Of a stretch of 64,000 nt of DNA, positions 1 to 64,000 are shown piece by piece. The notes below the pieces were generated by a model. It was given only the letters and a program-made list of their open reading frames with translations, was not told the DNA's origin and ran no database searches. Location of the stretch: contig OZ038378.1 in assembly GCA_964036045.1 (NCBI GenBank), forward strand, positions 7,440,001 through 7,504,000, given 5' to 3'. A program made the position numbers and the translations under genes. This DNA is from Eutreptiella sp. 'Long Island Sound 2002' (Eukaryota; Protista; Euglenida). The number at the start of each line of letters is the position of its first letter. Positions within the stretch are counted from its first letter, which is position 1.

Positions 1-3000
1 CCACACAGCGCACTAAGCAGGCAATCTGCGAGGCAGCTTTGGCCGTACATGACTGAAGATCTAGCTGTGTGTGCACCAGATGTGGTCCAATGTTCAAGAA
101 ACCTCATGCATCCAGCTGCAAACAGATGTTTCTCAATGCTGCTGAAACGGCAAAATTAATGATCACAACGCTCACACAAAGCAAGGCAACGATGACACCA
201 TGAAACTGACTATGGGAAAATGAAAGCGCAGATGGATGCATATTCCATGTCATTCTGCGTTTTGCGTGCCCATTGCGTGTTTATCATGCTGCAGCTTAAT
301 CGTGTACAGCGCATGCACAGCGTACATGTAAAAAATCGGCTGTAAAAAATTGTTTTGCGCGTGCAAGTGCTGTGCGCCGTGCAATTCCACACCTCTGTTG
401 ATGCTTCCTCTTAGATCATCATTTGAGAAGAAACAGGCATGTTTCGGTGTAGCTGAGTAAAAGCAAAATCACTGGATGACACTTTCTGGAATGCCCTCAA
501 TGATCATAGAGAATCCTCAGCAACCCTTGGAACCCCTTGACAATCCCCAGTCGAGCAACCCTGGATAATCTTCAACAACCCATACCCTTGCACAAGCCGT
601 GATGATGCCAAAACCCTCAACTTCCCGATTTCCCTGAACAGCCAAGAGCATGAAGGCTGGGCAAAACACAAACTGGTTCGGGTAAAGGAGCGAGCAGGAA
701 TGAGCAGGACAAACGAAAGCTCGCTTGCACCCGTGCTCTTGCTGCTGCCGCTATGGTTCACTTGTTCTGTTCCGTCACCTCCACCCCTGCAACCCTGCAC
801 ACAGAGCCACCGTGAGGGGAAGTTCGGGCCAATGCATGGTCTCCGACCAGGTAAACTCACTTGGCCTGCATGCAACTGCGAACAAGACACACCCAATCTA
901 CACGGCTTCGTCCTTTTGGAGATGGATGGGCACGTGCTGATGGAGACCGCAAGGGACCCTTCGAATTCAGCTATTTGTCTCCAGAACACGGCGGGGTCCA
1001 TGTTCAGAAACGATACCCAGCAAAAAAGCGGGGGAACAGAATCATTGAAACAAAAATTGGAGAAACACTGAATACGCCGAATCAATCGTTCAATTTGGGA
1101 AAAGGGACCAGCAGATAGAAAAAAGAGGGGAATTTTGAATATCAGCGGAACCACTCAAAACTCGCATGTCCGTTGTGTGCGGGCAGAGCTCGCAGCTGCC
1201 GGGGAGCATCATATTACAAGGAGAAACCAGTACAAGATTAGCAGGAAGCGGGAACAGGGGGGAAACAAGGACTGGCCCCCCTTCGACCGTTCCCCTCCCC
1301 TTGAGAGTAGCTTGTGGGAGCAGGTGGCTGCTACTGACCTGTGTTGGTCTGGATGGCGTGTGACACTGACCAGCAAAAGCGAGCCATAACGATGAACGAT
1401 TCCAAAGAGTTGCGCGTGTTCATCAACTTTCGCACCGAATAAGATGAAAATGATGTGATATCTGTTGCTGTGACCAAGTGTTCAACTGCAATGACACCTC
1501 TAAACGTTGCCGGTTTCGTGTTTTGGTATCTTGTGGTGATCCGGTGATCCGGTCTCACGGATAGCCCCTGCAATTTTACTGGCCCCTCCTGACCAACGCT
1601 AAAATCTGGTTCTGCAAAATTCATGCTGTCTGGTGGATGCCTTTGCATGCTCTCCTCCTGCTCGCAACTGGGTCACAAAACACGAGAGAACTGTCCAGGT
1701 CGGGTTTCTGCATTATACCGACCCACGCCTGCAGACATTGCGTCTCGGTGCAAAGGGACCGCGTCCCTGCCTGACATTCGTCGTGTAGCCAGGCTCAGGG
1801 CCCGATTGGCAAGCAATAAGCGCCCAGCAATTGGCGACCAAGATACACTTCACAACTGACTTCTCCCCACCTGTGCGCTGTGGATGTGTGCACATGTGGG
1901 TTGCAAATTCCTTGGGTGGTGGCGGTCTCCATTTGAATATGAAAACCAGATGTTCGGCAGTCACCTGCCACTATGTCAAAATGATTGAAGGGGCTCATTA
2001 TCCCTTGGGCAGGAGTAAAAATGGGTCACACAAACTGCACAAGCACACGAGAGGTCCTAATGCAGGAGGTCAAAAAAAAAAAGATTGTTCAAGGAAAAAG
2101 GCAGCACATACTTTGAGCAACACCTGATGAACGACCACATATCGAAAAGGTAACGCTACTCAGAGAAAAAATGCAAAAAGATTGCACACAATAAACGGCG
2201 CGACGCTGGACTCAAGAGTCGACAACCGAACAACCACCCCAGACTGAAAAATAAAATTGCAGTTTCAGTCTGTTACATCTCTGATCGAAAATGTGGAACA
2301 CCCAACGAGAAAACCTATTCAGAAAACCAGAAGCGACCAAACCTTGGCCTGGCGGACATTTCAAAAAAAAATTCAAGGGCTTTATGAGCGGTGTTTGGCC
2401 TCGCCAAGACATCTGCTGCTGCGTGCGCATGGAGATTCCTTGTGTCTGCGTGTGCGCACACAGGAGACCTTGACCGAGCTTTCTTGCTTGTTTGTGACCG
2501 AGATAGCGTACCGTTTCCCGCATGCGCACAACAGGGCAAAATTGTGTGACCGTCAAGCAGCTCACAAACCCCTGTATCGTCGTACCTCATCCAACACAGC
2601 ACAGCACATTTGTTTCCTATGCTCCTCCCAACCCAAACAAATCTTCGCCAATGCCTCGGGTTGTTGGGTTTCATAAATATGCACAAAACAGACCAATTAG
2701 ATTATGTCATGTGCACGTGCATGGGGCGCGCTGAGAGATGGGACGTAGCAATGGGGTGCCCAGTCACTTGAGCGTACAAAAAGGCATCGCACAGCTATCT
2801 GAGCGGTATACGCGTTCCTGCGAGGTGACACACCCTTCTGCCCGCCGGCAGGGAGGATCCAGCAGCGTCCGCCGTGGAACCCGTTTGCCGGCCTCCCCGG
2901 CGACCTGCGGGCAACCTTTCAGAGGGCACCGCTGCACGCACTGCTGGTGCCACGGTCGTGCATCGCGCAAGAAGAGGCCATGTCCTTGTTCCCTCACTGG

Positions 3001-5825
3001 ATGGCGGCGGTACCATGTGAGCCAGCAGCTACCAGTTTGAAGAGGCAATGGGATGGGAAGTGGTTGCTTGGTGTTGAGAAGGCAATAAATACCATTACAT
3101 TTCAAGACAGGCCTCGATACGAGGCAACATGCAATGACACGTCACGCAGAAATGCCGAATCAATTGGACAACAGGGGCACGACCCTCACCAAAAATGGCT
3201 CAACAAACATGCTGGAATGCCGGACAAGCATTGAAATGGGCGGGGTGGGGGTCCTAGATGCTGCAAGGGGGGGAATTCCCACAAGCAGAAATCTGGACAA
3301 ATGCAACCAACAATATTCCCTTTGCATGTCACGGCCCGGTGGGTTTGCACGAATGCTTGCCTCTCCGGAACCTGTTGAGTTTATCAGGGGAAACATGGGG
3401 GCAGTATTCCGAACTCCGAACTTCGAAAAACGAGATGACATGGAAGTGCTCGACCTGGCGGTGTGGACGGGCTGGTACTCGCTGGGCACATTGGCGTTGG
3501 AACAACGTTCGTTCCTCAAAATGACCAAAGAGGGACGGGCCTGAGATCTGCCGAGGGTGTCAAGAGAGACCCTTTATCTCGAGACCACACGCCGAGCCAT
3601 TTCGTGCTGAACGATGCAACCAACTGTCCTCTCACACCGGACTGGGATCTGAAGCAGATCCTGGAAGCAATGCAACGCACGTTGCTAACCCGATCGGATC
3701 TCGCGGGCAGACAGGCCGAAACTTCTAAAGATATTGCTACTCGACAGAAAAAATGTACGGCCAGAAACAGTGACAGCAACTGGAAGCTGCTCTGGCTTTT
3801 TGAAGAGGGTATGTCAGAGGGGAAATGGCATCATAACGAGTGGGGCTAGAACTGCGGCTGCAACCACCCCATCACCTCTCGCGTGTACCCCAGGACCTAC
3901 AAAAGCCTCTTGATTGGCGCCCCGTGCGGCTGGTGTGCATCTTGGGTTAAAACCCACAGCAGGGGTGAGAGAGCAGTTTTCCGTACCTCTACCCCTGCCA
4001 GAACTAAAGCAGCCCACTGTCCCTCCCTGTGTCTCACTGTCCCCAAATTTCGACAACAACTCAAATCCCATATTCCTTCCGTCTGCCTGAACGGGCCACG
4101 TTGCAGGAAACCTTACAAGAAGTATATAACCACTCAGGCACAAAAGAAAACGTGCACTGCATTCTAACACACACACACACACACACACACACATGTGTGT
4201 CCGAAATTCACGCAAGAGGCACGCAAGAAAATCTAAAGCACACGCCTACACAAGCGGACAACCGCATTTGCCGATGCGATGCAAAACTAGGCAAATTCCA
4301 TACGACTGTTGACGTGGTTTATTCAGGATTCGGGCGCGCTTGCCACAACTGGAAATACTACAATCTTGCCCTTCGTGTCGGCTAACCCACAACGCGTGCG
4401 CGCATGCGTTTGGCGTTGTCCGATGCAAGGGTGTTGGACTGTGCGGATCGCCGCAGAGGGGTGAACAGAAGCAAGAAACTGGAAAAGGGGTGTAAGAGGA
4501 AACCTGCCACGCGAAAGGGGCGAAATAAACGAAACCGGCCTCGCGTGCGGCGCAAACACTGTTTAGGTTGGTTGGCGGGTGCTGTCTATCCTACTTTCCA
4601 GGTGGAGACACTGGTGGTTGCGGTCTCGCCGCGGGGTGCCGCAGGCGTTGCACTGAAAGAGGGGTTACAACTGGGACGACCACAAACGACGCTCAAGAAA
4701 CAAAAAAGTAAATGCTGCCAGCTGCGCCCCCAAGAGGAACGACGGGGTATCTGCCGCAAATAGCGCCCTGTAACAACCCCTGAACCTCAACTTGGGGAGT
4801 GCCTTCGCGGAATTCGCACAGCTCAAAGCTTGGACAACGGCAGCAGTGATTAATGCCCATCGGCGGATGCAGCCAACGTCCGCCTGCACACGACTTTGGG
4901 GGACGGCGTTCGTGCCCTCACGGTCAGAACGCACGAATCCACGGGGGGCGTGGTGCGAGGGTGCACTGCAAAATGCACACCTCGAACACCAGTCAAGGCA
5001 ACACACCACCAACGTCTCGCAGGGAGCCGTTACAGCACCATGTGCAGGAACAGAGCTTCAGATGCACCAACCAATCATCGCACTGCTTGCGTTTGTTAGC
5101 ACCATATCCCCCGGCCTGAATCCTCGACGGTACAACTGACTAACGCATCGAGCTGAGAGTCAGGGAAACGTTGCAGAACCCAGAGAAAGAGTTGCTGGGG
5201 AAAACACGAGTGCGTCGTCCCTTCTTTTGGCAGCACAATTAGCTTGGTCATCACGTGAAAGAGTCCCCTGGTTTCGTGCAGCGGGCCATGCAATGCCGTA
5301 GCGCAACAACCCTGCGGAGGATCCTCGCAACCAACGGTGTCATGCCTGGAAACCAGCACTCTGCTAGCTCCAAGGAAAGAGCTAATTGGAGGCGAAAGAT
5401 TAGCACTACCGGCTGAACACATGAGTTTCCCGTGGCTAATTCTCCCCGGAAGAGTTTGGAACAATGTGCGCCCCGGAAGACTTCTCAGGGTGACTTTGGA
5501 ACAACGTGCGCAACTGCGGCACCCATACTGGTGGTGCCTTGTTCGTGGTGTGGAACGCGCTTGTTCACAGAAGATCCAACCCCATAGCCTTCCCTCCCAG
5601 TGCGCGGAGAGCTAAAGCTGAGAGAAGGGAAATCCCAGTGGTGCTGGCTTTGCACACCAACAGACGGTCGGTCGTGTGGTATGGACCGGTAAACACCGTC
5701 CCACTGGGAACCTGACGGCTCGAAAACCTGTGCCCTCAGACCACCCGTGACCCTACATCCCAAGCCCCAGACGGACTTGGAAACGCATGCAAAGAGGCTG
5801 TTTGGTCCCACACCCGTCACGAAGC

Positions 5826-7432
5826 TTACACGGCTTGAGCCTTCTGACCACTCGGGGCCATCAAATCTTGCCGCTTTTTCCAGGACAGGCCCCGGTTTTT
5901 GTACATGTCCAGATAATTAATTAGCTCCTCAGGGAGCCCGTACTTACTCTGGTCAGCGTACTTCAGGACTTCGTGGTTCTCCACAATGAAGGCGCGACAG
6001 AAATCCTTAAGTGACATGGCGTCAAGCTCAAACTCACAGATGTCGTTCATAAATAAGCCGCGGAATCGGCCCCCGAACAGAAGCATGCTGTTGTTCACCA
6101 CGACGGACGTGTGACACTCGCGCCGACATGGCAGACGAGGATCGTTTTCGTCACTATCGTGCACCGTTTGGAAAGTCTGGGAGTCCAAGCTGTACTGAAA
6201 CATGTCGTTCAGCTTCTTTTTGCCGTTCCACCCAGCAAACGTGATGAGACGGTCGTTATGTACCACCACACTGTGCCGCGCTCTCATAAACAGCTGCGAA
6301 AGCACAACAAGAAGAAGGAAGGCACTCTAAGTGGCGTCAGTCTTGTCACAGTCTAACTTCGACTGAACAGGTTCTACGACTTGCGAAAGAAATGTCCTTG
6401 GCGCAACACCCACCAAGCACCTTCGACGCCCTGTGTGGCATTCTCGCAAACCAGAGCGTTGGGCGAGCCCAACTGCAATGGGCTTCTATCACCAACGACA
6501 TTACACCACCCCTTCCAGGTTTCCCAGTTGTGGTGCTGAGAGGCTTGCGTCAGAGCGCTAAGACCAGAAGGCTTTTGTTCACTTGACACGAGACTGCAAA
6601 ATGTGAGCGAAGAACAGAAACCTGGTTACAAGGTCCGTGATTGATTCGTCTCCATTCGCTGGTCGTAAAACAAAACTCGTACAGATCCTCGCAACACTTG
6701 CCATCTGCATCACGACCGCCAAACATCAACATTTTGTTGAAGTAAACCACTGCTGTGTGTGCACTGCGGCTGCTTGGAACGTCACCCGACACCTCAATAA
6801 TGCTCCACTCCCCGGTAGCGAAGTCGAAAGCATACATATCGGCGAGGCGCTTGTTCGAGTTTCTACCACCACACTTGCCTCCAAAGATAATCATCTTCCC
6901 GTTGTGCACAACAGCACTGTGACAGTATCTGAAAAGGCAGAACCACGAGCCAGGTGCCAGCACACTGAAAGCGTGCTTGCAGACAGTCACACGTTGCAGC
7001 AGTGTGACTGTGTTCTGCACGGGCACGTGCAACACACCTCGTGGATGGTACTTCACCTGATGCTTGTACAAGCTGACAAACACCCGTGTCTCCATTGATG
7101 GAGAAAATTTGGTTGAACCTTCCACGCCCGTTGCAGCCTCCAAATATCAACATGCAACCGTTATGCATCACTGCGCTGTGGAAAGCACGGCCACAGGGCT
7201 TGTCTTCCTTCAGTTCAACCTGTGTCCATTCCCTCTTCTTCGCGTCGTAGCGGTAGAAGTCGTCCAAATACTTGCTCCCCCTTTCCAGATTTTCGTTGAC
7301 TCCACCCCACAGGTATACAATTCCCTCGTCATTCACAGTCACGGTGTGCCCGATCCTGCCTGGTGGCATAATCCCGTTCTTCTCACACTGCACCTCCCTC
7401 CAACGATCTCTGCCATCCTGGTAGCTGGGCAT
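5826..7432 (-). CDS. Kelch-repeat protein with C-terminal SOCS/BC-box-like motif, 3 exons: complement(5826..6293, 6622..6928, 7038..7432), 389 aa
   Basis: Repeated kelch motifs (GRIGHTVTV..YLWGG, GRAFHSAVM..IFGG, RYCHSAVV..IFGG, RSAHTAVV..MFGG, RECHTSVV..LFGG). Introns 6929-7037 and 6294-6621 are GT..AG and phase-compatible, giving 1170 nt. C-terminus SLKDFCRAFI...LPEELINYL resembles a SOCS box. Confidence 0.9.
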
Positions 7433-7966
7433 TTTGCGTGTTTAACTTCGCCTGCAACCAATGAGGAACAAATAACTTTCCACCAATTCCCAGACTGGTA
7501 AAAGTAAATATCTATACACTTGCAGAGTACTCTCAGAGCCTCAGACATAGAGAAGGGATGCGCACAGTCAAACATGGAAAAGGCACACCCGTGCACTTGC
7601 ACATTTCTCAGACCTCAATGGAGAACGGATGCGTAACACAATATACCATTCTTAAACCCATTTCTTGGAAACATCTGCTGCTCGACCCAAATCTGGAGTG
7701 GCGCCGCAAAAAACGCGGTTGGCTCTCAAGCGGTGACGGTATGCAGACTGCGGCCCTAGCAGACTGCGAAAGACTGCGCGCGAACATGCGACACGCGCAT
7801 TTACGACAACCGAAAAAAGGACTGCAACTGATCTACTGCAACTGATCTTCTGCTAAAAGGCGACAAGGATGTTTTGAACCGTTCTGCAGCCCAAATTTAT
7901 AAAATTATTTTACTCTACTGCAACAGATTATTTTATCGCCAGATAAGGGAACGATACCTTACTGGT

Positions 7967-8890
7967 AAATCCACTCCCTCCTACTCATTTTCAACTCCCT
8001 CCTACTCATTTTCAACTCCCTCCAAGTCAAAATCCACTCCCTCCTACTCATTTTCAACTCCCCCCTGCTCATTTTCAACTCCCTCCAAGTGAAAATCCAC
8101 TCCCTCCTACTCATTTTCAACTCCCCCCTGCTCATTTTCAACTCCCTCCAAGTGAAAATCCACTCCCTCCTACTCATTTTCAACTCCCTCCTACTCAGTT
8201 TCAACTCCCTCCAAGTGAAAATCCACTCCCTCCTACTCATTTTCAACTCCCTCCTACTCATTTTCAACTCCCCCCTGCTCATTTTCAACTCCCTCCAAGT
8301 GAAAATCCACTCCCTCCTACTCATTTTCAACTCCCTCCTACTCATTTTCAACTCCCTCCAAGTGAAAATCCACTCCCTCCTACTCATTTTCAACTCCCTC
8401 CTACTCATTTTCAACTCCCCCCTGCTCATTTTCAACTCCCTCCAAGTGAAAATCCACTCCCTCCTACTCATTTTCAACTCCCTCCTACTCATTTTCAACT
8501 CCCCCCTGCTCATTTCCAACCCCCTCCAAGTGAAAATCCACTCCCTCCTACTCATTTTCAACTCCCTCCTACTCATTTTCAACTCCCCCCTGCTCATTTC
8601 CAACCCCCTCCAAGTGAAAATCCACTCCCTCCTACTCATTTTCAACTCCCTCCTACTCATTTTCAACTCCCCCCTGCTCATTTTCAACCCCCTCCAAGTG
8701 AAAATCCACTCCCTCCTACTCATTTTCAACTCCCTCCTACTCATTTTCAACTCCCTCCAAGTGAAAATCCACTCCCTCCTACTCATTTTCATCTCCCTGC
8801 TGCTCATTTTCAACTCCCCCCTGCTCATTTTCAACTCCCTCCAAGTGAAAATCCACTCCCTCCTACTCATTTTCAACTCCCTCCTACTCA
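7967..8890. repeat. Composite minisatellite of 21-nt modules inside the MULE-like element
   Basis: Modules CTCCTACTCATTTTCAACTCC, CTCCAAGTGAAAATCCACTCC and CCCCTGCTCATTTTCAACTCC in higher-order order. A degenerate inverted copy lies at about 10266-10345. Confidence 0.95.
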
Positions 8891-9192
8891 CACACAAGTG
8901 TCCCCCCACCGATCCAACCATCGACTTGCACACTATTGTTGTCACTGGAAATTCCGTCCCTCACCTGCCCTTGCACACTTGGCACGAAGAAAGCATTGTT
9001 CCATCTTTTTTTGTGCAATGTGCAAAAGAATGTGTAAAACAATGTGCAAGAGATGTGCTTCCCGATCATGAAAGTAGTATACATTGTGGAGCCGTAGCTC
9101 AAAACTGGGGGCCATGGAGGCATAACCCAACCTTACACAGGCGAACCGTGAAGGCATGGAACATAAACTCAGACTTGAAATTTGAAATGTCC

Positions 9193-10023
9193 TTAGTTCT
9201 TCGACACTTGAGCCCGCCACTCCCAAAGCTGCTTACACTGATGCAACTCAGCTGGCGAAAGTTGTTCCCCACATGCAGCCCGAGCATACAACTGAGCCAA
9301 GCGAGTATCAACCGAGTCAGCCGAGTCAACCATATTGTGAATGTGTGCATGCAATTGATCATTATACGCGGCCTGCTGCGCACTCAGGCCCCCAGGAGCC
9401 TGATTCACGGTGGTTAGCGCATCTGAAAGCTCAAGGGCAGCATTCAGCTCTTCCTTCAGCGGCGGACCGCTACCCCTACCCTGACCCCTACCTCTTCCCT
9501 TTGTAGCACCCTTTGGACCATCCCCTCGCTTAGCGGCCTTCCTGACAGTTGGCTGCACGGTTCGCTTGGCGGCCACCGGCGGGGGAACAGGTCGTGGTGC
9601 TTGTGCACCTGCCACATGGACCTGTGTGGAGGAGGCTCGCATGTCCACAAATTGGTTCAGTAGCCTCTCCTCTTCTTCGAGAAAGGCCCCTGCATCCTGT
9701 CCCTGGTCGGAAAGATGAGTTGCCACTCGATCCACATTATTTATATATTGACGCATCCGGGACTGCAGGTTCCCAAGGGAGCGGACAATCTGCTCGCGTT
9801 TCGTTCTGGCTGGCAAATCAGCCCACGAGGAGATGTCGGTCAATATAATGTCATCGTCTGTAGCATGGATTGCCACGGGTACCTGCACTGTGGGTAGGGG
9901 GAGGCGTTGGCTGCTGCATTTGGCACTGACAAGGACCTGAGTTGCAGTCTGAAATTGTTTTAAAATAAAAATTGGATTGAACAACCCAAGATGGAAGCCG
10001 ACTGAAGATGACCGATGATGCAA
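9193..10023 (-). CDS. Cargo ORF (up to 276 aa) in the MULE-like element, possibly a transposase C-terminal tail or captured gene fragment
   Basis: Uninterrupted non-repetitive ORF with helical-looking segments and a [10 protein letters not shown] basic motif. No recognisable domain; true start unknown. Confidence 0.45.
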
Positions 10024-10077
10024 AACAGCAAAATAGTGACGACATGGATGCCCGACTCGGACAGCAAGTCCACAACT

Positions 10078-10133
<56 letters not shown>

Positions 10134-10276
10134 GTGTGTGTGTGGATGTGTGTGTATGTATGCGTATATATATGTATATATATATATATCTACATATCTA
10201 CATCTATATATATATATATATATAAATATATATATAGATGTACATACATGTATTTGTATATATATATATGTATATA
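10078..10276. repeat. (TA)n/(TG)n microsatellite
   Basis: Long TATATA tract with TG interruptions. Confidence 0.95.
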
Positions 10277-10980
10277 TTTCACTTGGAGGGAGTAGAAATT
10301 GAGTAGAAGGGAGTGGATATTCACTTGGAGGGAGTTGAAATTGAGGGGGAGGGAGTCGATTTGCGCACAGCGCTAAACGCGTTCAAAACAGCGAAGTAAA
10401 GGGCAACGCTGGCCAATCACACATCTGTCAGTAATTAATAATAAGTGACAGAGTGATCAGAAGGTGAAATTCGAACTAATTAGAACAGGAACATAAAATT
10501 CATACCTTTCTGTCAGTTGCGGTGGTTTTTTCAGTTACGCGTGTCGCATGTTCGTGCGCAGTCTTTCGCAGTCTGCTAGGGCCGCAGTCTGCATACCGTC
10601 ACCGGCTCTCAAGCCCATATTGGCACATGGGACTCGCGCGCGGGTTCTGGTTTTCTAAATGTCTGGAAAATTTTAGCAGATTGAAAGGCGAAGAGCTGGG
10701 AATACAGTTTTCAGCTATTGTCTCACCCGCCGCACTAGTTCGATTTACGTCCAAATGATTCGTGGTGGTTAATTTTGGATCAACTTTGGGGTGTTCAACA
10801 TTGTTGTTTTTGGTCCTTACCTCAGCAAGTGGGGCCGAGTATCAAAACAAATTCGGAACACTATTTTGTTTTTCAATAGAGTTTGTTTCTTTGGCGGCTT
10901 ATGAGCTTGGTTAAGCTGTTGATAAAGCACTCAAGCATTGTTCTTAGCCTTTGTTCCTTGTTTGTTCGGGTTGGGGGGTG

Positions 10981-11352
10981 TGTAAGTGGCAGCAGCTCAG
11001 AGCTAGGATTTGGCAATAAGGCAGTAGGATCGGCCTGACGATTCGGCAATATTTAATAGTCAAGAAGTGATTTACGATGTACGATTTACGTTGTAGAATT
11101 ACGAATTACGATCTGCGAAGTGTGCAGTTATTTTGGTTATCCCACTGAATTACAATGATCTCTGCACAGGGTCCTTTGGAACAATGATTTAATGACCGTT
11201 CAACGCTTTTGGTGATTGTGCTGCTGCATGGGGTGAGATCCTGTTGGAGTCCATTACATCTCTGCATTTTGGGTATCTTGGCATTTCCGAAACATCTTGT
11301 ATTTTGGAGATAGTTGCAATAAAGGATATTTGAGCCTTGAAGACCCATAGCA
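10981..11352 (+). repeat. 5' LTR of element 1
   Basis: Matches 21267-21638; TG...CA termini; AATAAA near the 3' end. Confidence 0.97.
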
Positions 11353-14300
11353 TGGTAGCATCGTCTAGTTCATCCCATGCGACAATGGCTTTACAACTCG
11401 GTAGTATTCCATGTCAACAAGTAGCACGTCTACATGATCCGCCGTGTTCACCGGTTCGTGAATTTTTCGCCGGCGAGCATCCTCAACTTGAGGGCATGGA
11501 CCTTGACATTCAAGCCGACCGGCGAGTACACGTTGAACGTGAACGGTGGGTTGATTCCGCGGGGTTACCTCATGAATTTGTGTCATTCACATCCGAACCT
11601 GCGGCACAACTTGCTCAATTTCAACAATTAGTTCATGAAGTTCAATTGCAAGGTCACATTAATTCGGTTTTACACGGCGGTATTCAAAACATTTATGGGA
11701 ACTTGGAGACCATCACACGTGGATTGCATGATGCATATCAAGATGACTTGGCTACTCGTCACAATTTGAATATCTTGAGCTCTAATTTTAATGACCATGT
11801 CCGTGGTTTTGATGAAGTGTTGCGCCCATACCTTGCGGGCTTGGAACATTCAATACAATCTCGCGTTCATTTTGACGACTATAATGCTCGCATTGCTTCC
11901 GTTGAGTCACGCTTGGGTCATTTTGATTTGGTTGATCGCCAAATTTCATGGGTCCGCCGTCATATTTATGGGATGCTTGGGGATGATCCTCCACCGTCCA
12001 CGCCGTTAATTAATGACGCGAATTTTGTTCCTCTTACTCGTTCGCTTACCAACCGTCTTGATGCGTTGGAGATTGGTTCTTCGCAACTTCGTGCATCCCA
12101 ATCTCTAATGGATGAGTCCTTGGAGTTGCGGTTAAACGAGTTGCGGCTCGAGTTTATGGAACAAATTGCATCGGTGCGCACCCAAAATTCTTCCCATCTT
12201 CCCACATCCGCTTCGTGCCCCGACACTTGTTCATGTTTTGCGGTCATTGGTGCTTTGCGAGAGCAAGTTTCGGACGTAAAGGTAGAAGTCACCAAGCTCC
12301 AAGAGGCGTCGCGTCATGGGAGTGCCCATACATGTTCGTGCTCGTGTGATGCGCGCGTTCGTGAACTCTCTGATCGCCTCTCTCAGGGAGATGAGGCATT
12401 AAAGAAGTTACAATTGGGGCTTTCCTCTTTGCGGTCGACGCGCACACCTTCGGGTGTGTGTGTTTCATGTTCGGATACTTGTGCATGTTATGTGGCTTTT
12501 GCTACATGTTTTGATGAATGCACACGCAAAATAGATACTCAAACTACGGATTATGTAGCTTTTAAGGCTTCGGTGTTGCAAAAAGTAGCCGCTTTGGAGG
12601 CTTTGGAGTCTTCTCCATCGAGGAGTGGTGCATCTTTTGATGCACGTTTGATGTGTGATCGTCTCTCGGCGTTGCAAACTATTGTGGACGAAATAGGCAC
12701 ACGCTTATCCGATACTCAGGATGCGGACCATTTGCAAGAGCGAGTGGCTGCACTTGAGATTGCGATGAGCGAATGGGATGTCCACGATGGGAGCAATGCC
12801 GATTTGGAGTGTGCATCGCAGGTTTTTCCCACACTCATGGACTCTTCATCGCATGCTCACGTGTTTCATCGTGATTGTGGGTTGAACAAGGAGCGCCTTC
12901 GCTCCCATTCTGTTGATTCTAAGTTGCGGTTTGAACCGAAGGAGCGCGCTTCTTCACGGCGCTCCCGCTCTCAACCGGTCCGCTTTGGCGGTAATGTGCA
13001 AGCATTACATTCAACAGGGTGTAAGGATGATTTTGATTGGGGAGATGGGACACTGAGGGCCCCTAAGGCTAGCTTGCTTCCCATGGCGTTCTCCTCGTCT
13101 GACGGAGGGGTTCGCCTGCAAACTTTGAATGTGCAAGCCCCTTCTATCTTTGGAGGACACGGTGGGCAAGGGGATTTTGAAGATGTGCCCCCTTTGCTAC
13201 CTATGTACGAGGATGAGGAGGAGAGCCTTCATGAGATTTCTTTGGCGGGTGTGGGTATCTCTGCAGATTTTCCGGAGGTTGAGGATTTTTTTGGTGCGGT
13301 GCCGGAAGCCCGCCATGACTACGACCCTAAGCTTCACACCAAAGGACCCGATAAGGCGAAGCTTAGGCGAGTTTTCGGTAGAACGGGTAATGAACGACCC
13401 GACATGGAGGCACTGGATGACGACACTAGGCGAGAAGTCACGAAAATATTGAAGTGCCCAAAGTGGAGTGGAGATTACAATCATTGGGTTGCTTTTGAAC
13501 TGCAATGGCGCAATTTTCATAATTATTGGTATCGGCGGTGTGGCGCGGATATAATGGCGAAAATATTGCTCACTACATTGCCCGAGGCTAAAAGGGCTTT
13601 GTACACCCAACTACACATGTCACTAGGGTGGACTTACCAGAAAATTTGGCTTGATTTGGCGGGCCGTGGGCGGGGGTTGCAGTCCCGAAAAGTGCTGCGT
13701 AAGCAGTGGGAAGCCAGTACCCCCCCGAAGGAGAAATCATTGGCTGCTTATGGCCTTTGGGTTCTCCAATGGTGCTTGCTGGCCCAGAAGGCCGCACCGG
13801 TTACGGCGCTGCAGGCTAAGGATGCGTACATTGAAGCCCTCCACAGACATGGTGGTTATGAGGCTGAGCTAGATGAGATATATAAATATGAACGTGTTCA
13901 TCACGTTGAGCTCAGTCATGAGGGTGCGCATGAGCTGGTGGTGTACGAAATGGGTTGGCGTGAGGACAGAGATGCGGTCAAGCGTGCTGAAGAGGCCTCG
14001 CTCCGCGTGTTGCGTGGGCAAGGTCAGAAATTTCAGGGTGCGTGCAATTATTGTGGCATCAAAGGTCACAAGGAGGGTGAGTGCCGCAAGAAGAAAGAAG
14101 ATGTTGCGGCAGGAACCCCAAACAAGAGACGTGTCCGACCCTCTGGTGGGCAAACTGGGGGGGGGGCAGGACGCGACAGGCAAAATGGCGATACAAATCG
14201 GAAGCTGGGAGATAACGTCGATCAGCAGGGTAAAGGCGCGTCCCTGTTGACAAATGCTCAGCGTCAGGTGGAGCAGTGGCGTAAGGAAGGAGCCTGTGTT

Positions 14301-14516
14301 CGCTGTGGCTCCAAAGACCATTGGGCCAATGACTGCCCGAAGAGTAAGGGCAAGGGCAAAGGCAAGGGTGGAGATGGAAAAGGCAGGGGCCGGGGCGGTG
14401 ACCGAAACAGGAATCGTAGACATCGCCAGGTAAAAGAGGAAGAGCCTGCCCAGGGGAATGCAGATCCCAACCCGTCTCCAGATGCGACTCCTGAACCTTC
14501 AGGTGGTTCGCCTTAG
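11352..14516 (+). CDS. gag: Gag of element 1 (about 1050 aa, two CCHC zinc knuckles)
   Basis: ORF 11337..14516; first in-frame ATGs at 11352 and 11385. Knuckles CNYCGIKGHKEGEC and CVRCGSKDHWANDC, GK/GR-rich tail, ends in TAG in frame with pol. Confidence 0.9.
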   Translation: MVASSSSSHATMALQLGSIPCQQVARLHDPPCSPVREFFAGEHPQLEGMDLDIQADRRVHVERERWVDSAGLPHEFVSFTSEPAAQLAQFQQLVHEVQLQGHINSVLHGGIQNIYGNLETITRGLHDAYQDDLATRHNLNILSSNFNDHVRGFDEVLRPYLAGLEHSIQSRVHFDDYNARIASVESRLGHFDLVDRQISWVRRHIYGMLGDDPPPSTPLINDANFVPLTRSLTNRLDALEIGSSQLRASQSLMDESLELRLNELRLEFMEQIASVRTQNSSHLPTSASCPDTCSCFAVIGALREQVSDVKVEVTKLQEASRHGSAHTCSCSCDARVRELSDRLSQGDEALKKLQLGLSSLRSTRTPSGVCVSCSDTCACYVAFATCFDECTRKIDTQTTDYVAFKASVLQKVAALEALESSPSRSGASFDARLMCDRLSALQTIVDEIGTRLSDTQDADHLQERVAALEIAMSEWDVHDGSNADLECASQVFPTLMDSSSHAHVFHRDCGLNKERLRSHSVDSKLRFEPKERASSRRSRSQPVRFGGNVQALHSTGCKDDFDWGDGTLRAPKASLLPMAFSSSDGGVRLQTLNVQAPSIFGGHGGQGDFEDVPPLLPMYEDEEESLHEISLAGVGISADFPEVEDFFGAVPEARHDYDPKLHTKGPDKAKLRRVFGRTGNERPDMEALDDDTRREVTKILKCPKWSGDYNHWVAFELQWRNFHNYWYRRCGADIMAKILLTTLPEAKRALYTQLHMSLGWTYQKIWLDLAGRGRGLQSRKVLRKQWEASTPPKEKSLAAYGLWVLQWCLLAQKAAPVTALQAKDAYIEALHRHGGYEAELDEIYKYERVHHVELSHEGAHELVVYEMGWREDRDAVKRAEEASLRVLRGQGQKFQGACNYCGIKGHKEGECRKKKEDVAAGTPNKRRVRPSGGQTGGGAGRDRQNGDTNRKLGDNVDQQGKGASLLTNAQRQVEQWRKEGACVRCGSKDHWANDCPKSKGKGKGKGGDGKGRGRGGDRNRNRRHRQVKEEEPAQGNADPNPSPDATPEPSGGSP

Positions 14517-17500
14517 AGAGGTCGGAGACACAGGAAAAAGCGAACACGAGGTCCGATGAGAGTGAGTCGAAAGACGGGAGCCCCTGCTCCGCCTACCACT
14601 GTGGGTGTGTCCTCCTCCCTCCAGTCAGAACCTGTGCCTACTGCTCCGGTGGCCTTGTCTCCTGCAATGGTGCCGCCGGGGCGTTCTGAATTACCTTTTA
14701 CTGATGAATTGAGATTGCCAGTCACGGTGAGTCTCAGGGCTATTTCTAGCTCCCCTGAGCGCATGCCCTTTGAGCCTCAGCGCACTGTGCGGCGGCAGAA
14801 AGTTGAGCGGGTGCGTCGGCGTCGCGCTGAATTGCCGGAAGACGCAAAAACAGAACTTCTGGTTGCAGCCAGTGTGAAGTATCGTGACTGCCAGGCCTGT
14901 GATCGACAGGCTCCCATGTTAGTGGATTTAGGTTCCATGTGTTTTGCCATTGCTCCCCGATCTTTTTTTCCGGAGGGGACATTGGTGCCTGCCACTCGTC
15001 CGCTGCGAATTTCTGCAGTGAATGGAACGCGGTTGGAGGGTGGTACCCAGGGTGCTGTGGTTGACCTGGGGATCGCAATCGAGGGTTGCGATGGCGGTGT
15101 TGTGGAGGTGGTCTGTGAGGGTGCGTTCGTGTACATGGCCGAGGTACAGGAACAGCTAATCGTAGGCTATCCTTTCTGCAAGGCCTATGGCCTTATTGTG
15201 GACCCTGTCCGCGATTGTCTTATGGACGCTCTCTGTGTGTCTGAGTGTGGTTGTCCGGCACAGGTCAGGACATTGCTACAGGTGTCTGGCGCTGGTTCAG
15301 CACCACAGAGCTCCAGTGGGTCTGTGAGTGTTGTACACTCTGGTGGTCGTCAGCGGCGCACAAAGAATTACTGTCGCCGCCTGATTGACCTTGCTTCTGA
15401 TTCTGATAGCGAAGGGGAAACCGCTTCTGGTGTGCCACGCATGGCCGGGGCCCCAGAGTTGATTCTTTCCTTCTCTCGTTTGATGCCAGCAGTCACTGCG
15501 GTCACAGCCGCTTCGTTGGCTGCATCTCTCATTTCTGTGGTTAGCATGATCCCTACCCTATCCTCCCTGTCTTCTCCTGCCTCTCAGGATTCATCATGTG
15601 CGATGCCGTGCAATGCTGAGATACCGACTTCGTCAGAGCAACAGTGCCATAATTCTGACAGGTTGTGTACTTGTGCTAAGGACTGCTTCTGTGTTAAAGA
15701 GTGTATGGCAAGGCGTATCAGACCCACTTGGCGTATTCCCTTGGCGCCTGGACGCACCAATTCATTTGAGTTTATCAACCATGCTGACGAGGGCCATTGC
15801 TGCCCCTGTAAATTGCCATACGAGGACACTGATTCGGAGCAGGGCATCAGCGATGCAAACTCTGAGGAGGATACCCCGACACCGGCAGTGCGAACCCTTC
15901 GGGAGGCGGAGCTACCTCCTGATAGTTTTGCTGGTGACTGGGGTCGTTACAAGCAACATACTGGGGTCTGGGATTCACAAGCAAAGGATGGGGAGTGGCG
16001 CCGCTCAGAGGGGCCCCCCCAGGTACACACTTCAGCAGTCCCCGTATGTTCGTGTGTGGTGGATGAAGTCTGCCAGCGGTGTATATCTGTGGAATCTGAA
16101 TCTGAATTGACTTCCGACCCCCTGTTGGAGGCAGGGCTATGCCCCACGCCTTTATTCTCACGCCGGATTCGTCAGCAATATGATAAGACTTTTCGCAAGG
16201 TTATGGCTTTTCCTCGGCATGAGCGAAAGGCCTGGATGTCTCAACGTGTTCGTCAGTCAGCTAAGTCTGTATATAACAGGGGCAAGCAGATCCTTTTGCC
16301 CAAGGTGCGCGATGCTGTCCTGAAGTGGGCAGGTCTGCAGCATCAGCCTTTTGTTGACGCCTTCTCGTCCAGAAAATCCCGCCTATTTCATAGCTACTGG
16401 GATGCTGAAGACAACGCCTTGCAGCAAAACTGGTCCTATGATCCTAGTTCCAAACGGAATGACAAAATGCTGTGGCTGCACCCTCCCCAGCACCTGCTTT
16501 CTGAGGTCGTGCAGAAAATTCTGCTTGATGAGGCCTGCGGCATTTTGGTTGTTCCAGTGCAAAAACAATTTTCGTGGTTTTGGAGTTTGGGGGAGGCAGC
16601 ACTGGACTGGTGGGACCTGGACCCCTCCGTTCCTATTTACAAAAATGAGCAAGGGGTTGTCTATAAGCAGCCCAACTGGACCACTCGGGTTGTTTTGTTT
16701 GACGCGCAGGGTTCAGCATCCCGGGCTTCAGGGGGCAGGACTTGGGGAGACGTGGATGAGGTGAAGGGTTACTGTGATCCGGATAATAGGGAATGGGAGG
16801 ACGAGGATCAGCCTGTTCGGCTGGACAATTCGCCCTCTACACATTACCCGCTTTCTGACGATCAGTATGAAGCTGATGATGAGTGTGCGGGGCGGCGGTC
16901 TCGCTGTGTGACCTGCCCTGCGCCCTTTTCTGTGCGTGAAGCACGGCTGCGCATGTTGTCTGAGGGGTCACCACAATACAGGGCGCTGCAAGAGAGAAGT
17001 GTTCGTTCGGTGGTCGAGGGTGACAATGCCGACCCTCGATGTCAGCCCATTCGTGTCCGGTTACAAGAGGAATTTTCGAAAGTTTTTACTTTTCCTGATG
17101 ATATACGCACAGTGAATCCCAGTACACGGGGTAAGTATGGGGTGGCCTCTATTTCACTGAAATCTGGGGCTAAGCCTCAGCGGGTCACACCATATCGGGC
17201 GGTGGGGCTACGTGATGCGGCCTTTCGTGAGCTCATCACCAAATTTTCACAACGGGGTATGCTGGAGCCCTCCAGCTCAGTTTGGGCAGCCAGAGCTTTT
17301 TGTGTGCCCAAACCGGGAGGCAAGTGGCGGCTAGTCATCGACTACCGCTACTTAAATTCGCAAATTGATGACGAGCAGTTTCCACTGCCCGTCATCGATG
17401 ATATGTTTTTGAAGCAGTCCAAAAATGCCATTTGGTCCATCTTCGATTTAGAAGATGGTTTTCACCAAATGCATTTGGACGAGGCCTCCCGCCCCCTGAC

Positions 17501-20500
17501 TGCTTTTGTCACCCCATGGGGCCTGTTCCAGTGGACAGTGCTCCCCATGGGGCTGAAGACGGCCCCCCAAATGTATCAGCGTATGGTCTCTGATTGCCTT
17601 AGTTCTTTGGGCCTAGAGCCATACATTGATGATTTATTATTGGGCACCCCTGATACTGAGGATAATCCTGATTTGGACGCACTTGTTACTGATTCCTGCC
17701 TTCGGCAGCATGAGTCTGAGCTGCGCAGATTTCTGCAGCGTATGGATGACTGTGATTTGACCATTAAGCCGTCCAAGATGCTGCTTTTTGTGCAGCGGGT
17801 GCGTTTTTGTGGTCAAATTCTGTGCAGGGGTCGGAGATGTCCTGATCCTGAAAAAACTGCATCGGTTCAGCGATGGCGTTGGCAGGACATCCACACGCCG
17901 ACCCAGCTTAAGGCATTTTTAGGATTTGCACAGTGGTATGCACTTTATATAGACAAATTCGCGGACCTTGCTGCACCTTTGACGGATGCACTCCGTGGCC
18001 TGGACTTAACAAAAAAAGGCAAGAGTAAGTCGGCGCATCCGCCACTTTCTGCGAGGGCCAAGAGGGAGTTACAGGACAGACTGAGGCAGCAACATCCTGG
18101 TTTGTCTGCTGCCCAGAGAGAGCGTTTGCTGCGTCAGCATGTGTGCCAGCGGGAGAACCGCATCCATTGGAGTGACCACATGGTTCGATGCTTCGAGCAA
18201 CTGAAAAAAAGTCTCTGTCAGGATGCTGTGTTACACTTGCCGGATACCACCAGGCAGTTCTGGATCCGGTGCGATTCCTCCGAGTATGCAGTGGGGGGGG
18301 TATTGGAGCAGAAGGGCTGCTCCTGTGCTGAAGCTGATTGCAGTTGCCCGTTACGCCCAGTCGCATTTTTTTCCCGCAAACTGCAAGGCACGCCTGGCAA
18401 GGGCCAAAGGGCCTGGCACATCCGCGACAAGGAAACCTACGCAATTGTGGCCACTCTCTTCAAATTTCGTAGTTGGCTACAGTCAGCACAGGTCAATTTG
18501 CGTTATCCGGTCACAGTTTTGACCGACCACCGAAGCCTGGAAAGTTGGACCCGGGAGGATTTCGACACTGTGTCTGGTCCAATCGGGAGGCGAGGCCGGT
18601 GGCATCAATTTTTGGCCCGCTTCAAAATTGAAGTGGTATACACAAAGGGGGAAAATCAGGAAGTTCCTGATGTTTTGTCGCGGTGGGCCTACCCCGCCAT
18701 GCATTATGCGCCAGATGTGTCGCTGCATGGTTCTGAGCAGGACCAAAGGGGATGGGACAACGATGACCAGGAGGTGCGGCAGTGGGCAGATCAGCTAGCA
18801 GAGCTGCGCTCTGTGTGCGTTAATGTGCGCTCCATTTTTTCTGATTGGTGCGCCAAGCAGCCTTCCCTGCAAGGCTGCCCTGATTCGTGGCGTCATGTCA
18901 GCGATTGTGTTTGCATGTCTCCTTGTTTGCAGGATTCAATCAGTGCTGTGGAGGAAGATGATGTACAGTTTTCACTTGCTGAACGCCGATTGAGACAGGT
19001 TTACAGCACTTCCTCACCCCTTTCCCGGTCTCTTAGGAATAAAAAGTTTAGGACAGTCAGGCGTAACATCCGTCAGCAGAACTGGTCTCCTGCAGCGATG
19101 GTGGCTGCCATGCAGTGTGCCCCTGGGGCCAATGTGGCTGAGGGCGCTGATGGTGTTTCAGATCTGACGTGGGCCAGTGTCCGTGCGAACACTGTCCCGC
19201 CTGATGTTTCAGTTTTGTTTGCTGATTGGGAGCCTGAGTATCGGCAAGATCCTGAGTGGCAAGGGATTTTGGCGTCCCTGCAACAGGATGACCCGCATCT
19301 CAGGGCTCCAGGGTGCTGCATATACCGTCCCAGTCCTGGGACGTTGCGTATTCGTAGGGACGGGAAGCATGTTGTCCCTCGGAGTCTGATTACCAAGGTT
19401 ATTGCAGCATGCCATACGTATATACATGGGGGGGTGGATAAGACGTATCATATCTGCCGCCGCAAGTTCTCCTTTTCTGGGTTGACGGATCGCCAGCTCT
19501 GGTTGGAGGTTAAATCTTTCTGTGACTCCTGTGAGGTCTGTCAACAGACCAAGCCCAGAACGGGGATTCGACCGGGAGAGGTGGAGTTCTATCCTGTTCC
19601 AGATGAAATTTTCAGTAGCCTGGCAATCGATTTTGTCGATTTGCCTACGACAAAGGTCAATGACGTGGTCTTCGACTACGCGATGGTGGTGGTCTGCAGG
19701 TTTACAGGCTACGTGCTGGCCATCCCCACTACCAAATTGGGGATGGACAGCAGGAAAGCAGCCACACTGTTTTTAGAAAGGGTTGTCTTTTTTATGGGAT
19801 TACCCAAAGAGGTATTCAGTGATAATGCCTCTGTTATTAATTCTGATTTTTTGAATGACTTGTTCGATTTGAGCGGGATAGAACACCACACGAGTGTGGT
19901 TTACAAACCATCCACAAACGGCAGGGCGGAGGCCGCGGTCAAAAGTGTGGTCATGGCCCTCCGCAAATTTTTAAACCAGCGGCCACGTAGCTGGTACCAT
20001 GCACTGCCGCTGGCACTGTGGGGGTTGAATGACCTCCCTGGGCTGGTGGCCCCCTATTCCCCCCACAGATTGGTTTTTGGGAGGGATCCTGTGGGATTTG
20101 GGGAGTGTCCGCCCATTGTCCCTGGCGAGGGGGCACAAGAGGCGCAGGATTTTTTTGATCGCCTGGCCTCTGAGCGCAAGCAGGTGCATGACCATCTGGT
20201 CAAGTTGCACCACGACGCTTCAGCCAAATTGACTGCCAAATTCAGGGACATACCCTTCCGGGAGGGGGATAGGGTGTGGGTTCGTGACCTGCCGCGCAAG
20301 GACCAGCCCAATTTCAACAAGTTGAAACGAATTTGGCAAGGTCCCTACGAAATTTTAAGGTGGATGGGGGGGGGCAGATATTTGGTACAGACCAACAGTG
20401 GACCCACAGGTCAGCAGGTGTTGCAGCGTGAGAGGCTGAAGTATTACAGGTCCCCTGATCCCAAAACCAAGGTGCCTCTCAGCTACTACTCTGACCGACA

Positions 20501-20714
20501 GCTTCCACCGAGTGATGACACTTATAATGTTGAGCAGGTTTTGGACCACAGGGGTTCTGGCCCCAAGAAAAATTATCGAAAGGTGGAGCTGTGTATAGCA
20601 TGGATGGGACATCCTGATCGGACCTGGGAGGATATCAGGAAGTTTGTTGGTCGCAATAATGACAGGGTTGAGGATTACTGTCGCCGTCATGGCTTGATGA
20701 AATATTTGCAGTAA
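14517..20714 (+). CDS. pol: Pol of element 1: protease - Dam-like MTase - RT - RNase H - integrase - chromodomain
   Basis: PR VDLGS (14925); MTase-like FVDAFS (16356) and WLHPPQ (16479); RT WRLVIDYR, DLEDGFHQ, PMGL, YIDD (17622); RH CDSS..VGGVL, DHRSL; IN H-x3-H..CxxC, IDF, SDN, GRAE; chromodomain YNVEQVLDHR..W..TWE from 20523. Frame is open from 14517. Confidence 0.95.
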   Translation, partial: RGRRHRKKRTRGPMRVSRKTGAPAPPTTVGVSSSLQSEPVPTAPVALSPAMVPPGRSELPFTDELRLPVTVSLRAISSSPERMPFEPQRTVRRQKVERVRRRRAELPEDAKTELLVAASVKYRDCQACDRQAPMLVDLGSMCFAIAPRSFFPEGTLVPATRPLRISAVNGTRLEGGTQGAVVDLGIAIEGCDGGVVEVVCEGAFVYMAEVQEQLIVGYPFCKAYGLIVDPVRDCLMDALCVSECGCPAQVRTLLQVSGAGSAPQSSSGSVSVVHSGGRQRRTKNYCRRLIDLASDSDSEGETASGVPRMAGAPELILSFSRLMPAVTAVTAASLAASLISVVSMIPTLSSLSSPASQDSSCAMPCNAEIPTSSEQQCHNSDRLCTCAKDCFCVKECMARRIRPTWRIPLAPGRTNSFEFINHADEGHCCPCKLPYEDTDSEQGISDANSEEDTPTPAVRTLREAELPPDSFAGDWGRYKQHTGVWDSQAKDGEWRRSEGPPQVHTSAVPVCSCVVDEVCQRCISVESESELTSDPLLEAGLCPTPLFSRRIRQQYDKTFRKVMAFPRHERKAWMSQRVRQSAKSVYNRGKQILLPKVRDAVLKWAGLQHQPFVDAFSSRKSRLFHSYWDAEDNALQQNWSYDPSSKRNDKMLWLHPPQHLLSEVVQKILLDEACGILVVPVQKQFSWFWSLGEAALDWWDLDPSVPIYKNEQGVVYKQPNWTTRVVLFDAQGSASRASGGRTWGDVDEVKGYCDPDNREWEDEDQPVRLDNSPSTHYPLSDDQYEADDECAGRRSRCVTCPAPFSVREARLRMLSEGSPQYRALQERSVRSVVEGDNADPRCQPIRVRLQEEFSKVFTFPDDIRTVNPSTRGKYGVASISLKSGAKPQRVTPYRAVGLRDAAFRELITKFSQRGMLEPSSSVWAARAFCVPKPGGKWRLVIDYRYLNSQIDDEQFPLPVIDDMFLKQSKNAIWSIFDLEDGFHQMHLDEASRPLTAFVTPWGLFQWTVLPMGLKTAPQMYQRMVSDCLSSLGLEPYIDDLLLGTPDTEDNPDLDALVTDSCLRQHESELRRFLQRMDDCDLTIKPSKMLLFVQRVRFCGQILCRGRRCPDPEKTASVQRWRWQDIHTPTQLKAFLGFAQWYALYIDKFADLAAPLTDALRGLDLTKKGKSKSAHPPLSARAKRELQDRLRQQHPGLSAAQRERLLRQHVCQRENRIHWSDHMVRCFEQLKKSLCQDAVLHLPDTTRQFWIRCDSSEYAVGGVLEQKGCSCAEADCSCPLRPVAFFSRKLQGTPGKGQRAWHIRDKETYAIVATLFKFRSWLQSAQVNLRYPVTVLTDHRSLESWTREDFDTVSGPIGRRGRWHQFLARFKIEVVYTKGENQEVPDVLSRWAYPAMHYAPDVSLHGSEQDQRGWDNDDQEVRQWADQLAELRSVCVNVRSIFSDWCAKQPSLQGCPDSWRHVSDCVCMSPCLQDSISAVEEDDVQFSLAERRLRQVYSTSSPLSRSLRNKKFRTVRRNIRQQNWSPAAMVAAMQCAPGANVAEGADGVSDLTWASVRANTVPPDVSVLFADWEPEYRQDPEWQGILASLQQDDPHLRAPGCCIYRPSPGTLRIRRDGKHVVPRSLITKVIAACHTYIHGGVDKTYHICRRKFSFSGLTDRQLWLEVKSFCDSCEVCQQTKPRTGIRPGEVEFYPVPDEIFSSLAIDFVDLPTTKVNDVVFDYAMVVVCRFTGYVLAIPTTKLGMDSRKAATLFLERVVFFMGLPKEVFSDNASVINSDFLNDLFDLSGIEHHTSVVYKPSTNGRAEAAVKSVVMALRKFLNQRPRSWYHALPLALWGLNDLPGLVAPYSPHRLVFGRDPVGFGECPPIVPGEGAQEAQDFFDRLASERKQVHDHLVKLHHDASAKLTAKFRDIPFREGDRVWVRDLPRKDQPNFNKLKRIWQGPYEILRWMGGGRYLVQTNSGPTGQQVLQRERLKYYRSPDPKTKVPLSYYSDRQLPPSDDTYNVEQVLDHRGSGPKKNYRKVELCIAWMGHPDRTWEDIRKFVGRNNDRVEDYCRRHGLMKYLQ

Positions 20715-21266
20715 TTATCCTGTGTTCTCCTCCTGTATGTCTGTGTGTTAGGTTTGCTGTGCTGGTTCGAGTATATGTTTCGGCATACTCTATGACCCGT
20801 AACTTCTACACCAATTTGCTGAGTACAGAGGGCAGCGCGGCTCTGTCATGCCCTGTTGGGTCAGGGCTCAGTGATGGACACCGGCTGCGCCGGCACAGTG
20901 ACCATTTGCCTGTTTCCCGATCTGTTTCAATTTTTTCTTGTGTGTTTGGACGGTCATTGATTGCTGAGTAGTCATTTCTTGCTGCTTTCCTTCTCAGGTT
21001 CTCGCCAAGCCGACAGCCAATCCACAGGGACAATCGTACGAGCTCAGTCTTTTCTGGGTGTCTTCTGCCATTAGTTACTTTTAATTAATGGGCCTGTCAC
21101 AACCACATGGTTTGCATGCAGGGCAGTGCTGGGTGGTGCTCTCTTTGAGAGCACACTGACTCCTCTTTCGCTGGGCTGCCACTGCAGTCCTGGATTTTTG
21201 GCCTGTACAACCAATTTTCAGACGCTCATCACTTCCACTGATGTGCTGAGAGTCTTGGGAGGGGAG

Positions 21267-21638
21267 TGTAAGTGGCAGCAGCTCAGAGCTAGGATTTGGC
21301 AATAAGGCAGTAGGATCGGCCTGACGATTCGGCAATATTTAATAGTCAAGAAGTGATTTACGATGTACGATTTACGTTGTAGAATTACGAATTACGATCT
21401 GCGAAGTGTGCAGTTATTTTGGTTATCCCACTGAATTACAATGATCTCTGCACAGGGTCCTTTGGAACAATGATTTAATGACCGTTCAACGCTTTTGGTG
21501 ATTGTGCTGCTGCATGGGGTGAGATCCTGTTGGAGTCCATTACATCTCTGCATTTTGGGTATCTTGGCATTTCCGAAACATCTTGTATTTTGGAGATAGT
21601 TGCAATAAAGGATATTTGAGCCTTGAAGACCCATAGCA
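21267..21638 (+). repeat. 3' LTR of element 1
   Basis: Matches 10981-11352, preceded by PPT and followed by TSD GGGTG. Confidence 0.97.
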
Positions 21639-23539
21639 GGGTGCGGTTTACGACAAAAACCATTTGTTTGATGCAAGTTAGGTGTGTCAGCCTTGGCCAT
21701 TTAGGATTCCAGGCCATTTTGATGTGACAAGGGGCCAATGGCATTCTTAATAAAGAAACCAAATTTTAGATTCAATTGGTCATTTAGACCTAGTAGCATT
21801 GGGTTTCCCTTCGTTGGCAATAGTTTCAGGTTGCCATGGTGATATCATTATGTATCATCATCATGGCCACCATGCCGGTTTGGGGCCGGTTTAAGCCCAG
21901 TATTGAGGTTTCGGATCATTTTTTGTGACCTTAAGGGGCATTGAGCTTGACCTTTGAATGTTAGAAATGCTTTAAACGCAGTAGAGCCTTGACATCACAC
22001 TGTGGTAAAAGTTAGGTCCATATGAGGCACACCTTTTTACTACCACACAACAACTCCAAAACAAACACAGACATAGCCCCTAACCACTAGTAAGTAGTGT
22101 CTAGCAACGACGATACATCTTTGAGTTGGACACTTTGTTGAGCCAAAAAGAGGCTTTGAAATACAAAAAGAACCAAGCCAAAACTCAACCATAGACCGAG
22201 GATATGACTATCATCCTTCGAGGGCACCTTGGTAGTGACGCGTTACCGTGGGGGGTCTTGTCCATGGGGCACGCTAGGGCGGACACGCTAGCAGGCACGG
22301 AAATCGTTGTTCGTTCAAGTAAAGAAAATGAACACGGTGATCATACCCCGACAAATCACAGTAATCGTGCAATGAACTCCAACCTCATGAAGACGATGCA
22401 CTGCTCTTGAATAGAGGTATTCCATACCAGACTTCACGTGCTGGCCCTTATTGTCCAAAAATACCAACAGTGATAGACACAAGTGACTATCGCAATGAAT
22501 ACATGCAAACAATACATACATGCATCTTGTCATTGTGTGCGCTGCTCCGTCCTTGCCCTCAGTTGCACACATATCAATATGCAACCTACAATGGTCCTAT
22601 ATGATCGACTCTGCTCATTTTCATTACATCTTGTGCATTCTAGCATGTCTTGGTTGATGCTCGTAGCAACAACTTTTTTGAAAAAACTTTTCATGGACAT
22701 GCGTATGATGAAGTACACACTTTCGTCAACCCCGCTAATATTTTTGCGAATTGGCCACTTTTGACAGGCAAAAATTCGGCAATGGGGATAAATTAGTCGA
22801 ATTGGCCAAGAAAATTTAGATCCGAAACCTTATTTATGAATGATTTTTCACGGCAAATAATGCCGCACAAGTGCATTTTTGCATGCATATTCATTGCTAA
22901 AAGAGTAGGACTGCAAGACATCAGTTCAAAAAAGGACATGCAAATGAGATCGAAAGAAGTCACATGATAAAGAAAAGGAAACCCAACTTTTTCGTACAAA
23001 CAAAAGATTTACAGATTTGTGAGCAAAGACTTTTCATTTCCCGGCGCTCAACAATACACGCTACAGTTTGAGCGCAAAACAAAAAGATAAACAAAGTAAT
23101 CAAGATTAGCTATTGGTTCATCAAGATCCAACTTGGTAGGTTGAAATTATGAATTCTTTATTGTACCTTTGTGATGTTGCATGCGTAATTTTGCTTAATC
23201 GGTACACATGTCTTGGATTAAAATGGACGGAGTACAAATTATCAAAACAAATGTTTGCAATGTTCTTAATTTAGATGAAATATTTTTCAGCTTATTAGCT
23301 GCTTCGAGCCCCTATTTGCTATGCAATTAATACACATAGAGTAGGAAGACAACTAGTTCAATGTACAACAACTTTTCTGTTTATGGTACCAAGCACCATG
23401 CAGGGAAAGGCTGGACAAAGCAAAGATTCATGTGACGCTTCATTTTCACAACCCTTGGACATGATATGATGTATCATGTCTTAATTCTACATGTCCGTAA
23501 TGCGCTCCGTGATGAATATATGAAAATACCTACAACAAC

Positions 23540-24079
23540 AGTGAAGTGGACCCACAATCCTAAGCACCACAGGTTAAAAAGGTTTTGACAGATCGACACA
23601 TTGATGTCATTTTACTGGCATGCATGTCATTTGCTGATGCATGATGATCATGATTTGGATGGTCACTGATGCATGATGATCATGATTTGGATGGTCATTT
23701 ATACTGATTTTGTATCATTGCAACCCTGTGTCTCTAAGGCTATTGGAGTCGCTTTTACTACTATTTAACACAGTTTCGTGCTATGCGCCCCTCTTTGAGT
23801 GGGAGCCTTTGTGGGCTATTGGCGCTATTCATTCTTTTGCTCTTGGTAGGAAATACCCATGGTGGTCACATGTGCACAACACAAATAACAAGCAAAGGGC
23901 AATAGAGAAAGCAAATAAGCAAAGCGTGTAAAGTAAACGAAGTGAATGGAAGACTGCGAGTGTAAATAAGTCAGTGGTTTGTCACATACTCTGTGTTTGT
24001 ACAGCCTCAGTGTGATACAATGAATGAGTCCAAGGTGCAGTGCTTTCTAAGGGGTGCTGGTTAGAGCCTAAATCTTAGT
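23540..24079 (+). repeat. 5' LTR of element 2
   Basis: Direct repeat of 34874-35413; contains a 32-bp tandem duplication CTGATGCATGATGATCATGATTTGGATGGTCA. Confidence 0.93.
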
Positions 24080-24208
24080 GGTAGCAGAGCGAACGATTCT
24101 GAAGGTGTCAACTATACAAAGGCGCCTGATCTGTCTGTGTCTGTCTGTTCTGTCAGTTCTGTGAACAGTTCTGCCTGTTTGAATCTGAACTGTGATAAGA
24201 CGAGTGAC

Positions 24209-25538
24209 ATGGATTCCCCAACCACAACTGAGGCGAAAGAAAAAGACACCCCTACAACAACCTCCACAGATGAGTCCCATGAGACCACCTCAGAGTCTGT
24301 GAAAGAATACAGACGAGAATTAAAGGAAGTCCTTGAATCTAAACCCTCATCCTCAGAAAACCGTGCGTCTAAAAGTCTCAACCCTGATCCAGAGGTAAAG
24401 GTGCGAGATGTGTCGGGTCCCAGCGCAGAGACAGAAGTGCGCGAGGACACTCGTGAACACGAACCCATGCGCGAAGACGCTCGAGGTGAAAGGCACGAAA
24501 GCGTCGACAGGGACGACGCCAAGCACGAAGACGGCAGCGTAGGTGAACCGGAGGAATGGAAGCAAGCAGTTGACTTTGCGAAGGAACTAGCGAGCGAGGG
24601 TAAGCTAGAGTGGTTTAGGACCATGATGGCCAGGATTGAGTCAGGGAGAGTGGACGAGAGGAAGGATGAGGATAGGGAGTCGAGAACAACAGTGTCCGAG
24701 AGGTCAAAAGGGAAGAAGCATGACATAGGTGAGTTCAAGTTTGGAAAACCAGGACCACCTTCCTCACCTCCCACTTCCTCGACAAGTTCTCACACTTCTC
24801 GTTCGACAAAGACGAAAAGGTCGACAACCAGCAAAGGTGCGTCGGTGGCGTCCACGACGTCGAAGCTGAGCCGTGCGACGGAAATCCAAGACTCGTTGTC
24901 GAAGATGTTGGAGGAGCAGAAGAAGATCTCCCGACGGTTAGACGAGTTGGAGGAGTCCGGGAAAAGTCGCATCGAAAGTGACCTGAACACTTCTGCGCTC
25001 TATAAGGTAACCGGACTCCACCTGTTAGACGAACATCAGAAAGGCATTTCACCCTTCCTTCCGAGGATCAAGGAGTCGTACCTGCCGGACGAGTTTGCTG
25101 TGAGGATCAAGGTGGGTAGCTTGCAGGAGGCGCGCGACAAGCATGGGTTAACGGCGCTTGCACTGCTCGCCGTTTCACCTTCCAAGGTGGATGACAGCGA
25201 TCTCGACGACAGCAAAGATTCAGGGAGTGGTACGAAGGGCACAGCGAAAGGAAAGCTGGAGATACCTCTACCTGTGTTCACTGGGAAGCGCCTCGACCTG
25301 TACGCGCGTGACTTCGTGAGGTACCTACGAATGACAGGGCAGAAAGCTGCAGATGAGATGACCCGCGCTGACCTGATCGTGACAGGCTGCAAGAACGAAT
25401 GGCTTCGAGGAGTGGTAGACGACATCTTAACCACGTCGGAATCATGGGTACACTTTCTGAATCAAGTGGAGTCTGCCTTCCCTCACTTCGAGACGGATGC
25501 ATCCATTCGCGGAGCCTTGGAGAAAGTACAGAAACTTA
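24209..25538 (+). CDS. gag: Gag of element 2, 5' part (interrupted by nested TIR element)
   Basis: ORF 24137..25543, first ATG at 24209, with retrotransposon gag-like LPVFTGKRLDLYARDF. Removing 25539-27252 fuses it in frame (..VQKL|KELPTP..) to 27253-28124, giving 734 codons. Confidence 0.85.
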
Positions 25539-27247
25539 CTTAGGCGGCTCAAGTTGCATGGTATAAAACGACAGAAAGTGCCCAAAATACAGGGCCTCAA
25601 AAAGCATCAAAAGAACCATTCTCTGGCTCGCAAAAAATCAAGCCGTTTTTGAAACACCAAAATAACTCTTATGTAAGGAATTTTTGCCTTTTCTTGGCCC
25701 TGATGGGTCCAGGAAATGCATTCTTTGGGGCAATGGACTGTTTCTTGCGCGAGGCCTCGCGCAAGAAGCAGTCCTTTGCCCCTTCAAAGTCAGGTAATGA
25801 TGGTAGAATTGAGGAATCAAGCAGGCGCCTACACTGGAGTGACATTACAGGCACCCTTGACTTGATCACATTGTACAATATGTTTAGGCGGGCGGACATT
25901 CAGCGCTCTAAACAAGCCTTGAAAATCTCATTGATGACTCAAGAAATTATTTCTAATATTGTTGCATTCCTAACAAAAGGAACACATACGTTGGAGGTGT
26001 TGCACAGGGTCCATCCTTCAGCATTGCCCATGATGCACACCTGCAACACGTTATGGGGAGTGTAGAGCAAAAAAAAGAGTATCACTGGTAACACATGAAG
26101 CATGTCCACTCAACAGATGATGCCGAGCTGGACAGGGACCCCCCTTGTAGCTTTGGCCTTAGAAGAATTGATCCTTCCGTGGTTGACTATAGATCAAAGT
26201 AAAATGTGCAAAGAAAATATGAATGTGCCATGCGTGGCACTTTTTTGAGCGTTTGTTTGGGCCAAAAAAACTGATTTTTTGGAGAGTAAAATGCAATGTA
26301 GTGCAAACGACACCAATTCTCAAGATGATGTTCGATACCTGGAGAAAGAAGGTGCCCTCGGGGAAGCAGTCTGCCAAGCGCAGGGGCTGACCAAGCCCAA
26401 AAACAGTTTTTCCGCCTCCGGGGGGGGCAAGCTTCTGGTAAATTTCAATGACTCAACGACAATTTAGGTACTCGTTGCTTCAGTGAACGTTGTGCACAAG
26501 TGCTATCAGATGAGAACCCCTCACAATGGTACAAAGAATATATTTTCTGGGCCTTTTTTTGCGCGAGGCCTCGCGCAATGAGGAATGCAATGCAGTCCCA
26601 GAACTTGAAAGTCACAACCTATACCTCTTTTTTTCAGGCAGTGCAAATCAAAAATCAAACCGTTGGGTGGGTAGTAAGACCACTCGACCCTGAAGCCTGT
26701 TTCCGAAGGAAAATGAATCGGGTGAGGTTTTTGGTTTAGTAAGTTATGCGCGAGGCCTCGCGCATGGGTTAGCCCTTGAACCACATGTTGCATATGCTTT
26801 GCATTGATATTGAATCCGCCATGCCTCTGTTTCAATGATCCTTGGTCTTGATTGCGCGAGGCCTCGCGCATAGAATTCGACCAATAAATCATTTTTCCAG
26901 GTATGCAATGAACATGCAGAACAGAAAATGATGTTGCAATCATTTTTTCTGCAGACCATGTTCATCCAAAAAAACAAGGGGAACGGAAAATGAATTTATT
27001 GGCCAATTTCTGCTAAAAGCGGATCATTTTCCACTGAAATCGTAAGATTTATTTATTTTTTCATAGTTTTTTTTTGTTTTCGACTGTCCACAAAAAGGCA
27101 CAAAATGGCACAAATGGTAAGAAAGATACTTTCTTTGGACTAATCTTCTGTTTCCAAAAAACTGAGCCTGTGAAAAACTATTTTTTTGCATGGTCCAAAT
27201 TGGGTACATTTGGTGTAATTTTGACCATGCAACTTGAGCCGCCTAAG
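25539..27247. mobile_element. Nested non-autonomous TIR DNA transposon, 1709 bp, 5-bp TSD
   Basis: Perfect 24-bp TIR CTTAGGCGGCTCAAGTTGCATGGT at 25539-25562 and 27224-27247. TSD ACTTA at 25534-25538 and 27248-27252. Exact removal restores the gag frame. Confidence 0.95.
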
Positions 27248-27252
27248 ACTTA

Positions 27253-28124
27253 AAGAACTCCCAACTCCTGCCGATGTTCGTCAACTGCTGCAGAAGCTCA
27301 AAAGCCTTATGACCCAGTTGAAGATTCCTATGTCCGAGACCGAGAAACTCCTTTTGCTGACCCGAAAGATTCAGAAGAAGACTTGGACCGAATGTCGGTC
27401 GACCGTGGAAAGGAAGGCGAAGACGCACACCTATCAAGACTTGGCTGACTTGCTGGAGGAACTCGCCCTCGAACAAATATCAGACCAACATGTCGAAGGT
27501 GAACGCGAAGCTCAACTCAATTTCCTGAAAGGAGGGAACGAGAACAAAAACCAGAACCAAGAACCGCCTCCCGAAGCTGGTCAAGACGAAGAAATCCAAG
27601 ACTTATACTGGTCAGAAGGACAAAAAGGCAACGGAGGCAAAGGCAAAGGAAAAGGACGTGGGAAAGGCAGCGGTCGTGGAGGCGGTCGCGGAGAGTGGGT
27701 ATGGCAACCGCCTCAATTCCATTCCATCGTGTGGTGCGAGTACTGTGGGAAAAAGAACCATGCTCATGACCAATGCTGGACGAAAGAAAGGGACGAGAGG
27801 AAAGCCCGCGCTGCAGCCAAGAAACAAGGAGAAGATCCTGGCAAAGGGAAAGGCAAAGGCGACGGAAAAGGCAAAGGCGACGGAAAGGGCAAAGGCAACG
27901 GAGAGAAAGGTGGCAAAGGGGAATCCGGCAAAGGACAACCAAGCCAAACCACACCGCCACCCAACGCGATTCCCTTGCCTGAAACCGCTGAAGGAGAAGA
28001 AGGACCAAGCAATCGAAAGAGAAGGAGGTTCCTCAAGCTTCAAGAGAACCTTACCAACATGGCCAAATCCTGTGGACTTGCGTTGACGATGGACGCAAAG
28101 CCACTCCCTCCGCAAGACAAGTAG
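27253..28124 (+). CDS. gag: Gag of element 2, 3' part with CCHC knuckle
   Basis: CEYCGKKNHAHDQC and GKGKG repeats; ends in TAG (28122-28124) in frame with pol. Confidence 0.88.
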
Positions 28125-31100
28125 GGAGGCGGCTCTTTGGGGAAGGGCTACCTGTTGCCAGTCGAAGTAACCGAAGCATCCGCGATTGAAAGTTTTATTG
28201 ATACGGGGGCTACGAGTAGTATAATGGCGGCGAAACACGTACCTGAGGGAGAAATTGAGTACGCGCCGAGTGTAGGTATTCGTATTGGCGACGGGAGAAT
28301 ATGCCTGACCGAAGGGAAGTACAGAGGGACGGTGATTCTGGGGAGAAGGAGATTACCGAAAAGTTTCTTAGTCCTCGAGACGGACGCGTTCGACGCAGTG
28401 CTCGGTGAGGACTTCTTCGAGGAGAACCCGGAGATTCGTTACCTGGGCCTTCAGTCACCGAGACACCTCCTAGTACGGACAGACGACGGAGAGTGGGAGA
28501 AGGTGCACCTCGAAGAGACCGCGGAGATTGTCGAAGGAGTAAAGGTCTTGAGGGACATCAGCTTTGACCTGGACACGGAAGTTAAGGTCGAAGGGCTGCT
28601 GCGTTTGGAGAAAGAAATGCTACTAACCCTGGAGACCTACACCTTAGCGACAGAGATGAAGGTACACGCGTACGAGGAGTTGAACATCGAAGGTGATCCC
28701 TGCGGTGACGATTTTATCGAACTCTTCGCTAACCACGTTAACACAGACAGCGAACTCTACTGTTGGAGACAAGGCAACAGCGCCTGGTGGTACGATTGGC
28801 GAGACCTGGGGAGATGGAAGTACCTGTACGCCAACCCACCGTTCTCCCAAATGGAGAAAGTCCTGACGAAAGTCGTGTTGGAAGGTGCACGAGTAATCCT
28901 TGTCGTACCTGAAGAAGGGAAATGGATGAAGAAAGCGTGGAGAGAATTACTGACCAAGCTGACAATAACCCAAGTACGACTACCCGATGTTCCTATGTAC
29001 AAAGTTGACTACGGGGTGGAGCTACTGCCCGCTCCCAAGTGGCGAACGAATTTATGTCTTGTTGACGGATCGCTCAACCCGGTGGCGCGAGAGGACTTGA
29101 ACCCCGAAGTTGTCGAGAAGATCACAAAGAACAACCGAGGATGGGGAAGAAAGCACATGTTACAACACTTTCTTGACCTGAAGGAATCGCAACAAGACCG
29201 AAAACGCGAAGACATGAAGGTGACCATCAAAGAACTACCCAAAGGAAACCGAGAATTCCCGGCGGAAGAGAAAGGTGAACTCTCGGAAGAAGCGCACGAC
29301 AGCGATGGGCTGTCGGAAGCTCCTAGTATAAGCACCATCGCACCTGTGACTGAAGGGAGCTACCCAACTTCGATGGAGTACGAGGACATGTTCAACGACG
29401 TTCTTTTGGCTTGTGAAAACGAAGAATTGTTGCTCCGACGAACCATCGAGGAGAACCTACAGCCGAAGAGCGAATGGCATGGATTTCAGTATGGGTTCGA
29501 AACAAAGAAGCGAAAGACGAATCTAGCTAAGCCGACAGAGTCGTGGCCCATGTCAACGCAGGATCGAGAAGAAGTGAAGGCCCTACTCTGGACGCGCATC
29601 GATCAGATTCAGAAAGAGGAGTTGAAAGACCTCTGGAAGTCTAAGGTTTACTTGCCCGATCACGATGATGGAGCGACAGACGAGTACTCGGAGGTCTTGA
29701 ACTACACCGATCTGTGTGACCTGTTAGAAGAGTACAGGGAGACTACGGACTACTATGCCGATGAGGAACTCAACACAGGTGGCGCGAAGAGATGCAAGAA
29801 GAACAAACGCCAGAGGAAGAAAGAACGTACCAAAAGATGTGAACGTGCTTTTGGGTTGACTGAAGTCGGGATACCCGAAGAAGTGAAACCGGACGGTCTC
29901 CACAACCAAAAAAAGGATGAGTTCGGGCGAAGCAACCTGCAAGCGAGCGAGGACTTCATGAGCAAAGTTAAAGAACACGACGAGCGTGTGTGGAACATCT
30001 TACACAAGTACCAAGAGGTGTTCGGACCATTGCCATCACCTGGAACCTGTAAAAAGCTGGTACCGCTTGACTTGGAGCTGAAAGAAGAGCACGCCAAAGA
30101 TCGAATAAGGTCGAAGCCTTATCCGTGTTCCAAAGCTGACATGGACGAGATCATGCGGCAAGTTTTGGAGTGCGTGGAGGCAGGGCTGATCGAGGAATAC
30201 AAGGAGGGAGACTACCCCAAGCATTGTTCCCCTTGTTTCCTAGTGGCGAAGCCAGGGTCTACGGCGAAGAGGTTAGTCGTGGACTACCAAAAGCTCAACC
30301 GCAAGATCAAGCAGCACAGTGGGTCCCTGCCGTTTATGGAGAACACGGTGGAAAACGCAGCGGACTGCAAGTTCAAGACGAAGATGGACAAGAGGTCAGG
30401 CTTTTGGCAAGTGGACCTGACGGAGCGCGCAAAGGACATGATGGCTTTCATCACTCCACAAGGCCGTATTTTCAAGTGGCGAGTGATGCCTTTTGGCATT
30501 AGCAACGCCCCAGCCTTGTTCCAGGAGATGATGTCTCAAGTCCTGTGCCTCGTCAAGAAGAGACCAGCCGTTCAAGAGCTACTCACAAGAGGTGCCGTGT
30601 TGGAGGCGCACATTGACGACGTGCTGCTAGGGACCAACTCGGTCGAGGACCATTTGGTACTCTTGAGTGAGTTTTTCGAAGTCTGTCAAGAGCAACACTT
30701 GAGGATAAAGCTGGAGACGTGCGAGTTCCTCCGGAGTGAAATGGAGTATCTGGGGTTTACAATTGGACCGGGATGGTGGAAGCCAACGGATGCAAAGTTG
30801 CGACCATTGCTCGACTTCGACCTGTCTGAAGTCAATGGAAAGGCCGAAGGTGTCAAGAAAATACGCCAGTTCGTGGGGTCGTGTAACTTTTACCGAAGAC
30901 ACCTGAAGAACTTCACCTTCAGCAGTGCACCCTTGACCGACCTCATCAAGAACGAGACCAAGTGGCAATGGACAGAGAAAGAGCAAGCAGCACTAGAGGA
31001 AATGAAAGGAAAGCTTAAGAACTGCCTGATCTTAGGCGTACCTCGGCCAGTCGGTGAGATGTTGCTGGTTACGGACGCGTCGGATGTTGGAGGCGGAGGT

Positions 31101-33308
31101 ACACTCTTCCAATGGCAACGCCTGAACAGGGAAATGTGCCAAGAAGTGGACCAAAAGCTCAGAACGCTGGGCGTAAACAGAGACGGAACGCTACGACACG
31201 AGTACAATGAAGACGAGTGGCGTTTGGTCCCGTTAGGTCACTGGAACTGGAAGTGGAATGACGCCCGGAAGAACTACCCAACCTACGAGCAGGAGATCAT
31301 GAGCGGAGTCCTGTTGCTGGCAAGCCAGACTCGCATCGTGGGGTCAAACCCTGTTACGTGGTTGTGTGATCAGGAACCGGCACAAGCATTCCTACATAAG
31401 CCTCCACCCGAACAAAAGAGGATCAGGAGATGGTGGACCTTTTTATCACAACTTCGATTGGCGACCTTCCACATTCCTGGCGTGAAGAACGAGTTATGCG
31501 ACTACCTTTCACGAGGTTCGTTCAACGACTTGCTGGGACGAGACACGGAAGAACTCGCGAAGGAGGCTTTCGCTAAGATGGACGTGCAGTTGGACCTCTT
31601 CGCAAAGGCTACACCCTCGAAATCTACGGAATGGAAGGTCACAGACCTGTTGCCCGAGTATCCCATCCTGAAAACGTTGAAGGAGGGACGAAGCTTCGTA
31701 GATGACGGAGGAGTCCAATGGGCACGTACGGCGAGTCACCTGTACAGAGAAGAAGTGATATGTGTACCGTCAACACACGTGAAGTCGATGGGGCGATGGG
31801 CACACAAGACGAACGGACATCCTGGAGTGGAACGAACACGTTGGTTTTTCGAGAAGCATTTCTACACAACCCTGAGCCAAGAGCGATTGAACGAAGTCCT
31901 AAGGGAAGTTTGCATGGAATGCTCATGCTCGAAGGCCAAGCAAAGCACCAGTGCTGATCAAGGTTTAACAGCTCACTTACCAATACCGAGAATGGTGAAC
32001 AGTGTTCTGTACCTGGACTTCACGGAGATGCCCAAGTATTCAGGGCACGACTTCGCCTTGCTCGTGACCTGTGCATTGAGCAGCTACACACGTGTGTTTC
32101 CGCTCACGAAGAGATGCGATGGAGAAACTGTCTTGAAAGAGCTGTTCGAAGGTTGGATACAAGCCTACGGGATGCCGAAACGGATACACAGCGACAGAGA
32201 CATCAGATTTACCTCAAACACTGGCTGGTACACCGGAGTCCTCAAGAACATGGGCGTCGAGGTCGACTTCGGAACGCCGAACTATAAGAGGAAGGACACG
32301 CAGTGCGAGAGGCAGATCAAAGCGTTCAAAGCGATTACAAGAATACTACTTGCCGAAGAAAGTAGCCGCAACTGGATTAAGCTGGTGCCTGTAGCCGTTT
32401 ACATGATGAACAATCAAATCTCAAGTCGGACCGGATACGCTCCCACCGAATTGTTTTTGGGACATCCGGGTTTCTTTTACGAGTTCCCTACCGCGGACGA
32501 TTGCAACGTGAAGGTGAAAGGATGGCTTGAAGAGCAAAGAACCATGGCTGAGAAGGCACAAGAGCTGCTGACCAGAGTGCGTAATCGAGAACACCGTCGA
32601 CAAAACAGAGGGAAATCACACGCCGAGTACAGAGAGGGAGACCTGGTACTCGTTCATCATACTCGTTTTCCTCGATGGCCACGAAACGACCTGGATCTGC
32701 CGTACTTCGGACCGTACCTGGTGACAGAAGTTGGGCCCAGTACTGTCAAAGTTAAGGCGAGCCCAAGCATGGGAGGGTTCGTCGATGTGGGTTACAACCA
32801 ACTAAAAAGGTACACCGCGGTGGAAGATGACGACCTGGAAGCATGGGAAGAACTGGCGATCGAGGCGGAGAGGTCGAAGATGGCGGCTGACGAGGACGAG
32901 AACGAAGGCGGCGTGCAAGAAGAAGACGGGGTACAGCAGCTTCCTGAAATGGACGACGAAGAAATGAAAGAGAAGGACTGCTACACTGTGGACGCGATCC
33001 TGCAGCACAAGTACAAGCACGGGTGGCGATTTCTCACACGATGGGCTGAATACGAAGTTAGCGACAGCACGTGGGAACCTATCAGCGCATTCGTGTTAGA
33101 CAACGGTAATCTGACATACCAGTTTGTCTCGTACTGTCGGCTGCACGATCTCAGTGGGATCCTAGAAACGGCAAGGAAGATGGCTCAAAGGAAGTCGGAA
33201 CGAACGCTACGTCGCGAAGAGAAAAGGGAAGAGACACGGAAACGAGTAGACGATGAGCAAGAGCCAGAGGCAGTGCCAAGAAGGAGCAAAAGATTGCGAG
33301 CAAACTGA
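28125..33308 (+). CDS. pol: Pol of element 2: protease - Dam-like MTase - RT - RNase H - integrase - chromodomain
   Basis: PR IDTGA (28200); MTase ELFA (28719) and YANPPF (NPPF at 28833-28844); RT RLVVDYQ, MPFGI, HIDD (30609); RH TDASDVGGG, CDQ; IN H-x4-H..C, LDF, SDR, CERQ; chromodomain YTVDAILQHK..RWAEY..TWEP from 32982. No ATG near the start; frame is open from the gag TAG. Confidence 0.95.
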   Translation, partial: GGGSLGKGYLLPVEVTEASAIESFIDTGATSSIMAAKHVPEGEIEYAPSVGIRIGDGRICLTEGKYRGTVILGRRRLPKSFLVLETDAFDAVLGEDFFEENPEIRYLGLQSPRHLLVRTDDGEWEKVHLEETAEIVEGVKVLRDISFDLDTEVKVEGLLRLEKEMLLTLETYTLATEMKVHAYEELNIEGDPCGDDFIELFANHVNTDSELYCWRQGNSAWWYDWRDLGRWKYLYANPPFSQMEKVLTKVVLEGARVILVVPEEGKWMKKAWRELLTKLTITQVRLPDVPMYKVDYGVELLPAPKWRTNLCLVDGSLNPVAREDLNPEVVEKITKNNRGWGRKHMLQHFLDLKESQQDRKREDMKVTIKELPKGNREFPAEEKGELSEEAHDSDGLSEAPSISTIAPVTEGSYPTSMEYEDMFNDVLLACENEELLLRRTIEENLQPKSEWHGFQYGFETKKRKTNLAKPTESWPMSTQDREEVKALLWTRIDQIQKEELKDLWKSKVYLPDHDDGATDEYSEVLNYTDLCDLLEEYRETTDYYADEELNTGGAKRCKKNKRQRKKERTKRCERAFGLTEVGIPEEVKPDGLHNQKKDEFGRSNLQASEDFMSKVKEHDERVWNILHKYQEVFGPLPSPGTCKKLVPLDLELKEEHAKDRIRSKPYPCSKADMDEIMRQVLECVEAGLIEEYKEGDYPKHCSPCFLVAKPGSTAKRLVVDYQKLNRKIKQHSGSLPFMENTVENAADCKFKTKMDKRSGFWQVDLTERAKDMMAFITPQGRIFKWRVMPFGISNAPALFQEMMSQVLCLVKKRPAVQELLTRGAVLEAHIDDVLLGTNSVEDHLVLLSEFFEVCQEQHLRIKLETCEFLRSEMEYLGFTIGPGWWKPTDAKLRPLLDFDLSEVNGKAEGVKKIRQFVGSCNFYRRHLKNFTFSSAPLTDLIKNETKWQWTEKEQAALEEMKGKLKNCLILGVPRPVGEMLLVTDASDVGGGGTLFQWQRLNREMCQEVDQKLRTLGVNRDGTLRHEYNEDEWRLVPLGHWNWKWNDARKNYPTYEQEIMSGVLLLASQTRIVGSNPVTWLCDQEPAQAFLHKPPPEQKRIRRWWTFLSQLRLATFHIPGVKNELCDYLSRGSFNDLLGRDTEELAKEAFAKMDVQLDLFAKATPSKSTEWKVTDLLPEYPILKTLKEGRSFVDDGGVQWARTASHLYREEVICVPSTHVKSMGRWAHKTNGHPGVERTRWFFEKHFYTTLSQERLNEVLREVCMECSCSKAKQSTSADQGLTAHLPIPRMVNSVLYLDFTEMPKYSGHDFALLVTCALSSYTRVFPLTKRCDGETVLKELFEGWIQAYGMPKRIHSDRDIRFTSNTGWYTGVLKNMGVEVDFGTPNYKRKDTQCERQIKAFKAITRILLAEESSRNWIKLVPVAVYMMNNQISSRTGYAPTELFLGHPGFFYEFPTADDCNVKVKGWLEEQRTMAEKAQELLTRVRNREHRRQNRGKSHAEYREGDLVLVHHTRFPRWPRNDLDLPYFGPYLVTEVGPSTVKVKASPSMGGFVDVGYNQLKRYTAVEDDDLEAWEELAIEAERSKMAADEDENEGGVQEEDGVQQLPEMDDEEMKEKDCYTVDAILQHKYKHGWRFLTRWAEYEVSDSTWEPISAFVLDNGNLTYQFVSYCRLHDLSGILETARKMAQRKSERTLRREEKREETRKRVDDEQEPEAVPRRSKRLRAN

Positions 33309-33934
33309 CCTCCGAATACGAGATGACCGTAGAGGTGCATCCAGGTTAAGTATGTGTTGGAGATGAAGTTGTGGTAGGCGGCGATGTAGATGGAGAGCAG
33401 CGCGGCGACGACGGCGGCGTGGGTTGCGCGCTGCTGCTGCTCAGGGCTGATGCCCTCCACTTCCACGATCACCTCCACGTCCTCAACCTCCAAGAGGGAT
33501 TCGTCCTGAGGGAGAGCGGGAGGACCATGGCGAGGAGGGATTACCCACTCCTCGGGCACAGGAACACTGGGGCCTGGAGGGTCCCAGGTCCACTCCCAGT
33601 GGACCCCAGCAGGGGTGAGCCGGGGGGCGCGCCGCATGGAGCGGCGGGGCACGCCTGGAAGCGCGGCGCCTCCTGATCCGAACCACTGGGCAGGACTTGC
33701 AGTTGGAGTCTGCAAGATCCAAGCCCCATGGAGCGGAACCCACGTCGGCGCGGTCAACCCAGCAGGCCGTCCGTGCTCATACGCCGTGTTGACGTACGAC
33801 GGCAGCGACGGAGGCGGGTTGCTGGGGAGATGTGGGGTTTGAGGGGCGACTGGCACAGGCACTGCAAGAGCAGCAGCTGGCGCAGTCGCCGCAGAAGAGC
33901 CCCAACGGCGGGGGACACTCTTCTTTTTAACCAT
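33185..33934 (-). CDS. Antisense extra ORF in the 3' region of element 2 (249 aa from ATG 33934)
   Basis: Long ORF 33185..33967. A strong polypyrimidine tract plus AG (33937-33936) lies 1 nt before ATG 33934. Pro/Trp-rich, then an acidic stretch and a hydrophobic segment. Confidence 0.55.
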   Translation of the reverse strand: MVKKKSVPRRWGSSAATAPAAALAVPVPVAPQTPHLPSNPPPSLPSYVNTAYEHGRPAGLTAPTWVPLHGAWILQTPTASPAQWFGSGGAALPGVPRRSMRRAPRLTPAGVHWEWTWDPPGPSVPVPEEWVIPPRHGPPALPQDESLLEVEDVEVIVEVEGISPEQQQRATHAAVVAALLSIYIAAYHNFISNTYLTWMHLYGHLVFGGQFARNLLLLLGTASGSCSSSTRFRVSSLFSSRRSVRSDFL

Positions 33935-34873
33935 ACTGTTGACAAGAAAAAGAAATAAAAAAGGCACGAAAAGACTGACTTATGCAAGCTGAAGGGAGTA
34001 GTCTGCAAAATTGGAACAAGTCTGAAGCGCGATATCTGAAGCGCGCACGTGCGCTTTGTTTGAGACCAGGGGGGAAAGCAAGACGACCCAAGAAGAGTGC
34101 CTGACTTGAAACTCTGCTGTTTGTTGACTGTTTAACCACGGACTGTTTGTTTGCAATAGTCCAGAGAGAGTTAGGAATAGGTGGAGTGTGACTGACTGTA
34201 CACTGCTGACTGAAAACACTGTTGCGCCTGAGTGTAGTAGATACTGGAAGGGTAGTTGGTTTTGAGACCCTAAGGTTAGGTTTGTATGGCACTGCCCCGC
34301 AAAGGAGTCGGTACCCCAGCAAATCTGTGCGTTCGTCAACCTGCACAATCACTATATCAGACGGATGCAAAATCGTCGACGCGCTGGGCCAAAATGAAGT
34401 AAATCGAACTTGGAGTCGACTGAACGAATGGCCGAAGCATCAAAGAAGGCCTATGAAGACTGAAGTCAATGGAGGACTATGACGACTGCGAAGCCTCCAG
34501 GAGAATGAGTACTGAGGACTGAGGCCCTTCGAAAAGATGCGAATTGCGTGAAGAACGACAACCGTCCTGCGTCGTCCCCAACGCGCGAATGGGAGGATGA
34601 GCAAGGAATACAACAAGATCCAGCCGCAGTGCAGAAGAGGATGAGGACAGCGACAACGCGTCTGAAAGGAATCGAGTACAACGCGTGGCTGTGGACCTCG
34701 AGCAGGGCAGCGTCGAGGCCTTGAAGAGCGACAGCGACCTGGTGGGAGTCTGAAGGATCGTAGCAGTGAGGAGTCGTCAACAGCGACAAGATCGGCGCCA
34801 ATCACAACACCGCAGCGTCGAAAGGCCACGAAGACGCGGCGAAGTACGCCCACGTGGTCTTCGACGAGGGGGG

Positions 34874-35413
34874 AGTGAAGTGGACCCACAATCCTAAGCA
34901 CCACAGGTTAAAAAGGTTTTGACAGATCGACACATTGATGTCATTTTACTGGCATGCATGTCATTTGCTGATGCATGATGATCATGATTTGGATGGTCAC
35001 TGATGCATGATGATCATGATTTGGATGGTCATTTATACTGATTTTGTATCATTGCAACCCTGTGTCTCTAAGGCTATTGGAGTCGCTTTTACTACTATTT
35101 AACACAGTTTCGTGCTATGCGCCCCTCTTTGAGTGGGAGCCTTTGTGGGCTATTGGCGCTATTCATTCTTTTGCTCTTGGTAGGAAATACCCATGGTGGT
35201 CACATGTGCACAACACAAATAACAAGCAAAGGGCAATAGAGAAAGCAAATAAGCAAAGCGTGTAAAGTAAACGAAGTGAATGGAAGACTGCGAGTGTAAA
35301 TAAGTCAGTGGTTTGTCACATACTCTGTGTTTGTACAGCCTCAGTGTGATACAATGAATGAGTCCAAGGTGCAGTGCTTTCTAAGGGGTGCTGGTTAGAG
35401 CCTAAATCTTAGT
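34874..35413 (+). repeat. 3' LTR of element 2
   Basis: Direct repeat of 23540-24079, preceded by PPT. Confidence 0.93.
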
Positions 35414-35450
35414 ACAACAACAACAACAACAGCAACAACAACAACAACAG

Positions 35451-35481
<31 letters not shown>
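35414..35481. repeat. (CAA)n microsatellite
   Basis: ACAACAAC... with CAG interruptions; its first units lie left of element 2 at 23531-23539. Confidence 0.95.
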
Positions 35482-38400
35482 AGCAGCATCCGTAACCAGT
35501 TTGTGTGTTGCGCACATGGCTTGGGCACCACCCCACGGATTACCCCTTTCATACTACTACTTCATATTCATGGTATTGTATGTACCAGCGGTTGAGTGCA
35601 TTTGGATGGTTAGTGTTGGTGGTTTTGTCCATTTAGGAGAGCTAGATCAGGGGGCTAAGGAACATACTTTCACCGTGGCTATGAACGTATTGGTTAATAC
35701 CCAACCTATGTACTTTATTTATGCACACTAAGTCAACGCAAAACAACTAGCAACTGTTTGTCAGAAAAATGATATTTTAGAAAACAGTAAATTGAGTGAA
35801 GCCCTGAAACAAGCACCCAACTTTGAAGAAAACTCATGGCAAAACATATTCAACAAATACCTGTTTGCGCAGAGGTTGGAAAACAATGATGATCGTAGCT
35901 TGGTTGGCCTATGGCTAGTGGGCAAATTGAAAAAAACAACTGACTTGAAAACAAGCCACCTTACCAATGGCCTTCAGCTAAGGACGGAAAGTCCAAATTG
36001 CCATGCAGGAGACTGATAGAGATGCCACGCTTTCTCATGGATCTAATGGAGTATGGGTATGCCAAACCAAAAATATGTATGGCTTGTGGCATAGGGATTT
36101 GCCTTGTACATGAAAAATAATTTTGAACCATTTTGATGGTTTACTGACTTATCCACTGATTTGGATGTTGAAGATTGCAACCTAAATTCGCCAATCCGCT
36201 GCATTTTTGGGAGCCTGCAGAAGTATACACAAAGATTGGCAGGTGCGGTCTTTGCAATTTAAATCCCGCACCTTGGGTGTTAATCGTTCTCACCTTGTGC
36301 ATTCCGGTGGTGGTGTGCATGTCACGCAACCCAGTACACCAATCTATAAGTTATTTGTTGGCTGATGCACCGCAAAAATGCCCCACCTTTTTCAATACAC
36401 TGCTGGTGTCATTGCACCTGCCTTCCAGCGCAGTACGTCGCAACGTCAAAAGGCCCTACCTAAGTGTGGGTTGTGTAATGGTGTAGTTTCCTCTGCCAAC
36501 TGTCCCACTCGTGGCAGACAAAGCATGTGTCATACACACCAAGGAGGTGCCATGGTTGTGCCACTTTTGCTTCTCCACAACAGGCACCTACACCGTCCGT
36601 GCTTTCCCCGTTTTCAACAAAGAGTTTATGAATTGTAGCAGGGCACTGCAATAATTCGGCTGCCATCAGCGTGCGTCCCGTGGCTCACCAGTCACACCAC
36701 CCTTTGCAACCTTGTACCTATGTACACATATTGGGGGTACCACAGCTCAGCAATCTAAAACCCTCCGATGGAGCTGATGAGCATGGAATATGTGAACTGC
36801 GCCACAAGCATTGGGGGCCAAACTTGCAAATCCAGGGTCCCCAGAGCGGGGAGGATGGAAATGGCTGCATAATGCATACCTCCTCCTGTATCGGACTCTC
36901 CCAGACCGGAAATCTTGAACAGCACCCGGGACAGTGCTGGTTGGGCATTGAGGCCTAATAACGAGCCCAGCGCGACAATGTTCCCCCCTGGTCTTGAAAC
37001 CATGACGGCAAAAATTCTTCTTGAAGGCAAAAAAAAAAACTTCAGGAAAAGAATCATTGGATTGGCGCAACCACCCTCTGTTGCACACTCTGTGACCTCC
37101 AGCAGGCTCATAACAAGAAAAAACAAACTGCAAAACGAAACATCCCAATGATCAAAACTGTTTTGTGTTCACAAACACATACAGCAGGGTCATTGTGAAG
37201 CACCATAGACGTTGCCTATGTAGCACACAGCTACCAAAAACAGGCCGAAAAAATCCAGAAGGGGGGTATGGGTTTACACAAGGGTGCTGCTGTTCACAAG
37301 TTTGCCAAGCGCACAGTTCTAGCATATGCTCACATGCTTATGGTGGCCATCACATTATGTCCACACACCCACACGCACCATGGGCCAAAGCACGCTGAGA
37401 GATCGCAATAGCACTTGGTTGCATCTTTTGGGCCATTGCAAAACAATGCAAAACAAAGGGTAGTCAACGTGCAGGGTACTAGGGCACCCACATAGCTGCA
37501 GCACAGCCAAAATACCCCCTGTTAGCGAACCTGGGGACGTGCCCTGCATGCAAGAGGCACATCTAACAAATCATCCAAAATAAGACACCTGGAGCAGCTG
37601 TAGAAGCAACCACTACAACTTCAAGCTCTGATGTGTTGAGAAACACATGACAGGCATGCAATTGTGAATGACCGCAACAATCCCTGTAAGATAATGATGA
37701 TGAAGCTGCAGCACCGGAGTAGAAATGAGAGGTCAGCACTAATAGATGACAGTGAGCGACAGCAAATTGCCTGCACTGAACACCTGCAAAGGGGGAACAC
37801 GTGACTGATACCCAAAGCTGGTCGGGACGCAGACCAAGGATTCAATTAACTTCTTTGGTGGGCACAAAGCATCAAGAATATCCAACAATGCTGCAATATT
37901 GGCCATGTGCTACATCCACTGCAGAAAGCTGAGAGTCCCAACAGGCCTAAAGAGATGCAGGTACCTGCACCAAAAAGGATGCATCAGCATGGCACAATCA
38001 TTACCACCTCATGGGGATTTCGCCCCCTGTGTTGTCCCCATCAAATGGCTTGCACTTGGGGGGAGTTGTTGCATGGTGCGGCACTTTTTTGTTTCAGAGG
38101 TTTTACCCAGCGACGAGCCCCTCTTAGAACCAGTGTGGCAGGAATTCCTAGAGGCTTGTGGATGATTCTTGGGGGCTTCTGGATGGTTTCTGTCACTTCC
38201 TGGGGGGTTCTGGTTGGTGTTTGTTACTTCTTGGTGGATTTTGGATGGTTCCTGTCAATCTCCGGTGGCTTCTGGGTGGTTGCTGTTTATCATTGGTGGC
38301 TTCTGCACGGTTGCCGCTATTTCATGGACAACTGCTCTCCCACCAACTTCGTACCAGACACATGTCACTCAAGGCCACATTGCCTGGGGGTTACACACTG

Positions 38401-40690
38401 CGCCCTCTCAAACGGAGAGGCCATCTGAGGAGGCATCTCCCCAGTTAACATTTGGAGGGCCTGCTGGCGCTGTGCCGGGTCCGTGTAGTGAACTTTCTCA
38501 CTGTGATTGAGAAGGTCACGCGGATTGGTGTGGTGCGCTTTGTCAGCAGCCCACAATAATTTCTTCTGCCCCTTTTCTGAACGTGGTTGTGTGCAAAAAA
38601 AAAACAAAAAAACCCAGATTGTGGTGACGAGCCCAACACAGTGGCTGAAAGCCGATCATTGCTACTGATGCAAAGGCAGAAAACATGGATACCACGGGTG
38701 ACAAAGACATGGTTGGTCCAAGCTCAGGGAGAGCAAATGATATGTGTACCGTGGTCTACACCGGCCGTTAAAAACACATGCTAAGAGGGCGCCGCACGCA
38801 CCCCACCACAGCACACCTTATTACAACACCGTGCCATTTGGCCTGAAATGGGGCATGCACAAAAATTCTATTGCCTTCGGCAAGGCACCTCGAAGAGGGA
38901 GGGAGCACATTGGGTGCTAGAACACTAGAGTCAGTCAGTCAGGCAGACAATCAAACAATCAGTCAGTCAGTCAGTCATTCAGTCCGTCACACAACCAGTC
39001 AGGCAGTCACTCAGGCAGGCAGTCAGTCAGCCCTCCCAACTTCACAGTTGAAGTCGAGGTATCTAATCCCCCTCCTGATATGACAAAGTGTCGGAAATTG
39101 TTTGAGGTTCCTGCTCGTACTCCGTTGCCACTGCTCTTCGCCGTTGCCTCCCTTCGCACTGGGAAGGCCCACTCGAAGCGGCTGCGCCGTTTCTTGGTCT
39201 CCATGGGCAGTGAATTGTGGCCGCCAACGTACCGCACATTCTTTGTGCCGTTGCATTTCACATCATGTGCCCCCCATACACACATCCCTGCGCCGTCCTC
39301 GGTACCCCCTGGAGCAAGAAGACGAGGCGCACACAAGAAGACGCCCCGATTCTACCAGGTTGCCCATCTACTTCGCCGAGAAGCAGATCCAGGGCTGTCC
39401 TTAGTGGAAAAAAGAGAAGGTAGGTCTCTCAGTACACAGTCAGAAAATGACCAGCCAACAGCAATGGTTGGCCATCAACTGCCGTCAGTTGACCGCCGAC
39501 CGCCCTCGGTAACTGCCAGCCACGCGGCCAATGCACCACAATCCCACCACCCAAAACTCCAGGCTGACCTCTGTGGGAAAAACAACAACAACACGGAGAA
39601 TGACCTGCTCAGGGTGACAGTCCTGAGCAGGTCATCAGGGAATGTCCTGGGGCAGGTTGGGTGCAGGCTCCTGAGGCTTCACAGCAGGAGAAACAGGTGT
39701 GCGATTTTTGATTGGGATGTTCATGTTGACGTGCAACACATTGGGAGAACACAAATCAATGGCAATCCGCAAATGAAGCGGAAAGTGAGGTGCCTTGCAG
39801 ACCGGAGATTGGTAAAGACTGCCCCCACAATCTGGACATGGGGCATGTACTCGCCACACATGAAATACGCCTTGTCTGAGGCACAGCGGCGTACGGACGG
39901 AATTGATTTGGGACTTTTGTACCTTGGAGGGTACGGTGTCATGCATATTGAACACGTGTCAGTCTCGTTCAAACCAAGCAACATGGACCCCGTGCACTCT
40001 GAAACAGCAATTCGCAGTGGTTCGAATTTATGAGTGACCAGGATAGCTGAGAAAAATCAACAGATAGTGGCACCTCTTTTGCACGCGGGGGGTACAAAAG
40101 CCAACATGCAACCACCCCAGCCAGACACACTCAGAAAATTTGAACAGCAAATCATAGATCTGCAGTCTTCCGGCAAACAGTGCAGTTTGAACCCAACAGT
40201 CTGGCTTCTTTACGCATCACTACATTTTTCTACCGAACCCAATTCCGGACTCAAAATAATACGGTCCGTACTCCACGAACCTTGGGACTTCGACAATCTT
40301 GGACAACAAAGTTGGACAAGCTATATCTTGGGAAAAAGGGGTGGGGGGACTACATCCTTTTTTTTGGTTCACCAACTGATGCTGCACAACATGCCCACAT
40401 TGCTCGGCGTACTGTCAGAAACCACGTGACTCAAATGGAGATCCTTTGGCAGCATGACACAAGCACCACTGAGACACAATGCCGCCAGTGCTCATGATTG
40501 GATATCTGGCTCGTTTTTCTGCCCGGAACGAACGTGGGGTTACCTGCACACAAACACACACACAGACACACGCACGCACATGCTCAGGTGCAACACGAAG
40601 AACAAATATCCGATCTTAACAATGATAACATCAACATAATTTGTCAATAATCATGACAACAACGAGAGCAGCCAGCAGCGTCACGGGAGC

Positions 40691-43600
40691 TCATAGGAAG
40701 TCTTGAAGGTTCACCGGGCGTCGGATGGCATTGGTGTAGCCTTCCTGGTACTGGTATTTGATCGGATGCACTTGTGCTTTGGCCTTACTCTTGGCAGCCA
40801 AACTGAAAAGAGACAAAGCAATTCTGGGCTACATGGGATCGCTGTCATTTTGCAAGGACAGACACAATGGCAAAACTCAATGGCAACCACAGAACGCCTC
40901 CAGACACCCATTGGCACTGTTCGTTTGGAGAGAAGGAACGGGATGAAAACGAAGAGATAAGCCTCAGGTGCCCCCATTCCAAACGGGGACTGCACAGGGG
41001 CCCTCAGCGGTGGTCCTGCACAATGAGGATGGCCCAGAAATTTTTGGTCATCACTCCCCCCAGAATCAGCCTCGGCGAAGAAAAGCTTGAAAAGGGGGGC
41101 CCTCATACGTCAAGATGTCCAAACACCCCGTGGATGCGTGGGCAGATGTTGTAGAGACATGTGCCAAAATTCTGCTGCTGATCTGTCATGATGCATTGAG
41201 ATGCTATGCCATTTGTCATGAAATCATGAGGAGGCATGCCAGGACCTCTGACCACCCTTCCTGCATCCCAAAAACAGAGCTTGATCCACAAACTTTGGCT
41301 CCGCAAAAACAAAACCTGAATAAAGAACCCCTCAATCAACTACCCAGGCATCCCCCACCCTCCCCCTCTCCCTTTGCCCCTGTAAGAGGGCATAACTGTT
41401 CCAGCGAACGCTTCAAGCTCAGATGCCCCTGCAGACAATATTCCATACACCAAGTCTGCAGTTGTGTAGTCCCTAACTGCGGGCTGCTTACGTGGGACAT
41501 CCCCAGCCTGAACCAAGGACCAAGGGTCTCCAAAGCAGAGAGAGTGACGTGGCTACGTAAACCCCGCCGTGTTGAGGTCAAGCACCAACAGTCCCCAAGA
41601 AAAATTTGCTGTGCTGTGGCATGCCGCGGCATGCCGCGGCATGCTTCAAGCCGTAGGTGGGGGGTACCTGAATTTTCCAAAAGCTACAAAAGTGGCAAAA
41701 CCCAGAACCAAACACAAAAGACTGCATCTCCCGACACCCTGCAAAGATGAACACGACAGAATCATTTCATGGCTGGTCATGTTGCTCCTCCTCCTCCTCA
41801 CATTTCCGCTTTTTGTCAATTTTATTGACATACATGATTGCCAAATGCTGCAAAGTCTCATTACTCATATTGAGACGGTCATGTGTTAGGATGTGTCCCA
41901 ACAAACTGAAGGCCCTCTCAACATGCCTCTCCAATTGCCCACTGCAAACAGTCTGTGGTACTCCTGGTTGTCTCCTGTTTCCTCTTGGGTTGTGTTGTCC
42001 CCTCCTCAGTGGGTTCAACAGTAGACATCAGAAGACAAATTGAAGAGAATAATGATCTGTCAAAGCACAGCACAGCAAAAAAAAATAAAAAAAGAGGTTG
42101 CACGATGTGCCCTGCCCCTACCTGGGATGCTGCATACTGGCAATCCCAGGAATGGAACCAGACACCTCACAACTACAGATGCACTGTATAACCATTTTAC
42201 GGTACTGGCCATCTCTGACAAGCAATTGCTCAGGGATGGGGTTGATATTTTGGTCCAATATTTTTTTCCAAAAAAAAATCCCAACCCAATTTTCAGTGTG
42301 CTGCGGCATGCTTCAAAACCCCCCCCAACGGCCCCCAAAACAGGTGCTGCAGCATGCTGCAGCATGCTTCAACCGTTGGTGCTTGAGGTCTCCAAAGCGG
42401 AGGGGAGTGGTATAATTCCACAGGCACTTTTCTTGCAAAAAGAGGTACAGTCCGTGCAAACTTTGTATACTTTTATACCCTCAGACATACACACAAATAA
42501 TATTTCCCTGTTCTGGGTTCAATACCCCAACTATGCACCATAGAGCATGCTGCAAGTGCCTGACAATAAGAGATCCCATTAGCAATTTGCTGCTTGGTCC
42601 CTTCTGCTCCACAGCACCCACCAGATTTCACCAGCTGTGAATGGCCAAATGTGGCACGGGAGTGGATGCTAGGGGCAGATCACCCTCCAATTCTGAGCAG
42701 TGTGGCAAACATTCCACTTGCACCTACACAGCATGCTCCCTCTCGCTGACCATGTCCCCTCCCGCTGCCAGTGGCCTTGATCAACAAAAGCCAGTCACCA
42801 CCCCAGGTCACACACCCTTTTTTTCATCACTACCACAACATTACCAGGGCATTGCCACCGCATGGTCAAGGTGTTGCTGGTAGAAGTATGGTGGAGGTGT
42901 GCTTGCAGTGTCGTGTTGTTCTAGCAAACAGCAGTTTCAGGGGGGTTGGGTTTTATGGGAGCCTTTTTTTTCTCAGCTTTTTGTTAGTTTTTGGGGAGTT
43001 TGGAATGACGCAATTGGGACAGTTGTTGCCTCCCTCTGCCAACAACTGAAGTGTGCTACCGGGTACGGTATGGGTCATATAGCCAAGATCACCCAGGGTG
43101 GCAAGCTAAGTACAATGATGCACACTCCTTCAATTGTGGCCACGGACAGCATCCCTTTGCACAACTGTGTGCCGAAGCGTGTGCCAAAAGACGTATCTTG
43201 TGACTCCATTGGGTGGTCCATTTTGTGGTTCACATCCAACATTTCATCAACAGACATCAACAAACGAAACATGAAATACAAACCATATAGTGTGGGGTCA
43301 AGGAAACAAGTAGAAAAGCAGTGCTGAATAGGTTGATCTTCTGTGCAATTGATCTATTGACACCATCACTCTCTGACCTTTGGTGCCACTGCTTGATTTA
43401 TCATGCTAAGCCACCTCTGCTTCCACCTTCTCCTGCCACTGGGAACGCTTTAGTGTGCCATGGGCGCCCTCTAGGTGCTGCAAGGTAAGGGTAACTAGAT
43501 TTAGGGACCACTTCCTTAAGCAGATATTTCACAAAGCACCCTGATGATAGTGATTGGCCCACAGCCGCCTCCTTAACCCCAGTTGAAGGGTGGGATTCCC

Positions 43601-46600
43601 TACCACACTCTGCAAATTGAGCCGGGGCTGTTGTCTCTCTTTTGCACCAACACACGGTCATCCATAAAATGACACGAGTGGAGTGAACATGGCAAACCCG
43701 AGAAGGAGTGAGATGGCAGCCAGATGAAATAAGAAAATGTCAAATAGGCACAGGCACAAGGGCCCTGCAGCAACCAGCTGCACTAACAGGAACAGCAACT
43801 TCCCCCATAGTATTTCAACCATGAGGAGGCAAAGAGGAGAAGCGGCAACATAGAGATCTGTGAGCCAAGCAGTGTGAGGTTGGAACTATGTAAGAGATAC
43901 ACGAAAAATTGCGACAGCCCAGGAACTATGTAATAGTTGCTGAGCAATGACAAAGACCAGGGCCATTTGGTAGAGGACTCCTTCAAACACAATTTACACA
44001 GTTTTGCAGGGCTATTGACCAACCGGAGTTTGCTAACACCAGCAGGCAAGTTACCGAAAGCCATTCTTAAGGCGCTAAGCCAGTGAGCTGCCCTGAAAAA
44101 GCGGTCATGATTGGAACGGGGGGGCACAAGAGCAGCCCTGGTGTACGACCCTTCCTGATGATATGACAGCTTTTCAGTGGTCTCTCTGCTGTTTGTGTAC
44201 CCCACATATGGAGCCGTGTGCCATGTACACCATCTGAATTATTGGGGCTGGCTGCTGCTCTGGCCTTTCAGATGCCGTTATGCTAGAGTTTAAAAGAGGT
44301 CAGGCTTACCTCATGGGTTGCCCATTTTACATCAACGACCGCCGCCGTCCAAGAGCGTCCCATAATCAGGTGCCCGCAGAACTTCCAAGAGCCCCCCAAA
44401 GCTCCTCACATCCACTGCTCTCCCTGGGTCACCCCATTCAAGCTGGCGGGGCACGCAGTTGATAGACGCTGCACAATAACGCAACAGTGACCTTTGAGTT
44501 TTAACCGCTGCGTCTGACACAACTCTGCCGAAGAAATCCCGCTTCACTGCATTCGCAGGCCGCTTTTTCGACACCATTTGCTTGATCTTGTCCTCGGTCT
44601 CCTGCTTTAATTTCTGCGCAGCAGCCTCCTTGATCCTGGCCTCTTCTTGCAGTTTCGCTGAACAAAGGGGTGTGCAACCGTCCGAAAAGAGCAAATTTAA
44701 AAACTCAATATCCTCTGCCCTCTGCTCCCTTTCAGAAACAACAGCAGATGCAACACGGCCTATTCAAGGAGGTTCATGCCAATTTCTTTCTATGGACTGC
44801 CCACCTGTCCCAAACAACCACACACAACGCAACTGTCCAAGGACTCACGCCTAATCATGGCATTCATGGCACTTGTATGCAGCTGTGTCAACATTTCGAG
44901 CTTTGGGTGGTGATCAGCTTCAGTAAATGTGCGGCACTTTGCATGCACAGCGTGCACACACGCAGTAATGCGGGCAATGACCTTTAGCTGTCTCTGCCGC
45001 ACTTGGACCATCACGACACATGGCCTGTGCAGCTTGCCGAACCTTCTCGAACTTGATTTCTCTTGCCAGAAGCTGCAAAGAGCCAATGTCACAGAATGGC
45101 CAGTGGCAGCCTTCACAGACCCCGCATCATCAGTACAGGGAGGGGGGTTGCATAAAGGCTGATAGTGTGTGGTACAACAGCCGTCCAGGTCCAGCATCAT
45201 GTCTTGTGTGTAACCCGGATCCAGGGGGGGCGGGCGCCCTGAAGCATCCTCGCTCATTGCATCAGGACTGTGAAAGCTCCTGGGCTGCTTTGGAGGGACC
45301 AGCAACAAGCGGTGGGCAGTAATTCACATTTCAATCCTATGTTCCTGTGGACATTCATGCAACACACAGGAATTAGTGTTTCTGTGTTGTTGAACACTTA
45401 AGGACCCACTGAGTGCTTGCAACATGGGGGATGTGTCACTTGCGCTGCTGTGCTTAATGTATCTTATATTCTGGCATTGTCCAGGCTACAGCAGGGACTG
45501 TGGCAATGGGGACCCAATTTCCCTAAAGAAAGGACAGGGATGCCAAAAAAAACCATCCTTTTTGATACCCTTTTTTCCTCCCTGAAACGGAGTTCCTTGC
45601 TGAAATGACACCCTTCAGAAGCAATATACTTGCTACCTGCACGACAAACGCCCTTTCCATTACCAGACTCTCCTTTCTGGTGTACTTGTGAAGACATTTG
45701 CCGGGCAGGTTCGCTGCACCACATATGCACTATATGAGAGGAGGAGGAGGAGGAGGAGGAGGAGGAGCAGTGGACGGTGACCAGCCGCACACCACACCAA
45801 AGGCTGGTCACGTGATGGACCTTTGACTAATCCCCTGTGCGCCACCTTACACATACTCTGAGGATGTAGTGGGATTAGAAACAAACACACTCCCTCGAGC
45901 CCATCTGGTGAACCATGCCCCACTCACCCTTACCCAAGGCGCCCCAACTTTCAGCCTAAAGAGGGTAGGTACCACAGGGCGTCCTTGCACAACTATCCGG
46001 ACTGCGGCCATGGTGATCCTCCCGGTATCCTAGTCAGGTTAGGTGGTACTCCCCGAGTTCCTTTCTTTGTATGTGTACCCTGTGGCCATTCGGTACAACA
46101 TGGGACCCAGGCACAGTGAAAAACATTGGACGCTGTTAGCCAACGGCGATTGGTAAGGCAATCACGGCGGTTCACGCTTCACTGATGGCTGAAGGCAGTG
46201 AACCGACTGCAGACGGCGGTTGGCCCAGGGGCCTATGCTTCAGCAGTAAAGAGTGCCCAGTCACCGCAAAAAGCAGCCACTTGTAGTCCTCAGCACTAGA
46301 CCGCGGTTTCCAGCCGGTGGCACTGGCCTTCTTGAGGTGCCCCGTACCCCCCAGCCCGCCTCACCGTTTGCTTGTACAAAGAGAGGGGCATGCCCCAATG
46401 AAGGGAAAAGAGGACCTGGCGCAGTGCAGCAGGCAGCGCAGTAAAAGTTGGCGTGATGCCTGTGAACTCCACCAGCCGCTCGATGGCAATGTCCATGGAC
46501 CATGTCAACTGGTGGCCGTCTGCAGACAACAAACACCACGTGGCTCGAACGACGGGCAGGAAGAGGGGCACTGTCTGAGCAATGGGAGCTGCGAACCACG

Positions 46601-49600
46601 GAGAAAGAGAGTCACCTACACAGGAGCCTTCGTACCATCTCGTCTTTACGACATGTAGAGGGTTGTAGAGGGTTGTAGAGGGTTGTTGGGGGTTGTGGAG
46701 GTGGTATAGGGCTGCAAAGGGTTGTAGAGGGCTGCAAATGGTTGTGAGGGTTGTAAATGGTTGTAGAAGGTTGTAACAAGTTGTAGAAAGGGTTGTAGAA
46801 GGTTGTAGACAGTCATAAAAAGTCATAGAGGGTTGTAGAGAGTTGTAGAGGGTTGCAGGGGATTGTGAAGGGTTGTAAAAGGTTGCAAACGGTTGTAGAG
46901 GGCTGTAAAAGGATGTCGAGGGTTGTAGAGGGTTGTAAAGGATTATAGAGGGTTGTAAAAGGATGTCGAGGGTTGTAAAAGGTTGTAGAGGATTGTAGAG
47001 GATTGTAGAGGATTGTAAAGGATTGTAACGGATTAAAGAGGGTTGTACAGGGCTGTAACGGATTATAGAGGGTTGTAAAGGATTATAGAGGGTTGTCAAG
47101 GGTTGTAACGGATTATAGAGGGTCGTACAGGGTTGTAACAGATTATAGAGGGTTGTAAATGGTTGTTGGGTTGTAACAGGTTGTGGAGGGAATTAAGTGG
47201 TTGTAAAGGGTTGTAACTGACTTTGGAGGGCTGTGGAGGGTTGCAGAGGGTAGCGCAAAGGGTATTAGAGGGTTGCAGAGGGTGGGTAGTAAGCCTAACC
47301 CACAAGGACAACAAGGACGCTGCCCTCCCTGGTTGCCCCTTGAAGTACAATATTCAGGTTTGTCTTGCCCCCTTGAAGTACAATATTCAGGTTCGTCCAA
47401 CTTCCACCAGGCCTTGTCCGGTTCATTCTGGCGGACCACTCGCTCGTTGGATAAGGGTTCGAACCCAAACATTCAATCGAAGCCTTTGAATGCTAAATAT
47501 TCGATGGAAAATATTTGTTAGAACATTGGGCCTTTTTGGATTGCAGTACATGGCTTCTATGTGTTTCACTTTCTTCGTGTTTGCCTTACTGCGTGCTTGA
47601 GCAGGTACAGTTGAAGATGCTCCTTGGGCTGTCACCCATGTGGTAATGTCCCTCAATTTACATTGCCTCGTGGTGTTCCGATGCTCTCCAGACATGGGAT
47701 AACACTGGCGCTCACCAGACTCAGGTGCCACCTTGTGGAGGGTTGCAGAGGGTCACTTATTGTTGCAGAAGATTGTAAAGGGTTGTAGAGGGTCCTACAA
47801 ACGGTTGTCGAAAGTTGCCTCGGGTGGGTTGTTTGTGAGGGTGTGCGAAAGATTGGAGAGGCTTGTCGAGAGCTGCGGAGGTGATAGAGGATTGCAACGG
47901 TTGGTAAAAGACTTGTGGGAGGTTGTGCCAAGTATACGTACTCTATGCTCTACGGACCTGCTCTGTGCTCCCAGTGTGCCAGGTAATGGGAACCGGAGAG
48001 ACAGGGGCCGGGGCCAGACCAACCAGGTTAGCAGCACGGGAGAAACAAAGGGCAGCAAGGAAGATGCATGCCAGAAGGAATGGGCCCGGGCAGGGGAGCC
48101 CTTTTCTGGGTCCGATGTTTGGGGGAAAAGGGGACTGGCCCCCTCCCTCACTTGCCTCAAACACCTGCAGGTGGTGCAAACAAATATCATGTTTGTTCCA
48201 CTGGCAATCGCCAATCAAAATGTCTACACAGACTCAAGAATGCGCAGCAGACCACCAATTGCCTTTGGATATAGGCTTGACCTCAAGTGCTGAGTACTAA
48301 CAAGGCATCCTACATGAACATTGTCATACCAGTTTGACCGATGTATCCAATATTGAATTCCACATGCTTCTGCGTCAACTCTTTGAGATCTGCCTTGTCC
48401 TGCAAAGGCCCCCCCCCCAACAACAAAAGGCGATATCAGGACAGCGTGCAGCCAAAGTGCTGATTAAAGCAACACAACACAAATGAACACCCAGTGGCCC
48501 CAACACAGTCACGCATAGAAAAATTACACAGGCTCCCATGCAGGCGCCGACACCAACATGGATGAAGACAGCACTGGCACCCTGGGGGGCGCCCAGGTGC
48601 AGTCCTTGCCCCTGACACTCCCCAAACATTTTGGCCCCTCGAAGAGGGCGGGGCGTGGTGGTGGTGGGGGGGGACCAAAAACCACCCCCTTCTTCAAGCC
48701 GCCGTGGTGTCCAGGGAACATTTGGACTCACGCACCCTGTGCAGCCACCTCCCGGTCCACTCACCCCCAAGGATACCTTATTGTTCATCTCATAATGACC
48801 TCATATCTCCATAAACCTTGCTATGAACAAAGTAGCAGGGACGCGGTGGCCTAAGGGGTTAGCAAACAACAATGGAGGTCTCCACTCTGCCTCCTTACCA
48901 ACATAACCTAATATAACCTAACTCCGCCTTCTCGGGGGTCCCCAAAAAGGGGATGAAATCAGAAATGGTGACATAACCCCTGCCATTTTGGGGGCCCACA
49001 GAAAATGGTCAAAAAAAACTCAGCATTCCAAGTGTAGTGTGGTGGGGTGACTGGTTTTACTGGCCCCTTCCAATGGGGCACCAAAATTTTCCGGTGCCTA
49101 CTGCACCCGCCAACTTCTCCATATTGGCCTGTACTGTGGTTGGGACCTTTGAAACATTTTGGTCCCCAGGAGGGGGTAGGGGTGGGGGGGGCAGGGGGGT
49201 GTTGGCCTCAGGGACTACACCTGGGCGCCCCCCGTGACTCGCACCAACACACCCCGAGAGATGCTACCAGTACTCACGTGCCGATGCATCCACATGCATA
49301 AAACAGCGCTGGCATAAATGCACCCACGAATGCACCCTCCACTACACCCACATGCAAAACACCCCACTGGCACAAATGCACTCATGTAACACACAACTGG
49401 CAGCAGTGCAACTCCGTGTTCAGCACAGCACTGGCACCAACAAACCACTAGTCTGATGGTGTTTAGCAAATTGTGTAATAAGATGGTCAAGATGAGTTGC
49501 ATGCAGATGTGGTGAGTAAAAGCAAGCGAGCAGCCTGAGTCTATCGTCCCTTTCCCATGCATTTCCGTTGCAAAACACACAAGTACTCACATTCACTAAA

Positions 49601-52600
49601 GATTGAATGTTGCGGCTGCTCAAAAGGTTGACATGGTAACGGACGGAGGGGCCATGACGCAGCAACACACAACAAAATTGAATTGAATGCGCACTGCAGT
49701 CCACGCAACAACAGTCCCCAAGCAGGACCAAACGCACACACAGGGACACGGGAGCAGAACAAGGCAGCAGGGCAGGGGGGGTACATGGGCACTAGGGCAC
49801 GGGGCTGGGGCTTGGAGGGACACTCAGGGGCAGGGGGGGGGGGGGATACCTTGGCGCTGAGGATGTTCATATTACTCAAACTGACCTTCAGTTTGGGATT
49901 TATGATGCGAAGCAGAAAGCTTAGAACCTCTGCGCCCATTTGCCTCGCCCTGGCAAAGGGCTGGATATGGACAGGCAAGCCTTCATACAGAGTCCGCAGG
50001 ATGCTGGTGTTGTTCTCGGAGGTGGTACGATTGGTCTACACGCGATAGAAGACCAACAAAATGCAGGTGGGTGGCCCTGCAGGTGCACAAAACCTCTTCT
50101 TAGTGAGCAAACAGTGCCATTGCCTGCAGAAGGGCGCCTCAGCCATTGCGATATGGTCCCCCTTTCGTGCAGGACCACCAAACAAATCACAGCACGTTGT
50201 GATACTGCCAAATTGTGCGTTCCATCTCCTATTCAGTGCACCCTGGCCTTATGCTGGACATCAAATCAATTGCGAATGCAAACCTCGACATCGATGTGGA
50301 TACGGATGACGTAAAGTGCTCAGGTAAGGGGGTTCAGCCCTCTGATTCCTCCCTTGTCACTCTTGCGTGCCAAGCCAACACGAATGGAAACAGAGCGATT
50401 GACAGCAACAGTGGCGGCGACGGATGTTTGTTGGAGATTCCAGACAGGATTCAATCCATTTCAGTGCATTGTGATCAATGCAGAGGGTGTAGCAATGCAT
50501 AGAACCGACATACATTTGCACACAATTTCCAGCGTCAACACGGTACGAGCACCTCTTTCACTTCCGTTACCAAACGCCGTTTCCATTCCAAAACAACACC
50601 ACTGATGTGCTCCCCAGCACACCCATCATTTTGGCCAACAGAATTGGGGGAGGGTAAAGGCCCGAAGACCCTGAGGCGGGGCTGCAGGCCCTCTTTGCAG
50701 GCCGCCTTCAGGGCTCCGAAACGCCACTGCCCTGCAGCTGCGCTGCAGACAACGTGGATCTGGCATGCCTCTTCGCCATGTCGTCGCGTGCAATTAGAAA
50801 ATTGACTGGGAAAGAATGCTGACATGAAGCTGGCTGGGTCACTCAGAGAGCGGGCCCCAACTGCAGGGGGAGACAAAGGACCGGCGATGAGAGGGAAACC
50901 GGGCATACCATCCAACTCCGGGGGTACTCCAATCTCGGGGGTTTGCGCGGGACTGCGCAATTCATGTGCATTTGTGCAATGCCAAAAGGTATGAACTTCC
51001 GAAGTTGGGGCGTCTGATACTTGAAAGCCACTTGCGAGCAAACGTCCAGCCTGTATGTAAAACAGGGCGAATCAATGTGCATACTGAGCAATGTACCTTG
51101 GTGCTTCTGCCCATGAAACATCTCTCGGGGGGGGGGGGGGGGGCTGCTGCTGCTCATGTACGCAGCCCTTGCCCACTCTCCTGCAGGGCCTCCTCATAGC
51201 AAACACACTGAGCTGCACGGGATATTATCTCATCAGCAAATCGTACCATGAAAACGAATCCGCACAAATGGCGGTTTTGCGGCCATCAATATCGGAATAC
51301 TTGATCTTCAAATAGTGTTCGAAGCAGCCCTCCATCAGTTTATCATGCTCCGGGTGGCGATCGACCTGCTCCAAGTTGTACAAGTACCCCGGATCTGACT
51401 TGATTTGCGACGCATCCTGTGCATGCACGCCAATGTGGGGCAGGAGGGGGTGGGTGCTGAGCACATATCCACGGGGTTACGGATTTGGGTGTGTGTGGGG
51501 GGGGACTAGGCCCACATTAGGGCACTTGGAAATATCCAATTTCCCGCTTCAGCTGCCCTCCTGCCTCGAATTGCTCCGAAGGGGCTATTTGCGCGCTTCG
51601 GAGGGGAGCGCCCCCATCAAAAACCGACCGGTCCACGCGCAAACCAAGCACCATGATGGTATAGAGCAAAACAAATGTGTAAAATTTTGACCGTTTCAAC
51701 GGGGAACGGCCGCATTCCCCACGAACAGGCACAAACAAAGACGGCTCCAGCTTTGGCGGCCCACACTTTCCAATGTGCTCCTTCAACTCCTCCCGCGTTG
51801 TAGACGCCTGAAAGCGGTTCCCGCAGGTCCCACAGGGGACATAAATAATGGACACGCAAATCTCTGCCCAAAAATCTTGGAATTAACGGTTGCCTGGGGT
51901 CCGCCATGCTTTACTTTCCGCACCGCAAGAGCACGCTTCCAGTGCTCCCCCCAAATCTACCCCCCCCCCCTTTACCTCCCTCTCAGTGTTTACTTGTTGC
52001 TCTGCTGTGAGGGAGGGATGATAATGGCAGGCACCCAGCCAATACTCAAGCACATAAGCCTGGCATTTCACGCGTGCACATGTCACGGACATTGGCTATA
52101 CCTTCCCGATATCTGCGCCTTTGCGAAGCATCTTGATATATTTGCTCTTGTCACTCTGTCGATGAAATATATCTTCCCAAATTGGAAACAGCGACTTCAC
52201 TTGATCCTTGATGCCTAAAGATATATGGTGTCACAAATGAAGCCCTTTACGTTGGATCAAAAAGCATCTCATCAGAAGCAGTGCCTGAGGGACCTGCTTG
52301 GACAAAGGGGGGGGGGTCTCCTCGGTCTATGACGGGCGACTCTGGCCCGAACTATCAGTGGCCGCGGGAAGGGGCAGGGCCTGTGTGTGTGTGGGTGGGT
52401 GGGTGGGTGGGTGTGTGAGCGAAACAAAACGTGTCGGGCACCTCCGAACAGTTGGGTATGTGGCACAGCTGTGATCCGACAGTTTGCAGGTATCAAAGTG
52501 GCGACACAACCCCTGCCTTCTCAGGCTCCGCAAAAAGGAAAGCGGCTGCTGCCACTCCTGTGATAGGCAACCATGCGGCAAGTTTTTCTTCGGGTGCCTT

Positions 52601-55600
52601 CGGCGCCTAAGGTCAACGCACATCCACAGCTGGCCATATGGCGGAAGGCCAGGGGGGCTGGGGGGGGGGGGGTCGCATGTCCAAACCGAGGAGGCTCCCA
52701 TGAGCGAAGAACGGGCAGGGGGGGGGGAGAGTTGCACCTTAACATCATCTCCCGCACTGCATGTTGTTTGTTGCACTGTGGCATTGTGCACTGTTGCAAG
52801 GACGCCCCTGCACAAGGGTGTCATTCGTCAGGGCTCAATATGCACCTCACAAACTCCAAAACCTACCAGTTTTACTCCAGTACGCTTGATGCAAGCGGGT
52901 CAAGGGCTTTGAAACACGAAGGAGACTCCTCCGCATTTACCGGGTCCCAGAAAGACACCGCCATGATTCGCACACCCCCATTAGGCGGGTGCATCGGTCA
53001 GATTCACATACTAATGTATGGCATCGTACACCCATCTCCACAATACCAAAGGTCGCAACAGCGTCCCGGGGAGTTTTCACTGCCCAGTCTACAGCCAAAT
53101 AACGCAGACTACATCTTAGGACTCGTGGGGGCCCCCTTGGAAGCAAAGGGCAGGGGACCATAAAATTGGAGAAAGTTTGCTGGCTGGTAGGGGGGGGGGG
53201 GGGGTGAGATCGTTCCAGTCAATCTTCAAGCCTCGTCCAGCAGGCCTGACTGATTGCTGACCGCCTCCACTGTGAGAACCTGTACATGTGAGGAATACAA
53301 CTGGGAACTATGGTCTGTTCTACTGGTGTCCGCAACAGCACGCAACGATTGCCGCATGGCAGAAAAGGGTGCAGGGAGAGTGCGCACAATGACATGTGGC
53401 ACACATCTCAGTACACACCGACATTACTGCTGACAATACTTGCGCTTGTGACACATTTCTGGGAGCGTTTGAGGAACTGCAGCGTCATGAGACATGACCG
53501 AATATCCCCTGCGCAGGATGGACAGCTGTGCTGATGCATATCACAAAGAGTCGCGCCGCTGCATCCCACATGGACAAGTACAACTGCACTTTACCAATGG
53601 AATCAACGTGAATGGTTTGAGGTTGAGATGGATGCAAAAGGGTTACACACTGATGACAAAAGGCCGTGAAAACGCTTGTTCGACACAATCTCATCAAATG
53701 AGGATTTCAAGCGCGGATATCCAAACGCATTCAGGTTGCAAACCTCAAACTCCTGCCACCCCAGTCCAAACAACCCCCCCATCCGCCTGAACACCCGCAT
53801 CAGTGTGCCCTCATGTACAGCCCATGTTGTGACAATCCCTGTGGCGTGGCGATGAAAATCATCCTCTGGAGAGGCTGGAAACCCACGCCACCAAACGCAT
53901 GAAGGGCGCTCACGTGCAACTGGAACAAGGCAACTCGCAGCGCACAGACACACGAAAGAGAAACCCGACCCACAAATGCGGCGTCTGTTGATCATCAGGC
54001 TTCGCGATGGCAAGTTTTGGCCACAGGGGAGCTGCCAGGGACCACGCCTCTAAAGGCACAATCAGGGGATTGGGCCAGTTCAGGACGTTGATGCTTTAAA
54101 AGAACACGAACCTGTCCGCCAAAAACAAAACGCCCGACCCCAAAAATGATGAATCTTTATAAGCCGCTACAATCCCGGCAGTTTGTGTCACCGGTGGCTG
54201 GACACTGTAGCGAGGGCTTGTGTAAGGGGTCCAGGGAGGCAAGGGTGGGAGGAAAGGGGGCGGGGCGTTTGCTTTTTTTGCGGGGAGGGCCCTTTGAACC
54301 CCTTTTCCAAACCCTGACCCCCTTCAGGGCTCACTTCTGGCCAAGCGGGGGATCGTGGGGTGGGAAGGGGGGCACGGTGCCCGAATACATACCCTCAAAT
54401 GATCTGAACAACGCACTGATCATTTTGAGGAACATTTTGCGGGGAAAACTTTTGAAGCAAAAAACTATTCCAGATCGCAAACATGATTTTCGAGCCCTTA
54501 CTGCTCCTCAGACTGCCCTTTCATAATTGCCCTCACGTCTGAGCCCCTTGTGCATCCGCCCTTGAAATGGCCCAAAGGATCCCGAATGATGATCCACGAT
54601 CCATGATCGTTCCCTTCATGGGCATCACAGGGCGCTGCTCATCTTCTGATTGGGATGGTAGAAACTAGGAACCCAAAGAAGAAGGACCGAGGGGACAATG
54701 CACTTGAACAAATTGCAGCCGGGGGACGAGGAATACCGTCGGCCAATTGGCACAAATCTGCTACGGCGTGACGGTCATGCTCTAACTGCTCCACTTTACA
54801 GATGTGGGTCAGCCGACTCGACATCCGCTTAGGCAATACGTCGGGGACAGTGAACACCTGCAGAGAGGAAGCACGCCACCGTCGTTTGTGCACGCGCCGT
54901 GTCCCTCCACCACAGCGCCAGTCAAGTAGCTCAATAACGGTGCCCCATCAATGGTTGACAGAACACGAGGGGCAGAATGGCCAGAAATCATTGACGGAAA
55001 CCCTGCCACAGACGTAGTCAGCCCTGAATTTATCAGTGATGCAAAGACGCCCCCTTCTTGAGGGCGATCCATTAGAAACGGAGCAAGGCACGGGGAGTGA
55101 ACCAATGATTTGCTTGAGCGGGGGTGGGTAGGGGTTCTGGGGGTCGGGGGGGATCTCCTCCTTCCATTTTTTCGATTCAAGCAGAAGGTTGGGGTGAACC
55201 ACAAAGAGGAACACATCCCCGTGCCACAGTGCAAGAGATGGAGTTCGGGGATGAGGGAGGAACGGAGGTACCACAGCTCGCATTTGCAGCGGTCAATAAC
55301 CAATGGGACCCATACCCCCGCTGGCCGCAGGCCTCAGTTTCGGCCGTGGGGGCCCCCCTTGGAAGCAAAGGGCAGGGGACCATAAAATTGGAGAAAGTTT
55401 GCTGGCTGGTACGGGGGGGGGGGGATGAGATCGTTCCAGTCAATGTTCAAGCCTCGTCCAGCAGGCCTGACTGATTGCTGACCGCCTCCACTGTGAGAAC
55501 CTGAGCCAAGGTTCGCGTGCAGACCTGAGTCACCAAGTGACAGGTCTCCCCCTTTGCTTGATACTTGACACGCGGCCTTCACACCACATCCAGCCGCTAT

Positions 55601-58600
55601 GCACGCTACAACATAATGGTGCTTTTTGCTGGTGCCATGGGTTGCAGGAGCAATGAACACTTCTGCATGGTGCCGCTCCGCAACGAGAGCGCAAATCAAT
55701 GATATCAGGCACTGGGCCCCTGTCAGGGGAAACAGGTCCGCTTGGTGTGCCTCGGGGTTTGCTGCTGATCGCCGGGGCCTTCAGGTAGGGCTCTGGGCTT
55801 TGGGCTCTCCCTTTCTGCTGGGGCCTATGACGCCGCTTTCGGGAGAGCTGGGGTACATCGTAATTGGGTATGCACTGCACTTGGTATTGCCCCTCCCCCC
55901 CCCCACCTGATCAACATCAAGACCCCTCCCAACCGGTCCTCCGTTGCCCATCCGCGCGCGGCCCATCCCACACCATTCACACCTTTGATACAGCCTTCAG
56001 CTCCCTCAGTGCAGGTGCGTGGGGGTTGTTGCAGATGCATATGACTGGCCGCAGGAGCGGAGGCAAACCCTACAGAGGGCCAGCACATGGAGACTGCACA
56101 GCGCACCGACACAGCGAGAAGAGGTCAGCAATGCACAAATAAATCTAAGCACCTGTCCAGCCCCAGCCCAAGCCCCAGCCCCAGCCCTTGTTGTTACCCC
56201 AAATTCGGATCATGCCAGTCGTCCCCATTGCCAGCCACCACACAAAAATCAGGGAGCAAACATATGCGCAGCACCTTCTTCGCCTTTTTTGACGGTGCTG
56301 GATGAGCGCTGTCCTCCATTTCTTCATCATCCGCAGGTTCACCTCCTTCGCGTCGACCTTTACCTGCAACACACAAGCATCCCCTGAAATACGTGGGATT
56401 CTCCAAAAAGCTTGCATGGTGCAAGATTCGCTTGAAAGATATCCCGGCACTCCATATGGCTGCACACAGTGCACACCACCTATCCAAACACACAGAGGGG
56501 GTGAAAGATGCCTACTGAAGCACAACCAGGGTTCTTGCTGCCACGCCATGCCATTCAACAACAACGTGTCCCAATGTACATGTTGTGGGACCAGCAGGAC
56601 AACCAATTTGCCATGTTGTGCTCCGTGGCATCTCCTGTGGGTGCCCTCTCCAGGCGAAAATGTAACCCATGTATGGAAAAAAATGTACCCTGTGTACTTT
56701 TTTTGCTTTTATGTAACCCACATATGGAAAGAGTAAGGGGAAAAAAGACTTTTTTGTTTTTATGTAACCCGCATACACTCTTTTTTCGATGTAACCCGTG
56801 TACACTTTTTCGTTTTCTAGGAAAGAAGGAGGACAACAAGAACAGCCCAACAACAGCCATTGCTACCGGAGGAGGTGAAGCATATAGCCCCCACAGACAG
56901 TTTGGGTGCTTCCAAGCATGGGTAAAGCAATGGAGCCGTGGCATGGAAGGTGACTTGCATGGGAATTATTACTCATCACCCGAAGATGGTGGAAATAGAT
57001 AAATAATGTTGGAACAACACCAAGGGTGCATGCAACACTACAAGGAGTTGTAGAATACCCTCTTGTAGATGAGCTGAGACTTGGTGTCCGCACACTTAGT
57101 AGAGTTAGGCTTGGCACCAGGACTTGGGTTCCGTGCACAAGCATTATAAATATTGTTTTTGAGTTGCAGCTTCAGCTCGCACAGCTTGCGCCTTTAGGAT
57201 AGGCCTCGGGGACCGTGAACCACTCTCCACGGATCTTTGGCCGTTGAAGGGTATCTTTCGCATCGGCTGCATTCAACCTGCCTAAGGAGGAGGGGGTTTG
57301 ATCCTGAGGCTCGGAGGCTTGAACACCTTCAAGAGGCTCGACAACAGTATCCTCCACTTGTGCCACCGAAGTAGAGGGGGGCCCTGCGAGAGTGGCGGGG
57401 GTGGCCCCAATAGCGCCTGGAGGCCCAGAAACGGTATCCCCCACCTGTGAAGCTAAAATGCGCCTACTACCACGTGTCTAGCAAGCTAGCAGGTGTCATA
57501 CCAACCCAGAGCGGAGACAAGGGTGCTTGGCCGCCAATCCACACAAGTGCAGGAGTTGCTACACAAAGTGAAACAACTATCGGCGGAAGTGGCAGATGCC
57601 CGCAAGGTCTGCCCTCGCCCCTACCTACTCCGTCCCAAAGGGGCACTGGCAAGGGCCGCCCGGTGCGCATTAGCAACACTTGGCCAACAACGGCAAACTA
57701 CTAGACTACAACATGCACAATATACCATGCACTCGGCAGATCCTACTGGTCTGGTTCGCTTTTTATTTTGGGCCATGTGGGTTCGCAACGTCTAAACCAA
57801 AACCAACCCAATTTGTTACATTACCTTCCCACTTTGGGCCCTTGGGGACACCCATGGGGAGCAGTCTGTACATCACCGAGCACTTGCCATATTTCTGCTG
57901 TTGTGAGCCCAGCATTTGAACATCATGCCCAAGTGCAATGCACAAGAGGAATGGTTGTGCCACAGTCTGCTGTAACCCGTGTACTTGTTTTTGCCGTAAC
58001 CCATGGATGGAAAAAAGTGTGACCCATGTAACCTGCTTATTTTACACGCGGGTTACACCAAAAACATAAAAAACATGGGTTACACTTTTTTCCAATACGC
58101 GGGTTACACCCAAAAAAAAATACCCGGGTTACACTTTTTTCTAGACCCGGGTTACATAAAAAAAAATACACGAGTTACACTTTTTTTTCAATATGCGGGT
58201 TGCACCCCAAAAAAAACTGCCTGTGGGTTACACAAAAAAAATTGCACAGGTTATGCTTTTTTCCATACGTGGGTTTATGTGAAAACTCATGTCCCTATTT
58301 CTTCCCCTTGTTTGGGGACCACCAAGAAGGCAGGGGTTATGTAACCATTGCCCAATATTGGGCCCCCAAGATGGCAGGGTGCGGTACCCTCTTCTGATTT
58401 TCATCCCTGCACTGAGCGTTGGGGTTGCCCCTCAAGTTGGGGTGATGGACTCCCATGCTTCAGTGTGGCCCCTTGAGTTGGAGTGATGGACTCCCACGCT
58501 TGGAAACTCCGTCTTCCACCTTTGCCGGAAGGTTTCATCAAACAAGCCATGGGCATCACCAATGTGGAACATGCCGTCCAACCCCTTGGCGACATCCCTC

Positions 58601-59248
58601 AAAATGATTGGAGTGAGGAGGTCTCTTGTTGGAGATCAGGAGAATTTCCTCTAACCATTGGTACCACCTCCGAAGAGCTGTCCACCGCCGTGTGTGGCGG
58701 CCCCTCCGTCTACCAGCGCAGCCCCGCATGCTGTTCGAGGGGCTACTGCAAGACGTGTGTGGGGCTTTTGGGTTTTGGAATGATTCTGGTCGATTGTGTG
58801 CATCGATGAATGGCCTGCATTGGTCACAACCTTTTGCCTTTACACGTAGGCCATTTCTTGCCTTCGCTCAACATGCGCACTTCAGGGCAAGGCCAACCCA
58901 TAATCCAGGCAATGCTTCCAGATGAGTGATGGAAACTCAACGCAGACGAAAACGTTCACCCGTTGAGCATTAGCACAACTGACACCGGGCAGGCGACCAG
59001 GAGGGAGGATAGATAGCAGTCAAAACACAAAGAATAGGTGATTGGCGGCTGGTATCAGCACCAAGCAACCAACCAGAACCCACTATGTGCACCACTTTTG
59101 ACCAATGAATACTCGTTGGACTTCCAGGCATGTCGGGTCAAGCAAAAAGTGGGGCATGGGACAGAACCTGTCATGACCTGCGCCATTTTGACCAACATTT
59201 GAATGGCGGACTGTTGGTCTCTAGAAACCGCTACCCCATCGATTTCAT
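40691..59248 (-). CDS. CTF18: Chromosome transmission fidelity protein 18 (RFC-like clamp loader large subunit), 5'-incomplete multi-exon gene
   Basis: Phase-compatible GT-AG exons: 59168-59248 (DEIDG Walker B), 56275-56363, 55983-56069 (LLRPVICICNN), 54737-54857 (RLTHICKVE), 53419-53508 (GDIRSCLMTLQF), 52102-52214 (GIKDQ..LFPIWEDIF), 51247-51416 (EGCFEHYL), 50909-51050 (LEYP), 49850-50035 (EVLSFLLRIINPKL), 48330-48399, 46416-46519, about 45009/45018-45072 (LLAREI), 44492-44657 (KRDFFGR), 40691-40802 (YQEGYTNAIRRPVNLQDFL*). Tentative extra exon 59758-59790 (NALDNQGVL). Walker A and N-terminus not found in the window. Confidence 0.9.
41767..41960 (-). pseudogene. hAT transposase C-terminal dimerisation-domain remnant in a CTF18 intron
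   Basis: VERAFSLLGHILTHDRLNMSNETLQHLAIMYVN fits the hAT ERxFS..R..L..N pattern; upstream frame is broken. Confidence 0.55.
46654..47285. repeat. About 10-bp minisatellite (GGGTTGTAGA/GGATTGTAGA) in a CTF18 intron
   Basis: Tandem degenerate units; a second, more decayed patch lies at about 47735-47925. Confidence 0.9.
53124..53282. repeat. About 160-bp interspersed repeat, copy 1
   Basis: Near-identical to 55345-55503 (GGGGCCCCCTTGGAAGCAAAGGGCAGGGGACC...GAGAACCTG). Confidence 0.9.
55345..55503. repeat. About 160-bp interspersed repeat, copy 2
   Basis: Near-identical to 53124-53282; lies in a different CTF18 intron. Confidence 0.9.
56660..58290 (-). mobile_element. Internally deleted element with TGTAACCC/GGGTTACA subterminal arrays, homologous to the Ulp1 element at 61.4-63.3 kb
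   Basis: Arrays at 56660-56795 and 57970-58275. Segment 56845-56950 aligns with 61715-61820. Minus-strand remnant VPEAYPKGA..NACARN..DTKSQLIYKRVF* (about 57038-57250, frameshifted) matches the C-terminus of ORF 62057-63301. Confidence 0.7.
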
Positions 59249-61461
59249 CTGCAAATAAATCACAAATGGGGGTCTAAAAGGGTGAAGCAGAACGGGTGGC
59301 ACCGCACACCTGATTTGACATCGCGGGCACAATCTTTGATGGAAAGCAGGCGTTTTGATGCAAAAAGTAGGGGAAGCAACTTGTGCAAGCAAGAAGGGGC
59401 AAAACATGTTGCTTCACCACAGGCACTGGAGGCATCAGAACAGTGAAAATTCTCATGATTGGAAGAGGAGGACAGGCGGAAGCGATGTCTAGGGACTTTT
59501 GGAGTCTAAGATGACGGAATGGGGTTGTGATGGGGTTGTTGTGGAAGACCTGGGGGAATCTGCAAGTGGGAAAGCTTTACAAAGGTTGGTAGACAACAAC
59601 CATTGAAAAACAGATTGTGGGATGTGTTGCAAAATGCATCAATACTGGCCCTCTCTGACAGACTCCAATGACCCCTCCCCAGCCATTGGCTGGAGTCAGT
59701 TTGGACGACGGCTCAGGCAATCCCAACTGCTGTTTCTTTATAATCAAATATTGGTACGTAGTCAGCACCCCCTGGTTGTCAAGGGCGTTCCTTGGTGTAG
59801 AAAGAAAAACAAGTAGAAGCTTCATGACCACCACACCCTGACATCCGTGGTTTTTGCAATACATGGGGGATATTCTGGCTCAGACAGGACACCAATAACC
59901 CCCTAACCTTTTGGGCTCTGTGGAGGGGCGGGGGGTCCTTGGGGGGCCAGGGGGCCGCCGGGCAGGGGTCCTGGGTACCCCAACATGTATACCTCAAAAT
60001 GACCCCCTCTTTGCACCGATCATTTTGAACACACATATGTGGGGTTTTTGAAAAAAAAAATTTCACCCTCTGGGGGGTCCAATCCTAGCAGCCAGATTTG
60101 GGGGGGGGCTGGATGGGGGAGGTCAGGGGTCAGAAAAAAAAATTCACATTTTGCATACATGGATACTTGGATTCCCCATAAAAATTCCGAGCATTTGGAG
60201 TATACACACACGAGGTAAGAATGAAATTTTACCCCCCACCGTATGTCAAAAAAATTTTCGGGGCCTTCGGCGCCAAGTTTGGGCCAAATGTGGTCTGGAC
60301 GTCGTCAACTTTTTGGACGTCCTGGGGTTGGTGTCAGGGTCTGAGCCTGGCCACCCCCTGTGTTGCAATATGATGGAAGGAACGGCCAAGGCATCAGTGC
60401 ACAAAATCTTGCCAAGCAGGCTTCGAGCATCTTTCGACTGTCAAAACCAATCCCCGTGCTGGACGTTGCGTACGCCTATGCCAATAGAATGGTTTTTGCG
60501 CACCACAGGGTAAAGGTAGTGTGCTGAGTTGTGAGATTTGCAGGCACTTGAATGAGCACCAGGCACCATACCCGCTATTTCTGGGCACCAGAAACACCAT
60601 GTATGAAGAAAATAGGCCAATGTGGCCAAAGGACCAATGGAACATCAAAGAATGGCAAATGGCAAAAACGATGTCCAGCTGGATGGCAAAAATGGCAAAA
60701 TGGCAAAACAAGGGTGTACTTAGAGGGTTTTTCTTAATCATGGGGGTGGGGGGGGTGATTTGAGGGACCCACCCACCCAGATTTTTGGCAAACCCACAGA
60801 CCCACCAAAGTCCCACCGCCACAGGGGGGGGGGGGGGGGGCTGTTGGACACCCACCCGCCCAACTACCATAGGCAAAACGCCTTGACCAAAGTGACCCAA
60901 AGCTGACCCAAAGTCCCCCAAAATGGCCTACCCTGGGTGTGACCTAATTAAAAACAGACAAATGCAAAGGGGGAGGGGGGGGGGGGGGTTGGAAACCCAC
61001 CCACCCAGAAATTCTGACAAACCCACCCACCCACCCAGCCCCCGTAGGGTAGGACACACACTAAGAAGAACCCTGGTGCACTGGTGTACTGGTGTACCTT
61101 GGTGTCTTCTTATCTGTGTGGAACTACAAGAATAATAACCCAAATTGCGTGCCATCGGGTGTGCTGCACGAAAAGCCTCGTTGTTGCAGTGAGTTGGCTG
61201 ATTTTGCAGCAAGTAATGCCACAACTACATGGCAGTGTTGCTGCCAGCAAAATCAAGACTAATGTTGGCGTTGGGCGCGGGGAAAGGGTCAATATAGCAT
61301 CAATTGAGCTCAAATTGTGGGTGCCTAGAGCAATGTAGCCACCCCCCCCTTCCAGTTTGAAAAATGTAGCATTCCAGCTAGTCCGTTCCAGCATCCAAAA
61401 AAGACTCCCTCGCCAGACAAATTGCAAGAGGTTGGGGTTAATTGGCTAGTGGGAGGGAGGA

Positions 61462-61670
61462 AAGCGTAACTCGATTGTGGAAATAAGCGTAAGTCGCTTT
61501 TTTATTTTTTTTTTTGGCGTAAGTCGCGTAACTTTTTTTTTTTTTGGCGTAAGTCGCGTAAACTTTTTTTTTTTTTGGCGTAAGTCGCGTTTTTTTTTTT
61601 CGACGGAATTTTTTTTTTTTTGGTGTAAGTCGCGTAAACTTTTTTTTTTTTGGCGTAAGTCGCGTATGGG
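61462..61670. repeat. Subterminal array GGCGTAAGTCGCGTA spaced by poly-T
   Basis: Several copies; the same block restarts at 63875 (offset 2413 bp) and runs off the window end. Confidence 0.9.
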
Positions 61671-62056
61671 AAAAAAAAACCCATTTTTCCAAAAAAAAGG
61701 CGGGGAAACACAAGAACCACCCAACAACCGCCATTGCTACCGGAGGAGGTGAAGCATATAGCCCCCACGGACATTTTGGGTACCTCCGGCACGGGTAAAG
61801 CAATGGAGCCGTGGCGTGAAGGGTGGTTTTTATACTCATCGCCGAATGGCGGCGGAAATAACGTGCGGCACATGGCGGAATCATGACCGCGAACAAAAAA
61901 TGCAATTTGCCCTTCGGCCTTTGGCAAGCGGTATCAAAATGACTATATTGCTGCCGGCGCCACCGGCTACGAAGCTCAAGCCAGTGATACCACCTGAGTC
62001 CGGTCACCTGGGGCGAACTACATTCTTCGCATGCAACCATAATGGCATGGGGCCAA

Positions 62057-63301
62057 CTACAAGAAGTCGCCAAACACACGCTTGTAGATCAAATCAGACT
62101 TTGTGTCCGATGCCTTCGGCTTTGCACGCGGATTTGTGTTCCGCGCACAAGCGTTACGGATGTCCTTCACAAGCATCTCTTCCAGTTCTCGAATAAATTG
62201 TCTGTCGTTCACCAACCGACCCTCTGCGCCCTTTGGGTACGCCTCGGGCACCTTGAAAAAGTTCCGACAGATGAACACGGATGGACGGGCATCATCACTT
62301 GTGGGGGGGTTAGAAGAGGAAGTGGACTGCGGGGTTTGTGGAGGGGCCTTAACATTGCCCTTCACTGACTTCCCATCTTGGGCCACGTCCTCGGGGTTGG
62401 AGGCCGGGAAGGCAGGGAAATCTCCCACCTTTGGCTCCGAGGAGGAGGCAGCAATGTTGCCCTGGGGTTCCGAAAGAGGATCCTCTTCATCGAAAAGGAG
62501 GGGGGAAGTAGATGGGGGCAGGGACTCAGGGTTGGAGGCTGGAGGAGAAGGAGATTCTCCGGGCTTCCAGCAAGTCAACTCCTTTTCCCACCCATTCTCC
62601 GGGATGGTGCCGGGGACTCGGACGGAGCGATCTGCATTGATGATGCGCAGTGCTTCATTGATGAATCCTTTCGGCAAACGTGTAACAACAACATCGTCCA
62701 GGCTTCCCCTGTGGTTGGCCACCTCATCACAAAGATGCAGCGATTGATAGCCACATGACCAACCATCCTCTTGAAAACCCAAAGCCCGAGCATGTGCGGC
62801 AACACCCTTTGACTGGAGGCGCTTCAACATTGGCCGGACCAAAGAAGTACCACAAAGTGGCTCCCAAATGTGGACTTTGAAGGCCCATACTGGGACTTTG
62901 CAGTCGAAGGCACAAAGAAACCAATGGAGCCCTTCGCGAGTGTCACTATTAACAATAAATATGTGGCGCCGCCTCCAAGCCAAACGAACGTTTTTATGGT
63001 TGTTGCCCTTACTGTCTTCGTACTTCCTCATCCTATTCAGGCAGAACGCAATGTATGTCACCGCCAAAGTCCATGCCTGTGGCTCCTGGACCTCATTGTG
63101 GTACAACATGTCGTTCTGCCACGCAACAATGTCCTTGTCGCTTAACCAATCTCCCACAACAAGAGGCTTGGTTTCACCGACGGGCGTCCGGCGGGTCGCC
63201 ATCCGTGCTGGAGCCACAGGGATAGCAGTATCCTCCTCCTCGGAAATGCCGGCCATCAACGGCTTGGCTACGTTAGAGGGAGGAGCAAGGACAGGCACCA
63301 C
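62057..63301 (-). CDS. Transposon-associated Ulp1/SENP-like (C48) cysteine peptidase ORF, 5'-truncated or spliced
   Basis: WLSDKDI, HWFLCAFD, IWEPL, GFQEDGWSCG give the His-(Asp/Glu)-Gln-Cys arrangement of C48 peptidases. Frame is open only to 63343; no clear ATG start. Confidence 0.7.
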   Translation of the reverse strand: MVPVLAPPSNVAKPLMAGISEEEDTAIPVAPARMATRRTPVGETKPLVVGDWLSDKDIVAWQNDMLYHNEVQEPQAWTLAVTYIAFCLNRMRKYEDSKGNNHKNVRLAWRRRHIFIVNSDTREGLHWFLCAFDCKVPVWAFKVHIWEPLCGTSLVRPMLKRLQSKGVAAHARALGFQEDGWSCGYQSLHLCDEVANHRGSLDDVVVTRLPKGFINEALRIINADRSVRVPGTIPENGWEKELTCWKPGESPSPPASNPESLPPSTSPLLFDEEDPLSEPQGNIAASSSEPKVGDFPAFPASNPEDVAQDGKSVKGNVKAPPQTPQSTSSSNPPTSDDARPSVFICRNFFKVPEAYPKGAEGRLVNDRQFIRELEEMLVKDIRNACARNTNPRAKPKASDTKSDLIYKRVFGDFL

Positions 63302-63360
63302 AGCATCTTGCTCTGGAGTGGCTAATTTGAAAGCTCGCTCACCCTACCAGCTAGTACGAA

Positions 63361-63877
63361 TCAGAAGTGGCCCACAAGTGGGCAAAATGGCTACCTCACC
63401 CCTGCCGTATCGGGGATCCCCACCGCTTCAGAGCGGGGGGCAGAATCAGAAGTGGCCCACAAGTGGGCAAAGTGGCTACCTCACCCCTGCCGTATCGGGG
63501 ATCCCCACCGCTTCAGAGCGGGGGGCAGAATCAGAAGTGGCCCACAAGTGGGCAAAATGGCTACCTCACCCCTGCCATATCGGGGATCCCCACCGCTTCA
63601 GAGCGGGGGGCAGAATCAGAAGTGGCCCACAAGTGGGCAAAGTGGCTACCTCACCCCTGCCGTATCGGGGATCCCCACCGCTTCAGAGCGGGGGGCAGAA
63701 TCAGAAGTGGCCCACAAGTGGGCAAAGTGGCTACCTCACCCCTGCCGTATCGGGGATCCCCACCGCTTCAGAGCGGGGGGCAGAATCAGAAGTGGCCCAC
63801 AAGTGGGCAAAATGGCTACCTCACCCCTGCCGTATCGGGGATCCCCAGCGCTTCAGAGCGGGGGGCAAAATCAGAAG
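63361..63877. repeat. 85-bp tandem satellite, 6 units plus 7 bp
   Basis: Unit starts TCAGAAGTGG at 63361, 63446, 63531, 63616, 63701, 63786 and 63871. Degenerate relatives at about 48920-49010 and 58330-58410. Confidence 0.95.
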
Positions 63878-64000
63878 CGTAACTCGATTGTGGAAATGAG
63901 CGTAAGTCGCTTTTTTATTTTTTTTTTTGGCGTAAGTCGCGTAACTTTTTTTTTTTTTGGCGTAAGTCGCGTAAACTTTTTTTTTTTTGGCGTAAGTCGC
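63875..64000. repeat. Second copy of the GGCGTAAGTCGCGTA/poly-T terminal array
   Basis: Direct repeat of 61462 onwards, truncated by the window end. Confidence 0.9.

Follow-up and report, generated by a model that had tools for sequence, protein, structure and literature searches.

A Dam-like domain with histidine at motif IV in a Ty3/gypsy-type retrotransposon of Eutreptiella: a candidate pseudo-methyltransferase

Can the Dam-like domain of a retrotransposon be maintained once its catalytic asparagine has been lost? The question is raised by a stretch of 64,000 nucleotides from Eutreptiella sp. 'Long Island Sound 2002' (contig OZ038378.1, positions 7,440,001 to 7,504,000; hereafter the window), in which two LTR retrotransposons, elements 1 and 2, each encode such a domain in pol. 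Motif IV reads NPPF in element 2 and HPPQ in element 1. Retrotransposons of this kind, called DAM-LTR and found in Euglena among others, were published in May 2026 (Fernandez-Moreno et al., bioRxiv 10.64898/2026.05.21.726589). According to that preprint, Asn-Pro-Pro is present in almost all DAMs, whose catalytic potential is argued to be retained, and 6mA, enriched on DAM-LTR insertions and higher there than on other LTR elements, is argued to be deposited by the elements themselves. What the Dam-derived domain does for DIRS and DAM-LTR retrotransposons has nevertheless never been demonstrated, and ever since the DIRS MT domain was discovered its function has been called unknown (PMC3266345).

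Element 1, a Ty3/gypsy-type LTR retrotransposon of 10.7 kb, is young and intact, and all its features lie on the + strand. Its 5′ LTR, 382 bp as aligned (10975-11356), and its 3′ LTR (21261-21642), delimited by blastn of both ends, are 99.5% identical, with two mismatches, at 10979 and 11353. The translated gag ORF (11352-14516, first Met at 11352) contains two CCHC zinc knuckles (residues 903-916 and 987-1000, from Pfam zf-CCHC and a regular expression) and terminates at a UAG; a frame check placed gag and pol in one frame. The pol ORF (14556-20714) is open over 2052 codons without internal stop, and a 2065-codon open pol frame is common to seven genome copies of the family. Alignment to related pols located the protease region (pol residues about 111-225, 14886-15230), with D-L-G-S at the active-site position; Pfam gave no match on it, and matched its element 2 counterpart to gag-asp_proteas. 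Next come a poorly conserved Cys-rich linker (15231-16269), for which no family match was found in Pfam, the Dam-like domain (residues 573-720, 16270-16715), reverse transcriptase (RVT_1, residues 917-1088, 17304-17819, Pfam E 5.5e-24) and RNase H (Pfam RT_RNaseH_2 and RT_RNaseH, residues 1205-1356, 18168-18623). The integrase zinc finger and core follow (Pfam, residues 1607-1785, 19374-19910; Integrase_H2C2 E 3.2e-10, rve E 1.1e-4, the latter under its cut-off). The C-terminal chromodomain-like tail (20508-20711) had no direct Pfam chromodomain match and aligns to the element 2 tail, which carries a Pfam Chromo match. The order PR-RT-RNase H-IN is that of Ty3/gypsy chromoviruses (Pfam). Element 1 thus has the reverse transcriptase, RNase H, integrase and flanking LTRs of a DAM-LTR element, and its pol encodes a domain of the eukaryotic retroelement DAM family, as determined by profile search and tree.

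The Dam-like domain was supported by BLASTP, profile, AF2 and structure matches, and the segment running from FVDAFSS to HPPQ and beyond was found in frame as the initial annotation had quoted it. FVDAFSS stands at pol residue 599 (16350-16370) and VVLFDA at residue 712. The first core strand, with its D-x-F (FVDAF, D601; 16350-16364), was placed by alignment and coincides with AF2 strand 38-41. Across 84 sequences hardly any variation is seen in the D and F, and the D-x-F would be the cofactor-side motif I. The motif IV position, H642-P643-P644-Q645 (16479-16490), comes directly after AF2 strand 77-80; HPPQ departs here from the catalytic motif (D/N/S)PP(Y/F/W) expected after the fourth core strand.

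On the Pfam Dam profile (PF05869, cut-off 28.1 bits), elements 1 and 2 scored 16.9 and 15.6 bits, in the same profile register, and the matched part is confined to profile positions 31-103 of 169. The likeness of element 1 to Dam is not due to chance, since its domain matches, at E ~1e-30, an Asn-type family of the same genome (motif NAPF) which itself passes the Pfam Dam cut-off with 42-45 bits. This family is sister to the His-type families described below, so homology to Dam is established through it, despite the sub-cut-off score of element 1 itself. A profile search among 1.84 billion representatives returned 1825 relatives of the domain; among the 150 cluster representatives that scored best in this whole-library search, 67 had N-P-P-F at motif IV. 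In the six long Ty3/gypsy-type relatives scanned the domain was always upstream of RT, and in a seventh, copia-like one it lay between integrase and RT. A word-index protein search with pol residues 575-735 against proteins of 1130-3590 aa returned no match at E 0.001, a result which says little because long TE ORFs are seldom called as genes.

The AF2 model of the element 1 domain (pLDDT 88.8, pTM 0.85) has a class I methyltransferase fold like that of phage Dam. It matched phage Dam models in BFVD with E 7.6e-9 and TM 0.6-0.69. Its closest matches among PDB structures were N6-adenine methyltransferases: PCIF1 (Z 9.7), KsgA/Dim1/Erm (Z 8-8.7) and T4 Dam (Z 7.9); EcoDam matched with Z 7.5. The tie to solved structures comes from fold comparison alone, as sequence searches against PDB chains gave only noise with the single domain (E above 0.5) and no match with the profile. 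We concluded that the pol of element 1 includes a folded domain homologous to the phage-Dam-derived DAM/MT domain that DIRS and DAM-LTR retrotransposons carry.

Element 2 (pol ORF 28137-33308) carries its Dam-like domain at 28689-29126, on the + strand (translation, BLASTP and AF2), between gag-asp_proteas (residues 16-95) and RVT_1 (residues 704-876), with NPPF at residues 233-236 (28833-28844). The two domains, both located between protease and RT, are homologous as had been proposed: BLASTP aligned 126 residues with 29% identity (E 3e-8), and HPPQ lay opposite NPPF. The element 2 model (pLDDT 92.8) shows the same order of strands and helices as that of element 1, and PCIF1 was the best solved match for both (Z 9.7 for element 1, Z 8.6 for element 2), so that the expected structural correspondence was found. 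The elements themselves are quite distant. Their LTRs differ in length, as noted initially (382 bp, against 540 bp and 100% identity in element 2), and their pols are 23-27% identical in RT and IN. It had been suggested that the insertion of the domain was ancestral to a clade. This was borne out for the families of element 1, HPPH, HCPH and NAPF, whose pols are co-linear with 62-73% RT identity, but not for elements 1 and 2 together: their domains sit in separate parts of the domain tree and their RTs are 27% identical. A single origin of the insertion in the two elements is unsupported also because repeated domain transfers have been argued for Euglena (10.64898/2026.05.21.726589).

Motif IV was next surveyed, on natural copies only. 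HPPQ was present in 34 of 37 copies of the element 1 family, collected at 86-100% identity, and is therefore fixed. Sister families had HPPH (10 copies) or HCPH (16 copies, plus one HCPQ), and deeper branches HPPD, HPPN and HAPK. All belong to a His clade of 22 tips with a support of 0.993, whose sister is a NAPF/NGPF clade with 0.986 (both values are FastTree SH-like supports). The idea that HPPQ is a private mutation in an otherwise NPPF family is contradicted by this distribution, the His being common to a clade of families. The first three residues in the clade are His-Pro-Pro, His-Cys-Pro or His-Ala-Pro in place of the Asn-Pro-Pro triplet; the His itself is conserved in 20 of the 22 tips, and the fourth residue is a polar one throughout (H, Q, D, N or K). 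Several of these families have long open pol frames, and the sister NAPF family has the same pol layout as element 1. Judging from the tree and these layouts, the change from Asn to His happened once, at the base of a multi-family clade of this genome, in a domain that was already upstream of RT.

Selection on the domain, for which the initial annotation had asked for a dN/dS analysis, was estimated between the HCPH and HPPH families. We obtained a dN of 0.10 and a dS of 1.37 for the domain, hence an omega of 0.07-0.08, compared to 0.03 for RT, 0.05 for IN and 0.11-0.16 for the linkers; with dS close to saturation (1.3-1.5), these omega values are approximate. Element 1 and L063 share an amino-acid identity of 0.58 in the domain, 0.54 in PR and 0.64 in IN, with 0.28 in the Cys-rich linker and 0.37 in the other linker. 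We concluded that purifying selection on the His-clade domain, as read from these comparisons, is about as strong as on protease and integrase.

Which residues were lost, and which were kept? Besides the catalytic Asn (100% in Asn-type domains) and the Phe of NPPF (76%), the His clade has replaced a Tyr present in 96% of Asn-type domains, the Asn that ends the D-x-F-A-S-x-x-N stretch (75%) and the Trp that follows the fifth strand (83%). Not counting motif IV itself, the clade has thus lost at least three positions that are conserved in Asn-type domains. Because the lost residues sit where strands of the model end on their C-terminal side, they would line one pocket. The clade has kept the first-strand Asp-x-Phe, the Leu-Trp that precedes the loop, the second Pro and the residues that define the fold; the first-strand Asp position is D or E in 20 of the 22 tips, and the scaffold of the loop (L, W, H and second P) is as conserved as in Asn-type domains. 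Four columns, W676, K670, E680 and D684, are newly conserved in the His clade. H-C-P-H might have suggested a zinc site, but this was rejected because the clade has no further conserved Cys or His column.

These data led us to favour the view that the domain no longer performs canonical N6-adenine methyl transfer and is probably kept as a pseudo-methyltransferase binding module. The loop after the fourth core strand, seat of the catalytic (D/N)PP(Y/F/W) in amino-methyltransferases, reads H-P-P-Q in element 1, and the aromatic fourth residue has gone together with at least three further residues of the Asn type. Inside the polyprotein, such a module might bind nucleic acid, cofactor or a partner, either of the host or an Asn-type methyltransferase. 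Its working principle could be likened to that of METTL14 (EPPL), which supports METTL3: in the His clade as well, the catalytic polar and aromatic residues are lost and the fold is retained, and the domain is maintained by purifying selection. The proposal in the initial annotation of a dead or altered methyltransferase is thus the most reasonable reading of motif logic and conservation patterns, whereas nothing was found that is specific to its suggested N4-cytosine or RNA substrates. Specificity for N4-cytosine, for which the usual methyltransferase motif is SPP[YF], is supported by nothing in the domain.

It is motif logic alone that points to a loss of activity, and part of the evidence runs the other way. 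The conserved His and loop scaffold fit continued use of the pocket, possibly to catalyse a different chemistry, and the retained first-strand acidic residue, a likely cofactor ligand, means that cofactor binding may persist. The domain could then still be an enzyme of altered chemistry or substrate, its pocket remodelled and polar and its His accepting a hydrogen bond or serving as general base; it would act not on a stacked flipped adenine but on another base atom, ribose, an RNA:DNA hybrid intermediate or a protein. Strong purifying selection, the persistence of the His and of the L-W-x-H-x-P scaffold through a deep clade, the acidic residue and the four newly conserved columns would all agree with this, and a fourth motif position that is always polar looks more like change than drift in the pocket. 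This fourth residue differs between families, however, which is unusual for a catalytic residue, and the losses extend to the motif I-region Asn and to the Trp that follows the fifth strand. No characterised methyltransferase is known to carry H-x-P-[HQDN] at motif IV. Furthermore, even canonical, Asn-type retroelement DAMs produced no detectable 6mA in E. coli (10.64898/2026.05.21.726589). We regard an altered enzyme as possible, but rather doubt it.

That the domain is still a canonical N6-adenine methyltransferase, with His standing in for Asn, appears unlikely. The fold and the Pro-Pro turn are preserved, and the target amino group could in principle donate a hydrogen bond to a His nitrogen, but the adenine-stacking aromatic residue has also been replaced, by Q, H, D, N or K, along with three further conserved residues. 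Least probable is a decaying, functionless relic in pol, or a private lesion of the element 1 copy. Loss of the canonical motif and the weak Pfam scores of the clade (11.8-22.8 bits or nothing, all under the cut-off) might have suggested it. Against it stand the fixation of HPPQ in the family, the low omega, a conservation twice that of the flanking linkers, the confident AF2 model and the long open pol frames of several families in the clade; neutral relic and private mutation were both rejected on the first two of these grounds.

Retaining the pseudo-methyltransferase reading, we compared the domain with known systems. Element 1 resembles the published DAM-LTR elements in being of Ty3/gypsy type, with a putative chromodomain-type tail, a DAM-family domain inside pol and the same type of host; it differs in that its whole clade has the Asn and the aromatic residue replaced. 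The MT domain of DIRS1-like elements is, according to the preprint, of the same domain family as the LTR-borne DAMs, which are derived there from DIRS-like elements (10.64898/2026.05.21.726589). In DIRS, however, it comes last in pol, after RT and RNase H, in elements that use a tyrosine recombinase, whereas in element 1 it lies between protease and RT of an integrase-bearing LTR element. With phage Dam (PF05869), element 1 shares the fold over the whole domain and weak sequence matches in the right register, but it scores under the cut-off and lacks the catalytic motif. Eukaryotic DAMs align to no more than a part of prokaryotic DAMs, which begins with the latter half of the target-recognition region and extends to the second catalytic region (10.64898/2026.05.21.726589). 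PCIF1/CAPAM, a cap-specific adenosine N6-methyltransferase with the motif NPPF, superimposes on the element 1 model with an rmsd of 2.8 Å over 127 residues. The likeness is at the level of the fold only, sequence identity being 14-17%, and PCIF1 is much larger, has a helical domain and acts on an RNA cap. METTL14 has a methyltransferase fold without activity, its catalytic and aromatic residues being replaced, yet it is conserved and works as a scaffold; METTL16, PCIF1 and METTL5 become inactive when the first or last residue of the motif is mutated (PMC8287941). The likeness of METTL14 to the element 1 domain concerns the working principle only: it is a cellular protein of the MT-A70 family and an obligate heterodimer with METTL3, whereas the element 1 domain has no known partner.

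We tentatively propose that the selected role of the Dam-derived domain needs no canonical adenine methylation. The domain might bind cDNA or chromatin and recruit either an Asn-type DAM or the AMT1 complex of the host, much as METTL14 serves METTL3; alternatively, His might have founded a new catalytic activity on the same fold. If this proposal holds, the 6mA enrichment of DAM-LTR insertions calls for an explanation without element-encoded catalysis, in at least the His lineage. Recently active families that lack the catalytic Asn and the stacking aromatic residue, with a domain under strong selection, offer a direct comparative test, for which public Euglena nanopore data could serve: 6mA on His-type insertions equal to that on Asn-type insertions would point to recruitment rather than catalysis, and less 6mA on the former would support catalysis by the Asn type.

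The Pfam Dam scores also bear on how such domains are counted. The DAM screen of the preprint used an hmmsearch threshold of E 1e-5 (10.64898/2026.05.21.726589), and the His clade is probably absent from its data set because its scores fall under that threshold. The element 2 family, which is very abundant, is likewise under the Pfam Dam cut-off, so that screens based on Pfam thresholds undercount domains of both types.

The genome searched was a 2.28 Gb eukaryotic assembly in which the window is included. A 24-base sequence, which we take to be the spliced leader of Euglena gracilis, was found there in 5,458 copies (reversed control, 0); this supports a Euglena-type identification, not a formal one. 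Element 1 extends from about 10975 to 21642 between two 382 bp LTRs that differ at 2 positions (99.5% identity). Its gag ORF, with two CCHC knuckles, is followed after a single in-frame UAG by an uninterrupted pol of 2052 codons, in which a protease region (residues about 111-225) precedes Pfam matches to RVT_1 (917-1088), RNase H (1205-1356) and integrase (1607-1785). The Dam-like domain occupies window positions 16270-16715 (pol residues 573-720), with HPPQ at 642-645, and all the strings quoted for it in the initial annotation were present. In element 2, whose LTRs (23540-24079 and 34874-35413) are 100% identical, the matching domain lies between protease (residues 16-95) and RT (704-876) of a pol at 28137-33308, with NPPF at residues 233-236. 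The element 1 family has been recently active, given its LTR identity, the 5 genome copies with a 100% identical domain and the 7 with a full open frame. The element 2 family (23540-35413) is far commoner, with 33,329 first-look candidates versus 15,286 for element 1, a count that takes in all His-clade and NAPF families (those with His at the catalytic Asn position, and their Asn-bearing sister); among the element 2 copies, many share 96-99% identity and have open frames of 1727 codons.

Four lines of evidence establish that the element 1 segment is the same domain as that of element 2. The two align over 126 residues (E 3e-8, 29% identity) with HPPQ opposite NPPF, and each matches Pfam Dam (PF05869) weakly, in the same profile register. 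Within its own genome, the element 1 domain found families at about 54% (E down to 1e-61) and about 38-42% identity (1e-30), the more distant of which scores 42-45 bits, above the Pfam Dam cut-off. A profile search of 1.84 billion cluster representatives returned 1825 relatives at E <=0.001 and 327 at E <=1e-10. An AF2 model built with an 84-sequence alignment was confident (pLDDT 88.8, pTM 0.85) and resembled predicted phage DNA N6-adenine methyltransferases (TM 0.6-0.69, E 7.6e-9). Among solved structures its best matches were adenine-N6 amino-methyltransferases: PCIF1 (Z 9.7, rmsd 2.8 A, 127 residues), with KsgA/Dim1/Erm at Z 8.0-8.7, T4 Dam at 7.9 and EcoDam at 7.5. Strands and helices follow one another identically in the element 2 model (pLDDT 92.8), which again matched PCIF1 best (Z 8.6), then the same families, so that the common domain claimed in the initial annotation holds structurally.

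HPPQ is fixed in the element 1 family, and the substitution predates it. Among 37 genome copies with domains 86-100% identical, 34 carry HPPQ, the others being single-copy HPPG, HLPQ and HPHQ; the motif is thus not a private mutation. The families about 54% identical have L-H-P-P-H (n=10) or I/V-H-C-P-H (n=16, plus one HCPQ). The whole-library search added branches with HPPD, HPPN, HAPK and HPPH; those that were traced all belong to one ENA assembly, ERZ25074135, which also carries a decayed element 1 copy, 94-96% identical, and so is of this species or one very close to it. In a FastTree phylogeny of 128 domains, the element 1 family and all these families and branches fell into a single clade (22 tips; SH-like support 0.993), whose sister is the Asn-bearing NAPF/NGPF group (0.986). 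The pols of the element 1, HPPH, HCPH and NAPF families are co-linear, with RT identity of 62-73%. We conclude that the domain already stood upstream of RT in the LTR-element lineage within which Asn changed to His.

At the protease active-site position (window 14919-14936, compared with loci L063, L083 and L065), the element 1, HCPH and HPPH families have D-L-G-S where D-[ST]-G would be usual, and a NAPF copy with a 1774-codon open pol has H-S-G-S. The linker from protease to Dam-like domain (15231-16269) is 350 residues long and Cys-rich, with several CxxC-like clusters; it had no match in a Pfam search and is weakly conserved between families.

Column by column, 78 Asn-Pro-Pro domains were compared with 22 of the His clade (element 1 residues in brackets). 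The His clade has lost the Tyr of the N-terminal helix (96% of Asn-type domains; Q578), the Asn that closes the D-x-F-A-S-x-x-N stretch following the first strand (75%; S608) and the Trp two residues after the conserved fifth-strand Pro (83%; Q669). The Phe of D-A-F (76%) has become Leu (L622), the catalytic Asn (100%) is His in 20 of the 22 (H642), and the Phe of NPPF (76%) is replaced by H, Q, D, N or K (Q645). By the secondary-structure map of the model, most lost residues would fall on the C-terminal end of a strand or immediately behind it, the cofactor and substrate binding side of the fold. Still present are D-x-F in the first strand, Trp in D-W, Leu-Trp ahead of the loop, the second Pro, a Lys in the next helix, Pro in the fifth strand and T-R-V-V-L-F-D-A at the C-terminus. 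W676, K670, E680 and D684 are newly conserved, and these columns form no recognisable metal site.

The dN/dS analysis, suggested in the initial annotation, placed the domain under purifying selection. Between L063, an HCPH copy whose pol is open over 2024 codons, and the HPPH copies L083 and L084, the domain had dN 0.10 and dS about 1.37. Omega was 0.07-0.08 for the domain, 0.03 for RT and for RNase H, 0.05 for IN, 0.16 for PR and 0.11-0.16 for linkers; with dS near saturation these ratios are approximate, though dN stays far below dS throughout. Element 1 and L063 are identical at 58% of amino acids in the domain, 54% in PR, 64% in IN and 73% in RT, and at 28% and 37% in the linkers flanking the domain. 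Pairs including decayed copies gave higher omega (0.3-1.1), as neutral decay of inserted copies would predict; for the domain itself, neutral decay is very unlikely.

Catalysis by amino-methyltransferases depends critically on the first residue of the motif (Asp or Asn), which METTL3 needs both to bind SAM and to be active. The aromatic residue is believed to stack on the adenine being methylated, and PCIF1 loses activity when the motif is mutated (PMC8287941). By this reasoning, canonical methylation of adenine N6 is not to be expected of the His-clade domain, yet the domain is selected, and plainly retained canonical activity is unlikely. We lean towards a pseudo-methyltransferase kept to bind nucleic acid, cofactor or a partner; METTL14, with motif EPPL, is inactive alone and needed as the METTL3 scaffold (PMC8287941). 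The main rival, a changed enzyme with a remodelled but working pocket, is a less probable reading of the sequences, favoured by the conservation of His, by the acid that the first strand retains and by a fourth motif residue that is always polar. The initial annotation had proposed an altered or dead nucleic-acid-binding methyltransferase, or one with another substrate; its observation is confirmed and its interpretation partly supported. The His clade offers a ready-made comparative test of whether a retroelement Dam domain acts by catalysis.

Elements of this kind are already published. A preprint of May 2026 (10.64898/2026.05.21.726589) reports "DAM-LTR" retrotransposons from several eukaryotes, one of them Euglena gracilis. 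It derives their domain from DIRS elements, finds higher 6mA on the insertions, and saw no increase in 6mA on expressing DAMs in E. coli. Almost all its DAMs have Asn-Pro-Pro, and its text makes no mention of inactive or histidine variants; the His clade differs by its selected His at the Asn position, and is a newly found variant. The threshold of the preprint's screen was E 1e-5 against Pfam Dam. Throughout the His clade the domains reach 11.8-22.8 bits where they score at all, and that of element 2 reaches 15.6 bits, so both were very likely missed.

Canonical N-P-P-[FWY] was found in 75 of the 140 best library representatives covering the motif. Besides the His clade, the library search and tree gave a C-P-P-F clade and a group with N-P-P-[ILVHQ]; single representatives may be decayed copies, and only clade-level patterns are to be trusted. 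The C-P-P-F clade (library sequences P0022, P0030, P0032, P0034 and P0041; L094 is a contig of JGI sample 3300016674) has Cys for the catalytic Asn but retains the aromatic one; an RT ORF stands directly downstream of one member, which is still above the Pfam Dam cut-off. In deep His-clade branches (HPPD, HPPN and the HPPH of library sequence P0094), a dUTPase (PF00692) ORF stands just upstream of the Dam-like domain, with RT after it (ERZ25074135 loci L089:7128-9131, L091:3762-6690 and L095:4044-5564), which suggests a dUTPase-DAM-RT layout in these families. P0142 (1114 aa, library search) has the copia-type order rve, Dam-like domain, RVT_2; the domain therefore also occurs in Ty1/copia-like elements, and P0142 probably corresponds to that lineage of the preprint in which DAM stands between IN and RT. 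A complete-looking environmental chromovirus (L093, an 11.6 kb scaffold of ENA metagenome ERZ28614740), with a gag of 1178 aa and a pol of 1677 aa containing RT, RNase H, IN and Chromo, has a Dam-like domain with H-P-M-F; outside the Euglena clade, Asn has thus changed to His independently.

Elsewhere in the window, a 21 bp unit recurs in a long tandem array at 7844-9000 (at least 42 registers); the long, overlapping ORFs there (7959-8945 minus, 8089-9417 plus) are probably repeat artefacts. An array at 46739-47216 repeats every 10 bp and is strongly GC-skewed (+0.27 in 46001-48000). At 63273-63952, at least 8 units of 85 bp stand in tandem with 98-99% identity, and a 114 bp piece of this array is found again at 61462-61575.

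Follow-up and report, generated by a model that had tools for sequence, protein, structure and literature searches.

An adenine methyltransferase-like domain between protease and reverse transcriptase in a Ty3/Gypsy-type retrotransposon of a euglenid

Does the Pol polyprotein of an LTR retrotransposon in this genome truly contain a Dam-like adenine methyltransferase, and if so, what might the element gain from it? The question is raised by a complete LTR retrotransposon, here called element 2, that occupies positions 23540-35413 (+) of the window, the 64,000-nucleotide stretch of contig OZ038378.1 that we analyzed. A preliminary description had read its layout as Gag-UAG-PR-DAM-RT-RH-IN-CHD, that is, with the methyltransferase-like domain (DAM) between protease (PR) and reverse transcriptase (RT), ahead of RNase H (RH), integrase (IN), and a chromodomain (CHD), and had left open whether such an architecture was known. 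It is: comparison with the text of a preprint confirms that the class was published in May 2026 as "DAM-LTRs," Euglena gracilis included, and element 2 is a rediscovery (bioRxiv 10.64898/2026.05.21.726589).

The outer features of the element are those of an LTR retrotransposon.

23535..23539 (+): left target-site duplication ACAAC; the flank reads ...ACAAC and then the LTR
23540..24079 (+): 5' LTR, 540 bp, 100% identical to the 3' LTR
24079..24090 (+): primer-binding-site-like TGGTAGCAGAGC, immediately 3' of the 5' LTR
34866..34873 (+): polypurine tract GAGGGGGG, abutting the 3' LTR
34874..35413 (+): 3' LTR, the same 540 bp as the 5' LTR
35414..35418 (+): right target-site duplication ACAAC, adjoining the 3' LTR

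The exact length of the target-site duplication is ambiguous because ACAAC sits in a CAA microsatellite, and the LTR ends are AGTG...TAGT as against the usual TG...CA. From general knowledge of LTR elements, we take TGGTAGCAGAGC to be a tRNA primer-binding site.

Downstream of the 5' LTR, gag is interrupted in this copy.

24137..25538 (+): N-terminal Gag half (given as 24137-25543 in the ORF list)
25539..27247 (unstranded): nested insertion of 1,709 bp, particular to this copy, which splits Gag
27248..28121 (+): C-terminal Gag half, containing a zinc knuckle (CX2CX4HX4C-like) and repeats rich in Lys/Gly
28122..28124 (+): single in-frame TAG separating gag from pol, context TAG GGA GGC

The two halves match adjoining parts of the 692-aa Gag of a sister family, L062, at aa 223-434 (tblastn, 37% identity, E 6e-34) and aa 433-596 (tblastn, E 4e-19), respectively. 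The insertion, with termini CTTAGG...CCTAAG, a 23-bp terminal inverted repeat read from the terminal sequence, and a 5-bp target-site duplication ACTTA, is a nonautonomous cut-and-paste transposon, and at least 27 other copies of the element 2 family have an uninterrupted gag at this site. Because the 1.7-kb DNA transposon splits gag, the copy in the window is probably no longer autonomous.

Beyond the TAG, Pol is intact, with 1,723 aa counted from the first TTG (ORF 28137-33308, +).

28125..33308 (+): unbroken Pol frame, 1,727 codons between stops
28182..28421 (+): aspartic protease, IDTGA, aa 16-95 (Pfam PF13975, E 3e-5)
28629..29081 (+): DAM (Dam/DIRS-type N6-adenine methyltransferase-like) domain, aa 165-315, by profile alignment
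29082..30245 (+): ~390-aa spacer, without a recognized domain and under the weakest constraint in Pol
30246..30764 (+): reverse transcriptase, aa 704-876 (RVT_1, E 1e-26)
30969..31451 (+): RNase H, aa 945-1105 (Pfam)
31764..32282 (+): integrase, comprising an H2C2 zinc region (aa 1210-1266) and a DDE core (aa 1286-1382)
32982..33086 (+): putative C-terminal chromodomain, aa 1616-1650 (PF00385)

The order PR, DAM, RT, RNase H, integrase, putative chromodomain rests on Pfam and, for DAM, on a family profile, and it bears out the proposed layout, including the in-frame TAG. In one unbroken frame, the Pfam matches to PR (aa 16-95) and RVT_1 (aa 704-876) bracket DAM, as claimed. Two of the C-terminal domains score below their Pfam cut-offs: rve reaches E 1e-6 and 29.4 bits against 32.6, with a weak H2C2 match (E 0.07), and the chromodomain reaches E 1.2e-4 and 22.3 bits against 25.1, aligned over profile positions 1-37 of 53.

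With this inventory, element 2 appears to be a Ty3/Gypsy (Metaviridae)-type LTR retrotransposon, an assignment supported by its domain order and by the solved structures closest to its RT, those of Ty3 (4OL8 and 7Q5B, E 4e-33), which rank ahead of caulimovirus and retroviral RTs. The alternative home for a methyltransferase-bearing retroelement is DIRS. DIRS1-type elements (Goodwin and Poulter; PMC3266345) carry a homologue of this methyltransferase domain, signature motifs included, but there it follows RT/RNase H, as is also seen in P0139, whereas in element 2 it precedes RT. They further possess a tyrosine recombinase, lack PR and a DDE integrase, and end in inverted or split repeats; element 2 has PR, a DDE integrase, a putative chromodomain, and direct LTRs. 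No tyrosine recombinase family is found among the Pfam matches of Pol and the Gag pieces. We therefore rejected DIRS membership on the basis of PR, the rve integrase, direct LTRs, DAM before RT, and no tyrosine recombinase. The LTR/integrase lineage that had been proposed is thus upheld by the direct LTRs, the target-site duplication, the primer-binding-site- and polypurine-tract-like sequences, and the kinship of the RT with Ty3, with no sign of DIRS features.

Could the arrangement nonetheless be an artefact, either because a fragment of DIRS inserted into a Gypsy element or because the assembly joined the two as a chimera? Nested insertions and assembly artefacts are named in the preprint as possible for some E. 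gracilis elements (bioRxiv 10.64898/2026.05.21.726589), and a nested insertion does exist in this copy, in gag. Pol argues otherwise, as one 1,727-codon frame spans PR, DAM, RT, RNase H, integrase, and the putative chromodomain, and at least 10 copies, located on different chromosomes, keep it in full, within a family of ~150 copies in the genome. An independent ENA assembly yields 1,723-aa proteins with the same Pol frame, the sole homologous-protein result being one 90%-identity cluster. PR also lies directly upstream of DAM in 6 of the 10 nearest public relatives scanned, so that the adjacency is seen again in diverged public proteins, and neither a tyrosine recombinase nor, among the Pfam matches of Pol, a second RT adjoins DAM. 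The artefact reading, to which we give a very slim chance, is effectively refuted, and the PR-DAM-RT fusion in Euglena is real, multicopy, and in frame rather than the product of a nested insertion.

Identification of the domain itself required some care. The interval first given for it, 28640-29075, covers the domain core (28629-29081 by profile) but begins out of frame, and the N-terminal helix begins at ~28581. FIELFANHVN lies in the Pol frame from 28713, within which the motif I-like FIELFA occupies 28713-28730 (IELFA from 28716), and motif IV, an intact NPPF, lies at 28833-28844, also in frame; both motifs align with the family consensus. A 196-aa segment containing DAM gave no Pfam match at E <= 0.01, and the direct match to Dam (PF05869) reached 14.3 bits, E 0.033, below the 28.1-bit cut-off. 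Because the direct match was subthreshold, family profiles were used. By phmmer, DAM matches copies in the same genome at E 1e-12 to 1e-9, and those copies pass PF05869 with up to 45.6 bits; public relatives number 5,667 at E <= 1e-3. Against a public-only family profile, built from 69 public-library sequences, DAM scores 136.9 bits, E 3e-38 (Z = 1e6), and PF05869 is matched by 67 of 74 aligned family members (E <= 0.01). The alignment consensus of these 74, VDLFAS..N..Y..AF..W..LW.NPPFS..V..K..IL..P.W, reproduces the signature on which the domain had originally been recognized.

Structure prediction agrees. The AlphaFold model from the 74-sequence alignment (pLDDT 95.2, pTM 0.90) shows a class-I (Rossmann-like) SAM methyltransferase fold, and all 50 top VIA matches, as well as the Foldseek matches, are class-I methyltransferases, with adenine-N6 enzymes in the lead. 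A single-sequence model was discarded at pLDDT 52.8. Neither of the two results that the preliminary description had named as contrary to its claim, absence of a methyltransferase fold or an RT allied with DIRS, was obtained. That the motifs resemble a methyltransferase by chance, with no such domain present, could appeal to the 14.3-bit direct score, but in the face of 137 bits to the family profile, a high-confidence methyltransferase fold, and thousands of relatives, we rejected this reading and regard its probability as vanishingly small. The evidence supports placing the domain between PR and RT, its NPPF intact, in the DAM family of PF05869/DIRS type.

Which methyltransferase it most resembles bears on its likely substrate. 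The nearest structures to the model are PCIF1/CAPAM, KsgA/Erm, and T4 Dam. PCIF1/CAPAM (PDB 6IRV-6IS0), which shares the NPPF catalytic motif, is the best solved match in both searches (Foldseek E 3.7e-4; Z 8.6 over 135 residues, rmsd 3.4 A, 14-16% identity), followed by T4 Dam (Z 7.2), EcoDam (Z 6.5), and M.TaqI (Z 6.0). Matches in the Atlas comprise RVT_1+Dam clusters and a bacterial PF05869 cluster (TM 0.58), and one Euglenozoa cluster with a DAM-like fold is automatically named PCIF1. DAM might accordingly work like PCIF1/CAPAM and N6-methylate RNA adenosine, for instance the A next to the cap or one elsewhere in the genomic RNA, rather than DNA. For transcripts that avoid spliced-leader trans-splicing, such a mark could alter stability, translation, or packaging. 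Iyer et al. grouped the DIRS methyltransferases, those of DIRS1 among them, with PCIF1 (PMC4738411), 3 family members match PCIF1_WW, and RNA specificity would account for the absence of DNA methylation in E. coli assays described below. Profiles, however, strongly prefer Dam, with 67 members matching PF05869 against 3 for PCIF1_WW (best E 7e-12 versus 4e-4), and in the Pfam scan of element 2, DAM does not match PF12237 (PCIF1) and neither WW nor the PCIF1 helical RNA-binding domain is present. A profile search of PDB sequences gave no relevant match to the DAM family; because no PF05869 member is found among solved structures by sequence, PCIF1 may rank first by default. Enrichment of 6mA on DAM-LTR DNA has also been reported in the preprint (bioRxiv 10.64898/2026.05.21.726589). 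We consider an RNA-directed, PCIF1-like enzyme quite improbable. To phage and bacterial Dam (PF05869), the likeness lies in the same small fold and motif order, D/E-x-F-A and then NPP[FY], with the difference that DAM of element 2 is below the Pfam cut-off by direct scan, is embedded in a polyprotein, and has a putative activity.

Is the domain maintained? NPPF is kept in 30 of 30 genomic copies examined, and the independent protein cluster agrees, with 6 of 6 members that cover the site. From variants common to several copies, omega is 0.12 for DAM (4 nonsynonymous, 10 synonymous, p 1e-4), 0.12 for PR, and 0.11 for RT, the DAM value being biased downward by the ranking of the copies on DAM protein similarity. 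In a sample not chosen on DAM, the independent protein cluster, there are 3.6 amino-acid differences per 100 in DAM versus 4.0 in the spacer, with no clear excess of conservation. Over a longer span, identity to the sister family is 55-56% in DAM, 35-38% in PR, and 37% in the spacer; the long-term conservation of DAM is greater than that of the protease. The same omega test on a family with NAPF at motif IV gave 0.07 for DAM against 0.75 for RT, a pattern that resembles bias from DAM-ranked sampling and that we set aside as evidence.

Sister families of the same genome with noncanonical motif IV (NAPF, NPRF, and HPPQ) are abundant and conserved, and 25 of the 74 diverse members carry a tetrapeptide other than NPPF; loss of the canonical motif therefore does not prevent the domain from being kept. 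This raises the prospect of a catalytically dead pseudo-methyltransferase kept as a nucleic-acid- or protein-binding module, gripping template RNA for instance, or as a spacer or fold for Pol processing. Iyer, Zhang, and Aravind judged the DIRS1 domains likely inactive and argued for an RNA-binding or PCIF1-mimic role (PMC4738411), and in the preprint, DAMs of DIRS, DAM-LTR, and adintovirus origin did not raise 6mA in dam-deficient E. coli (bioRxiv 10.64898/2026.05.21.726589). Yet every copy of the element 2 family seen has the canonical NPPF. Across the 74 members, the motif I Phe is invariant, the second Pro of motif IV is present in at least 90%, and NPPF occurs in 49, while Asn and Phe of motif IV are present in at least 90% of 12 aligned sequences from the genome's own families; conservation of this kind is what a functional SAM and adenine pocket typically shows. 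A dead enzyme seems to us unlikely.

The explanation that we favor, and hold as a whole to be somewhat probable, is of a very recent insertion from a Ty3/Gypsy-type LTR family of ~150 copies, with a putative chromodomain, in a euglenid host, in which a small class-I SAM-dependent N6-adenine DAM, fused in frame after the protease, marks the element's own replication intermediate with 6mA. DAM would be made within Gag-Pol through read-through of the single TAG and carried in the particle together with RT, where it could N6-methylate adenines of the replication intermediate, either the RNA:DNA hybrid or new cDNA. A fresh insertion would begin with 6mA, in such protists the mark of chromatin that permits transcription, and host AMT1 could propagate the inherited methylation. 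That the element could methylate its own cDNA or insertion site, as the preliminary description had suggested, we infer as well. To our knowledge, enzymatic activity has been demonstrated for no retroelement DAM. The self-marking 6mA model is the one that Fernandez-Moreno et al. 2026 put forward for DAM-LTRs; their text reports a higher share of 6mA-methylated copies in DAM-LTRs than in other LTRs for two ichthyosporeans and E. gracilis, with LTR expression in E. gracilis low or undetectable (bioRxiv 10.64898/2026.05.21.726589).

A further proposal, in our judgment doubtful, is that retroelement DAM is functionally PCIF1-like, N6-methylating adenosine of the element's RNA or RNA:DNA intermediate and not duplex DNA. 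The NAPF, NPRF, and HPPQ families would have drifted to a binding-only role, and the conserved PR-DAM junction would mean that DAM is freed as a separate mature protein in the particle. Such activity would account for the lack of effect in E. coli. The structural link to PCIF1 raises RNA or RNA:DNA hybrid as candidate substrates, and the text of the preprint considers the hybrid, in its available part without mention of PCIF1 (bioRxiv 10.64898/2026.05.21.726589).

Returning to self-marking through 6mA, the favored reading, its closest precedent is the DAM-LTR class itself (Fernandez-Moreno et al. 2026). Element 2 carries DAM in one ORF with an LTR-type RT and an integrase in a euglenid host, and as described in the preprint's text, the class shares with it a Ty3/Gypsy-like nature, a DIRS-derived prokaryote-like DAM in Pol, a conserved Asn-Pro-Pro, a chromodomain (putative in element 2), and a euglenid host. 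It differs in that its RT is plainly Ty3-like and not L1-like. No DNMT family is found among the Pfam matches of Pol and the Gag pieces, and element 2 is therefore not an "EpiLTR" (DAM + DNMT + chromodomain). DNMT-carrying retrotransposons (de Mendoza et al. 2018, PMC5890265) likewise captured a DNA methyltransferase, but theirs are C5-cytosine enzymes and that of element 2 is of the N6-adenine type. Retrotransposons with adenine methyltransferases suggest that mobile elements may write the host's active-chromatin mark on themselves, beyond evading silencing. To this idea, already present in the preprint, element 2 adds a clean and very young case, whose LTRs are identical and whose 1,723-aa Pol is intact. 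The families of one genome, with NPPF, NPRF, NAPF, or HPPQ at the catalytic motif, amount to a natural allelic series with which the importance of catalysis could be tested.

Part of that series lies within the window, in a neighboring element 1 (Pol 14556-20714).

16191..16760 (+): DAM domain of element 1, motif IV degenerate (HPPQ), belonging to the other DAM clade

The preprint's text describes two well-separated DAM clades in Euglena, and the window carries one element from each of the two clades that we recovered. The Euglena spliced-leader 21-mer is present in 5,817 copies in the genome (control, 0), which marks the host as a euglenid. The element 2 family is present in sequencing runs under two organism labels.

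Two direct-repeat pairs in the window correspond to two LTR retrotransposons, the second of which, element 2, carries a Dam/DIRS-type N6-adenine methyltransferase-like (DAM) domain in its Pol. ACAAC stands on either side of its LTR pair; the 5' LTR is followed by TGGTAGCAGAGC, and GAGGGGGG lies directly before the 3' LTR.

Features of element 2 (Pol domains from Pfam)
23540-35413, forward strand: element 2, bounded by a direct-repeat pair
23540-24079 and 34874-35413, forward strand: LTRs, 540 bp each, 100% identical
28122-28124, forward strand: in-frame TAG upstream of the Pol ORF
28137-33308, forward strand: Pol, single ORF of 1,723 aa (1,727 codons stop to stop)
Pol aa 16-95: aspartic protease (PR)
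Pol aa 704-876: RVT_1 (reverse transcriptase, RT)
Pol aa 945-1105: RNase H (RH)
Pol aa 1210-1266: integrase H2C2
Pol aa 1286-1382: rve (integrase, IN)
Pol aa 1616-1650: putative chromodomain

The LTR termini (23540-23546, 24073-24079) read AGTGAAG...CTTAGT, as against the canonical TG...CA of most LTR elements. Gag and pol share one frame with a single TAG then GGAGGC between them (28122-28136), a sequence arrangement that suggests stop-codon read-through rather than frameshifting. The spacer between DAM and RT (29082-30245, about 390 aa) is without a recognisable domain and is the least constrained part of Pol.

A DIRS identity was considered for element 2 and rejected. The closest solved structures to its RT-RH are Ty3 RT 4OL8 and 7Q5B (E 4e-33 to 8e-32), above caulimovirus, foamy-virus and other retroviral RTs, and tyrosine recombinase is absent from the Pfam matches listed for the element. 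Together with the Pfam domain order, this makes element 2 of Ty3/Gypsy type, as the preliminary description had proposed, and chromovirus-like.

The interval 28640-29075 that was first assigned to the DAM domain brackets it, with the family profile placing it at Pol aa 165-315 (28629-29081), but its first base is out of frame. In the Pol frame, FIELFANHVN starts at 28713 and NPPF, catalytic motif IV, occupies 28833-28844, intact as claimed. Taken alone, the segment matches Pfam Dam (PF05869) below threshold (E 0.033, 14.3 bits). Many DAM domains of the genome lie above the Pfam cut-off, reaching 45.6 bits (3,815 first-look candidates), and the element 2 domain matches these at phmmer E 1e-12 to 1e-9. 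A profile of 12 DAM domains of this genome, searched against 1.84 billion representative public proteins, recovered 5,667 relatives at E <= 1e-3 and 984 at E <= 1e-10. PF05869 is matched at E <= 0.01 by 67 of 74 aligned members, whose consensus reproduces the DIRS methyltransferase signature quoted in the preliminary description, and the element 2 domain scores 136.9 bits against a profile made from 69 public sequences only.

An AlphaFold model of the domain, using the family alignment, has pLDDT 95.2 and pTM 0.90. Its top Foldseek matches in the PDB are PCIF1/CAPAM (E 3.7e-4) and KsgA, and PCIF1 also heads the ranking of an exhaustive structural scan (Z 8.6 with 135 residues and rmsd 3.4 A), ahead of DIMT1, ErmC' and KsgA; below these come T4 Dam (Z 7.2), EcoDam (Z 6.5) and M.TaqI (Z 6.0). 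The closest predicted structures in the Atlas belong to RVT_1+Dam clusters of eukaryotes, to one Euglenozoa cluster and, at TM 0.58, to a bacterial cluster of PF05869. Four independent lines, namely genome copies, public relatives, fold and Atlas, thus settle that the domain is a Dam-like methyltransferase. A lack of Rossmann-fold methyltransferase matches, which would have spoken against this reading, is not what the scan shows: class-I methyltransferases fill all 50 top places.

Iyer, Zhang and Aravind had assigned the methyltransferases of DIRS1 to the PCIF1 clade and considered them inactive, with RNA binding or mimicry of PCIF1 as possible roles (PMC4738411). PCIF1 emerges here as the top structural match independently of that work, so that RNA or a hybrid stays a candidate substrate. 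Sequence profiles of the 74 members favor PF05869 over PCIF1, and a profile search of PDB sequences found no PF05869 member among solved structures.

In a preprint (bioRxiv 10.64898/2026.05.21.726589), Fernandez-Moreno et al. warn that nested insertions or assembly artefacts might account for some DAM-LTRs of Euglena. For element 2 both are rejected: 10 or more copies, located on different chromosomes, keep the full 1,727-codon frame, proteins of 1,723 aa from the same cluster occur in an independent ENA assembly, and PR lies directly upstream of DAM in 6 of the 10 nearest public relatives scanned. Other public relatives have the order DAM-RT-RH-IN, and one, P0139, has the DIRS order RT-RH-DAM. 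A 1.44-Mb ENA contig from the public 'metagenome' assembly ERZ25074135, which evidently contains a euglenid genome, carries a member of the element 2 family, 95% identical to it in gag DNA, and a second PR-DAM element with NPPF lying 4 kb downstream of that member.

Within the genome, a spacer DNA probe found 153 first-look candidates (the best 40 at 98-100% identity) and a DAM protein probe about 140 copies at 77-100% identity. The Euglena spliced-leader 21-mer, the 3' part of which is documented (PMC4778363, PMC2663770), occurs 5,817 times, versus 0 for the control, which identifies the host as a euglenid. YLYANPPF is retained in 30/30 genomic copies examined and in all six site-covering members of an independent protein cluster. 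Among 23 full-length copies (>=97% identity), omega calculated from variants common to at least two of them is 0.12 in DAM (4 nonsynonymous against 10 synonymous variants, p 1e-4), a value biased downward by ranking of the copies on DAM protein score; PR, RT and spacer give 0.12, 0.11 and 0.22. In another family the same design yields a low omega for DAM alone, which points to this bias, and a protein sample not selected on DAM differs at 3.6 per 100 residues in DAM versus 4.0 in the spacer, no clear difference. Comparison with a sister family (L062 and L064, loci elsewhere in the genome) gives the more robust, long-term signal of constraint, with identities of 55-56% in DAM, 35-38% in PR, 37% in the spacer, 73-78% in RT and 65-66% in the RT-RNase H segment (aa 881-1105).

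Motif IV differs between the DAM families of this genome.

Motif IV variants
NPPF: element 2 family and one other
NPRF: sister family, 52% identical; L062:6362-6994 and L064:6787-7419, other chromosomes
NAPF: family scoring best on Pfam Dam; L063:9200-9871, other chromosome
HPPQ: element 1 of the window; DAM at 16191-16760

This natural series is usable for asking whether catalysis matters. NPPF is present in 49 of the 74 diverse members. All 74 share the motif I Phe, and at least 90% of them have the second Pro of motif IV; the motif IV Asn and Phe are kept in at least 90% of the genome's own 12 aligned domains. A maximum-likelihood tree resolves two deep clades of DAM domains (support 100/99). 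Element 2 falls in one of them with all 9 sequences in which PR-DAM is known; element 1 falls in the other, along with the abundant NAPF family and all 6 DAM-RT sequences without a detectable protease. The split resembles the two Euglena clades of the preprint. The LTRs of element 1 (Pol 14556-20714) measure about 382 bp and share 99.5% identity, and Pfam detects no protease upstream of its DAM.

The original observation of DAM between PR and RT in one Ty3/Gypsy Pol frame, and its structural interpretation, are correct. Elements of this kind are already described, from Euglena too: the preprint, dated 22 May 2026, covers 10,030 eukaryotic DAM proteins and reports, for the first time, DAM domains in LTR elements other than DIRS ("DAM-LTRs"), some chromodomain-bearing. 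According to it, the domain was captured from DIRS independently at least four times, and a complex group exists in Euglena gracilis besides. Element 2 fits the chromodomain DAM-LTRs as presented there and, being without DNMT, is unlike the "EpiLTRs", DAM-LTRs that also carry one. The preprint also reports conserved Asn-Pro-Pro, 6mA-methylated copies making up a larger fraction of DAM-LTRs than of other LTRs, and no activity of DAM expressed in dam-deficient E. coli; in its model, DAM marks the RNA:DNA intermediate and host AMT1 maintains 6mA. Self-marking with 6mA would be a plausible mechanism. What our analysis adds is modest: proof that in this euglenid genome PR, DAM and RT are truly fused in frame and in many copies, the PR-DAM clade, the motif IV series across families and the PCIF1 structural link.

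The gag of this copy is split by a nested transposon.

25539-27247: non-autonomous cut-and-paste DNA transposon, 1,709 bp

Its termini, CTTAGG...CCTAAG, form perfect 23-bp TIRs as read from the printed ends, and the 5-bp target site duplication ACTTA lies at 25534-25538 and 27248-27252. The insertion is copy-specific, being missing from at least 27 other copies of the family. Although this copy has identical LTRs and its Pol is intact, it is probably non-autonomous. Since the LTRs of its host element are still identical, the transposon family has been active very recently. Elsewhere, the window holds tandem-repeat arrays with periods of 21 bp (7844-8800), 10 bp (46739-47216) and 85 bp (63273-63952).
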